A stretch of DNA of 64,000 nt, from positions 166,757 to 230,756 of the forward strand of contig NIVC01001758.1 in assembly GCA_002269645.1 (NCBI GenBank), read 5' to 3'. Every line of letters begins with the position of its first letter. Position 1 is the first letter of the stretch. The notes beneath the pieces are model-generated. The model had not been told where the DNA came from, did not search any database, and saw only the letters and a list, made by a program, of their open reading frames with translations. The translations under genes were made by a program, and so were the position numbers. Below are positions 1 through 64,000 of the stretch, in pieces. The DNA comes from Macrostomum lignano. Lineage: Eukaryota.

Positions 1-3000
1 GGCAGCATAGCGAAACGGAGCACGGCCAAGGTTTGAGTCGAGCCATTGGCAACGGACACGGAAGAATCGTGCGACACCCAGGCCATCAAGCTGCCGTCCC
101 CATTGAAAGCAACGTCACGGATCCAACCGCCTTGAGTGGGCGGAAAACGGTTTTTTCTATTAAGGAAATCTGTCTAGAAAACTTAACAAAATAGCAGGCA
201 ACACCGTCATAAATGTCTTTTTTAGTCTCCCAGGATTCGCTCAAATGGATTTCTAGTTTCCTGCGAAAATGATAGAGCTTCAAGAATTCAGCACAATGAA
301 AACAGAATACTTTAGTGTTACTCAGTGGCCATTCTAGCTGGTCTATCAATATCTATTCTATCTAGTCTATTCGTGTCTTTTCTATCTGTGCTATCAAAAT
401 CTTGATTCTATCTGGTCTATTCGTGTCTATTCTATCTGGTCTATCAATATCTATTCTATCTGGTCTATTCGTGTCTATTCTATCTGGTCTATCAATATCT
501 ATTCTATCTAGTCTATTCGTGTCTTTTCTATCTGTGCTATCAAAATCTTGATTCTATCTGGTCTATTAGTGTCTATCCTGGCTGGTCTATCAATATCTAT
601 CCTGCCTGGTCTATCAGTATCTATCCTGTCTGGTCTATCAGTATTTTTCTATTATTTAGTATTTTTCTTTGCCTGGGCTAAACCCTCCAGTCCTTCAGTG
701 CAAGGAACAACACACTAATTAGAAGACAGGTATAAAAACAGCAGTTTCATAATTTCATATAGGGGTGGCAATACGTCAACTGTATGAACAACACATCAGT
801 CGCATGCAGAGGTGATTGTCGATTTTCAAAAATCTAAAAATCTAAGTACTAGAAAAGGCTGGTAAGGAACAGGTTAAAATAGACCGATGCTACGGTAATG
901 CAAGAACCGAGCAAGCGGACACCGTTTAGATGCTTATAAAAAGACAACATTCACTAACCGTACACGGGCTCAATAGTCCAAGAGGGGATTCGCACAGCAA
1001 TAATAACTAATAATAATTTACACCTTTTTTAAAAACACAACACGTTTTAATAGGAAAGGAAATAAAAATTGTGTTATTTAACTTACCGCGATAAGTATCT
1101 GAGTCTAAACAGGTAAGGATGTCAACGTTTTATTAAAAAAAATTATTTAAGATTTCCCAAGTCATTTTGGCAAGTTTAGAAACGGCTTAAATTGTTGTCC
1201 TGAGTACGAGTTGGATACTTGCAATTAAAGCTGTCAAAAATGCAAAATAACTCTAATTTGATTGACACAAGTCAACCGCTCGTTCTGAGATTCGATACCT
1301 AATCTACCGGATAAATACCCGCCTTCATTCGGGTCAATACCCTCCTTCCCTCGGGTCAATACCCTTCCCTCAGGATCGATACCCTTCCCCTCAGGATCGA
1401 TAACCTTCCTCTCAGGATCGATACCCTTCCTCTCAGGATCGATAACCTTCCCCTCAGGATCGATACCCTTCCCCTCAGGATCGATACCCTTCCTCTCAGG
1501 ATCGATACCCTTCCTCTCAGGGTCGATACCCTTCCTCTTAGGGTCGATACCCCTCCCCTCAGGATCGATACCCCTCTCCTCAGGATCGATACCCCTCTCC
1601 TCAGGATCGATACCCCTCCCCTTAGGATTGATACTCTCTCCCCTCAGGATCCCTTAGGGAAAATACCCCTCGCCAGGAATAGTGGCGTTACCTCCAGTGT
1701 GATAATACCCCTTCAATGATCTATACAGATGTCGTAAGGTTACCCACTTAATTCAACTGCTTAAGATGACCATTGGCGCATTTAAAAAAACAATAGAAAA
1801 TAACCCTCAGCAACTCACTGCCTCCGTTGGTGTACTCGGCCATAACGTTGCTAAATTTCATGTTGCCGCCCCAGCAGGTGGCGGCCGGTTTCTCGTCGGC
1901 CTCTTTTAGATAGGCGCTAACAATTCTAGCTTTGAAATCGGTGGCCCCTACGGCCAATAGGCAATTGTTCGGGTGCCAGGCTAGGCAAGTCACAGTAGAC
2001 TTGAACGGCTTTTTGATCTGCTTGCACACCCACCAGTTGTGCTCCTGAAGGTCAGATGTTAAGTGCTAATTAGTAGATCAAATTAGTAGATCAGGTAAGT
2101 AGTATAAAGCATCACTATTCTGCTATTCAACTGTTGGATTGTAAAAAACTTAAACAGACACAGGGATGAAAGGGAATCCAACGTAGATACAAAGGAGGAT
2201 CCTAATAAAAGAGGATTCCTGGAATGCTACAGAGAAAAGGCGATTCCTGGAATCCTACACAGATAAAAGGGGATTCCTGGAATTCTATATAAAGATAAAA
2301 AGGCATTCCTGGAATCCTACAGAGATAAAAGGGGATTCCTGGAATCCTACAGAGATAAAAGGGGATTCCTGGAATCCCAAAGAGATATAACCTTTGGGGA
2401 TTCCTGGAATCCTATATAAAGATAAAAAAGGTATTCCTGGAATCCTACAGAGATAAAATGGGATTTCTAGAATGCTACAGAGATAAAAGGGGATTCCTGG
2501 AATCCTACAGAGATAAAAGGGGATTCCTGGAATCCTACAGAGATAAAGGGGATTCCTGGAATCCCAAAGAGATATAACCTTTGGGGATTCCTGGAATCCT
2601 ATATAAAGATAAAAAAGGTATTCCTGGAATCCCACAGAGATAAAAGGGGATTCCTGGAATCCTTTATAGAGATAAAAGGGAATTCCTAGAATGCTACAGA
2701 GATAAAAGGAGATTCCTGGAAGCCTTCAGAGATAAAAGGGGATTCCTGGAATACTACAGAGATAAAAGGGGATTCCTGGAATCCTACAGAGATAAAAGGG
2801 AATTCCTGGAATCCTACAGAGATAAAAGGGAATTCTTGGAATCCTACAGAGATAAAAGGGGATTCCTGCAATCCTAAAATGAAATCAGTAATAAAGAGCT
2901 ACTCACAGGTTCAAAGTGGCACACGGACACCAGTTTAGCGCCGCTGCCAACAGCAAATTTATTCTCCAATGGCGACCATTTAACCACTGTAGCGGCCCGA

Positions 3001-3293
3001 TCAATTCGTAGCAGCACCAGGGTTGGCCGAAATTGGCCAGTGGAATCGCGAGTCCAGACGTGGGCATTCCTATCGGCACTGGCCGTGACAATGCGGTCAG
3101 TATTGGCGGCCCAGTCGATGCTGGTGACCCGTTCGCTGTGCTCCTCCAGTGACTGGAGCTTCTCCCATTTTTGGCCAGATTTTTTATAAATGTCCACAGT
3201 GTTGGAATTGAGCGACAGGGCCAATTGGCTGCAGTCTTTATTAAAGCTGTGACAAGTGATTGGAACTGGGCCAAATGAGAGCTCTTCAATCAT
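1..3293 (-). CDS. ARPC1: Actin-related protein 2/3 complex subunit 1 (p41-ARC, WD40), 3' part outside window; coding exons 3293-2907, 2044-1819, 130-<1
   Basis: Spliced translation [20 protein letters not shown]...VSVCHFEP|[48 protein letters not shown]...YTNGGS|[24 protein letters not shown] matches ARPC1 motifs (WWVxKxIKKPxxSTV, WHPNN, WVSHDS). GTGAGT donors at 2906 and 1818, AG acceptors at 2045 and 131; phases 0 and 1 are consistent. Confidence 0.95.
345..650. repeat. Degenerate TCTATC/TCTATT-based tandem array in ARPC1 intron
   Basis: Recurring TCTATTCGTGTCTATTCTATCTGG and TCTATCAATATCTATTCTATC subunits. Confidence 0.8.
1320..1655. repeat. 21-bp minisatellite (CCCCTCAGGATCGATACCCTT), ~14 copies, ARPC1 intron
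   Basis: Period 21 read directly, e.g. TCAGGATCG at 1391 and 1412. Confidence 0.95.
2205..2875. repeat. 30-bp minisatellite (GATTCCTGGAATCCTACAGAGATAAAAGGG), ~22 copies, ARPC1 intron
   Basis: Period 30 visible in 2761-2870; accounts for ORFs 2285-2635 and 2686-2871. Confidence 0.95.
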
Positions 3294-4289
3294 TGTTTGG
3301 CTTCTTTTTAAAAAAATTAGAGTCTCTGCAGAGTCAAAGTATGATGTTAAATAAAAAAATTAGTATAAAATTATAATCCCCTGTATATAAACTTTAATTT
3401 CTATCACCCTGACAACAGAGACATCAAAAACTTTATTCTACTTACTATTTGCTAGTGTCTAAACTGAGGAAAAAATCCTTGTCTATAGTACTTTTGTATG
3501 CCTCTGTCTCCAGAGTATAATGCTTATAACAAAATATAATATATTATGCCAATGACAAATAAAAGGCTCCAATCATTATTGTCATAGCTAATACTGAATA
3601 TCAAGGCACTGAAAGAGAACATTTTACCATGGCAATAATGGTCTATTACTAAATAGAAATGTTCTCTTTTGGCAGGACATTGCTCTTGCACACAACTCAA
3701 AAGACTATCTAGTCCTTCTAAGATACTAGAATTCCTTTTTTGGCTAAAGGAGATATGGCTACCTAATAGCCTAAATGCAAACCTACTCAATTATAGCATT
3801 TAGACATTTAAAATCCCATGCAAACACTATTACCTAATAGAGTTTAAGCACACTGAAAGCTATTATTGAGATAAAATAGGCAAAAACATCTAAATACTAT
3901 CTAAAAAGTTTGCTAAGCTTTTTGATAGTTGCAAGAAAAAGCAATAGCAACCCATACTCCTGAAAATGCTGTTTTGTGGGGAAAATTCTCGCATGCAACA
4001 AGGTACCAGGCAGCCATGCGCTATGTGAACAGTGTGCAGCCAAGAGGTTGAAACTTTTTTGGCACATGCCACGTGCAACAGTTTTGGCATAAATGACAAT
4101 ATTTTTTTTATTTTAAACTGAATGTCTCACAATAATAGTATAATGTACATAGTCATCTTTTTGTACATCTGCAATAAGGAAAACAATTTTTTGCCTGATG
4201 CAGTACAATTTTAAGGCATTTATAAGGCATTATATAATAAATACAAACAATAGTATTTTGTTAAAGTAAATTTCTTTTTTGTTTCATTT

Positions 4290-4590
4290 TGTTAAATTGG
4301 GGGAAGAAAGAAAGGAGAGGAGGAGAAAAGGAAAAGAAAGGAAAGAGAAGAGAGAGAGGGGAAAGGGAGAGAAAGAGAAAGAGAAAAAAAGAGAAAAAGG
4401 CAAGAAAAGTAATATACAAAGTGAAAATTAAGCTACAATTGGGGGAACTAATCCACAATTAAGAGGAACTAAGTTGCAATTGGGGGAACTAAGTTGCAAT
4501 TGGGAGGAACTAAGTTGCAATTGGGATGTCGATAAACTAAGTTGCACTGGACAAGTGAAATTTTGAGGTTGGGCATATATGTACCATGTT
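4290..4590. repeat. Dispersed repeat copy 1 (purine tract + AACTAAGTTGCAATTGGG subrepeats); copy 2 at ~6650-6900
   Basis: Both copies share ATATACAAAGTGAAAATTAAG..ACAATTGGGGGAACTAA and GTGAAATTTTGAG.TTGGGCAT.TATG. Confidence 0.8.
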
Positions 4591-4928
4591 ATCCAAATGG
4601 TAAGAAGACAAGACACAAATGTCTAAAGTTTGAATAGCTACTTGGATTGCATATAAGATAATTAATTAGATTAATTGAAAAAATATTAAGTATATCAAAT
4701 TATATAATATTATGTAATATAGGTTTAAATATGTAAATGTAACATTGATTGATATTAATGATATACATATACTATTTGTTGTTATATATGTATATTTATT
4801 TATATTCATTGAATTTGATTTTACATTCAATCAGATTCATATTACTGAGTATACAAGTTCCTTATTTTTTTTCAATTTCAATTTATCCCTTAATTTCAAC
4901 TATTCACTTCATAGCATTATCTGTCCTA

Positions 4929-7580
4929 ATGGCTAAGGCCAGTCTGAGTCAGCCTATGCAGGCCAGCCAAGGTTGGACTTGGATCTAGAAAGGAATGGGC
5001 CAATGCCAAGATGGCCAATCTACCACTGTTAGGAACCCACCACCAGCAGATCCTCACTATTGCCTTAACTGCCTAGGTGGGCAGCCTAAGCGCAACTGCC
5101 ATATGATTTGTGGTAACCAATCATCACTCAAGGGTCATTGCAACACCTGGCATGAAGGCCAAGGAGCAAGGCCTCCCAAGTTTGCATAAGAAGATCACCC
5201 TTACCTCCAGGGCTTCTGCAGGTGTGAAAGCTTTGATTTTATGCAAGGAACTTACCATTTTGGACAATCAGTTGAGACCATTGGCCAGTCAACCAAGGCA
5301 GCTCCTAGCCAGTCAGCCAAGGCAGCTCCTAGCCAATCAGCCAAGGCAGCTCCTAGCCAGTCAGCCAAGACAGCTCCTAGCCAGTCAGCCAAGGCAGCTC
5401 CTAGCCAATCAGCCAAGGCAGCTCCTAGCCAGTCAGCCAAGGCAGCTCCTAGACAGTCAGCCAAGGCAGCTCCTAGCCAGTCAGCCAAGGCAGCTCCTAG
5501 CCAGTCAGCCAAGGCAGCTCCTAGCCAGTCAGCCAAGGCAGCTCCTAGCCAGCCAACCGATGCAGCCTGGCCCTGACCCAGCCCAGGCCTCTAGCCTGTC
5601 AACAAGTGCAGCGGAGGTTGTGGGGCAACTAGTTCCTAGCCTTGGCTTTAGTCAAGCTCACATCTTGCAGCTCTAGTGGCATTAGCAAGGCTGCATCCTT
5701 GACTCTCATCACGCTAGCCATGATGGACCTCAAGCAACAAACTGATGTATCCAATGAACCTCCAGCCTTAGCACTGAATGAAGGCTTTGTGAAGGACAAA
5801 CTATGAGCCATCAATCAGCAGTTAGCCAATCTAATAGAAATAGTCTGGACGTTAGCCAACCAGTCTGCACTGCTGCTAGTTGATTGCAGTCATAAGACAG
5901 TGTTGAGAGCAAGAAATATGGCCAAGTTACTGGAGCATAAGCACCTAGCTATGGTACCTTGTGGAGCAGATTACCTCATTTACTGCATGAATATGCTTTT
6001 TGCTTGCTCAACAGGCCTGGCCATTGAAGGGAAAGTGATTCATTGCAGACATCCACTGTGTATTGTGAGTTTATCATTTCATATTCTAACATGTATAGAG
6101 AGATATTTTTATTTGCTTGTTCAAAGATTCTAACCAAAAGTTTAATTTTCACTCACTATTTCACAAAGGCACTTGCAATTCTTCACCTATTCATAGCAAT
6201 CCAAGAGGCAAGGGCACCCTGGCCACCAGGTGGCTCTTGATGGCTAAGAAACTGCAGAACTTGTCCAATGATCAGAACAAGTTTAGCAAGTTCCACAACA
6301 AGATTGCAGGACACCTCTTGGGCATGACAAGAAGGGTGCATGTGGCTGCAGCTTGCAAGTACTTGGGTCACTAGAAAAAAATGTGAGTACTCATCTTGTA
6401 AAATTTTTAAATTCTAATGCAATTTTTTAAACCCATTTGCAGCAGGTACTTGGAGAAGTATGTGTGTGCCATTCATGAGGTCATGCAATCCAGGATTGGC
6501 AGGATGACTGGCTGTCACCACCAGTGAATGGTGCCATCATTGCAATGACAGTTGTTGAAAGACCTAGGTTGAGCTCATACATGCCCAATACTTATCCAAC
6601 CTGTCCAAACCAGGCAGGTGAAATGGCTGCCAGTCAAGGTAAGTTGCAAAATCAAAAATGAAAAAATGAAAATTTGGGAGAAGAAAGGAGAAGAAGAGAA
6701 ATGGAAAAGAAAAGAGGGAGAAGAAAAAGAGGGAAAAGAGAAGAGAGAAAGAGAAAGAGAAGAAAAGAGAAAAGGTCATATACAAAGTGAAAATTAAGTC
6801 ACAATTGGGGGAACTAAGTTGCAATTGAGAGGAACTAAGTTGCAAATCTAGACAAAACTAGGTTGCACCGGATGGTGAAATTTTGAGATTGGGCATGTAT
6901 GGTTGAGCTGCAACCTTGGTCTATACCTTGAGGTAAAGACGCAGTCTGGCAGCCAGGTAGTGACAAAGCTCAATGAGGCTGCTGTGTATGCCTCAGCATA
7001 TAGCGACCTGCACTTTTACAGCGGCATCGGCTGAAATGGATGTTGGCTCCTCAACTTCTTGCTCCATTGGGATAGCAGCAGTAGGTCAAATAACTTGAAA
7101 AAATGTCAATGTTTCTACTTCAAATGCTCCCAAAGCTACATGGTAGACTTACATACCAAATAGGTTTTTGGTTTGGCACTATGCCCTATATACATTTTCC
7201 TCCTAATTGCCTCCCACATCATTTTATAGAGGTTGTGGTAGAGTCCTTCTATTCCACGATGTGCTCTTAGCAGAAACATAGTGGCCAGACAAATGCCACA
7301 CTCCAAGGGTGGACAAAACTGTGGTAGGTGCTGCCACTGGTTGGCAGTGGACTACAAATGCCTGCTGAAGAAGGTTGCCCAGGTGTACTTTGAAGGAGAC
7401 TTAGCACGTAGCGTTGATCCCCATTGCAGCCCTTTCTTCAAAGACATCTAGGCTACCACCTACAACGTCAGCTAGGTGGTAGACAAGCAGTCTTTTCTGC
7501 ACTCTTGCTGCCCATTTCTGGGGCACTCAGAGGAGGCGGAGGTCAACTAAGAGAACAAGGACATGCCTGACTGCCCCCTA
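4929..7580 (+). pseudogene. Decayed multi-exon gene, possibly transposase-like, with an N-terminal Cys/His (zinc-finger-like) segment and an 8-aa coding repeat
   Basis: One frame runs from ATG 4929 to 5576 interrupted only by TAG 4986 and TAA 5187 (...HYCLNC...CHMICGNQSSLKGHCNTWH...(AAPSQSAK)n). Further protein-like blocks are separated by GTGAGT/GTAAGT donors at 6065, 6383 and 6639. Family not securely identified. Confidence 0.5.
5283..5553. repeat. 24-bp tandem repeat (GGCAGCTCCTAGCCAGTCAGCCAA), ~11 copies
   Basis: Read directly; in frame with the pseudogene. Confidence 0.95.
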
Positions 7581-8452
7581 AGCACTGAGCTCATAAGTTT
7601 TAGCATAGTCACGCAGCTAGCAGCGGACTAATAGATGCTTTGCTGAACTTTGTTTTAACTATTGCAAATTCTGCTCCTTTTCCTAATAGTCCAAACTGGC
7701 TTAACTTGTTTATGGAATTATGGTATTTTTATAGACTTTCCTACTTTTATCTATCAGATGCTAGGAACTCCCCTCCCTATCCCCCCAGTCATTCAGCTTG
7801 GTGTGCATGGGGTGGATTGTGGATATGTGATTTTACCTCCCATGTATAGCGTGCAAAGGCAAAAATTATTCTCATGTACATAGAGCATACTTGAGACTAT
7901 GGATAGCAACCAATGATAACTATATAAAATAAAATATTAGACCTAGGCTATCTTAATATAGGCCCTATTAATAAAATATATAGCAAGTTTTACTAATATT
8001 GATTATATCATTTTTTGAGTATTCACTTTTTTGTAACACTATTTTTCTATTTAACTCTAATATATCTAGTACTAAGCTTTTGGCTTTATTTTATAATAAT
8101 AAAATATAAGACAAATTAATTTTTTTAAGTTTTTATAAGTTTATTAAATATAAATAGTGTTTTATTTGGGGTTGATGCAAAAGTTCTTTTATAAAATACT
8201 AGCTAAATATTTGACTTTGAATTTAACTTTTCAATGCTAAATTATTACTGATATCTAGAGAAATTCATTTTTATACTTCTTAAGAATAGTGCAGGATATA
8301 TATAGAAGATATAAAAATAATATATAATCCTAATTTTCAAAACAAAAAACTTTATCAAAATCAATATAGCTTAAAAAGACAAGATATCAAAGTATGGAAA
8401 TTTGGTTTTTTAGAGTATTTATTCAAAATTCAATATCAATGTTTTGGTTCTT

Positions 8453-9692
8453 GGCAATTTTCCTCTTTCATTTGTTAAATTAATTTTTTGTTTGAACACA
8501 AACAGTACTAACTTTAAATGACAAAAAACGATAACAATATGTCGTGGAAACCTTTGTAGCATTTAGAAAAGCATGAAATTGAAATCGCGCCAAGGTGTGT
8601 AAGAAAGTGAAGCAACAACTGTCTTTTAGCAATTGTCTATGGTTAAAACTGCAGGGATATCATTAGAAAACTAGAAGGGGGTATGAAGAAAATAATTTAC
8701 AAGTCCTTTTAAGTTTTTAGTCAGCTACAGCTCAAAAACATACAATTATATTCAACAACATGACATGACTGGTCACCTTGCAGCACCTATATTTATAGTA
8801 CCCCCTGGGCAAGTACATCTTACACTAGAGCTATGCAAGATTAATTTCACAATGTAGGAGCTTGCCACTATCATAAAAACACCTTGAGACATTATCAACT
8901 GGATGGCAATATACCATATTATTGTAAACCAAGGAATGGTCTTGCTTGACCTGCCCTGGAGGTGGCGCCGGCAATATAATGGCACCACAAATGCGATTGC
9001 AATGGCATATGGGTGACCAATTCTTGGATGGACTGGCATGGGCATGCACCAGCTGTCATGCCAAGTGTCAATTCAGAAAGGCTCATTTTTTGAAGCTAGT
9101 CATCTTACACTGCAGCAGCTGCTAGATCTCATTTGTGGTAGGCTATAGAAGCAAATCAGGGTGTCAATGAAAATGCAACATTGGTTATAATGTTATTATT
9201 GACTGGCAAAACTTCATCAGGGACATCTGTTCTCAGTACCTGATTGACCATCCAGTAGAACTAGGTAGTCCTGGTAGAGATGTAAAGATAGACAAATCCT
9301 ATTTCTTTCACTGAAAGTACCACCAAGGTGCCCACTGGCCAGGACAGTGGGTACTAGGCCAAGTTGAACATGGTACCAAGAAGTATGTGATGATTGCTAT
9401 TCTTAACCGTACTGCTACAATGCTGCTACCTTTGATTCGATGACACGTTCTCCCTAGTACACATGTGATTACTGATGGATGGAAAGTATATGCTTCATTT
9501 GCTTCACTTTCAAGCGTTGGATGGCAAGTGTTGCTTCATTTTTTATACGCCTTGGTGCAATTTCAATTTCAAGCTTTTCTAAATGCTACGAAGGTTTCCA
9601 CAATATACTATTATCGTTTTTTGTCATTTAAAGTTGGTACTATTTGTGTTCAAACAAAAAATTAATTTAACAAATGAAAGAGGAAAATTGTT
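8453..9692 (+). mobile_element. Merlin (IS1595/ISXO2-like) DNA transposon, degenerate and internally deleted
   Basis: ~165-bp TIRs (8453-8617 / 9529-9692); 8-bp TSD TGGTTCTT (8445-8452) / AGGTTCTT (9693-9700). Transposase remnant DGLAWACTSC...SIQKGSFFEASHLTLQQLLDLI...DWQNFIRDICSQYLIDHPVELGSPGRDVKIDKSYFFH*KYHQG...QWVLG...HVLPSTHVITDGWKVY resembles the ISXO2 motifs VEIDES, WVxG and TDGW. Confidence 0.9.
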
Positions 9693-10679
9693 AGGTTCTT
9701 CTTTATTTAAATAGAATGAAATATATATACAGGCCCTATATTAAATGAAATATAGATATACAGTGCAATGTTTGTTGATTTTTTGTTTATTATTATGACT
9801 AATATATTTTATATTTTAAAAAAATAGGTTAAATCTATATGACTAGAATTGACTATGTCTGTCTGTTTGTTTGTTTGTTTGTGAAGTTCACATTTTAGAA
9901 TGAACCACAAGACCAATTTTCACAGGACTTACACTGTTAGCTTGCAAATTTTCCGGCGGTGATGTGGCAGATTTTGCTAAAATTTCTGATAATGCAAAGG
10001 ATGTTTAATTAGCAAAAAACTACTTTTTGCCATGGAATTTCCATGGTCAATTGAAGAAAAGGCTTCTTGACTGTCAATTTGGCTGACTTGATTGAGGTTG
10101 CATCAGCAATCTGTCCTATCTCTCTAGTATATTTCATTTAGCTAGGCTGATTTGTGTGCAGAAAGGAATGGGGGTTTGTTGGCTCACTTGGCAATGTGCA
10201 AAGGCGTGTATACCCCTGGCTGCAGGGCGGCGTCAAAATTTAGCTTTGGCAATAGTTGGGGAAAGAAATTCAATGACTTATTTTGCAGGCCTTCAAGTGT
10301 AGCTATGATTTTCATTCATTGATTGTGCTTCGAGTTTTTTAGATTGGAGTGAGATAATTATATTGCCTGAAAGAGCTTGAAATGCTGAACATGGGGATAT
10401 AATTTTATTGCTTCAAATCTGAAAATCAGAAGCATAGCACTAAAAAGAAGAGTGGCTTGAACAATGTACATAGGGACCAATTGAAAATGGACAGCTGTGT
10501 ACATTGCTGGGGCAGGGAAGGAGAGTTGAGCTCAAATGCAATTATCAATTGCGAGGCCTCTGGGTTGGGGGTTCAAATTTGTACACGCAAAATATTTTGT
10601 ATATTTCTCTGACTGAGATTTTGGATTTTGGTTTTTGACTATTTGAAAATGGTTTTGACTATTTGAAGCATTTGAAGTC

Positions 10680-10885
10680 TTGACTTACTTGACTTAGCTG
10701 CAGGGTGGTCCGTAGACACAGCAGGGAGGCAAGGGTTGCCTATTCCGCTAGCCCCTGAAGGCCCGCAGACAGGCAGAGGCCTGGGGCCGGTCAGGGTGGT
10801 CTGCCGGTCTGTCCTGCAGCGTGATCTTCTGTTGGGAAGAAACTGGCTCGTCTAGTCACCCGAAGGAACTAGATGAGCCGTGAGG
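10680..10885 (-). mobile_element. Short GC-rich insert, probably the 3' end of a non-LTR retroelement or SINE (RTE-like tail)
   Basis: Flanked by the 13-bp direct repeat AGCATTTGAAGTC (10667-10679 / 10886-10898). The minus strand ends in TAAGTCAAGTAAGTCAA; CpGs are retained unlike in the flanks. Confidence 0.5.
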
Positions 10886-11069
10886 AGCATTTGAAGTCAG
10901 TTTTGACTATTCAAAGTCAGTTTTAACTATTCTAAGTTTGTTTTGGCCATTCAAAGTTTGCTTTGACTGTTCTAAGTTGGTCTTCACTATTTGAAGTTGG
11001 CTTTGACTATCCTATTTGTGTGTGCTGTATGTGAAGTGTGCTGCTTATTGGTGTCATTATATTGCTTTT

Positions 11070-11315
11070 CACTGCTTGATCTGTCTGTCTTCCAGCAGGT
11101 TGTCTCTGCTTGATCTGTCTGCTTTATTGTGGGCTTTCTCTGCTTGATCTGACTTTTAGCGGGCTGTTATTGCTTGATCTATCTGTCTTTTAGCGGGCTG
11201 TCTTTGCTTGATCAGTCTGTCTTCTAGCGGGCTGTCCCTGCTTGATCTGTCTGTCTTCTAGTGGGCAGTCTCTGCTTGATCTGTCTGTCTTCTAGTGGGC
11301 AGTCTCTGCTTGATT
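11070..11315. repeat. 34-bp minisatellite (TGCTTGATCTGTCTGTCTTCTAGCGGGCTGTCCC), ~7 copies
   Basis: Read directly. Confidence 0.9.
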
Positions 11316-11911
11316 GATGATTAATACTGCAAGGTGTCTATGGGTGATGTTGCCAGGTTTGGTACAATTTGAAAACTGTCTATATCCTGCGAAGTGGGTC
11401 TTTTTGCTAGTAGGCTACTATTAATAAACAATCAACAAATATAAAAAGAAACATAACCATGGTATAATTAGATAAAATATGCAAGTAAACTTTATAGGAG
11501 TCATGTATGCATGCCAACTATGTATGCTTAACTTTAGGCATGCAAAGCCAATGTATACCCAAATTTTTGGGTATATACTCTATAATCCAGTGTGTATAGG
11601 GTTTTTCTATTGTTTCAGCCAATTTAGGTGTTTTCCAAATCTTAGCTTTTTGTTTTTTTAGGTTTTTTTTAGGTTTTCCTGATTTCAAACATTCTGCCTT
11701 TCATCAAAAGCAGTAGGCCTAACAATTTTCATGCTAAAAAATAAAATTATTATATACATATTTAAAAAATTGAAAAATATGAAAATAATTTTTTTTTCAA
11801 TGAAATTTGCTTCTTAAACTTTTCCAAGAATTATAGTTTCTTGTCTATCTAGGCCCTACTTGGTCTAGATAGTAGGGCCTAATCTGATACTGATAGGCCC
11901 TACCCAAAAGG

Positions 11912-13535
11912 GGCAGCCGATCAAAAGGGCGACAGATGAAAAGGGCGACAGTTAAAAGGGCGACAGTCAAAAGGGCGACAGTCAAAAGGGCGACAGGGTA
12001 TTAGACCAAGAACTACTTAAGTGGAAGGACGGGAAACCTCGTTTCTTAGAAAATCTTAGAATCTTAGCAATAACAATTTTCGTGCTGACAATTACCAGCA
12101 AGTACTTGAGCTAGGTAAGAAAATTACATGTATACATGTACATGTAGAATGAAAAGAATGAGAAGTAAAAGCTAACCATTGTCATAATTCCTTCCTACAT
12201 GTATACATGCAAGGCACTTAAGGCCATCGTCCCGCACGCGAAACCAGAAGGCTTTGTCGTTGACTTTGAGGCTGCAGTTTGGAGAGCCATCTGAACTGTC
12301 TTCCCACAAGCATCTATTCGCGGATGTGTCTTCCACTACACGCAGGCTGTTTGGCGTCACATTCAGCAGCTAGGCTTGCAGCCAGCATACTGTGACGATG
12401 ATGGAACTCAGCGATTCTGCCGAAAGCTGATGGCGCTCCCCTTCCTGCCACCTCAGCATATTGCGATGACATTTTACTGTCTCCGCGTTGAGACTACTCT
12501 AACACCTCTCCTGTCTGCCCTGTGCGACTATGTCCAAGTGACGTGGATCACCAGCTCCATCTGGAACATCCATGACATCTCCGTATACAGACAGGTGAAG
12601 TTATGAAAAAAATCTGTTATATACCCAGAAAAATATCATTGCAATCTTGGAGAGAACTTGGAAAAGACAGTACAATGCATGTAAAAAGTACATGTACAAG
12701 TAAAGTGCACATGTAGGAGTAAAAGTGCACATGTAAAAGTGCACTTACATGTACATGTAGGAGTAAAAGTGTACTTAGGCACTGTTGCGGATCCAGAAAT
12801 TTTTTAACGGGGCCGGGGGACACAGAGTACTAATTAAGGTGCATGTTTATGCATATCATGGTGTACATGTATATGTACCTGAAAATGTGTACTTTCCATA
12901 GAAAAAAAGAAAAAATCAAACTCGACAGGGTGCGCGCGCCCTATGCACCCCCTTTAAATCCGCTACTGCTAGGCAGCCAGAAAAAATATATTTTTCTTTA
13001 CTTCAATAGGCGGTTAGGACCAACAACAACTTAGAGAGCTAGCATCGCGCTTTAAACTACAGAGCCCAGCGAGGAAACATCCAATTCTACCTGCTCATCA
13101 AGCTCCTATTCAATGAAGCGCGAATGATCCCCGTAGAGGTGCAGCTCCTCTCCCAAGGAGTAATGCGCCGCGTACAGCGCAACAGATACCAAAGTATGTA
13201 GGCCCAGTACTTCAAATACTGGAGAGAATTCAGGCGTAGCAACCACTCAGCGGATGATCTACTGAAGGCAGTTAGTGAAATAAATGGACCTCACTGAACC
13301 ACATTTTAACATTTAATAGTGTGTCCAATATGTGTCCAGCTTTTATACAACCCCATTTTAACTGCTCGTACAATTTTAACAATGCATTTTAACAAATACA
13401 AGTATGATACATGTTTACTGCTTTTAACAAATACTTTTAATGTACGTGGAACTCGTATTTTTGATATAAATACACTGTAACTGTCGCCCTTTTGACTGTC
13501 GCCCTTTTGATCTGTCGCCCTTTTGACCTGTAGCC
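11912..13535 (+). mobile_element. Mutator-like (MULE) transposon, non-autonomous, with intron-containing transposase pseudogene
   Basis: Perfect 9-bp TSD CCCAAAAGG (11903-11911 / 13536-13544); TIRs built of AAAAGGGCGACAG repeats. Remnant ORF ...FVVDFEAAVWRAI*TVFPQASIRGCVFHYTQAVWR...RKLMALPFLP...DYVQVTWI | RTNNNLES*HRALN...FYLLIKLLFNEA carries the MULE DFE, CxFH and RTNNxxExWH motifs; stops at 12292, 13040, 13199. Confidence 0.92.
12782..12968. mobile_element. Small MITE nested in the MULE intron
   Basis: Termini CTGTTGCGGAT / ATCCGCTACTG (9 of 11 inverted match); TAGGCA on both flanks (12776-12781, 12970-12975). Confidence 0.45.
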
Positions 13536-14712
13536 CCCAAAAGGTATTGCTAGGCCTAGGCCTAATAGTGATAAAATTGAACATCAAAGTATTGAAATTG
13601 TGCCCAACATGACACTGATCTAACCCAAGGCCTCTATTATATTTTATAACATTTTCACTTGGCCACTAACAATCACTAAGCTTAAGGCTAGGCCTAACTT
13701 GGCTAAGCTATATCATTATATTTATATCACAACTCAGTAGTAGTGCTATTGTATTGCTCACTCAGTATTGATTGTAGGCCCTATCACTTAATTATTATTA
13801 GCATACTTATCAATATCAGTTATTATTATTAATAGATAGACAATATCATTATCACTATACTATAGTATCAGTGACAGTGAGTGACAATAACATGGCATTG
13901 CCATTGGCATTAGGCCTACCAGATTGATCAGAAAAAATTGAGAAATAATAAAGAAGTGATATACTTATAACACGATACTATTGCTTACTCTATAGGCTCA
14001 TAGAGTAAGCAATAGTTACTTAGAAGAGATAGGGAATAGGAATGGCGGATAGTGTTATAATCTCCTCCAAGACAAACCAACGTAAAAAAATTACACTAGT
14101 TTGTCTCATTTGAATACGCACGCAATTTAACGTCTAACGTTCACAGTCGAACTTCACTCAACTCTAGCGTGCCCAATCAGTCAATGTGCATGGTGACAAT
14201 TCTCACTATTATCACTATAGAAAAACACATCATTGCTAATTTTCTACCACTTTGTTTTTTTTCATTATTGTCTCTTGTGACTACGAGTTAAAAAAAACTG
14301 CGCTGCCTCTGTTTATTGAATCTGAATCTCGTGCAACAGCTTGTTGCATTATTAATTAATACACATGTAACATTGCATTACGTACTTAGTTGTGCTGCAC
14401 TCGAGCGTACGTATTACCCCCCGGACACAACTTGGCTCCCCCAATCTTTGTTACATTGGTGGGAAGTGCGCTTTATAGTGCTTCGTAAAATTTCAGAAAT
14501 TACATCGAAATGATTGAATACAATCTTACATGAAATATTTATAATGAATAGAGAGCTATAGATTCGCTCAGGAAAGTTATCCCGGCTAAAAGATGCGATT
14601 TCTCTAGAGTATGTGTATACATATATGATGCCCAGCCAAAGGCGGATTTTGAAATATGATAAAAAGATACGCGGAAACCCGGCCGGTCGATCGCACTCAG
14701 CTTTCTATAGAT

Positions 14713-15085
14713 AAGGGGGCCGGATTTTAACCATCAGAGTGGGAGCGCCATATTATACAGTAGAGAGGCGCCATAAATACACTAGAGGGGCGCCATTATT
14801 ATGCACACAAGAGGGGCGCAAAATACACTTGAGGGCCCGGGCGTCATGCATATATTAATACACTATATAGAGGGGCGCCAAACTATACACTATATAGAGG
14901 GCGCCATACACTGACGGGCGCCATAAGTTATACACAAGAGGGGCGCCATGGCCATACACTGAGGGGACGCCATGCATAATACACTATGGGGCGCCATACT
15001 GAGCAAAATTAACTGAGGGCGGTAAGTTATTAGGACTTTTTTTGGATTCAATCGGGGCGCCATCATCGCCCACGCCCCCCATAAA
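14713..15085. repeat. Cluster of GGGGCGCCA motifs, MITE-like
   Basis: About a dozen irregularly spaced (G)GGGCGCCA motifs; begins GGGGCCGGATTT and ends CCCCCATAAATC (partial inverted ends only). Confidence 0.45.
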
Positions 15086-15455
15086 TCATGGCCGGAGGCC
15101 AGGGCCCAGCCCAGCCCATCCAGCCACTGCACCGCCGTGCAAGTGGCAGCTTACTCTTATCTCACATTGACATCCACAATGGATTTTGGTCATGATGACT
15201 CACACGCAGCCGTTCCTAAAATCCCTTAAATTATTGAATCTCATCCTCTCATGCATGCAACTTTCGATCGTTTCACGTGTCACCCCTGACCCCTTAGCGG
15301 AATGGGCGACTCTCGCCTCCCCGCTGCGTCTTCGGACTGCCCCCCCCCCTGACCCCCCAGTCTAGAGATGATGTTTGACCGCTTAGGAAAAATTCCAGGC
15401 AAACCAAGGTACAAAGGTATCCTTTAAATATTTATCGATTTAGACGCCAGCTTCA

Positions 15456-15527
15456 AGCAGAGTGGCGCAGTGGAAGCGTGCTGGGCCCATAACCCAGAGG
15501 TCCGTGGATCGAAACCACGCTCTGCTA
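15456..15527 (+). tRNA. tRNA-iMet: Initiator tRNA-Met (CAT)
   Basis: 72 nt AGCAGAGTGGCGCAGTGGAAGCGTGCTGGGCCCATAACCCAGAGGTCCGTGGATCGAAACCACGCTCTGCTA: A1:U72 pair, G:C-rich anticodon stem, CAT anticodon, initiator-type T loop GATCGAAA. Confidence 0.98.
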
Positions 15528-15530
15528 ACA

Positions 15531-15536
15531 TTTTTT
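15531..15536 (+). terminator. Pol III terminator (T6)
   Basis: TTTTTT 3 nt after the tRNA end. Confidence 0.85.
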
Positions 15537-17328
15537 AAAAACAATTTTCAGTTTCAGATAAATCGTGCTAATAAAGTCAAAACGTTTTAAAAGGAATATT
15601 TTTTTAGTATTGTCATCAAAACTAGTTTTTTTTATACTCTAGTCTAGAGTGGTAACGAACGTATCTACTGCATGGAATGTAACATTATGCAGCTTTTTTA
15701 AATGCTCAAAGCCATGCTTTCTATACATATCGGCAATATTGCGCGCTGGGCGCTGCGCTATGGGTCGAGTGGGAATAATGAATTGTTGGTAATGGAAAAT
15801 CAAAATCAGATTGTGAGTATTTTTGGATCTATTATCAAAAGGAGTATTAAACACTTAATATTTAGGAAATACATTAAAATAACAATTTTAGTTCCGTTCA
15901 GATAAGATAAAGAAAACGGTTTAGAATAAAAAAAATTTAAGGAAACTAGTAATTGAAGATTAATATTCTTTTGTTGCTACTTTTAGTACAGTGGATTAGC
16001 AATGTGGAGTTTGAGAAAAAATTACTTCGTTTCAACAAGGATTTTGGCAAAGAAACACTTTCGACAATACAATTAAACACGCGTTTTGGGCGTTTGTGTT
16101 TCAAAATGTGTGCTTTTGTTCAACAATGGTCCCCTTCTTAGGACGCAGATTGCAGCGATAGAGGCTACGGTAGTAGTCTTTAAACGAAAATACATTAAAC
16201 AAAAGCACACCTTCCTTTCATTCTTCAAATTAATTTGAGAAACTAGGGTACTCTGTGGCGTTTAAAAACAATACTTTAGACAAGCGACTTCAAATATTTC
16301 TACTAAATTTTGTTTTAACGAAACCATTTTTACATTAGAGAGGGAAAGGGACCGTGCAATTAAGGGTTTTTTGCCAATTCAAGATTGGCATAAAATATAG
16401 CATGCTCAACAATGAATACAGCCAACAATTTCATTAACATTTGATTCTCGCATTGAGAGTTGAGCTCGCAATATAAGCTATCTGAGACGACAAATGAGGC
16501 ATGCAATGTCTTGCTGTTGCTCTAAGCTACCTATTTACCTCTGTTTCTTGATTTAGGCTCAAGTTTTAGTGCAGAGAAACTAGCATTATCGCCCCGTTGT
16601 ATTATTTACACTGAAAAGCTCAGCTCAGGAGAGCAGATAGAGGTTAACGCGAACAGTTGAGTAATTGTCAATTGCTTCGTCGGTCGCAATCGAGCTTCTC
16701 AAGATGAGAGAGGTAATGAAGAGGTGATGAGGGGGCAGGCGGGGGCTGTCCAACCCTCTCTCCCTTACTCAGCAGTTTGTACATGGAATAATAGGCGGCG
16801 TGGAGCCAGCCATGCAGCCTCGAGGGCATGGGGGTTTGTTTTATGCTTGCTGCTCGAAAACTCGAAAACAGAGAGAGGAGGGGGTTCGGGTTACGAAATA
16901 GAAAAAACGAGCGAGAGATGGTTGAGACCAACGGAGACGAAGTTATAAAGATCGAGAGCGCGAGAGAGAGAATCAAGAAAATAGCAGCCCCAGTTCTCTG
17001 CGTCATTTCTTTCTCTCATTTTCAGTTTACGTCAGCCTCGTCTTCACAAAAAAGCACGCTTCTCTTCATCTTGGTCAGTTCTCATTCGCTAGCAGCATTG
17101 GACACAACCTCACGGCCCTGCTCTACTCGGGTTCTCGACAAACGAGAGGAGAGCGCGGGCAGAGAGTCGGGCTTACTCCATTGTCAAATACTCAGCAGCA
17201 GTTGCAGACTCTCCGTTCGGGCCTGACTTCGGAACCGTTGTAAGCCGCTCTTGCTACCCTAGAAAAGTAAGAGACTTACTGCTAAGTTCAACCGATTGTC
17301 AGCTTTAAAAAACGTTGGCAGTCCCTGA

Positions 17329-20300
17329 ATGGCGGCCTCTTCTTCTCAGAGTCCAGCTGAATCGCCGATGATGCCGTCCCTGCGACGTCGCGCCGAAGTG
17401 CGCGTCGGCCAACTACCGGCGTTCGGCAACTTTCAAGACTTCCCAGACGATGACAGCAGCTCAGCCGAGACTGCCGCTTCGATGCCAGCCTCATGTCGGC
17501 GCTACCAGCACAGACGAGCCGCCGCGGAGGCCAATCAGCAACAGTCGCGACGACCGCGGGCGGTGCCAACCCGGCGGCTGACGGTTCGTAGGCGGTGCTC
17601 CGAGTGGACGTCAATGACATTCTCAGCAACTGTGCAGTTGGACCTCACCGGGGTGAGCGACATTCGTGCCGAGGTAGCCTATCACGGACAGGCCAGCGGT
17701 TGTCCTAAGAGCGACTCGAGCAAGAACCAGTCTGATGATGTCGAAGACAGGGAGCGCAAACCGACGTCAGGCTTAACGTCTGCAACGACGTCGACAAGCT
17801 CCTGGGGCGGCCGGAGTCGATTTGTACAGGTGCGAAATCCGCTGTGCGTGCCGCGCTGCAGCGACAATTTGGGCACCTGGCGCACCTGCATGGTGCCTAT
17901 TGCCGATTTGGAAAGATGTGAGTCTAATTAACGAGCATGGGATAATTGTAATTATGATTAGCTCCCAGCGATAGGTCTTTATTGTAATTATCGTGACTAT
18001 ATTTAATAAATTTTCTATCTAGGACAGCTGAAACAGAAGGGCACTGCTTGCAAAAAATGCTTTCTCGAAAATTGGATTTTTTCAATTTTTTGAACACCGA
18101 ATCACCGTCTAGACTGAGGATTTCAAATAAAGCAGGCAAGTGTTTAGTCCGAACCGAAGGTGCGCTCACAAATTTGTCAAGAAAAATTTAGACAGAATAT
18201 TATTGGATAGCGGCAACGCTAAAAAAATAGAAATGAAATGATGATGTGAAGTGTCGTGAATGTGAAGTGTATGATATGATATGAAGTGTCGGAGATATGA
18301 GGTGTCGGAGATATGAAGTGTCGGAGATATGAGGTGTCGGAGATATGAAGTGTCGGAGATATGAAGTGTCGGAGATATGAGGTGTCGGAGATATGAAGTG
18401 TCGGAGATATGAAGTGTCGGAGATATAAGGTGTCGGACTGTCGGAGATATGAAGTGTCGGAGAGATGAAGTGTCGGAGATATGAAGTGTCGGAGATATGA
18501 AGTGTCGGAGATATGAAGTGTCGGAGATATGAAGTGTCGGAGATATGAAGTGTCGGAGATATGAAGTGTCGGAGATATGAAGTGTCGGAGATATGAAGTG
18601 TCGGAGATATGAAGTGTCGGAGATATGAAGTGTCGGAGATATGAAGTGTCGGCGATATGAGGTGTCGGAGATATGAAGTGTCGGCGATATGAGGTGTCGG
18701 AGATATGAAGTGTCGGAGAAATGAGGTGTCGGAGATATGAAGTGTCGGCGATATGAGGTGTCGGAGATATGAAGTGTCGGAGATATGAGGTGTCGGAGAT
18801 ATGAAGTGTCGGAGATATGAGGTGTCGGAGATATGAAGTGTCGGAGAAATAAGGTGTCGGAGATATGAAGTGTCGGAGATATGAAGTGTCGGAGATATGA
18901 AGTGTCGGAGATATGAAGTGTCGGAGAAATGAGGTGTCGGAGATATGAAGTGTCGGAGATATGAAGTGTCGGAGATATGAGGTGTCGGAGATATGAAGTG
19001 TCGGAGATATGAGGTGTCGGAGATATGAAGTGTCGGAGAAATAAGGTGTCGGAGATATGAAGTGTCGGAGATATAAGGTGTCGGAGTTATGAAGTGTCAG
19101 AGATGTAAAGTGTCGGAGTGCAATGCTTTCCATGCTTTCTAATTTTTTAGTTTCTTATTCTAAGAGCTCAACGAAAATTATGATTGGTTAGCAGCAGACG
19201 ATGCTGGTTTAGTGAACGACCGAACTCCGATCCATGGTATTTCGTTGTTCTCTATAGTGTAGCTTTGCCCAAAGCCCCTGGATTTTGCACGCATGACTTA
19301 ATTAATTAGTTTTTTACTGTCTCAACCCCAAAACTGATCTTGTTCTCGACAATTTTTAAAGAGAAAAAAACCTACGACATGCAGACTCCACGCAGTGGCT
19401 GGAGTAGCTACGAGAGTCAAGTTTTCCTGTATCCTCTGCTGCAGCGGTCGTGTCTGATCGAGTGCAAGAATCGCATTGCACTCGGGATGGTTGCGCATTT
19501 AGCAGCCTTTTACTTCCTTCTTTCTATTTAATTAATCAGCTTTATTCGTCTCTCTAGCTTAGTGCCTTCTCTAGACGCATAAAAGACAGACATGAAAAGG
19601 TGCGCTAATTAAAACTTGCGGGCCTAAAACTAACGCAATTGTTTTGAAAGCTGGTTTTCAACTTTAATTGATGGATTATTAGCTTGTAATTATACTGTAA
19701 ACTACGCTCTTCTTGGAATATACTAGCAGTCAAACTTAAGAGACTTCATCTGAATGGCTCCCCAGAGCAACAGACACGAAGATACGTTAGTTTTTTTGCG
19801 TCGTGCCTCGGGAGCTGTTTAGCCGTTGAGCTATCTATTTGCTCAAGTACATGTCCACAAACGAACATGAAAGTGTGAGCTAACAGGAAATCAGACACTA
19901 ACAAACTGGAGGGGTTGACATGACTAAAGCGGTCCTCGGACGGTACCTCTTTCTGCTCAAGTAGCACTGATGGCACTGACTGCCGCAACCGGCTATCGCC
20001 CGGACAGCTCCTAGAGCCGAGCCACCCGCTGCAGCAGAGTCTGCAAGCTGTAGGTCTCTGCATTCTCTGCCTTGAGTAGGTTGTCACGTCAGTCCGGGGT
20101 AGCTGCAGGATTTTAAAGTGGATGTCTCGGCGAGTTTTGCCAACACGGGATTCTCGGAATCAATCATTCACGATCGAAAGCGTTCATTTTATCAATCGTT
20201 AACGATAGAAAATCGATTAGAATAAAAACGATTCACCGCCGAAGGGACATGGCAGATTTTAAAATGTGCAGAGCCGTATGCGCAAAAGAGCACGTGTGGA

Positions 20301-21156
20301 AAAAACGATAGCAAACACAAGCACAAAGGCGCAACCCGGCCTCACACGCAAACCTCACAAAACTAAAGCTGGGAATTAGACTGAGTCGGCAGAATATCAA
20401 AGTTTTGCTATAGCAAGGGGTCGGCAAACATTTGGACCGCGAAGCCTCTCTATCCGGTCCTCGGGTCCGTTTAAACTTCACAATAGCAAACCGGCCAGCA
20501 TATGGTTTACACTCAGCAACATTTAAAGTTTCCACCTTAAAACCAGCTGGGGTCAACCAGTGGCTGCTTTAATCCAATTCTAGCCATAACCCTCCACTCT
20601 CTCCTCACCAGCCTATGCTGGGCATTGTGACGCAAATTGCATCACCCACAATTGAGACGAGTAAATCACGTCGCTTGGGGTTGAGATCTGAGACAAGTTG
20701 ACCACTGGTTTCTTTAGCATGTTGCTGAGTGTACATGTACGAGCGTATGTCTCTTCTTGGCTCTCTCTTCAATTCTTCCCCTCTACTCTTCTCTCTCTCC
20801 TCTTTCCCCGCTTCTCTCCTCTCCCCTCTCATCTCTCTCCCTTTAAGCTGCCGGCGCTTCCACGATGGTGTCCCTTCCGATCTGGCTGCGCCCCTGACTT
20901 AAAATACTTCAGAGTAGCTACGATCAAGACGTAACTGTCAAGTTATCCCTCATATCGGTCTATCTGATTTGTACCGATCTGTGTCTGCATAACGCAAGAC
21001 AGCGACATTGCTAACCGCTCCAAGCTCTTTAAGCACTGTAATTTGCGAATTTCCCCAACAACAACTATTTCTGTGGCTCTCTAAAAAGGGACGCTATAAA
21101 GAGGAAAAGGAGAAAGATGACGAGGGGGGAAGGTGGCATCAAGGCTACTGACTAAG

Positions 21157-21249
<93 letters not shown>

Positions 21250-24200
21250 AGGAAAAACCGGGGAATGTTTTTGCAATCGGAGGATGACCGCAGAGTAAGA
21301 CAGAAAACGCGTTAATAATGTTGCTTTGACGCTGCCGTTTGGAGAGGAGAAAATAGGCAGATCAAAGGCGAGTTCGTCGGCTCTAGCAGGAGCGATCCCC
21401 CCTACCCAGCATCCCCCGTTGGATTGTGTTCCTCCCCTTCTATAGCAACCTGCCAATTTGGGGATACGTAATTATGCGATTCCTCAAATTTCTGGCCAGA
21501 GGCCTAGCCATGCAGCCATAGCAATCAGTTCTACCTCTGTACATAATGATCCGGCTTTTCTATAGCCCCGACTAATAACCTGCAGCGCTGTCTTCGTATT
21601 TGTAAGCAGAAGCTGAACCGTTAATGCGAGCGTCACTCCCTGTACAAATTCTGTCTAATTGGAAGGCTTGCTTTCCTCCTATAGTTTCCAGTTTTTGTCT
21701 TCGGGCGATAGCGATTGTTTAGCGGGGTTGTCAACTGCTCTGCGCGCTGAGAATTCGGTGGGTCCACCAGGAGATAAATAAGTCTCGGGCCACAAGAGTA
21801 GGTTGGAAAATTCCCACTAAGGGTTTGGAAGGGCCCTCTTGTAGCTGGGTGTCTTTACTTCAAAGATCTCAACCATTATCATGGCTTGACTCCACCAAAC
21901 CGCCTGTGGTCCTGCGGTCTCAGAGTTCTGTTGAGAGCGCCAGTCACCTGGCGCTGAATGCGTTCCTATGCAATATAGAATCCTCAATTCCTGGTGGGTC
22001 GCACTGACAGGGTATCAACTTCTAGGGCTCATGTCTTCCAGGTACGTCGCCCTTCGTGGAATCCAGCTTCTTGGTACGAGGCCTTCCGGGTGGTCCATTT
22101 ACCTGTTCCCTGCTCAGATATAGGTTCAGATATAGGAGCGGTCATCTTCTTCACGGTCTCCATGCTCCTTCAAGACAATTAGTGCAGCCACGATCTCAAG
22201 CAGACCGTCTTTACGGCCGATAGTTATGGAATGCTACACTGCTACAGTCTTACAGAATCTGATGACCGTGTCATGTCAGTCTGAAACTCTTGGATTCTTT
22301 GTGTCAGCTCTCTTTGTCTCTTAGTGTTTGTCTTGGTTTCGGACACTGTCTTTCTTGGTGTTTGTCTTGGTTTGTCTTGGTGTTTGTCTTGGTTTGTCTT
22401 GGTTTGTCTTGGTGATTGTCTTGGTTTGTCTTCGTGTTTGTCTTGGTTTGTCTTGGTGTTTGTCTTGGTTTGTCTTGGTGTTTGTCTTGGTTTGTCTTCG
22501 TGTTTGTCTTGGTTTGTCTTGGTGTTTGTCTTGGTTTGTCTTGGTGATTGTCTTGGTTTTTCTTCGTGTTTGTCTTGGTTTGTCTTGGTGTTTGTCTTGG
22601 TTTGTCTTCGTGTTTGTCTTGGTTTGTCTTCGTGTTTGTCTTGGTTTGTCTTGGTGTTTGTCTTGGTTTGTCTTGGTGATTGTCTTGGTTTGTCTTCGTG
22701 TTTGTCTTGGTTTGTCTTGGTGTTTGTCTTGGTTTGTCTTGGTGATTGTCTTGGTTTCTCTTCGTGTTTGTCTTGGTTTGTCTTCGTGTTTGTCTTGGTT
22801 TGTCTTGGTGTTTGTCTTGGTTTTGGACATCCTTGGTCGCAGAGCTTTCCTTAAGTCCCTTTGGTACCTGACGTTGTCTCCTTAGTGCTTTTCACCTCGA
22901 ATTATTTTTCTCTTTCACCAAGTCTGTCTGCAAGGCCACTCTGTCTTCCAGTACGTATAGAACTCAGGAAGTACCGATGCACTTTTTAAAGTATCAAATC
23001 CTCTTTATTCTCGTCTCCCTTGCACAAAATCCCTTCCGGGAGACGTACCTCTGAATTTTTACATTGCGCCATTTCGATCAGCCAAGTTGTCTGTCCCACC
23101 ATCGAAAATATTGTCTTTTACAGTTGCTCGCCAGAGGAGCAGATAGGCGAAATCCGGAAGTGCTTAGTAGCAACAGACGAGAGTCATTATTCGTAGCTTT
23201 CCCTCAGCTATCTCAAAGCCGGCCTTGAGGATATTTGCACTAAAAATTGATAAAATCCCAGGCCATCTCTGACTGGCAGGGAAACACGATCGAAGCAATT
23301 ATCGAAAATTGCGCTTGGAAGAAGAGCAGAGCTGCAGCATCCCGGGGAGAAGGAAGGATAGCAAAAATGCGATAGAAGAGACAGCAACTGCAGCGAAGAG
23401 TCCTGAATAGGACCCTTGAGCCGAGCTTTCTAGGCCCCTCTATCAGAAATTTTCATGTTATTACCGCACTCTCCTATTTCAAGCCGACGCATCTCCGAGT
23501 CGGTACGAATGTACGTTGGTTAGTTGGAAACTATATTAGGACTAGTAGAAAGTGCAGAAATTGCTTAGAAAAGTGCAGCCTGCCCACATCCTCCAAATCC
23601 CACAATGTTACACTTCACAGTTTAAATCATCAATAAAAACTCACCGCAATTTCAGTTGCATTTATGAAGCCGCCCCGTCAGCGCTGGCGGAATCTGGCCC
23701 AGCCGAGCCACACTGATGAGACCGTATTCACGCTGATGAGCTACAACATACTCAGCGACCAGTATGCCTCTGCCAAGACCTACTGGTACTGTCCTGACTG
23801 GGCCCTGGCCTGGTCATACAGACGGCAAGGCCTGATGGAGGTCATCTGCTGTCATCTGCCTTCGGTGCTGTGCTTGCAAGTGAGTGATTCACTGACGTTC
23901 CGACAGTCCCTCCCAGGTCATCCCCGACAGTCCCTCCCGGGTCTTCTCCCGATAGTCTCTCCCGGGTCTTCTCCCGACAGTCCCTCCCGGGTCTTCTCCC
24001 GACAGTCCCTCCCAGGTCATCTCCCGACAGTCCCTCCCGGGTCTTCTCCCGACAGTCCCTCCCGGGTCTTCTCCCGAAAGCCCTCCCGGGTCTTCTTCCG
24101 GCAGTCCCTTTTCCGTCTTCTTTGGACAGTCTTTTTCAGGGCCTTTGTTAAATATTTATTGTTATAAATTCAACCCAACATAGCAAAATATTGCGTGGTA

Positions 24201-27200
24201 TTTGTTTTTAAATAACCCCTGAATTAAACATCTCTCTCTGCCAAATAGGAATTGGAAACTGAGCAGTTCTTTTCGTTCTTCCTACCCACTCTGGAGGCGA
24301 AAGGCTACGATGGAATTTTCTCGCCGAAATCGCGCGCTAGAACCATGGAAGCTCGGCTGCGGCCGCATGTTGACGGCTGCGCAATCTTCTGGAAAAGCAA
24401 CGAGTGAGTCGCTTGGGAATGTGGTAATATTAGAGACATTGTTATTTCCAGCTTCTATGGCCTTGGAGAATCCGGCGTCCATGACCTTGGAGAATTCAGC
24501 GTCTGTGACCAGGGGAATCCATGCAGTGTCTATGACCTTGGAGAATTCATCGTCTGTGACCAGGGGAATCCATGCAGTGTCTATGACCTTGGAGAATCCA
24601 GGGTCTGTGACCAGGGGAATCCATGCAGTGTCTATGACCTTGGAGAATCCAGGGTCTGTGACCAGGGGAAACCATGCAGTGTCTATGACCTTGGAGAATT
24701 CATGAATTCATCGTCTGTGACCAGGGGAATCCAGTGTTTATGACTTCTGTGTGAAACTTCAGCCTTAATGAACTATTACAGTAAAATGATCAGATATCTA
24801 CAATACAAGATCTGTCGGACACTAAGACCATAAATACGTCCTATTAGTTTCCAATGACCCAGCAAAACATCCCCACCTCATTCAGATTCAGTCTAGTGGA
24901 AAAGCAAGTGATCGAGCTCAACCAGCAGTACCTTGAGCAGTGCTGGACTAGTCCAAAGCCTTCAGCGGATACAGCGGCCTCCTCCGAGATCTTCAGTCGA
25001 GTCTCGCCGCGCGACAACATCGCCCTGGCTGCGGTGCTGATGCCGACTGTCGGGGCTTCGAAATCATCAGACAATTCAACGAGCAGCCGGCCGGTGCTGG
25101 TCTGCAATTCGCACGTGCACTGGGACCCGCAGCACCCGGACGTGAAGCTGATTCAGACTATGCTGCTGGCCGGGGCTCTGGCCGCCATTATTGGACGACA
25201 CAAAAACTGCCTGCCGTTGCTGCTCTGCGGCGATTTCAACTCGCTGCCGCAGTCAGGTAAGACGACATTCATATGCGCACGGCCTACTTAAAGTAGGGGA
25301 ATTTGGTGCATTGTTTCTTGGAAAATACGTGAGGGCTTGCTTGTGGTCAGGTGGTGTTTAGAGCGTCGCTTGGCTTAGGCTTGAGGCTTGTGGTGAGAAC
25401 GTCGGACTCACGACTTGAAGGTCGGGGGTTCGATTCCTGATCCCACTGGAACAATTTGAGTCCTTGAGCAAGACACTTAACTCTGCATTGCATCAGCTCA
25501 CCCAGCTGTAGAATGGGTGCCAGCATTAGCTGGGGTAATTGAGGGTGCGTGTGGCGACCCCCCAGTCCTTGGACTGAACAGCCGTACGCAGCCTTCAGAT
25601 GCGCCGCGCAATAGCTGCGGCTGAGCTGTCGGTTGCACATCTGGCCATTAGGGCAGGTGAAATCGACTAATATTGTTAGAACAAACAAAAAATTATATGC
25701 TAGTTTCAGTATGGGAAAACTTTTTAAGTTTACAATTTTTGAAGTTTTTAAGCTCCAGAGGTTGAAAAAGTAGTTTTTGTTTTAAAATCTGTTTAAAAAT
25801 GTAGCTTGTAGTTTACTTTTATAAAAAAAGTCAGCCTTTTAAACATTTACACAGTGGTTCTTTGCTATCAAAATCTTGGTCGTCAAGTAGATCCTGGCTC
25901 AGCTATAAGCTTTTCACGAACATCAGATAAGGGAGTAAAAATCAGAAGCCAAGGGCTACAGCTTGTAACTGTTCTGAGATTCTGAGACCGCTCTCATCCT
26001 GTGTTTTTACCGCGGTTCTGAGCTGGTATCCTATCACGACAGGGTCCACTCGTTCTACCGGGTGGCTAAGTATGCTAACCGCAGCCAAATCTGCTTAACC
26101 TGCCTAAGTCGGTGACGGCCGGCTCTTTCAATCTGCACACGCTTTCAAGTTATTTTGTCGAAAAACTTGCGCCAAGACGCTCATCTCTAGTCGAGACCAG
26201 TTTATTTACAATCTTTAAAGACCAGGTGCTCCTTTCAAGCAGCGTTCCATAAACAGATTATTTCCATTTTTAGCACCTGTTTTCGAAACAAGAAAACTAT
26301 CCAATTAAATAAAACAAATAAGCTACAGACTGAGTGAAGGAGCTTGTTATCCTTCGCATCGAAAATTTGTTTATTATGCGAATCTGTGTGGATCAGTAAA
26401 AGGCTTTCTGGGTACTTTTGAGGGTAGTTTATAATCTCCGTAGTGAAAAACATTTTGTCGTGTTATTTTGCTTATTTTTAAAAGCTCTATCCAAACGATT
26501 TTCTGTATTCGGCTTATATTAGTGTTAAATAACGGGATGACAATAATTTACTGAGTACTAGCTGTTGTACACTGTGCTCACACAGATGTAATCCCAGTTG
26601 ATGCAGTTGGGCATCGAACAGAAATTAATCTGTACACCAATCGCGCCCATGTATTTTGCAACAGTTAATCCGGACTTTTCTCTTCATAGAAATTTCCCAA
26701 TCGAAACCCCACACCCGAACCCCAGGTGTCATCGAGTTCATCACCTTGGGCTCCGTGCCGCGCAGTCACCCGGACTTTCGTCGGCTGGGCGAAGATCCCT
26801 CGCTAGATGGCCTTCAGGACGCGGCCGTTGCTGCTGCCACCGCCGCCACCCCTGCCGCCCCGGGATCGACGGAAGCAACAAATTCTGAAGCTTCCTCTGT
26901 TGCTGCTCCAGACGGGAAGGACAAACGGTTTTTCCATCAGCTGGGCCTGCAGTCCTGCTACAGCGGAGTGGACACCGCATTCACAAACTACACGTGAGAG
27001 CGAACAGGATTTCTAATAGCTGTTATTTCTACTTTTCAACAATCAAATACTTGAAGTAAAATGATCGATTTTAGCATCAAAACTTAGCATTATAAAGAGG
27101 GCCAACCCCAAGGCACAGTAAAGTGTACATGCCTAACGATAAATAAAGTGAGGGCTGCTGTACACTCCTTTGTGAGTGTGTGCCTGTGCGTATGACTGCG

Positions 27201-27608
27201 TACGTACGTATACGCTTGTGTGCCTGCTCAGATAAGTCGGTGGAATGGGCAGTAATGCCTCTCGCCGGTTGTGTGACAATGTCGCTTAAAGTGCACGAGA
27301 GTGCACACAGGCTCCTGGCTCTAATGAAAGGTTACTTTTGCCCGAGATTCATACTTTTCTATTGTCATTGCAGACATGACTTCAAAGGCGTCATAGACTA
27401 CATATTCGCGGCCAGGCAGCATTTCCGAGTGCTTGACTGCCTGGACGGCCTGGCTGACTGGTTCCGCTCAGAAGCGGTGCTCGGCTGTCCAAACGCGTAC
27501 GTGCCGTCTGATCACATCCCTCTCATGGTTCGGCTGCAGCTCACGCGACAGCGAGCTCTGACCACCACAGCAACAACAAAGGATTCAGCGGCATCGAGTA
27601 CTTCCTAA
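17329..27608 (+). CDS. CNOT6: CCR4/CNOT6-type EEP deadenylase; exons 17329-17917 (tentative), 23656-23879, 24249-24403, 24886-25256, 26726-26993, 27374-27608; 613 aa if exon 1 is right
   Basis: Motifs SYNIL, YCPDWALAWSYR, LQE, FSPKSRART, VDGCAIF, NSHVHWDP, GDFNSLP, TNYTHDFKGVIDYIF and PSDH are all intact. Every junction is GT-AG and phase-consistent (total 1842 nt). The five EEP exons are high confidence. The link to the 17329 exon rests on a phase-1 GTGAGT donor at 17918 matching the phase-1 acceptor at 23655. Confidence 0.85.
18270..19125. repeat. 16-bp minisatellite (ATGAAGTGTCGGAGAT), ~54 copies
   Basis: Read directly; accounts for the 304-aa ORF 18219-19133. Confidence 0.97.
21159..21246. 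repeat. (GA)44 microsatellite
   Basis: Read directly. Confidence 0.98.
22322..22825. repeat. Pentamer-based satellite (TTGTC/TTGGT variants)
   Basis: Read directly; accounts for ORFs 22321-22885. Confidence 0.95.
23900..24110. repeat. 25-bp minisatellite (CGACAGTCCCTCCCGGGTCTTCTCC)
   Basis: About 8 copies starting ~20 nt after the donor at 23880. Confidence 0.92.
24465..24735. repeat. 51-bp minisatellite (TCTGTGACCAGGGGAATCCATGCAGTGTCTATGACCTTGGAGAATCCAGCG), ~5 copies
   Basis: Read directly. Confidence 0.92.
25380..25680 (+). mobile_element. tRNA-derived SINE with a Nin/Deu-like central core
   Basis: A-box-like GGCTTGTGGTGAG, B-box GGTTCGATTCC, then CCTTGAGCAAGACACTTAACTC...CACCCAGCTGTAGAATGGGT, which resembles the conserved core of Nin/Deu-domain SINEs (recalled, not aligned). 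Confidence 0.7.
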
Positions 27609-27756
27609 ACACAAATAGAATTTTATTTAATTTGCGCCAAGTTGTTTCCTCTGTTTTCCATAATTTGTTCTTGTTTTTGTTTTGCTTGACTGGGCACCCA
27701 CATGAGCACTGCTGGTAGATCTTAATTTTTTTTGTCTATCAAGTTGAGAATCCTTT

Positions 27757-28625
27757 TTCCTACCCACTCTGGAGGCGAAAAGCTACGATGGAATTTTCTC
27801 GCCGAAATCACGCGCCAGAACCATGGAAGCCCGGCTGCGGCCATGTGTTGACGGGTGCGCAATCTTCAGGAAAAGCAATGAGTGAGTCGCTTGGGAATGT
27901 GGTATCATTAGAGACATTGTTATTTCCAGCTTCTATGACCCTGAATAATCCAGCTTCTATCACATTTGGAGAATTGAGCGTCCATGACCAGGGGAATCTA
28001 TGCATTGTCTATGACCTTGGAGAATCCAGCGTCTGTGACCAGGGGAATCCATGCAGTGTCTATGACCTTGGAGAATCCAGCGTCTGTGACCAGGGGAATC
28101 CATGCAGTGTCTATGACCTTGGAGAATCCAGCGTCTGTGACCAGGGGAATCCATGCAGTGTCTATGACCTTGGAGAATTCATCGTCTGTGACCAGGGGAA
28201 TCCATGCAGTGTCTATGACCTTGGAGAATCCAGCGTCTGTGACCAGGGAATCTATGCAGTGTCTATGACCTTGGGGAATCCAGCGTCTGTGACCAGGGGA
28301 ATCCATGCAGTGTCTATGACCTTGGAAAATCCAGGGTCTGTGACCAGGGGAAACCATGCAGTTTCTATGACCTTGGAGAATCCAGCGTCTGTGACCAGGG
28401 GAATCCATGCAGTGTTTATGACCTTGGAGAATCCAGCGTCTGTGACCAGGGGAATCTATGCAGTGTCTATGACCTTGGAGAATCCAGGGTCTGTGACCAG
28501 GGGAATCCATGCAGTGTCTTTGACCTTGGAGAATCCAGCGTCTGTGACCAAGGGAATCCATGCAGTGTCTATGACCTTGGAGAATCCAGCGTCTGTGACC
28601 AGGGGAATCCATCCAGGGGAATCCA
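27757..28625 (+). pseudogene. Partial duplication of CNOT6 exon 3 plus downstream intron, with an expanded 51-bp array (~13 copies, 27980-28625)
   Basis: 27757-27881 closely copies 24279-24403 (FLPTLEAKSYDGIFSPKSRARTMEARLRPCVDGCAIFRKSNE) including the GTGAGT donor and intron sequence. Confidence 0.92.
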
Positions 28626-29573
28626 ACTGACTGTATCAGCAGAACTGCTCACCACCATAGACAAAACAAATTCAAGCAATTGGATAATTCCATAAAGACT
28701 GTAAAATAGTATTGAAGCCGAGTCAATGTTGTCACAATTTTACTTATTGATGGCTCAAAATCAAGTTTTTTGCACAAAACACAACGGAAAATACCCACCT
28801 TGCCAATGCATTTCAAATCTCTAATGTTACTTGAGCACTTTTCAGTTGTCCTTGGTCTCACCACATCCATACCAATTGTGAATGCAGTCTGTTCCCCCAT
28901 TTCTCTCTCACATCATGCTTATAGGCCAAGATTTGCCACAAATCAGCTCTTTTAATGACCATTTATTCAGGTTAAGCCATGGCTGTTTAATGAATGTTTT
29001 CTTTGTTTAACTTACTGGTTTTAATACATTCCCTAGTACTGCTATTCCTAATCTTAAATTCTTAATTTATGCTATTGAATAAGTGTTGGTTTAATACTAC
29101 TCACGAGTAGCAAAGCTTGCACATTTTTTGTGCGTAAAAAAATAAAACGCACACAAGAACCGTTTTTTGGGTTAAAACATAAGAGCTAATTTTGATGGCT
29201 TAGGAGTATATCGAGCAGCGGGTATATTGTATAAATGTGCTTTGAAAAAGTCGCTGAAAATTTTAATATCAAGTGAAAACAGTGAGACTCCCATTCTGGA
29301 ATTCGATGTCAGGAAGCAGAAGATGCGAAATAAAGCATGCTCAAAACAATCGAATGTAATGATACAAATATAATCGATTAATTATGCAATCAAAATCTAG
29401 TAAATACTACTCACACCAAAGCTGCAGTAGGTAGAAATACGAGTTTTAGTATTATTCTTGAAATCTATTGCTAGACGAAAAGATGTCAGGATCAAAAGAA
29501 GATCGGTTATTATTAAACACTTAAAAAGTATTTTGCTCAGTTTATTTGATTTAATCATCCCGAAAATTTGCCG

Positions 29574-31095
29574 TCAGATTTCGTAGTTCCGAAACTTGCT
29601 TAACAACGAGCCCGCCGGGACCGCGTCCTTGGACTGCGTGCTGCGCCAGTAGGCCGCCACATCGTCCACAGTGTGCACTAGCAATGGGGGATTGGGGGGA
29701 GTTGAAGGGAAAGAACATTAACATCATTTTCGTTTCTGTCACCCCACGTCTGCTCGGGAACTCCCAGGTCAGAGTGACTGGCACCCCACATCTGCTCGGG
29801 AACTCCCAGGTCAGAGTGACTGGCACCCCACATCTGCTCGGGAACTCCCAGGTCAGAGTGACTGGCACCCCACGTCTGCTCGGGAACTCCCAGGTCAGAG
29901 TGACTGGCACCCCACATCTGCTCGGGAACTCCCAGGTCAGAGTGACTGGCACCCCACATCTGCTCGGGAACTCCCAGGTCAGAGTGACTGGCACCCCACA
30001 TCTGCTCGGGAACTCCCAGGTCAGAGTGACTGGCACCCCACATCTGCTCGGGAACTCCCAGGTCAAAGTGACTGGCACCCCACGTCTGCTCGGGAACTCC
30101 CAGGTCAGAGTGACTACCACCCCACATCTGCTCGGGAACTCCCAGGTCAGAGTGACTATCACCCCACATCTGCTCGGGAACTCCCAGGTCAGAGTGACTG
30201 GCACCCCACGTCTGCTCGTGAACTCCCAGGTCAGAGTGACTATCACCCCACATCTGCTCGGGAACTCCCAGGTCAGAGTGACTATCACCCCACATCTGCT
30301 CGGGAACTCCCAGGTCAAAGTGACTATCACCCCACATCTGCTCGGGAACTCCCAGGTCAGAGTGACTATCAACCCACATCTGCTCGGGAACTCCCAGGTC
30401 AGAGTGACTGGCACCCCACGTCTGCTCGGGAACTCCCAGGTCAGAGTGACTATCACCCCACATCTGCTCGGGAACTCCCACATCAGAGTCCATGGACACC
30501 AGGCGCCATGAAAGATTAAAAGGCAGACGACGCTGCCTCCTTGAAGAAAAAGTTCACAACTGCATGACTCACCATTACCAGATTGCTGACCGCCAGAATC
30601 AGTGTGAGCAGCCTCGGGTGAATCAACCATGGGTGTCCGATCCACAGTGGTGGCCCAATGCAAACTGGTGTGCATCTTTAAATGCTTCCATTGGTCAAAG
30701 GTTACACCCATAATTTTACCGGAATTGTACCATTGATCGTAGAGCTTGCGCTCCTGTGGATCCGTGAGCACATTTTTCGCCACAGACAATAACTTGAACT
30801 GCTCGGCTAATATTTGAATTCGAGAAGCAATCGGTATAGTATATAAACTTAGTATATAAACTTAATGAATTAATATCCATAAGGAATAAATTCAGATGTA
30901 TACTCACACTCGGTGGCACTGTCAGTTTTGTCTGGATGAAGTTGGAGGGCTTTAGCCCTGTACTCGGCTATGATTTGTTCTGTCTGAAAAAATTGAAAAG
31001 TTGCTAACACACAAGTGATAAATTATTTAATACAATTTAGTAGGGCTTACTGTCGATGAAGAAACCACTCCTAAAACAGCATATAAATCTTCCAT
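29574..31095 (-). CDS. DNAJC12: DnaJ homolog subfamily C member 12 (JDP1); exons 31095-31051, 30983-30908, 30806-30573, 29677-29574; 152 aa
   Basis: MEDLYAVLGVVSSST|TEQIIAEYRAKALQLHPDKTDSATES|EQFKLLSVAKNVLTDPQERKLYDQW...TSLHWA...|...SLLSKFRNYEI*: J-domain HPD motif and the DNAJC12 C-terminal KFRNYEI signature. Phases consistent (459 nt). Confidence 0.93.
29735..30485. repeat. 42-bp minisatellite (CCCCACATCTGCTCGGGAACTCCCAGGTCAGAGTGACTGGCA), ~18 copies, DNAJC12 intron 3
   Basis: Read directly. Confidence 0.96.
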
Positions 31096-32138
31096 TTCAG
31101 AATGAGCTGAAAAATGATTATCAATATCAAGTTTTTAGAAATTTAGTCAAAAAACAAATAGCAACAATTTAAATTGTACAACAGAATTTACTGTATTATA
31201 CAACTATTAGATGGGCCTTTACGTTTTAATGTGTATAGCATAAATTATAAAAATCTTTTTTCTACAATGTAATTAATGCAATTTCAAAGCAAAAGTGTAC
31301 AATAGCGCACAGGATTGCTTTGCTAGATGTTTATTGGGTACAGTATTACCAGTAAATACTAATCTTCTGATCAGTAAAAATGGAGCTATTATAAATATAC
31401 TTAAATTCTTCTTATATTATAAGTTTTTTACTTAGTGCCTCTAAATGGAAAAGTTAGAGATATCAGTTAACGTTAATAGCATTATCAAACTACAATAGAA
31501 TAAGCAAATAAATTCAAACAAATAAGGGTCTGAGCAGCCAGTCAAATCAGTTAGTATGAAATCTAGCTGTGGAAAATCATAAGTGGAAACGTCTTATTTC
31601 ATTAGTAGCAAGCTCAAAATCGATAACTAATATTTACTTAGATCTAATAAAAAGCAACAAAAACATTGCCTATAAATAATAATACTATCATTCATTCAAA
31701 TCATTTAAACCTTTTAACCCTTAAGCAGAGGACATTGCATTGGACTTGTCTCAATGAAGTAATATAAAGTAATAATAGATCGTTCAATAGGAATATCTAA
31801 GTATGACACGATAAAAGCACAGCAGAGAATTTAAAATTACAAGCAATAATCGAAGGGTGCATCTACTTATTTAAAATAAAAGTAAACGGATTCTGTGAAT
31901 GAGAAACGAGTGAGATAGAACAACATGATGTAGTACTTGTTCTAGGAAAAATAGTCTCTCAAAATTACAAATACACGAAAAAGAAGAAGAAATATGCTTC
32001 TTAATTTTATTTAGACGCAATATAAAGTTATATTTTATTACCTTTTTACTAATTTTTTACCAGTTTACAGCATATATAACAATGATAGATGGATATTTTT
32101 GTTTAATGTATTTGAACATTTTAAATAACGAACTCTTT

Positions 32139-32519
32139 GGGTCTCCCTAAAACACGCCCCGCACCGCCCTGCAGCGCTACACATTAAAACAAATTGGACT
32201 ATAACTGAAGACACTAAAAAATGCGTTTTCTGTTAAGCTTCAAAGCTTTTATTAAATTTAGTTTTTTTTTATTTGAAATATAAAATTCAGTGAATAATAA
32301 GTGATATTAATAATAATATTAATAAAGTAATAATAATATAACTTAATAATCAAAACGAGAATATAAAAAATAATAACAATATTTATATTAATAATTAAAG
32401 ATATTTATTCCATTACTCTTACAACAAATAGTTTTCCTTGCAATCAAATACTGCATTGACAAAAAATGTTATAATGTGTAGCGGTTCGGGGCGGTGCGGT
32501 GCGTATTTTAGGGAGACCC
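32139..32519. mobile_element. 381-bp MITE with ~47-bp TIRs and perfect 8-bp TSD
   Basis: TIR GGGTCTCCCTAAAA(C/T)ACGC...CGCTACACATT at both ends; TSD AACTCTTT at 32131-32138 and 32520-32527. GG termini with an 8-bp TSD fit Merlin better than hAT or P (inference). Confidence 0.92.
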
Positions 32520-33061
32520 AACTCTTTAAAGTTTTTTATAAAACACGCTTAACGCGCACGCATCCGCGCCATTAATAAGTGTTCTTTTAATTGGTTGTGG
32601 CTATTGTCGACTGTCGTTTGTATTGAGACAACTTATTCATTCTATTATTGTGCATTTTATTTGGCACGGTCAATTAGCCCATAAAAATTATTGTAGACAT
32701 GTAAATTGTCTTAGACCTAGTTTAACTAACCTTAACCTTATAAGTTAAATAATTTAAATTATTTAACTAAGTTATACATCGAATTCTGCAACGTAATATT
32801 GATAGCATTACTATTATTCTAAATTTCATTTAGTCCTAAAGTTTGCGTTCAAAAAAAGCCAAACTTAATTCTGTCTCAACATCTAGGCCTATATTCAGTC
32901 AAGAATAGGCCTAATCCTTTCTTTTAGCTAGGCCTGTACTAAACTAAAGTTAAGTTCCATTCTAGGCCTATCCCCTATCTCTAGTCTAAACCAATTTAAA
33001 ATAGGCTTTTGTTTTGGTTTTATAAATCTGTGTTTAAATTAAATTGATAGATTTTTCAAAG

Positions 33062-36000
33062 ATGCAATCAGTTGATAGTGAACCAGATAAAAACCAAACT
33101 ACTAAGGCAAAAGAAGGCATTGAAGTTGAAATACCAAAAAGACCTGCTGAAGATGTGTTACCATCTACTGAAAGTAAGAAATTTTTTATTTATTTGCATT
33201 CTTAAGCTATATTAAACATTTAGTATCTGTGTCTATGTTTTAGCCTTGTTAAGATTATATATTATAAAAGATAAAGATCAATATAATGTGCTCAATTGAT
33301 ATTTGGATAATAATTAAGGATAAATTAATGATAAATTAATCATTTGCATTTGCATCCTTTGTAGTTTGAGTAATAAATAATTTTAGCAATGTTTGGCACC
33401 TAGCCCTAGGATTGAATCTTTGCATAGAAATTTTGGAGCAAAAAGTTGCATTTTTTTCTACAAATATTTTACCGGGCTTAAATTTTATGTGCCGGTTCCC
33501 CGACAGATATTCTCCCAATAGATATTTTTTCTTCAAACAGATAATTCTAATAAAAAATGAATTCATGTTTCAGGTAGTGTTCTGTCGTAAAGAGGGTCTA
33601 TATATTATAGCCATAGCTATAGTATAAGCAAAACTATGGCTTATTCCAATTCTCCATATTCCGTATTACCAATATTATCAGGGACCCCAATAATATCATA
33701 TTCCTATAGTTCCCATAGCCATAGCCATAGTTTTAACAAAAAGTCTAGAAAACAAAATATTTTGAATCAAGAAGATAACCTAGTGCTTAATCAACTGCAA
33801 ATTAAGTTAAAAAATAAAAGGAACACTGGATTGCCTTTGTAAGATTATATTTCCTCTTTTTAGAGCAACAATACTTAATCATTACTGAAAGTACTAATGC
33901 TGAATTTTTTCACATTAATAAAAATTAGAGTTTGCTAGTGTTTTAGTGTACTTTTTTAAGTATATTTTAAAAGTTTCTAAGTTGATAATACAGTTTACTA
34001 AAAGTATCTTTGTTTTACTCTACCTGTTTCTAATGTTTTTTTTCAATTTTTTAACATTAATAACTATGGCTATGGAAATCTACGGAGTTTGACAACAACT
34101 ACCATATTCTGTAGTCGTAGCTGTAAGAGCAGCTAGCTACCATAGGCGTATCTGTAGCTGCAATAGGCACCTATTTTACCATATTTGCCATAGGATCCTG
34201 TAGCTGTAGCTATGGCTATGGTGGAACATTAGTACATTCTTTACTCTGATGCCATATTCAGCTTTAAAAATTTGTAAGCAGAAATTTTCTGTCCTAAAGA
34301 AAAAAACATTGGGCAAAGATCAACCAAAACTTTGATTTATTGCTGCATCTCAATGCTTCAATCATTTGCTCTGAAACTTTTATCAATTCTTGACGCATGT
34401 CTCAGCTTTGCAATGACATCCTAGACACATGATTGCCTTTTGTATTTCCTGAGATATTTGTTTCCAAAATGTGTTTTTAAGGGGTGCCAATGAATTTATC
34501 TTTTGACATACTTTGCATTCATGCCAATGTTTTTTCCTTTGGGACAGAAAAAATCTGCTTACAAATTTTTAAAGCTAAATATAGTGTCAGAGTAAAGAAT
34601 ATATCCCAAAACATGAATTCATTTTTTGTTTGAATTATCTTTTTGAAGGAAAAAATATCTGTCAGCAGAATATCTATTGGGGAACCTGCAAATTAAATTT
34701 TGCTAGTTTTTGATATTTGAATTTTAAAAGCATTTTTTATAGGTTTTTCTATATAGTTTTATAAATACCTGAATAGAAATTTTATAATTTTATTAGTTGT
34801 TAGTCAATATCTTAATTTAAATATCATCTATTCAATTTTTACCTTAATACTTAATTTTGATAACTTTATTAAATGCCAATAATTTGTAGAAGGCAATATT
34901 GAACAAATATAAATATATCATTAAAGGATTTTTTAACTTTTCTTAATTTTTAAGGCAAAGAAAAATTTAATTTGAAACCTTTAACGAACTAAAAAAGAAA
35001 AAAAATTAATTAGGGCCTAATTGCACTAATATTTAAAAATTAATTTTCCAATTATTATAGGCAATTTTTTTGTCCTGGCTAATATTAATATTAGTATTAT
35101 CATTTTTAGTAGTATAACAGCCTATTAGTTTACAAATAATGCATTTTCATATTTCATCCCTTAGCTTAGATGTATTTAATCAGCCATTATTATAGACAGT
35201 TTCTAGCATAGCATGAGAAAAAGGAATATCTAGTATGGTTTAGACCTTGGTTGCAATAATGCAAGCTGCCAAAAAAGTAAAACTTTTAGTTTTGCTGTTT
35301 ATTTATACATTGTTCACTAAATTCTTTGTTATTAGTTAAGTACTAGTATAATATATTTATACTATTATAGAAATTGTATAATCAAGTGGTAATCAGTGAT
35401 TAACAATGCCATTATTGTGCAATGTGCAGCATGATAATTGATCTAAAAAATTGATACAAAATAGAATCATTATTATAATGATAGTTATTAAATTATTTTT
35501 TATAAATTCAATAAATGTTTTTTTAAAATACTTTTTGACCTAAAACTAAAGTATTTGTTATTACTTTTTATAAGAGTATGCAAATATTTCATTTATAATT
35601 ATTAGTTTCTAATATTCCCTATGCCCAAAAGGTATTGCTAACAGTATTGGAGTATCAGACTATTGGAATTCTATCTATCACTGCATATTTGTGACAGATG
35701 TTCAATGGCAAAATTATGTTTTGGTGACAAATATGGAAAATTCAATGAGTGCTTGTTTTATTGATACAATATATTTTTTATTATCAGATAGAAAATCATA
35801 TCTATAGTTTTTATTTTAATTTTTATTAAAAGTTTTCGGTTTGTTGGTACAATTTAATGACAATAAACATGTTTTAATTTTGATGCTTTATTTATTTACT
35901 TATGTAACTTTAATACCATGAACTAAACAGCACTTTTCTTTATTACAAAATAGGCAAGCGTCCAAGACTGACTAATGGGGACAACAAAGACAATGGCAAC

Positions 36001-38859
36001 AATGCTGAGCATCCAGTGTCAGAATCAGTAGAGGCAGTCAATGACAAGGAAGGTCAAAATGATGTCACCAATACAAGATTAGCAAATGATGAAGCAACAG
36101 AGGCAGCAGATGCCAACTCTACTAATATGGAGTCACCTAGCAAGATTTCACTGCCTGGAAACCAGTCTGAGGTAACTTGACAAAACTTTGGACTTTGTGT
36201 TATTGTAGGAATTAGCAAAAAATGCTCGCTTCTCTACCAACCTTCTTTTGTTCAAACTAAAACTATATATTCCCAGATCCAGTCACTATCACAGGCCACT
36301 AATCCAGGGCTCAGTCACTATCACAGGCCTCTAATCCAGGGCCCAGTAGGTATCACAGGCCTCTAATCCAGGGCCCAGTAAGTATCACAGACCTCTAATC
36401 TAGGGCCCAGTCAGTATCACAGGCCTCTAATCCAGGGCCCAGTCAGTATCACAGGCCTCTAATCCAGGCCCAGTCAGTATCACAGGCTTCTAATCCAGGG
36501 CCCAGTCAGTATCACAGGCCTCTAATCCAGGCCCAGTCACTATCACAGGCCTCTAATTCAGGGCCCAGTCAGTATCACAAGCCTCTAATCCAGGGCCCAT
36601 TCAGTAGCACAGACCTCTAATCTAGGGCCCAGTCAGTATCACAGGCCTCTAATCCAGGGCCCAGTCAGTATCACAGGCCTCTAATCCAGGGCCCAGTCAG
36701 TATCACAGGCCTCTAATCCAGGGCCCAGTCACTCTTACAGGCCTCTAATCCAGGGCCCAGTCACTCTTACAGGCCTCTAATCCAGGGTGCAAATGCACTC
36801 CTAAAGCATCGCTTCAAGCCAGAAACCCCAGAGCTCCATCCAACTCTCCTCGCAGACTTCGGTGGTTGTCATCAGCGAAGGCGACGACGAGGAGGCGGCG
36901 GCGGCGGCGGCAGTTGCAGGCGACGATGAAGTCGAAACGGTTGACGACGACGACGACGATGACGACGACGACTGTCAGATTGTCGGGGTCAGCCACCGGG
37001 TCCCGGCGATGCCTCGAAGCGACGTTGAATATGTTCAGCACCTGCGCGATCGCGGCTTGAATCCGCGCGACCTGCTCACCTCGCTGATTGGCTCGGACAT
37101 GTCCGGCTTCCAGGCGCCCGAAGAAGCTCTCTGGCAGTTGCTGCTTCGTCTAGTTACTGAGCCGACTAGACGCAAGCGTCTAGAAAACGTATCAACCCTC
37201 GACGATGTTGTTGTCCTTCTGTCCACCTGTCAGCGCGTGCTGGTGCTCACGGGCGCCGGGGTGTCCGTCTCCTGCGGCATCCCGGATTTCCGGTCGCGCG
37301 ACGGCATCTACGCTCGGCTGGCCACCCAGTATCCGGAGCTGCCAGATCCGCATTCAATGTTTGACATCAGCTACTTTAGACAGGATCAGCGGCCGTTTTT
37401 CAAGTTCGCCAAAGAGATTTATCCGGGCCTGTTTAAGCCCAGCCCATCGCATCGATTTATCCGCGCCTTGGAGGAGCGCGGCCGGCTGTTGCGCAACTAT
37501 TCGCAGAATATCGACACACTGGAACGGTCGGCCGGCATACAACGCGTGCTGAACTGTCATGGCTCGTTTGCCACAGCTTCTTGTATGCGGTGCAAGCACA
37601 AGGTTGACTCCGATGTCATTAAAGATGATATCATGAACGAGCGCATACCAATGTGTCCCAAGTGCTCAAGTAGCGATGAAGCTGATAAGTCTAAGGATGA
37701 TGCAGAATCCGCTGCTACTACTAGTCCGTCAACTTCGTCAGCAGCTGCAGCGGCAGAATCAGCGCCAACAAATCCTGCCGTATTAAAGCCTGATATTGTG
37801 TTCTTTGGCGAATCTCTGCCAGTAGAATTCTACGATTGCATTAGCCAAGATGAGAGCCAAGCCGATCTGCTGATCGTGATCGGGTCATCGCTAAAAGTAC
37901 AACCAGTCAGCCTTATTCCGAGCAGTTTGCCAAGCCGAGTGCCGCAGATTCTAATCAATCGCGAGCCGCTGCATCAGCACAATTTCGACGTTTGCCTGCT
38001 AGGCGACTGCGACCGGATTGTGGCGGAGTTGTGCCGCCGGCTCGGCTGGGAAGGCGTCGCCGACGAGGCCGACGGTCAATTGTCAGAAATTCGCGGTGAA
38101 GAACTGTTAGAGAGGCGTCGACTAGCGTACGCTGCCGCCGCTGAGCAGTCGTCTGATAAAGCAGCAAAAGATGCCGAAAAACCCGCCGTCGATGCTGCTT
38201 CGGCTTCTACGTCGGGCTCGACGACAGCCGGGCAAGTTGAACATCCCGGCCCTTCGTCTTCCTCGGAGCCGTCATCCTCGTCGGCAGCGGTAGCGACAGT
38301 AACAGAAGCCGCTGAATCGGACGCCTCGGCCACGCCGCACGAGGACGACTGCAATTTGTCGGCCTACCTGCCGGATGGCGCCTTTGCCAGATTCCCGCCG
38401 AATAAATACGTGTTCCCGGGCGCCGAGGCGCACCCGGACGAGATCTGCTCCGAGGATGAGGAAGCTGACTACGACGAAGATGATGAAGAAGATGACGATG
38501 ATGATGATGAAGAAGAATTCGACGATGAAGATGAAGAAGACTTGACGGACTACGAGGAGCCCGGGTCGCCTGTCGTAGTCAATCTGGTCAGCTCTGATGA
38601 AGATAATGAAGATGAAGAAATACTGATCGAAGAGGAGGCTGAACAGCCAGCTGATAAAGATCGATCGATAATCACTATCGATGATAATCCGGAGGCTGGG
38701 AAAGCCAATGAGGCAACTGCCGCGATGGCTGAATCTTCATCGCCACCTGTTGAGTCGGCGACCGTTCCGAGTCCGAAGGCACCCGCGGCTGGCGTTGGCG
38801 GCGTTGGCGAAATCGGCGACGCAGAGGAAGACGAGCTGCTCAACTGCGACGTTGATTAA
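33062..38859 (+). CDS. SIRT1: NAD-dependent deacetylase sirtuin-1; exons 33062-33173, 35954-36171, 36856-38859; 777 aa
   Basis: Exon 3 carries GAGVSVSCGIPDFRS, FFKFAKEIYPG, QNIDTLE, HGSF, CxxC...CxxC, KPDIVFFGE, GSSLKV, INRE and LLGDCD. Upstream exons join in phase (1, then 0) through GTAAGA/GTAACT donors and supply a KRPR NLS-like motif; they are less certain than exon 3. Confidence 0.92.
33481..34700. mobile_element. Decayed inverted-repeat element in SIRT1 intron 1
   Basis: ~95-bp inverted repeats at 33481-33575 and 34605-34700 (GGTTCCCC..AGATATTCT...AGATATTTTT..CTTCAAA.AGATAATTC...AAAAAATGAATTCATGTTT); internal CTATGG/CCATAG repeats. True ends and TSD not found. Confidence 0.65.
36278..36787. 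repeat. 32-bp minisatellite (CCAGTCAGTATCACAGGCCTCTAATCCAGGGC), ~16 copies, SIRT1 intron 2
   Basis: Read directly. Confidence 0.95.
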
Positions 38860-39334
38860 ACTGTTGATACAACACAGAATTTTTCTAATATAAATTTCAA
38901 TCTTGGGTTATGCGTTTCAAAATGTGTTGGTTTTGTTGTGTAGATTGCCTATCTGTACTAAAATACTAAGTTGCACTTTTAATATTTTTGTATTCGTTCG
39001 CGCATTATAATACTTTGCTTGCATTTTTAGTGCACGCTTTGGTCTACGTTTGACACGAAATAATTGTTGAAATTTTGGAATTTTAATAAAATTTTAGCTT
39101 TGCGTCTGCCTCTTCTTCCCGTGAGGACGGGGGTCTCTTGCGTTTGAGCTTCTAATTGCTTGGAGTCCTTGGATTTGATCAAGACAACTTTACTGTATTT
39201 TTGCATCGAAGTTTTTTTTTCTTTTTTCTGTAAATAAATGTATCTATTTTTTAATACTCGCTGAGTCTCACTTCTTTCTTTCCATGTCTCTCTTCTGGTT
39301 TTGTGTTTTTCTCTTGACTCTGCACTATCTACCT

Positions 39335-39870
39335 GACTCTGTCCACTGTGTACCTGTTTGTGTCTGTCTGTCTCTGTCTGTCTGTCTGACTCTGTCCACT
39401 GTGTACCTGTCTGTCTGTCTGTCTGTCTGTCTTAGTGTCTGTCTGTCTGTCTGTCTGACTCTGTCCACTGTGTACCTGTCTGTCTGTCTGTCTGTCTGTC
39501 TTAGTGTCTGTCTGTCTGTCTGTCTGACTCTGTCCACTGTGTACCTGTCTGTCTGTCTGTCTGTCTGTCTTAGTGTCTGTCTGTCTGTCTGTCTGACTCT
39601 GTCCACTGTGTACCTGTCTGTCTGTCTGTCTGTCTTAGTGTCTGTCTGTCTGTCTGTCTGACTCTGTCCACTGTGTATCTGCCTGTCTTTCTGCCTGACT
39701 CTGTCCACTGTGTACCTGTCTGTCTGCATGACTCTTTCCACCATCTGTCTGCACTATCTACTTATTTCCGTCCATGGTCTTACCTGTCTCGTCTACTGTC
39801 TATCTGTCTAGCTGTCCACTTTCTACCTGTCTCCGTAAACTTTCTTATGTCTGTCTGTCTGTCTGTCTGT
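39335..39870. repeat. (TCTG)n-based compound satellite
   Basis: Repeating CTGACTCTGTCCACTGTGTACC + (TGTC)n + TTAGTG blocks. Confidence 0.92.
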
Positions 39871-40574
39871 TCACTTGTTTCTATATATTCCTTGTCAAGC
39901 GCTTGACATTTCATCATGTACCAGTCTATAGTGAGTTAAATGTAACTGTAATCAGCCTCTTCTAAGTTATCTACAATGCAACCCAACCGCTACGAATCCT
40001 AACTTGAGTCCATTAATCCCCTTAACTATTACAAATCGCAATTATGAGCCCAGCCATTATAACTAATACAATACATTAAATAAGTTTTTTTGTGGGTATT
40101 TCTCTTTCATACTTGTATGCCTGTATATAATATTTCACTATTTTTATGCTTTTATAACTTGTAATACTTTGCCTACTGTCCCCCCACCGATCTCTGTAAT
40201 CTGTTTACGGCCCGGTCTTGCGAATGTTGCGCGTACACAAACCAGTCGCTAATCCCGTTTGGCCTTTTTCTGTCCATATCAGGCCAGCCTTAGTGAGAGT
40301 AAAATCATCTGTCTAGTTTAATCCAGGCTTTGCAACAAACCCTTGACCTTGTTTGTTATTGTACAATAAGCGGTGCTCGTTTCTCCCTTCGCAGTTGGTC
40401 TGTTGTGTAAGTGTACGAGCAAGTTAAAAAATACAAATAATTCATCTTTTTAATTCTCGAACTCTGAGTGAGTTTATTTTTAAAACATAATATTCCTACT
40501 GATCCGAAAATGTCTGTCAATTGCTGTGTGTTAATGCTTACTTTTAGTTTAGTTCCTCTAAGTTTTTTAAGGAC

Positions 40575-43500
40575 TGCTCGTTCCCGGTTGTTGGAATGAG
40601 TGCCCTACAGGTGTTTTTGGACAGGTTCCCGGTTGGTAGAATGGGTGCCCTACAGGTGTTTTTGGACAGGTTCCCGGTTGGTAGAATGGGTGCCCTACAG
40701 GTGTTTTTGGACGGGTTCCCGGTTGGTAGAATGGTGCCCTACAGGTGTTTTTGGACAGGTTCCCGGTTGGTAGAATGGGTGCCCTACAGGTGTTTTTGGA
40801 CAGGTTCCCGGTTGTTGGAATGGGTGCCCTACAGGTGTTTTTAGACAGGTTCCTGGTTGGTAGAATGGGTGCCCTACGGGTGTTTTTGGACAGGTTCCCG
40901 GTTGGTAGAATGGGTGCCCTACGGGTGTTTGTGGACGGGTTCCCGGTTGGTAGAATGGGTGCCCTACAGGTCTTTTTGGACAGGTTCCCGGTTGGTAGAA
41001 TGGGTGCCCTACAGTAGATTTTAGACAGGTGCCCTACGGGTGTTTTTGGACAGGTTCCCGGTTGTTGGAATGGGTGCCCTACGGGTGTTTTTGGACAGGT
41101 TCCTGGTTGGTAGAATGGGTGCCCTACGGGTGTTTTTGGACAGGTTCCCGGTTGGTAGAATGGGTGCCCTACGGGTGTTTTTGGACAGGTTCCCGGTTGG
41201 TAGAATGGGTGCCCTACAGGTGTTTTTGGACAGGTTCCCGGTTGTTGGAATGGGTGCCCTACAGTAGATTTTAGACAGGTGCCCTACGGGTGTTTTTGGA
41301 CAGGTTCCCGGTTGTTGGAATGGGTGCCCTACGGGTGTTTTTGGACAGGTTCCCGGTTGGTAGAATGGGTGCCCTACGGGTGTTTTTGGACAGGTTCCCG
41401 GTTGGTAGAATGGGTGCCCTACGGGTGTTTTTGGACAGGTTCCCGGTTGGTAGAATGGGTGCCCTACAGGTGTTTTTGGACAGGTTCCCGGTTGTTGGAA
41501 TGGGTGCCCTACAGTAAATTTAGACAGGTGCCCTACGGATGTTTTTGGACAGGTTCCCGGTTGTTGGAATGGGTGCCCTACAGGTGTTTTTGGACAGGTT
41601 CCCGGTTGGTAGAATGGGTGCCCTACAGGTGTTTTTGGACAGGTTCCCGGTTGTTGGAATGGGTGCCCTACAGTACATTTAGACAGGTGCCCTACGGATG
41701 TTTTTGGACAGGTTCCCGGTTGTTAGAATGAGTGCCCTACAGGTGTTTTTGGACAGGTTCCCGGTTGTTAGAATGGGTGCCCTACAGGTGTTTTTGGACA
41801 GGTTCCCGGTTGTTAGAATGAGTGCCCTACAGGTGTTTTTGGACAGGTTCCCGGTTGTTGGAATGGGTGCCCTACAGTACATTTAGACAGGTGCCCTACG
41901 GATGTTTTTGGACAGGTTCCCGGTTGTTGGAATGGGTGCCCTACAGTACATTTAGACAGGTGCCCTACGGATGTTTTTGGACAGGTTCCCGGTTGTTGGA
42001 ATGGGTGCCCTACAGGTGTTTTTGGACAGGTTCCCGGTTGGTAGAATGGGTGCCCTACAGGTGTTTTTGGACAGGTTCCCGGTTGTTGGAATGGGTGCCC
42101 TACAGTACATTTAGACAGGTGCCCTACGGATGTTTTTGGACAGGTTCCCGGTTGTTAGAATGAGTGCCCTACAGGTGTTTTTGGACAGGTTCCCGGTTGT
42201 TAGAATGGGTGCCCTACAGGTGTTTTTGGACAGGTTCCCGGTTGTTAGAATGAGTGCCCTACAGGTGTTTTTGGACAGGTTCCCGGTTGTTGGAATGGGT
42301 GCCCTACAGTACATTTAGACAGGTGCCCTACAGGTGTTTTTAGACCGGTTCCTGGTTGTTGGAATGGGTGCCGTACGGGTGTTTTTGGACAGGTTCCCGG
42401 TTGTTGGAATGAGTGCCCTACAGGTGTTTTTGGACAGGTTCCCGGTTGTTGGAATGGGTGCCCTACAGTACATTTAGACAGGTGCCCTACGGATGTTTTT
42501 GGACAGGTTCCCGGTTGTTGGAATGGGTGCCCTACAGTACATTTAGACAGGTGCCCTACGGATGTTTTTGGACAGGTTCCCGGTTGTTGGAATGGGTGCC
42601 CTACAGTACATTTAGACAGGTGCCCTACGGATGTTTTTGGACAGGTTCCCGGTTGTTGGAATGGGTGCCCTACAGGTGTTTTTGGACAGGTGCCCTACAG
42701 GTGTTTTTGGACAGGTTCCCGGTTGTTAGAATGGGTGCCCTACAGGTGTTTTTGGACAGGTTCCCGGTTGTTAGAATGAGTGCCCTACAGGTGTTTTTGG
42801 ACAGGTTCCCGGTTGTTGGAATGGGTGCCCTACAGTAAATTTAGACAGGTGCCCTACGGATGTTTTTGGACAGGTTCCCGGTTGTTGGAATGGGTGCCCT
42901 ACAGGTGTTTTTGGACAGGTTCCCGGTTGTTAGAATGAGTGCCCTACAGGTGTTTTTGGACAGGTTCCCGGTTGTTGGAATGGGTGCCCTACAGTAAATT
43001 TAGACAGGTGCCCTACGGATGTTTTTGGACAGGTTCCCGGTTGTTGGAATGGGTGCCCTACAGGTGTTTTTGGACAGGTTCCCGGTTGTTGGAATGGGTG
43101 CCCTACAGTACATTTAGACAGGTGCCCTACGGATGTTTTTGGACAGGTTCCCGGTTGTTGGAATGGGTGCCCTACAGGTGTTTTTGGACAGGTTCCCGGT
43201 TGTTGGAATGGGTGCCCTACAGTACATTTAGACAGGTGCCCTACAGGTGTTTTTAGACCGGTTTCTGGTTGTTGGAATGGGTGCCGTACGGGTGTTTTTG
43301 GACAGGTTCCCGGTTGTTAGAATGGGTGCCCTACAGGTGTTTTTGGACAGGTTCCCGGTTGTTAGAATGAGTGCCCTACAGGTGTTTTTGGACAGGTTCC
43401 CGGTTGTTGGAATGGGTGCCCTACAGTACATTTAGACAGGTGCCCTACGGATGTTTTTGGACAGGTTCCCGGTTGTTGGAATGGGTGCCCTACAGGTGTT

Positions 43501-44960
43501 TTTGGACAGGTGCCCTACAGGTGTTTTTGGACAGGTTCCCGGTTGTTAGAATGGGTGCCCTACAGGTGTTTTTGGACAGGTTCCCGGTTGTTAGAATGAG
43601 TGCCCTACAGGTGTTTTTGGACAGGTTCCCGGTTGTTGGAATGGGTGCCCTACAGTAAATTTAGACAGGTGCCCTACGGATGTTTTTGGACAGGTTCCCG
43701 GTTGTTGGAATGGGTGCCCTACAGGTGTTTTTGGACAGGTTCCCGGTTGTTAGAATGAGTGCCCTACAGGTGTTTTTGGACAGGTTCCCGGTTGTTGGAA
43801 TGGGTGCCCTACAGTAAATTTAGACAGGTGCCCTACGGATGTTTTTGGACAGGTTCCCGGTTGTTGGAATGGGTGCCCTACAGGTGTTTTTGGACAGGTT
43901 CCCGGTTGTTGGAATGGGTGCCCTACAGTACATTTAGACAGGTGCCCTACGGATGTTTTTGGACAGGTTCCCGGTTGTTGGAATGGGTGCCCTACAGGTG
44001 TTTTTGGACAGGTTCCCGGTTGTTGGAATGGGTGCCCTACAGTACATTTAGACAGGTGCCCTACAGGTGTTTTTAGACCGGTTTCTGGTTGTTGGAATGG
44101 GTGCCGTACGGGTGTTTTTGGACAGGTTCCCGGTTGTTAGAATGGGTGCCCTACAGGTGTTTTTGGACAGGTTCCCGGTTGTTAGAATGAGTGCCCTACA
44201 GGTGTTTTTGGACAGGTTCCCGGTTGTTGGAATGGGTGCCCTACAGTACATTTAGACAGGTGCCCTACGGATGTTTTTGGACAGGTTCCCGGTTGTTGGA
44301 ATGGGTGCCCTACAGGTGTTTTTGGACAGGTGCCCTACAGGTGTTTTTGGACAGGTTCCCGGTTGTTAGAATGGGTGCCCTACAGGTGTTTTTGGACAGG
44401 TTCCCGGTTGTTAGAATGAGTGCCCTACAGGTGTTTTTGGACAGGTTCCCGGTTGTTGGAATGGGTGCCCTACAGGTGTTTTTGGACAGGTTCCCGGTTG
44501 TTGGAATGGGTGCCCTACAGTACATTTAGACAGGTGCCCTACAGGTGTTTTTAGACCGGTTTCTGGTTGTTGGAATGGGTGCCGTACGGGTGTTTTTGGA
44601 CAGGTTCCCGGTTGTTAGAATGAGTGCCCTACAGGTGTTTTTGGACAGGTTCCCGGTTGTTAGAATGAGTGCCCTACAGGTGTTTTTGGACAGGTTCCCG
44701 GTTGTTGGAATGGGTGCCCTACAGGTGTTTTTGGACAGGTTCCCGGTTGTTAGAATGGGTGCCCTACAGGTGTTTTTGGACAGGTTCCCGGTTGTTAGAA
44801 TGAGTGCCCTACAGGTGTTTTTGGACAGGTTCCCGGTTGTTGGAATGGGTGCCCTACAGGTGTTTTTGGACAGGTTCCCGGTTGTTGGAATGGGTGCCCT
44901 ACAGTACATTTAGACAGGTGCCCTACAGGTGTTTTTAGACCGGTTCCTGGTTGGTTGAAT
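40575..44960. repeat. 4.4-kb satellite of 45-bp units (GGACAGGTTCCCGGTTGGTAGAATGGGTGCCCTACAGGTGTTTTT) with higher-order duplications
   Basis: Read directly; short variant CCCTACAGTACATTTAGACAGGTG is interspersed. Identical ORF pairs in the track are offset by 820 and 432 bp. Confidence 0.98.
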
Positions 44961-45891
44961 AGGTTAAACTAAACTAATGAAATGAATCGAATTCACCCCT
45001 AGCCCTAGTTGCTAGGAGAACCAAGTAGGAATTCATTTTCGTAGCCATATTATTAGGAAAAAACGATTTCGCGAAGAGATTCTTTTTTAAAGTCGAAGGT
45101 GAGTCTCGTGGAAACAAAACCTAGCTCGGTGGCTATCTAATATTTTTTAAAGTATATTTCGATTCTTTAAACAACAGCGCAACCAAAAAAATAAAAGTTT
45201 TATGTATTCATTAGAAATCTAATATTAGTTCGCTGAAGCAAAGAGCATATATTGTTGAATTAATATAAATTACAGTAGGAAAATATAAATTCACCTTGGA
45301 GATGTGTAGCGTACAGCTTTGTCAAGTGCGCCTGTCCTTTACAGAAATTGTACCGACAGTAAGCTAGAATTTACTCGATTCTGTGTAATTTTTTTTATTG
45401 TCTTGTACACTTTTTAGTACTTTTTCTAAGCCAAGTACAGCACTTGAATCCACCATGTTTTTATATTACAATTTGCTCTTCATATTTTATCAGTAGTCTG
45501 TAAAGAACATTCTATTTCTGGTTAAAAAGACATATGGAAATGTGCAAAAAAAACTTTTCGAGATACGCGGAAGAGGGCCAATCAATTTTTTATCAGTGAA
45601 GCCAAACACAGTGAAGGGGATTCCGTTAAAAGTGTGAATTTAGCATTAGGCGCGCCAATTGATGCTGTTAAAAGTTCCAATGGGAATGGAGAGTTTTCTT
45701 GTGGGTTCAGGAATTGGAAATCTTGTGCAATCCATATATTAGTCTCTGCTGGTTTCTTTGAGCTCCTTTGGCAGTTAACAGACAAAAAATAACAAGAAAA
45801 AAAACAGAGAAAAGCCGGAATCTACAAGTACCAAGTAAAAAAACATGTTAAATCCCCCCAGTGTAGCAACCGCATGGAAACGTGTAAATTT

Positions 45892-48800
45892 TCATTCGTC
45901 CAGTTGGCAGATAAGCGCCACTCCTCGCATAATCCAGTGCGACTGCGGCTTGTCGGTTGGAATGGTCATGGCCATCACGTAGTTGGTTGAGTGGCCTGTG
46001 GTGGAGAGGACACCGCGACGCTCGGAGGTTTTGTAGATTGGACAGTGGTAGCTGCTGCCCGGGTCTATGTCCGAGCGCTTCGCCGGTTTCAGCCACACCT
46101 GCGTGTTGAGAAATTGGTTTTGGTTTTAGGATTCGGGGCGTTGCAGGACAAGTGATAACCTCCGTCACACCTGTTGCACTAATCTAGGGTTTTGGTTGCA
46201 GGATCAAGATATAGATGTTTAAGTCTGTCACATCTGTTGCACTAATTAATCTAGGGGTTTGGCTGCAGGATCTAGATCTAGATGTTTAAGTCTGTCACAT
46301 CTGTTGCACTAATTAATCTAGGGGTTTGACTGCAGGATCTAGATCTAGATGTTTAAGTCTGTCACATCTGTTGCACTAATTAATCTAGGGGTTTGGCTGC
46401 AGGATCTAGATCTAGATGTTTAAGTCTGTCACACCTGTTGCACTAATTAATCTAGGGTTTGGCTGCAGGATCTAGATATAGATGTTTAAGTCTGTCACAC
46501 CTGTTGCACTAATTAATCTAGGGTTTGGCTGCAGGATCTAGATATAGATGTTTAAGTCTGTCACACCTGTTGCACTAATTAATCTAGGGTTTGGCTGCAG
46601 GATCAAGATATAGATGTTTAAGTCTGTCACATCTGTTGCACTAATTAATCTAGGGGTTTGACTGCAGGATCTAGATATAGATGTTTAAGTCTGTCACACC
46701 TGTTGCACTAATTAATCTAGGGTTTGGCTGCAGGATCTAGTAGATGTTTGAGTCTGTCACACCTGTTGCACTAATTAATCTAGGGTTTGGCTGCAGGATC
46801 TAGATCTAGATGTTTAAGTCTGTCACATCTGTTGCACTAATTAATCTAGGGGTTTGGCTGCAGGATCTAGATCTAGATGTTTAAGTCTGTCACATCTGTT
46901 GCACTAATTAATCTAGGGGTTTGGCTGCAGGATCTAGATCTAGATGTTTAAGTCTGTCACATCTGTTGCACTAATTAATCTAGGGGTTTGGCTGCAGGAT
47001 CTAGATCTAGATGTTTAAGTCTGTCACATCTGTTGCACTAATTAATCTAGGGGTTTGACTGCAGGATCTAGATCTAGATGTTTAAGTCTGTCACATCTGT
47101 TGCACTAATTAATCTAGGGGTTTGGCTGCAGGATCTAGATCTAGATGTTTAAGTCTGTCACACCTGTCGCACTAATCTAAGAGTTGGGTTGCAGGATCTA
47201 TATCTAGGTGCTTAATTCCGTCACACCTGTTGCACTAGACTAAATCAGACTTGAACAATCGCACTCACCGTCGGCACCGTGTCGTGCAGCACTTTCGGTG
47301 TTGACTCGGCCAGCTGCTTGCGCTGCCTGTCCCATCTGGCGCCAACAACAAAGAGTCCTTGAACGTAGGCACCTGTTGGTTGTTTCGATCGGAGGTTTAG
47401 TTAGTTTCGAATGGGGCTGTGCACAGGTACTGAGGACAGCCGACCCACAGCCTCAGGTAATTATTAAACACAGACTCCTGGAGCTCAATAGTCAGGCACG
47501 TAAAACACGCCTCAAGTTGGGTTTGAGTCTTCATGAGCGAAAATCTGCATATTGTTTCTGGTGAATCCCAAAATAGTTCTTTCCCACATAGTTGGTCTGC
47601 AAATGAGGAGTTCAGCTGATAACGCCTCTAACTCAAAAATTGACTGAAGGCTTGTTTCCTTGCCCACCTTATTTTGTCGCTGATTGGATGTGCATTGAGT
47701 TAAAATCCCCTAAAGAATCCGCCCTTACCATCCTCCGGCTCCGTGTCGTATTGCTTGTCATCCATTATCTCGAAGTCGAATGCCAGCAAGTCGATTGGGA
47801 TGGTGTACTTTCTGGCAAAGTTCTGCTGCACTCCGGTCAGGAAGGCCTGGGTGAAGTAGAAGCCGGACACCCAGAACACCGGAGGCGGTCCGTTGTCGAA
47901 CCAGTCCTGTGCGAGGGGAGTTTGATGGGCTAGCTAATTCACTTGTCTGCGGATAGTTTTTTTCCCATTCTAAAGTGCTAGAAAGTGTTATTACATGTAC
48001 TAATAGCGTTTGGATAGGGAAACTGGGTCGCTTAATTGGTCTCTCCCCTTATCGAATTTTCTATTTTTCTCGACTCCACCTCTCTTCCTGTTTATCCATT
48101 CTCCCTCTATCCACTCTTCTTCTATCCCTATCTTTTATTAGAGGCAGGGGTCTGTATGCAACCCTAGCGCACTTCAAGCGACATTGTCACACAACCGGCG
48201 AGAGGCATACTGCCCATTCTGCCGACTTATCTGAGCAGGCACACAAGCGCGCGGATACTTACGCAGTCATACGCACAGGCTCACACTCACACAGGAGTGT
48301 ACAGCGGCCCTCAAAATGCGTCGTTAATTGCACGAGCAGAGCCAAGCCAAGATTCCAATTTAGCCCCAAATTAATGTAACTGCACTTGGAATCGAACCTG
48401 GGACCACTCTAGGCTGCATGTACGGCCCCCTTTTCTTCTTCTATCCCTTTCTTTAGAATCTTTCTACCTCTCCCTCCTTGTCTGCGCCTCCCTCCTTTAT
48501 GTTACTGGCAATTGGCAAACAAGCATATTGTTTCGTGAAATTTGCAGATGTATTGAACGCTTTAAAGATTTAGAGCCCCGCTTACCTGAAGGAACTTCAG
48601 CCTCGCTAGGAAGTCATTAACGTAGGAACCGACCGGCTTCAACGATGGATAGCTCTTCTTCATCCACATGCTGGGGATTTTGGACTTCAACAGACTGGAG
48701 GTCACCTCCTCGAGGTCTGGCGACATCACCACAAGGCCCTTGATGGCTTTGCGGATGTTTTCCAGCGAGCTTCTGATGACGCTGAGCAGCGCGTTGAACC

Positions 48801-51800
48801 TGACCATCTCCTGCACCAGGACAGTGTTCATGCTCTGCTTATAGCTGGTCGGATATTTTCTCAACGATATCTCGATGTCAAAATCTTTCGGCAGGCGATC
48901 CAGGATGTCGGCCGCGACGCTGTCGATAATATCGTCGGCACCTTTGCCGCCGTCGCCGCCGGAGCGAGACTGCAGGAGGGAGAGCGATTTGTGTGATTTA
49001 TTTGTTGAAAACAGTTGCGCAAAGCTTGGTGACGTAACCGAGAATTTGTGCGTCATCGACAGTGCGTTTGGATGCAATTAGTCACATTGAATAAGTGATC
49101 GAGTGTGGAATTTCGGGGAGACAACAGTTAACGGTGATGTACTCGTGGCAATGGTAACACGATTCTTAACAATGACTCCTTCAATCGATTCGAAATTTAA
49201 CCCCCCCCCTCCAAAAAAACAAAAGAAAACTTGCATCTTAAGTGAACTGAAACGGGGAGCAGAAATGATATTGGTGAACACTCGCTCCTGCATAGTGACT
49301 AACTGACTGAACTGACGAAATCTGAACTGCATTGATAACACGCCACCGATACTTACTCAATCGGTTTAACAAACTCAGTTTCTCCTGAATTCGTTAGAAA
49401 ATGAATTGGTTGATGCAGCTAAAATGCATATTTAACAGGCATGACTTGGCTCCTATCAACAACGAAAATCAACACATGTTTTTTCTTGTAAATTCGTCTC
49501 GCTCAGGTAACAGTTGGGAGGGAGGGTTATTGTGGGGCCACAGACAATGATTTTAATATCATAAATTTGTGTTGACAGCCACCAGGAAGATCTGGATGTG
49601 ACTCAACCGCAGCACTCACAAGCGCCGGTACACTGGCAATAAGTTTTGTTAGAACTTCCCGCTCTGCTATGAGCCAAATCAGGTGGAGGCAATTGTTCTG
49701 AAATATTTTGTATGCACAGAGCCGAAATAAAGGAGCGTTATGTATGACTTTTACACCTTTGTTATGGGATTTAGCAGCACAAATTATTTTTTTCAGCAGT
49801 GTAGCGAACGTACAGTAAAAATTGATGAATTGTTTAACAAAAAGGTGTGCATTAACTACTTCCAGTACTAAAAAAAGACGACTGTCGGATTCTAATTCGG
49901 GTAATTTTGAATTGAAATACGCATCACCTGCACGGACGTGACTGAAGTCTCATTTCCTGGCTAGTTTTGTTGCGTCAAGGAAACCGAAAGGCATGCGAAT
50001 AAAGTTGTCATGGTTGTCACTTGTCGAGTTTTAATAACAAATTTAAATATGAAGTAGTAGTAGCTGTTATTTTATACGAGTACAAAGATTACAAGTTTAA
50101 ATTAAATTTAGATTAGTAAAAAACGTTAATAAATATGGTATTACTGTTAGTAGTTATATGAGATTCGTTATAAAAAATTACCTGCGTTAGCAGGATGCTA
50201 TTAAACAGCAGATTTGTCTCCTGTTGGTCCTTTGTTATATCGGCGTTCGGGTGCATGCCGAACACCTGCGGCTGCGGATTCAACGGCAGATTCTTGATGT
50301 ACTCCAGGTAGCTGTCGTACTGAAAATTTAACGATTGGGTGGGAGTTCGGTTCGGTAGCAGCCCGAATACGCTGAGAAAGTCAGAACCGCTGTACACCCT
50401 GTACACTCCGCATCCCTACATAATGCTAAGCGGAATGGCCAGGACTACCTGCCTCTTGTCCCAAAGACTCCACAACTTACCTCTCCGTCGGGTGGCGCAA
50501 AGTACAAGCCGGTTTCGTCGAATTTGTAATTATCATCCGAGATGATCTCTTTGCAGTAGAACTTGTTGAGGATGGTCTTGAGAGTGCGCCGGTCCCACTC
50601 CTCGGTGACACGGCCGCCGTAGTTGCACTCTCCGGTGAGGTAGCGCAGCGCGTCGTACTGCACCTCTTCGTACTCGTCCAGGAACATGTGCAGCTGTTGC
50701 ACGGAGATGCGCAAATCTGTCTCGTTGAACTCGTAGGGGATGTTCCAGCCCATCGGGCCGAACTTGCGCCGCTCCTGCACGATGGCGTGGAAGAAGCAGA
50801 GGCCGAACAACATCTTCTTCCAGGCACGTGGATTGTGCGACTCGTTGAAGAACTCCGGATTACTGATCGGGTCGGTGCGGTAGGAGCGGGCAATGTTAAA
50901 GCGCAGGCCTTTAGGCGGCTCATTTGTCATCTTAACGCCGTTCTGCAGGATGGAAACCGGGAAGCTGTCAGAGGGGTAGCTGGTAAGCCACAGGCGGAAA
51001 TCCGGATGCGTCTTCTCTGGGGTGAAGTCCTCAACGATTTTCTCCAGCGTCGGCATCCAGCTCGGGGCGAGGTGGCAGTTCTGCAGAAGGATCCACATGC
51101 CGTCTTTTATTCCGCGCTCGATCTTGGCGATAGCGATGGGTCCCTGGCCCTGGCCGAGCGACAGGAAGTCGAACTTGGAGCCGCCGAAGCCCATGTCATC
51201 AGCGAACTTGAGCAGGCTCGCCATGGGGTCGGCACCGGGAGACAGCACGAAGAGCAGCGGGGAGCAGCAGTTCGAGTCATTGAAGGAACCGGGCAGATCA
51301 AACGACGGCGGTTCAATGTACTTCTTGCCGAGCTTCTTCTCCACAAAGTCCTGAACAGCTGGCACAATTTTGTCTGGCCGCAGGCAGCGTAGGACGCAGA
51401 GTCGTGGAAATTCCTCGGCCAATTTCTCAGCCCATTCGCCTGGCGGAGTCTCGCTCTGCGGCGTAGCGCTGTCGTAGATGACCTTCCACTGGTCCTTCTG
51501 CGCCATGAACTTCTGCCGGATCGTCTTAAAGCGCGGCAGGTCGTCCAGGCGGCAGATCTCATCCCAGGACTTGGGCGGCAGCCAGGCGGTCGGGTTGGGA
51601 TTGGGATTATCGAGACCGACGCCGCCCGTCAGCAGGAAACGCCACTCCTCATCGTTGACCAGCTTCTCGTGCTTCTGCAGGTTGATGCACAGCAGGAAGG
51701 AGAACAGCAACTTGTCCTTCTCAAACAAAGAACGGCAGACGTTACAGTACAGCGAATAAGTGAAGTGCAGCTTCAAGTTCTCGAGACGCTGGTCCAGAAC

Positions 51801-54800
51801 ATCCGATTTTTGCGAATTGTCAATCGACATGACGAATAGGTTAATGAACCACGTGAGCGAGTACTGGTACATCGGATCGATATTGCCTAGATCAGCTACC
51901 GTGAAGAACAGGATGGTCGAGTGCACCGCAATGGGCACATAACCGGCTCGGGCTTCATCGATCTTCTTCTCCGTGATCTCAGCAATCTCTTGCTTCTCAG
52001 TGATCTCGTTACTGAGGGTCTTTGATGAGTTAAGTACCTTGATTGCAGACTCATCCTCCAGGATGTTGCCTTCGGAGGATGACAGTACGTAGAGGATCTT
52101 GTCTTCGATCTCCTTCAGTTGGCGCTTGTTCTCGGCGCCCTGAACAATCAGCTGGTTCTTTTCCTCCTCCAGTTCCGGCTTCTCTCTAGCAACAACGATG
52201 CCCAGCAGCTGATCCTGAAGACCCTCCGGAGTAATCATGAAGTTCAACAGTGTCACCTTGACGGCCACCTCGGGCAGATAGTGCGGGTTTCTCAGCTTAG
52301 TCGTGATGAATAGGCGGAAGTCGTTCGAGTACTCGATGATTGAGTCGCCCAGCTTGATGCAGATGGCGCCGCCCTGTTTGAAAGTCTGTTTGAGCAGCAG
52401 GGGCTCCAGAAGGGGGTCTAACTCTTCCCCAACATTCTCAAGAAGCACAGGCGTGCCGAACTGGATTGCGTTCTCCAGGTTGCGCACGAAGTCGGAATCG
52501 CTTAACTTGCACACCTTCAAGTTATTCGCTTTCTCGTTGCTCTTGACCCATTTGTTAGCCTGGCCCTGTGGGTCAATCATCAGAGGCCAACGCCGAGCAT
52601 TCTTGATGATGATACCGTTCTCGACTGAAAAGTCGTCCGTGGGCAGGCCATTGATATTCCATGACCGAATTTCTACCGGGTTGCCAAGAGTCTGAACCAG
52701 ACTGAAGCGCTCGGACACGGGGATCTGCTGCTCGCGCACCTCATTGACCCACAAGAGGGTTTGGTCCTGCCGGAAGGCCGACGTGAATGCGCCCAGATAG
52801 GCGACGACGCCAGAGCTGATGAGGATGTCGCCGGTCAGGTTTGTGTAGGTGATGCCGAGATTGTGCGCGGCCTCGCGCCAGCGGTCCTTCTCGCCACCAA
52901 GACCACCGATTAGCTGCTCGGCACGGTCCAGCTTCTTTGTGCAGAGATCCACCTCGTTCTCCAGCTCGATCTTGCGCTTCTTGTTCATCTCGAGGTCGCT
53001 GCGCAGCTTCTCCAGTCGGTCTTGGACGGCCTTCAGCGTCGCCTGCTTCTTGGCTAGAGCCTCCTGGGCCACCGCCAGCTCGCCCTCGGCTTTGCGCAGG
53101 GCCTCTTTCTTGGGAGCTACAATCTTTGCTACCTTGTCGTACTGGTCCATGGCGCGCACCCATTTGCACAGGCCCTCGCAGGCAGTGGAAGCGACCGCGA
53201 TTCTCTCCGGCACGAACTCTGGGTTAACAATAAATCGCTCGCGAATCACCTTCATAATTGGAGCCGGGATGTTGTCCTTGTCAAAGTTTTGCAGACTCTC
53301 GAGGAACTTCATGTCGCCAAGGATTTTCTTCGAAGGACCCCAGTAGTCCTCAATCTTTTTGCCCGAGCCGCTGGGATCCGGGATGCGGTCCGGCTTGATT
53401 CCTTTGAGCACGCAGACAGACTCCATCACAAGCCTCACACCAGCTGGCGGCGACTTCATGGTCTTGACGATGGTGATGTCCTGCTGTGTCAGCGTCTTTA
53501 GGGCAGCTAGCGCGGCGTTCAGGATTGGAATGGCCTCGGCCAAATCGCTGTCGCACTCGTCTTTGATGGCCTGAGCAGCCTGTTTCTGCTCGTTAGCCAC
53601 GGCCTCATCCGCTTTGACAACTTTCTCCTGCTTGGCCACCTCCTGGCTCTCCTTCTCCACAATAATCATAGTTTCGTCCACCTCTTTGCTAGCCTGGACC
53701 AGCTGCGGCTGCAGCGCGGTCAGATTCTGCTGCATCACCCCGATCTCCTCGGCGGCCGACTGCAGCTTGTCAAGACCGACTTCGTAGCGTCGTTTCTGTC
53801 TGTGAATCTCAGTTCGCTTCTCGTCTAGCAACTGCTTGTAGGTGTTGATCAGCTCCAAATAGCTGGTGGGCGTTACGTAGTTGTATCGGCCGAGCTCACT
53901 GCCGAAACGGGCCGACAGATTGATGGTGGACTGGTGGAAGTGCTTGCAGAACTTGATGCAGCCGGCGCGCAGCTCGTCAGTCAGCTCAACGTCCTCCAAG
54001 AATCGCGTGGCCACGGCTGTCAGTGCGTCTTCCGGCCAGGCCTGGAACCAATCGATGGTGCAGCAGTTCACTAACGACGGAAACTTGCGCAGCCGGTTCC
54101 TGAACGCGCTTCCAATTGGGCTCATGGCCAGCACCACGTGCAGCTGCTCCTGGCAGCGCTGGATGAACAGGTTGAACAAGGCCACCAAGCTGCCGTCTGT
54201 CTGCTTAGTCTTGTCTCTCTGCCGGTCGATCTGACGCATCTTCTCAGTAATCTCAGCCTTCTCATCCGTAGCATACAGATTTGGGACCTCGCCAGCGTTT
54301 AGCAAATTGTTAATGTCCTCCAGGAAGGATTCCTGTTTGATCTGCGTATCGGAGAACAGGAAGACGCCGTGATTTTCGGACTCTGTGGCCTTGCGCAGGA
54401 TCCGCTTGAGGTCCTCGCGCCACTCGTTGCTAGTATAGGACTTGCTAATCTCCACTTGGAACAGGTCGTAGTCGGCCATGTGCGCAGCGAGCCGCGTCAG
54501 CGACTGACGACCGGAGCCGCCGACACCGACGAGTAGGGCGTGGCTCCTTGGGTGCTTGAGGATTCGCGAGATGCGCGACACGTGCTCGATTGCAAATCGG
54601 AACAGCACGAGGTTCATCGGCTTCTTGCTCATGTTATTGAACTCCTCGAGGTGGCCCTCAACCACAACGCGCAACTTCTCCATGTCGTTCACTTCGACGT
54701 AGTTGCCTTTGGCAGATTTTGGATCGGAGAAGTCGCAGTAGATTAGGGAGCGTAAATCGTCCTCAGTTACTTGACCATCCTCATCAAAGTCCAGATGACC

Positions 54801-57800
54801 GAAGAGCTGGTTAAAGTCCTCTTTGAACTCCTTTTGAAGCACCTCCTTCAGGTAGTCGAACAGCCATTTGCGATCCTCATCATCAACCAGACGATCATAA
54901 TACACTCGCATAACCTCGTGCAACCAGAGACGCTTAAGATATCCGGGCTCCTCGGTGGTGTCCGGCGTTGAAAGAAGCACGCCCTGCACTACACGGCTGA
55001 AGTCTCGCAAATTAAACAAGTAGTGAGACTTGGCCGGAGTGGGTAGCAGATTTTCCATTGCGCTCTTGTAAACAGCCAGGGTACCGTTTACGATCTGCTC
55101 AATGCACGGCTGGAAGTCGTGAGCAAAGCCCCTCGTATCCATGTGCCACTTCACAATGCTGCTGAAGATAGTAATCATGGTTTCGTCGTGGAACTCGTTG
55201 ATGGTAATGGTGTTGAGGTGGCGCAGGAATCGCGGCGTGATGGCACTGCGGCCGCCACCAGGTGGTCCCATGGCGCCGATGAAGATTAGATCGACCAAGT
55301 TGATAGTTGACGTGTCCTTGATGTCGTACCAGTTCCAGTGGTCAAGCCACTGCCGCAGGAGCTCGATCGGCGGCTGGGCGCCGTACGTCTCCTTGATAGG
55401 CATGTTAAGATCGTCCACAAAGATTATTACCTTCTTGCCCATCGGAGGGCCAAAGACGCCCTTGCGGCGACGATCCAGCTTCGACATTATGATGTTCTGC
55501 GTCATGTTGGCCGACGTCTGGGCCGAAAAGTTCAGCGTGTTCGGCTTGTAAGTATCCTTGTCTAGACCTGAGTACAGGAACTCGGCAATGTATGACGATT
55601 TTCCTGTACCGGTCGGGCCAACAAACAGACAGGCCTTTTCGTGTGTCAGCAGCAGCTTCATCAGATGTGTGTATCGCACAGTGTCCACGGTAGGCACAAT
55701 GATCTGGTTGAACTCGGCGTCCTTCGGAATCGGCGGCATCTCCTGGAGGGCCGCTGCCCAGGGTTCCCACTTCCCCATGCCTTCTTTCACGAAGCGGTAG
55801 TCGTAGACGGACCCTTTGTTCGGGAACGGGCACGAGTAGTCCTGGAGTGGCGGCGGCACCAGCTCAACCAGAGCAATCCTGGAACGCGTCTCCTCTAGCA
55901 TGCCTCCATTCACCAGCTCCCTGGTGAGCTTGTCGAATCGGCGACGGCCATTCTCATCGGTGGAGGCGCCAACGGACCAGACGAACGAAAAGAGGAAGAT
56001 GCCCTCAAGCCAGGCGCGAACCTGGCGCGGCTCCATCTGGTTGACCTTGGCTTCATCTTGGAACTCGTCCAGCTGGCAGTCGATCAGGTTCATCAGCGAC
56101 CTGACCAGGTTAATGTCAGAAGTCTTTGACAGCTCCCGGCCGCCACCCTTGCGTACCATGGCAATGCCAGCGTCAATGAAGCGTTCGAACATTTCGTCCA
56201 GACCTTCTTTTTGCTCCTTCTTGAGAAACTTTGTTGTGTTCCGTACGTAATTAGGGTCCTTCATGGGGTCATCCGGTCCGTCAGTGGAATTGTAGAGCCA
56301 GGACCGGACGATGGGGCGCCAGCCGAGGCTGGCCGGCTCCATGTAGATCATGCCGCAGCGGCTGACAGTGGCTGGACTGGCGACCTCCAGGTCCATCGGC
56401 TCGAAGATCAGATTGGTGGTTGGCGCTAGCTGGATGATCTCACCGCTCATTAGGCAGAGCTTCTTGTTGTCATCCAGCACCGTGTTCATGTTCTCAATCC
56501 ACACGGCATCGACTGGGCCGTCGAAGATCAGCCACTTGCGGTCGGGTGTAGTCGAGGTAGCAAAGGCGCGGTAAGACACGGCCAGAATTCCGTCTGACCA
56601 TTCGTGCGACACCGGGTCGAACTGGCCATACAGTTGGCCCATAGTGATGGCCTTCGGGTTGAGCACAGTATACTGGGCCCTGTTCTCTTCCATCTGCTCC
56701 CGGTCGTGCAGATCGCCTAGGGCTTTGGCCAGCACCTAGAAGAGAAAGTGTGCTACTTTCATTGCGGGGCTCTAAGAATTTTTTTAAATAGTCTAAGAAA
56801 ACTCGCAGGATTTTTACCCGATAGGCGGACGTCTTGCCACCGAACGGCTCTCCGACAATCATGAAGCCGTGACGGACGATCATCATCTCGTAAATCTGCT
56901 GAATCTTCTCCAGGAAGAACGGAGTGCATTGAAGATTCATCTTCTCGCAGTTCTCCTTAACAGCGATGTTGAAGAGATCATAGTCTGGCGTCGGCCTCTG
57001 CACTCCGGGGAACAGATCCGAGGCGATGCCCTCAAATAAGGGCAGGTCGTGGTTGAGGAACTTCGGCAAATTGACATCAATGATGGAGCGCAGCATGAGG
57101 ATGTCTTCGTCCTCTTCGGGGTACTTGAGCTTCAGATTTCCGGCGGCAGTTAGCACGGACTTGACGGCGCGCATGCCGTAGTCGTAATGCGGCTGAGAGG
57201 ACAGCTGCTCGGAGCACAGCCGGTAGGTGGCCACGATCTTCACACTGAGCGGCCGGGCGTTGATGAAGCCGCAGGAATAAAGCGAGATCTCCGAGATCAG
57301 CGCATAGTCTGGCACCATCATGGCCACTGAACGGAACAGCGCCTTCAGGTTGTCTGGCAGTTCAGACCGGCCGGCATAGCTGCAGGTATGAGGATAATTT
57401 ATTTCAATTTAAGAGTTTGAGTCGAAAAAGTTGAGAAATTTTCATACTTACGGTTAGATAATAAAGTTACTTACCCAGGGTTCATTGTAATGAACACAGC
57501 GCAGGTTGGGTCCAGCTTCAGCTGGGTGCCCTCAAATTCGAGCGTGTCCGCGGCAGCGTTGACCGCCTTTTGAATGGTGAGGATCTGCTGGGCCACCACG
57601 GAGAGCACCTCCAGGTCAATTCGGTTGAACTCATCGAAACAGGACCAGGCACCGCAGGAGGCGAGGCCTTTGAAGAACTTGCCAAGCGCCAGATAGTCGA
57701 GGCCGTCGGAACAGTTGAAGACCACGCACTGCTTGGCCACGGCCTTGGCCAGATCCTTGGTTGTCTCGGTTTTTCCTGTTCCAGCGGGACCTTCGGGTGC

Positions 57801-60800
57801 GCCGCCCAAATGAAGATGGAGCGCGCCGAACAGGGTTCGATAGCAGCGGTCAGTGAGGGGCGTGATGACCAGTCGGCCGCTGTTACCAAGGTACTCGTAG
57901 CCGTATCGGAGCATTGAGTTGATCATCCGCGTCAGCAGGTTGTCGTCTGTCCAGTAGTAGCGCAGCTGGCTCAGCCAGTTAAAATCGTTCTCCTCGCGCA
58001 CTTTCAGCTCGATCAGATTGGTCAGCACGTCTCTGGCGTGGACGTCCAGCACAATAAGCGCCTGCAGCGTTGTGCGGTTCTGCTTGGACAGCTTTCCGCG
58101 CACTAGAGTGACAATTTCGTCAATCTGGCTGTTGCTCTCCTTCAAGTATTTGTCCATAGAATCTGGACCCTCGCGCAATGCGCGGTGTACATTCGTGGTC
58201 CAGAACAGGCAGTCGATGGCCAGCACAGCCTGTCCAGGCCAGGCGCGAACCCATTGAGCCCGTGGCGTCTTATCGTAGTCTTCCATAGCTAGCTTGGTTG
58301 CCATGCGCACGGACTGGATCATGTCGCCCTCGAGCTCCAGCAGCCACTTCTCGACTTGGCCGCGCGCCTTGGCTGTCGAAATTACCTCCTTCAACTGCAC
58401 AACCTCTCCTTCTGAGCTCTTCATGTGAGTGATGTCCAGCACGTCGGTGAACTCCAGGCTGGCGATGCCCTCAAAGCACTTCTTGAGGTGCGGCTGCACT
58501 CTGGTCGGGTCCTTCGTCTCTGATAGGATTTCCAGCAGCTCGTCGTTAGATAAGAAGAAAAATCGCGGGAAGTAGAGCCGCTTTTTCTCCAAATAATCGT
58601 TCAGACCCTTCTGGATCAGCTCGAGTAGCTCGTTTGACTTGCGCAGCTTCTCCAGCAGCTTGTCGATCATGATAACTTGCATCACACGCTTGTCTGTGAT
58701 GGCCGCCTTCATGATCTCGCGCCAGTTCTTGTCCACTGTAGTGAACCGGCGACCCTCCTCAGGCATTTGAGCCATGATGTCTGGTGAGCTGAAAATTGGT
58801 TCCAGGTAAAGCCACGTGGCCTGCACTTTCAGCCACTCATCCAGCACATCCTGCAGCAGGATCAAATTTTGCTCCCAATCCTTGATCTCATTCTCGAACG
58901 GCTTGATGAAGGGGGAGCCGCGCATTGTTTGCGTCTTGACAATGTGATCATCGAGGAGTAGCTGAATGTCGTCAATAGATGACAGAATGTGCGTTCCGCT
59001 CTCACGGTAGGGGATGATGTTAAACTCGATGCTTTCCCACTCGTTCTTCATCTTGTTCATTGTCTTCTCGAGGTTGTGCTCCTTGGTGGCTGCCTCGGAG
59101 ATGCTCTCAAACTTTTGCACGTACGGTTCTAGGTTCATGTCGATCAACTTCGAGAGGCACATCTCTTCGTCCGGCTGGAGCGGATATCCAACAATGTCGG
59201 AGATCTGCGTCCAGTGGCGCTCCCTCAGACCCGGGTTAAACAGGCAGGTGATTAGTGGCAGGTGCTCTTTGAACTCCTCGACTTTCTCTTTAATTTTGCT
59301 GGCAATTTTCTTCGCCGCTGGTACATCATCAAATGTCTTTTCGAGTTTGTACAATAGACGCCACAGCCCGTTGACATCTTCGACTACCACATCAGGCACA
59401 ACATTGCCCATTGGGCCATCCATCCACTCTTTGTACTTGCGGTGGAAGTCCACAGTCTGCTCGTACAGCTGCTTGTACGGCCGCAGTGTGGTCAGAATCT
59501 GCTGTCGCTGCGGATAGGGTGTCGTCGGCCAGCCGAACGCCTCCTCTTCGTTGTTGAGCGCCTCAACCTTATCGGCAGCCGCCTCCAGGTTGTTGTGGAG
59601 TTTCTGCGCTTTGGACAGATACCGAGGCACTTCGGCCATGTCACCGAACTGCTGGAACTCTTCGACCCGCTTGGCGTAGCCTTCAAGCTCCAGCACAAAC
59701 TGATCCCTCTTGAACTTCAGATTTTCTTGGAATTGGTCACGCTTCTCGTTGAAGTTGTGCCTGTGCTCCTCAAAGATATTCGGCATGCGAGTCTCCCAGG
59801 TGAAGACCTCAGCGTTGAGCTCCATATCGTGGTTGGTAAACGAAGTCTGCTCCACGAGGAAGACCAATCGGTCGCGGCTCTGCTCCAGGCGGCTTCGCAG
59901 AGTCACCATTGTCTCATTCTCAACCTTCTCGACGAAGGCGCGCAGCTCCATGAGCTGCTCCGTGTTGGACGGCAGTGTCAGCGCCTTCTCAGCGATGTTC
60001 TTATAGTCGTTTATGAGCTCCTGGTTGCCCAGTCGGTGGTTGTCCATCATGCGCGTGAGGATTCGCTCGCAGATGGCTTCAGTGCGCTTCGTGAGCGCCC
60101 GAATGAGGTCGTCGCAGTGGACCTGGAACATGCCCAGTCGCAGGCTGCGCACCGACTTGAACTGGATCTGCTCAGCGAACTGCTTGAACTTTCGCAGCTC
60201 GCGCGCGTACTCATCGAATGTGTGCTCCTCCTGTAGGAAAGTGTCAATATCGTTGTCGGCCTGTTTGCTTACTATGAACTTGTACTTGTCGAACTGTTTC
60301 AGGTGCTTCAGCGGGCCGTCGCCCTCTTGCTTCACCACTTCAGAGACTTTGCTCTTGTGGGCGGCGAGGATCTCGGGCAGGATGCACGGCTTCAGTAGAG
60401 TCTCGCCTTCGTAAGCCGAGTACAGCTTGGTCTCGATGCGCGGTATCGCGCAGATCACCTTGAGCATCACGTCGTAGATGTTCAAGAAAACTGTCTCGAA
60501 GTCGTCGAAGTTCGGCTCAAATTTGATTCGATCGTCGTCCAAGACGAAGCGCAGAATGAAGCCCGAGTGCTCGTAAGCTCGCGCCGACGTCTGCAGGGGA
60601 AACCAAATTTTACTTACTAATAAATATCTTATTGTTCTTGGATAGTTACCTGGTAACAAGCCCAGCCAACTAAGATCAAGAACCTACCGGTGGCTGCACC
60701 AGCAGATCTGTGTAGTCGTCCATGGACAGCAGTCCAAGGCTCTGCAGCTGCGAGGTCATGAGGTTGGCCGCGCAATTGTAGAATGCGGCCAGCTGATCCG

Positions 60801-62847
60801 CCTCGTGCTCGCTAGGAATCTGTTTCTGCTTGTGGCCCTTGTAGAAGATGTGCTGAATCTCCGATAGCCACCTGGCGGAGGTAAAATTAGAAGGCGATGT
60901 TAAATATTTTGCAGCACTTCTTTTTGACTTGCCAATCCCAGACGGCATGACTCACCGCTTGATCAGTTTGTCTCTAGCCGCGTCAATGTGCTTCATGCAG
61001 CAGGTTTGGAACTCCTTCAGTTCCAGCGGTTCGAGCTTCGTTTGGAACTCGTGGATGTCCACCAGTCGGAGTTGCCTGGAGAAATGCAAAAGTTTTTTTT
61101 ACTCACTTAACAATTAAAAAATCTTTAGTGACTAATAGCCCAGTACAGACTTCAGTGTCGCAAAGCGGGTGCATGCACTTCGGCAGAGACAAACCAATTT
61201 AAGCAGAAAAGAATGCACTGGAATTCGGCAAAACTGGGTCTGCAGGCGGTTTGAAAAAGCTAAGAAAAATGCAAAAAAATGATGGTGCAAAGCAGGAGCA
61301 GGGGCGTTTGAAATTCTATTGTGCAAAACGATGCAAAGGTTGTTTAAAGGCTTTAGGAATTTCACTGTGACATTTTACCATAGAGATTTGGACGCCTCGG
61401 AGAGAGGCGCATTGGCAACATCGTCTGGCTCCGTGTCAAGTGGACTTTCAGGTTTTTGTGACGTGGAGAACGCATTTTTAGTTTATAGCCATTAACATTG
61501 TTGGTTAGTTAGTTAATCTGTAGCTGGCATTAAGGCTTACCATTAGTAACCTCAGGGTAAACAATGAGCCAGATTAGCGCACTTACGTGAACGTCTTGTG
61601 CCACAGCTCCAGCACCTGGTTCATGCACGGGTTTGTGATGTGCAGACTGCGGTCAATCTGGCGCCTGCAGGCGTAGAAACTTTTCTCCCAGGGCTTCGGC
61701 ACCACGGCCAGCTCCTGTCGGTGCTCTGGAAGCTCTTCGGGCTCATCTTCCTTCTCGCGCGGCTCTTTCAGTACGAAGTCCACGATCGCCTTCTTCACGC
61801 TGAGCAGGTAGTCCTCTCTGATCTCGTCTTCGAGATCTTCAAGAAGTTCAGTGTGGTTGCCGCGCTGGGCCTTGCCGACGAAGGACATGATGTTGCCCAT
61901 CCAGGAGTCCTCCATCGGAGCCACGTGCTCCGTGTCGATGCCGTGATGGATGTAGTAGTAGTATCTCTGGATTGGGGCGTTTCTTGTCAGTGAACGAATG
62001 GCTCATATTTTTGTGTTTTATTGACAGGTATAGCGACTCACCAGTACATCCTTCTCGGCTCCTGTGAGACCAAAGTTCTTCTGCTGCTGTTCGAGTCCGA
62101 CGACCTTGTCGCCCTCAAGCGACTCGTTGAATGGCTTGTCCTCGCCTTGCCTGGAGGGGTCAGGGTGGCAGAAATGGTCGGTTTAGAACATGCAGATTTG
62201 CATTAGGATTCGCACGGGTTATTTACTTACAGAATTATATCGACGAGCGCTTTGCGAAACTTCTCTCTATCCTTCTTGATCTTGGTCCTCTGAGTGGTGG
62301 CCTGGTCAACTTTCTTGGTCTTCTTGTTGTCTTCTGTGTGTGCAAATTTCAGTAGGGCATTGTAAAAATTACATTTTGAAAACAGCTTTCAAGTCAATAA
62401 TTTCAATAATAGAAATTCAAAGACAATAAACTGTGACCAATCGACAAAGATGTCATCAGCCAATTGACCGATTTGCTGTGATCAGCTTTTAGGGGGGGGG
62501 GTGAAAAATGTTGAAAATGGAGAAAGGAGTTACTTTTACCATTATTTTTTTCGCACAGATGCTGTAATTTTTTAAAGTTATATCTAACTGTAATAAATCT
62601 TCGAAATGCAAATTATGGGTTTAAAAAAATCGGTTTAAAATTAATGAGCGCTACTCACTGCCAGTGAGCTCGAAGACCAGATCGAAATTGTCCTCCTCCT
62701 CCTTGGCCGCAGCGCCGCCGCCCTTCAACACAAACATGGGCTGGTTGGCGGCCCAGGAGGGTTTGGCCCGGGTGTCGGCATCGCTGGCAGCATGTTGCGC
62801 GGATCATTTGTCCCCTTGCCTTTGTTGGCCTGGACAGCCTGAGCCAT
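45892..62847 (-). CDS. DNAH7: Axonemal dynein heavy chain 7 (inner arm); exons 62847-62659, 62333-62231, 62150-62042, 61966-61587, 61075-60956, 60871-60688, 60590-57475, 57379-56818, 56735-50481, 50319-50182, 48969-48586, 47906-47729, 47372-47269, 46098-45892; ~4,000 aa
   Basis: P-loops [33 protein letters not shown]; [21 protein letters not shown]-terminal HWIMRGVAL; DNAH7-type tail [22 protein letters not shown]. Exons 2-14 are all GT-AG and phase-consistent (11,840 nt). Exon 1 is out of frame by 1 nt from ATG 62847. Confidence 0.95.
46165..47240. repeat. 67-bp minisatellite, ~16 copies, filling the last DNAH7 intron
   Basis: Unit GTCTGTCACATCTGTTGCACTAATTAATCTAGGGGTTTGGCTGCAGGATCTAGATCTAGATGTTTAA; starts at 46223 and 46290. 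Confidence 0.96.
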
Positions 62848-64000
62848 GCTGCTTAATTTTCGTCTAGGTTAATGTTGCTCCTATTGCCACACCAAGTGGT
62901 TGCATGAAGTGGATATTTGTGAAATAATTTTTTTGTCTTTTTAATATTTTATTACCAATTTTAAAGTTTAAAAAAGATCATGGGCTGCTGAAAAAAAGGT
63001 TTATTAATGATCCAAATGATAATACAAACATGAAGAGTAAACAATGAATTTTGATTTTCAGCTATTTAAACGCAGTATCTTATTTTTTATTTCGAAGAAA
63101 ATCAGTTGAGTCGTTTTTTTCTGAAACTGATCACATAGATAGATGTATAAATACCTACTGACAAAACATTTTTAGTATATGGATTTAGTATATAGGATAT
63201 CAGATATTAACTACAGTATCTTATCTTTTCTTAAAAACGTTTTTTCATAGAAAATTCATGTATTCAATGTCAAAATGCATTCAGTTCAGTTAATTCATGA
63301 ATAATGATTTAAGAATCATGAAATATTGATAAGAAAGAAAACTTTCGCTTAAAATTATAGTGGATTTTCTATTTTTAAATGAGCAGATACGCAGAATTGT
63401 TTTCAAGATTTTTTAAATGTAAATTGTCCTCAATAACTTAATGCAGCTACAAAATAAATGTGTCTGTTCATATTAATAAACTAAACAAAAAGAGTCTAGT
63501 TCTCACTGTTTCGTGCGATAAAGTTTCTCCGCGTAACTTACACAAAAATAATTAATCTGAATGTGAAAGGTAAAGTAACCATTTCGCTATCACTGCAAGT
63601 CTACAACTTATGATGTGTCAAGCTCTCTCTCAATTAGCATTTAATTTAAGGGTCTCTAAAATTTATTGGATTGAGCACAACTAGATTGTAAGTAACGTTT
63701 AGCTTAGCCTGGCAAATATTTTATTTCCTATTCATATAACAATTAGTGTCGCTTCTGGTTTCTTTGAGAGAAAGCTAGAAGTAGAATAACAATTGTGTAC
63801 TTCAAAATAATTAATTCAGCAATTCAAACGAAGTTCAAAATGAGAGTGTTGCACTTACACACCGATGTAAAGTCTTAAATAATAAGTAAGCTGACACTTT
63901 GCAATAATCTGTATATTTTAAGAACTTTTTGCCAATAGTTACTATTATTACGCGTTTTTGACAAAAAAGTTAGTTAATTTTTTTGTTTTAACTCCTTTAT

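What the first reader, a model, noticed from the sequence alone, without database searches (positions are those of the whole stretch)
3300..13950. Hypermutated domain with both CG and CAG/CTG (CWG) C>T decay: a RIP-like or non-CG methylation scar in an animal
Seen: this ~10-kb block is nearly CpG-free and rich in TAG/CTA, while DNA right of ~14 kb is CpG-rich. Manual alignment of the two Merlin TIR arms gives about 14 transitions, 1 transversion and 1 indel, many at CG (TCGCG vs TTGCA) or CAG (ACAGT vs ATAGT; CAA vs TAG from an ancestral CAG). Two MULE nonsense codons arise at CWG (CTGG>CTAG at 13040, CAG>TAG at 13199) and one at CG (CGA>TGA at 12292). The 34-bp array alternates CCAG/CTAG and CGG/CAG/TGG. 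Established: 5mC deamination gives C>T; CHG methylation is a plant hallmark; mammalian DNMT3B makes non-CG mCAG; fungal RIP mutates repeats. Inference: heritable germline CG plus CWG methylation, or a directed C>T process, acts on this domain. That would be unusual for an invertebrate.
Basis: partly seen in the sequence, partly recalled or inferred. Interest (0 to 1): 0.8.

Follow-up and report, generated by a model that had tools for sequence, protein, structure and literature searches.

The report
CpG-depleted (once-methylated) domain beside ARPC1
A 12-kb stretch upstream of an animal's ARPC1 gene has lost about four fifths of its CpG sites to TpG/CpA, the ordinary scar of germline CpG methylation in a patchily methylated invertebrate genome. 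The proposed extra decay at CAG/CTG sites does not hold up statistically.

Summary
Window 3294-11900 has 57 CpG against 311 expected (o/e 0.18). The 254 missing CpGs are matched by an excess of 258 TpG+CpA. The CpG-poor block actually runs about 2030-13970, with sharp edges (o/e 0.97 to the left, 0.93 to the right). Inside it, a MULE remnant (11912-13535, perfect 9-bp target-site duplication) is only mildly depleted (o/e 0.72) and looks like a later insertion.

In repeats that diverged in place, only CpG is specially mutable inside the block: C>T per array cell is 0.286 inside against 0.029 outside. CWG sites behave like other non-CG sites:
- In repeat pairs, CWG changed at 2/12 sites and CHH at 18/94.
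- In array columns, CWG changed at 9/18 and CHH at 15/39 (p=0.56).
- The CWG/CHH ratio is about the same inside (1.7) and outside (1.9) the block.

A modest compositional shift (CAG/CTG lower, TAG/CTA and CAA/TTG higher) goes in the predicted direction. It lies within tile-to-tile heterogeneity and is absent from the window's second CpG-poor block. RIP is excluded. Stop codons made by transitions are biased toward CAG/TGG by construction.

Verdict: an ordinary footprint of mosaic CpG methylation. Interest is low.

The parts
2030..13970 (.).
   Evidence: CpG observed/expected: 2/31 (2030-2873), 57/311 (3294-11900), 0/11 (13541-13970). Flanks: 653-1298 o/e 0.97 and 13971-23000 o/e 0.93. CpG positions are listed.
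2874..3293 (-). First coding exon of an ARPC1 (Arp2/3 p41) gene. ATG at 3293-3291. It lies inside the CpG-poor domain but keeps 19 CpGs.
   Evidence: ORF; 57-63% identity to animal ARPC1A; WD40 hits; CpG positions.
3325..3360 (-). Polypyrimidine tract plus CAG, a likely 3' splice acceptor 34 nt upstream of the ATG. It suggests the domain is a long 5'-UTR intron of ARPC1 (inference).
   Evidence: Sequence ...tttttttatttaacatcatactttgactctgcag|agactc...ATG read.
2205..2876 (.). 30-bp tandem array in ARPC1 intron 1, CpG-free
4294..4585 (+). Left copy of a ~290-bp direct repeat (purine-rich tract plus 21-bp units). Its partner is at 6670-6905, about 80% identical.
5236..5614 (.). 24-bp tandem array, CpG-free, lying between the two direct-repeat copies
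6670..6905 (+). Right copy of the direct repeat
8455..9690 (+). Merlin/IS1595-like non-autonomous DNA transposon remnant with 163-bp TIRs (91%). The internal DDE remnant carries stop codons.
   Evidence: The Pfam DDE_Tnp_IS1595 hit is E=1.2e-4, below the curated cut-off. A possible 7-bp GGTTCTT target duplication is offset by 2-3 nt.
10882..11016 (.). 20-bp tandem array
11039..11320 (.). 34-bp tandem array with CGG/CAG/TGG (CpG decay) and CCAG/CTAG/TTAG variants
11912..13535 (+). MULE transposon remnant. Its TIRs are built of 15-bp GGGCGACAG-type sub-repeats. It has three stop codons (12292, 13040, 13199) and a ~410-bp non-coding interruption. It is flanked by a perfect 9-bp target-site duplication, CCCAAAAGG (11903-11911 and 13536-13544). 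CpG o/e is 0.72.
   Evidence: (best hit E=6.5e-65 to a PF10551 protein, 49% identity).

Best explanation
The block at about 2030-13970 is a domain that was CpG-methylated in the germline for a long time, in a genome that is otherwise largely unmethylated (mosaic methylation).

Spontaneous deamination of 5-methylcytosine turned about 80% of its CpGs into TpG or CpA. The dead transposons and tandem arrays inside it otherwise decayed by ordinary, transition-biased neutral mutation.

The domain covers the 5' end of the housekeeping gene ARPC1: intron 1, the first coding exon, and probably a long 5'-UTR intron carrying the Merlin and MULE insertions. The most likely targeting is therefore gene-body or intronic-TE methylation.

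The MULE inserted into the already CpG-poor DNA later and has only begun to decay.

Shown: the CpG loss with a reciprocal TpG/CpA gain, in-place CpG-specific change, sharp boundaries, and no CWG excess specific to the domain.

Inferred: that methylation was the cause, that it acted in the germline, and that the domain belongs to the ARPC1 transcription unit.
For: - 57 CpG observed against 311 expected, and TpG+CpA 258 above expectation against 254 CpG missing.
- Edges are sharp: o/e 0.97 at 653-1298 and 0.93 at 13971-23000.
- In-place decay. In the Merlin arms, 5 of 12 CpG positions differ against 6 of 38 CHH positions, each as CG versus TG/CA. In the 34-bp array, CpG C>T is 4/14 cells, against 12/412 in arrays outside the domain.
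- Non-CG contexts are uniform inside (CA 0.070, CT 0.059, CC 0.042). They are raised over outside only about as much as A/T-site transitions are.
- A second block of the same kind lies at 33000-36200: 12 CpG against 63 expected, with TG+CA excess 58.
- An acceptor-like site lies just upstream of the ARPC1 ATG.
- The MULE has a perfect 9-bp target-site duplication and CpG o/e 0.72.
- Literature. Invertebrate 5mC is 97-99.9% in CG context (table in PMC4378273). It is mosaic, concentrated on gene bodies and on TEs within them (PMC11292947, PMC8857923).
Against: - ARPC1 intron 2 (130-1747) is not CpG-depleted: o/e 0.75 overall and 0.97 outside its arrays. The domain is therefore not simply 'the ARPC1 gene body'.
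- No 5'-UTR exon or transcript evidence is available.
- The organism has no close relative in the databases: the best ARPC1 hit is 63% identical and the best MULE hit 49%. Its methylation machinery and methylome are unknown.
- A residual compositional shift is not produced by simulated pure CpG decay. Observed ratios are CAG/CTG 1.00 against 1.25, TAG/CTA 1.17 against 0.96, and CAA/TTG 1.08 against 0.93. The simulation gives CAG 1.18 and leaves TAG and CAA unchanged.
Confidence: 0.8

Rival explanations
1. As well as CpG, cytosines in CAG/CTG (CWG) are methylated, or otherwise targeted for C>T, within this domain. It would lower CAG/CTG and raise TAG/CTA and CAA/TTG.
For: - With arrays and ORFs masked, the Markov-corrected ratios shift in exactly the predicted directions. 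CAG/CTG is 1.00 [0.88-1.14] against 1.25 [1.18-1.32]. TAG/CTA is 1.17 against 0.96. CAA/TTG is 1.08 against 0.93.
- Among the 11 non-CG contexts, the pattern 'Cxy down, Txy up' is strongest at CAG and CTG.
- A simulation needs an extra 0.1-0.2 conversions per CWG cytosine to reproduce the shift. Pure CpG decay does not reproduce it.
- In arrays inside the domain, C>T per cell is 0.079 at CWG against 0.045 at CHH (p=0.08).
Against: - The CWG/CHH ratio is about the same outside the domain: 1.9 without the 45-bp satellite and 0.7 with it. Only CpG is domain-specific.
- Column-level tests are not significant: 9/18 against 15/39, p=0.56. Repeat pairs give 2/12 against 18/94. Combined, 11/30 against 33/133, p=0.25.
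- Eight of 32 trinucleotides differ between domain and outside at |z| of 2.9 or more. These include TAA/TTA (-5.3), ACA/TGT (-3.6) and AGG/CCT (+3.2), which CWG decay does not explain. Regional heterogeneity of this size is therefore generic, and the three 'predicted' ratios are arithmetically coupled.
- The other strongly CpG-poor tile, 34001-36000, has CAG 1.25.
- The TAG ratio follows absence of ORFs.
- Nonsense codons are biased toward CAG/TGG by the genetic code.
- CHG methylation is 0.01-0.14% of mC in the surveyed invertebrates (PMC4378273).
Confidence: 0.07
2. The block is CpG-poor because its component sequences arrived already CpG-poor, or because of a methylation-independent composition effect in AT-rich non-coding DNA. 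On this view no methylation of this locus ever took place.
For: - The block is a patchwork of TE remnants and arrays with GC 0.32-0.46.
- No methylation data or DNMT genes are available.
- The MULE carries its own, different CpG level.
Against: - CpG-specific changes occurred after insertion or amplification: between the two arms of one Merlin copy, and between copies of the 34-bp array.
- The depletion covers unrelated sequences, including a genic intron, and stops sharply at 2030 and 13970. Those edges are not TE boundaries.
- The missing CpGs are matched one for one by TpG/CpA. GpC is not depleted (o/e 1.47).
- The AT-rich neighbour at 31000-33000 has CpG o/e 0.90.
Confidence: 0.1
3. A RIP-like, repeat-directed C>T mutagenesis, or cytidine-deaminase editing of transposons, hit the repeats in this block.
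For: - TpA/ApT is 0.90, marginally at the RIP threshold.
- Transitions dominate in the Merlin arms, 12-13 to 1.
Against: - (CpA+TpG)/(ApC+GpT) is 1.59. CpA/TpG are enriched, the opposite of Neurospora-type RIP.
- Sequences in the block have no other copy in the 64-kb window.
- The depletion covers unique intronic and intergenic DNA as well as the repeats.
- The MULE, which is a repeat, is the least affected part.
- Overall transitions to transversions in repeat pairs is 26:12.
Confidence: 0.01

Closest known systems
Mosaic (fractional) CpG methylation of invertebrate genomes and its evolutionary footprint of low CpG o/e. Examples: Ciona, oyster, cnidarians, annelids (PMC4378273, PMC3827831, PMC8857923, PMC11292947).
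   Same: - Kilobase-scale CpG-depleted domains with sharp edges next to DNA at CpG o/e about 1.
- Reciprocal TpG/CpA excess.
- The domain overlaps the 5' part of a housekeeping gene and contains intronic-type TE remnants.
- Decay is confined to the CG context.
   Different: - Methylation itself was not measured.
- The domain does not cover the downstream ARPC1 intron.
- The species is unknown and has no close relative in the databases.
Plant CHG (CMT3) methylation, and mammalian DNMT3B-type mCAG
   Same: Only a weak compositional tendency (CAG/CTG lower, TAG/CTA and CAA/TTG higher) in the direction such methylation would produce.
   Different: - There is no significant and no domain-specific excess of C>T at CWG in repeats.
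- CAG/CTG is not depleted in absolute terms (Markov ratio 1.00).
- CCG cannot be assessed.
Fungal repeat-induced point mutation (RIP)
   Same: C>T/G>A transitions in repeated DNA, leading to nonsense codons.
   Different: - CpA/TpG are enriched rather than depleted.
- Unique DNA is affected equally.
- There are no duplicated partners in the window.
- The context is CpG.
Merlin (IS1016/IS1595-like) and MULE DNA transposons of marine invertebrates
   Same: - Long TIRs.
- A degenerate DDE (IS1595-like) remnant and a MULE transposase remnant.
- A perfect 9-bp target-site duplication for the MULE.
- The nearest MULE proteins come from molluscs, cnidarians and echinoderms.
   Different: - Both copies are dead (stop codons, internal loss).
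- The Pfam scores are below the curated cut-offs.
- No close family members were found (49% identity or less).

Membership tests
Footprint of a germline CpG-methylated domain (mosaic invertebrate methylation) | CpG o/e far below 1 while adjacent DNA is near 1 | tested here: met
   o/e 0.18 at 3294-11900, against 0.93 at 13971-23000 and 0.97 at 653-1298.
Footprint of a germline CpG-methylated domain (mosaic invertebrate methylation) | Reciprocal excess of the deamination products TpG/CpA; GpC not depleted | tested here: met
   TG+CA is 258 above expectation against 254 CpG missing. GpC o/e is 1.47.
Footprint of a germline CpG-methylated domain (mosaic invertebrate methylation) | CpG-specific transitions arising in place, inside the domain only | tested here: met
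   Array CpG C>T is 0.286 per cell inside against 0.029 outside. Merlin arms differ at 5/12 CpG positions against 6/38 CHH positions. Numbers are small.
Footprint of a germline CpG-methylated domain (mosaic invertebrate methylation) | 5mC present on the domain in germ cells; DNMT1/DNMT3 present in the genome | not testable with these tools
   No methylome and no genome beyond 64 kb. No close relatives in the databases.
Footprint of a germline CpG-methylated domain (mosaic invertebrate methylation) | Coincidence with a transcription unit (gene-body methylation) | tested here: inconclusive
   The domain covers ARPC1 intron 1, coding exon 1 and a probable 5'-UTR intron (acceptor-like site). ARPC1 intron 2 is not depleted.
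Non-CG (CHG/CWG) methylation footprint | C>T rate at CWG higher than at CHH, specifically in the domain | tested here: not met
   Columns 9/18 against 15/39 (p=0.56). Pairs 2/12 against 18/94. Combined p=0.25. The cell ratio is 1.74 inside against 1.91 outside.
Non-CG (CHG/CWG) methylation footprint | Depletion of CAG/CTG with gain of TAG/CTA and CAA/TTG beyond composition | tested here: inconclusive
   The shift goes in the predicted direction (1.00 against 1.25; 1.17 against 0.96; 1.08 against 0.93). It is within generic regional heterogeneity, is absent from the second CpG-poor tile, and is confounded by ORF content.
Non-CG (CHG/CWG) methylation footprint | mCHG detectable by bisulfite, EM-seq or nanopore | not testable with these tools
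   No methylation data.
RIP (repeat-induced point mutation) | (CpA+TpG)/(ApC+GpT) of 1.03 or less, and TpA/ApT of 0.89 or more | tested here: not met
   1.59 and 0.90.
RIP (repeat-induced point mutation) | Targets are duplicated sequences | tested here: not met
   blastn of the domain against the window finds only the internal TIR and direct-repeat pairs. Unique DNA is equally CpG-poor.
MULE DNA transposon | MULE transposase domain | tested here: met
   Pfam PF10551 scores E=2.8e-5, below the cut-off. phmmer gives E=6.5e-65 to PF10551-bearing proteins, and conserved motifs align.
MULE DNA transposon | TIRs flanked by an 8-11-bp target-site duplication | tested here: met
   TIRs of about 58 nt, about 90% identical. 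Perfect 9-bp CCCAAAAGG at 11903 and 13536.
Merlin / IS1595-like DNA transposon | IS1595/IS1016-type DDE transposase | tested here: inconclusive
   DDE_Tnp_IS1595 scores E=1.2e-4 (22.6 bits against a cut-off of 27) on a frame carrying stop codons. It is not recovered when whole frames are scanned.
Merlin / IS1595-like DNA transposon | TIRs with an 8-9-bp target-site duplication | tested here: inconclusive
   163-bp TIRs, 91% identical. GGTTCTT occurs on both sides but is offset by 2-3 nt from the TIR ends.

The most novel reading that the evidence does not exclude
In this unsampled animal lineage, germline-methylated domains carry appreciable methylation (or another C>T-promoting process) at CAG/CTG in addition to CpG. 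The extra process would convert roughly 10-20% of CWG cytosines over the time in which about 80% of CpGs were lost. It would leave the observed shift of CAG/CTG toward TAG/CTA and CAA/TTG.
Probability: 0.06. Interest if true: 0.7.

Novelty: already known. Interest (0 to 1): 0.15.

Why it matters
If the CWG reading were true, it would be the first heritable non-CG methylation footprint in an invertebrate germline. It would bear on when DNMT3-type non-CG activity arose.

As it stands, the block is a clean textbook example of a CpG-decay domain with sharp edges. It is useful only as indirect evidence that this unidentified animal has, or had, mosaic germline CpG methylation that includes the 5' region of ARPC1 and the TEs lodged there.

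Tried and rejected
- **Polarising mutations against a TE family consensus.** The best MULE relative is only 49% identical, and nothing from the same genome appears to be in the protein collection. An ARPC1 exon query found no hit above 63% and no self-hit.
- **Other copies of the domain's sequences within the window.** None were found beyond the internal pairs.
- **Pfam scan of whole + strand reading frames of 3300-11900.** No hits. Passing DNA references failed because of stop codons. The minus-strand frames were not scanned.
- **First array-slicing script.** It crashed, and the rerun lost many units to indels. I replaced it with wrap-around alignment.
- **Protein-level polarisation of the MULE.** Only three informative changes: D>N at a CpG, G>S at CHH, and W>stop at CAG. 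This is too few to use.
- **RIP.** Rejected on the dinucleotide indices.
- **A 5' neighbour (APOBEC-like) context.** Six of seven non-CpG changes in the Merlin arms are at AC (read). The array data show no CA/CT/CC specificity. The sample is too small to pursue.


Full report
**What the window is**

The 64-kb window is animal-type nuclear DNA, and it is rich in satellites.
- An ARPC1 (Arp2/3 p41) gene lies on the minus strand. Its first coding exon is 2874-3293, the next is 1748-2029, and a further exon sits at the left edge.
- A SIRT1-like ORF is at 36862-38859. Long dynein heavy-chain ORFs are at 50445-60659.
- The best database relatives of ARPC1 are only 57-63% identical. Those of the MULE are 49% or less. 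The species, or any close relative, is therefore not in the collections. No TE family consensus or orthologous locus could be used to polarise mutations.

**Check of the observation: CpG depletion**

CpG depletion is real and strong.
- Window 3294-11900 has 57 CpG against 311 expected (o/e 0.18).
- TpG+CpA is 1272 against 1014 expected. The excess of 258 equals the 254 missing CpGs. GpC is not depleted.
- Sliding windows show o/e 0.07-0.33 from about 2 to 12 kb, and about 0.9-1.3 from 14 to 20 kb.

- ARPC1 intron 1 (2030-2873) is also CpG-poor, at 2 against 31 expected.
- 13541-13970 has 0 CpG against 11 expected.
- The MULE remnant between them has o/e 0.72.
- The flanks are normal: 0.97 at 653-1298 and 0.93 at 13971-23000.

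The domain is therefore about 2030-13970, with sharp edges. The MULE (11912-13535) has a perfect 9-bp target-site duplication, CCCAAAAGG. It reads as a later insertion into DNA that was already CpG-poor.

A second block of the same kind lies at 33000-36200, with 12 CpG against 63 expected.

**Check of the observation: the repeat details**
- The Merlin-like arms (8455-8617 and 9529-9690, 91%) differ by 12-13 transitions, one transversion and one indel.
- The three stop codons are at 12292, 13040 and 13199. Homologues have R, W and Q at those columns.
- The 34-bp array has CGG/CAG/TGG and CCAG/CTAG/TTAG variants.
- Pfam support for 'Merlin' (IS1595 DDE, E=1.2e-4) and 'MULE' (E=2.8e-5) is below the curated cut-offs. 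The MULE is confirmed by phmmer hits at E=6.5e-65.

**Is there CWG-specific decay? Direct evidence**

I used sequences that diverged in place.

Tandem arrays were aligned to their own consensus by wrap-around alignment. C>T per cell:

| Context | Inside the domain | Outside the domain |
|---|---|---|
| CG | 0.286 | 0.029 |
| CWG | 0.079 (9/18 columns) | 0.029 |
| CHH | 0.045 (15/39 columns) | 0.041 |

- CpG hypermutability is about 6-fold over CHH inside and absent outside, so it is domain-specific.
- The CWG/CHH ratio is not domain-specific. It is 1.74 inside (p=0.08 on non-independent cells, p=0.56 on columns). Outside it is 1.91 when the large 45-bp satellite is left out, and 0.70 when it is included.
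- By dinucleotide, inside values are CA 0.070, CT 0.059, CC 0.042 and A/T transitions 0.032. Outside they are 0.034, 0.019, 0.030 and 0.024. This is a uniform rise consistent with older arrays.

Repeat pairs give CG 6/21, CWG 2/12 and CHH 18/94. The pairs were the Merlin arms, the 4294/6670 direct repeat and the MULE TIRs.

Combining columns and pairs gives CWG 11/30 against CHH 33/133, p=0.25.

In the Merlin arms, five differences are at CpG, each as CG versus TG/CA. One is at CAG and six are at other non-CG sites.

The stop-codon argument is circular. A single transition can create TAG only from CAG or from TGG, and the TGG route is a CAN site on the other strand.

**Is there CWG-specific decay? 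Composition**

With arrays and recognisable ORFs masked, first-order-Markov-corrected ratios are as follows:

| Trinucleotide | Domain | Rest of window |
|---|---|---|
| CAG/CTG | 1.00 [0.88-1.14] | 1.25 [1.18-1.32] |
| TAG/CTA | 1.17 | 0.96 |
| CAA/TTG | 1.08 | 0.93 |

This is the direction CWG decay predicts. A simulation shows that pure CpG decay lowers CAG only to 1.18. An extra 0.1-0.2 conversions per CWG cytosine would be needed to reach the observed value. I therefore cannot exclude a modest effect.

Four points weaken it.
- Eight of 32 trinucleotides differ at |z| of 2.9 or more. The strongest is TAA/TTA (z -5.3), followed by ACA/TGT and AGG/CCT. CWG decay does not explain these.
- The three 'predicted' ratios are arithmetically coupled.
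- Across 2-kb tiles, the TAG ratio tracks absence of ORFs (rho -0.56) and GC content more than CpG o/e (rho -0.40). CAG against CpG o/e gives rho 0.29, p=0.13.
- The other CpG-poor tile (34001-36000, CpG o/e 0.20) has CAG 1.25.

CAG/CTG is not depleted in absolute terms, in contrast to CpG at 0.18.

**RIP**

(CpA+TpG)/(ApC+GpT) is 1.59, where RIP predicts 1.03 or less. The domain's sequences have no other copies in the window. Unique DNA is as CpG-poor as the repeats. RIP-like mutagenesis is rejected.

**What it most likely is**

This is a domain that was CpG-methylated in the germline within a mosaically methylated genome.
- It covers the 5' end of ARPC1.
- A polypyrimidine tract plus CAG lies 34 nt upstream of the ATG. 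This suggests that the 10 kb upstream is a 5'-UTR intron, which would make the Merlin and MULE copies intronic TEs.
- This matches what is described for invertebrates. 5mC is 97-99.9% in CG context (table in PMC4378273). It is concentrated on gene bodies and on TEs within them, in a mosaic pattern (PMC11292947, PMC8857923, PMC3827831).
- The weak point is that ARPC1 intron 2 is not depleted. The targeting (5'-biased gene body, TE-centred, or other) remains inferred.

**Verdict**

The CWG/RIP half is not supported, although a small CWG effect cannot be excluded with 64 kb and no outgroup. The phenomenon is of an already known kind, and interest is low. The tests that would settle it are a genome-wide polarised spectrum and a germline methylome.

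Noticed in passing
window 33000-36200: A second sharply CpG-depleted, AT-rich block (12 CpG against 63 expected; TG+CA excess 58). It lies immediately upstream of the SIRT1-like ORF (36862-38859, +), while 31000-33000 next to it has o/e 0.90. As at ARPC1, the CpG-poor block lies 5' of a housekeeping gene's coding start.
   Followed up: partly
window 11903-11911 and 13536-13544: A perfect 9-bp target-site duplication, CCCAAAAGG, flanks the MULE remnant. Its TIRs are built of 15-bp GGGCGACAG-containing sub-repeats that all keep their CpG, unlike the neighbouring Merlin TIRs.
   Followed up: yes
window 4294-4585 and 6670-6905: Direct repeats about 290 bp long and about 80% identical (purine-rich tract plus 21-bp TAAGTTGCAATTGGG units) bracket 2.1 kb that contains a 24-bp array. 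This could be a terminal-direct-repeat element or a segmental duplication. It was not classified.
   Followed up: partly
window 50445-60659 (-): The dynein heavy chain is encoded in very long uninterrupted ORFs (2096 aa and 1062 aa), with a 277-aa ORF (56494-57327) overlapping the junction. This implies very few introns or a frameshift there. The SIRT1-like gene is also a single 665-aa ORF. The gene body has CpG o/e about 0.9-1.0.
   Followed up: no
window 29551-30789 and 27788-28630: The 42-bp and 51-bp tandem arrays are open in several reading frames. One is fused in frame to a DnaJ-like C-terminal segment (MSVAKNVLTDPQERKLYDQW...). It is unclear whether the repeats are coding.
   Followed up: no
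window 18243-19118: A 16-bp satellite (GATATGAAGTGTCGGA, about 55 copies) with local CpG o/e up to 2.5. Only 1 of 110 CpG cells shows C>T, consistent with unmethylated DNA right of the domain.
   Followed up: partly
window 40580-44904: A 4.3-kb satellite of 45-bp units with higher-order periods of 69, 114 and 159 bp. Many of its C>T variants at CHH sites (93/1483 cells in 6 columns) are shared across copies and dominate pooled array statistics.
   Followed up: partly
window 8455-9690: Six of the seven non-CpG transitions between the Merlin arms are at cytosines preceded by A (ACA x4, ACT x2). ACA/TGT is also relatively low and ATA/TAT high in the domain (z -3.6 and +2.9). The sample is too small to interpret.
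   Followed up: partly
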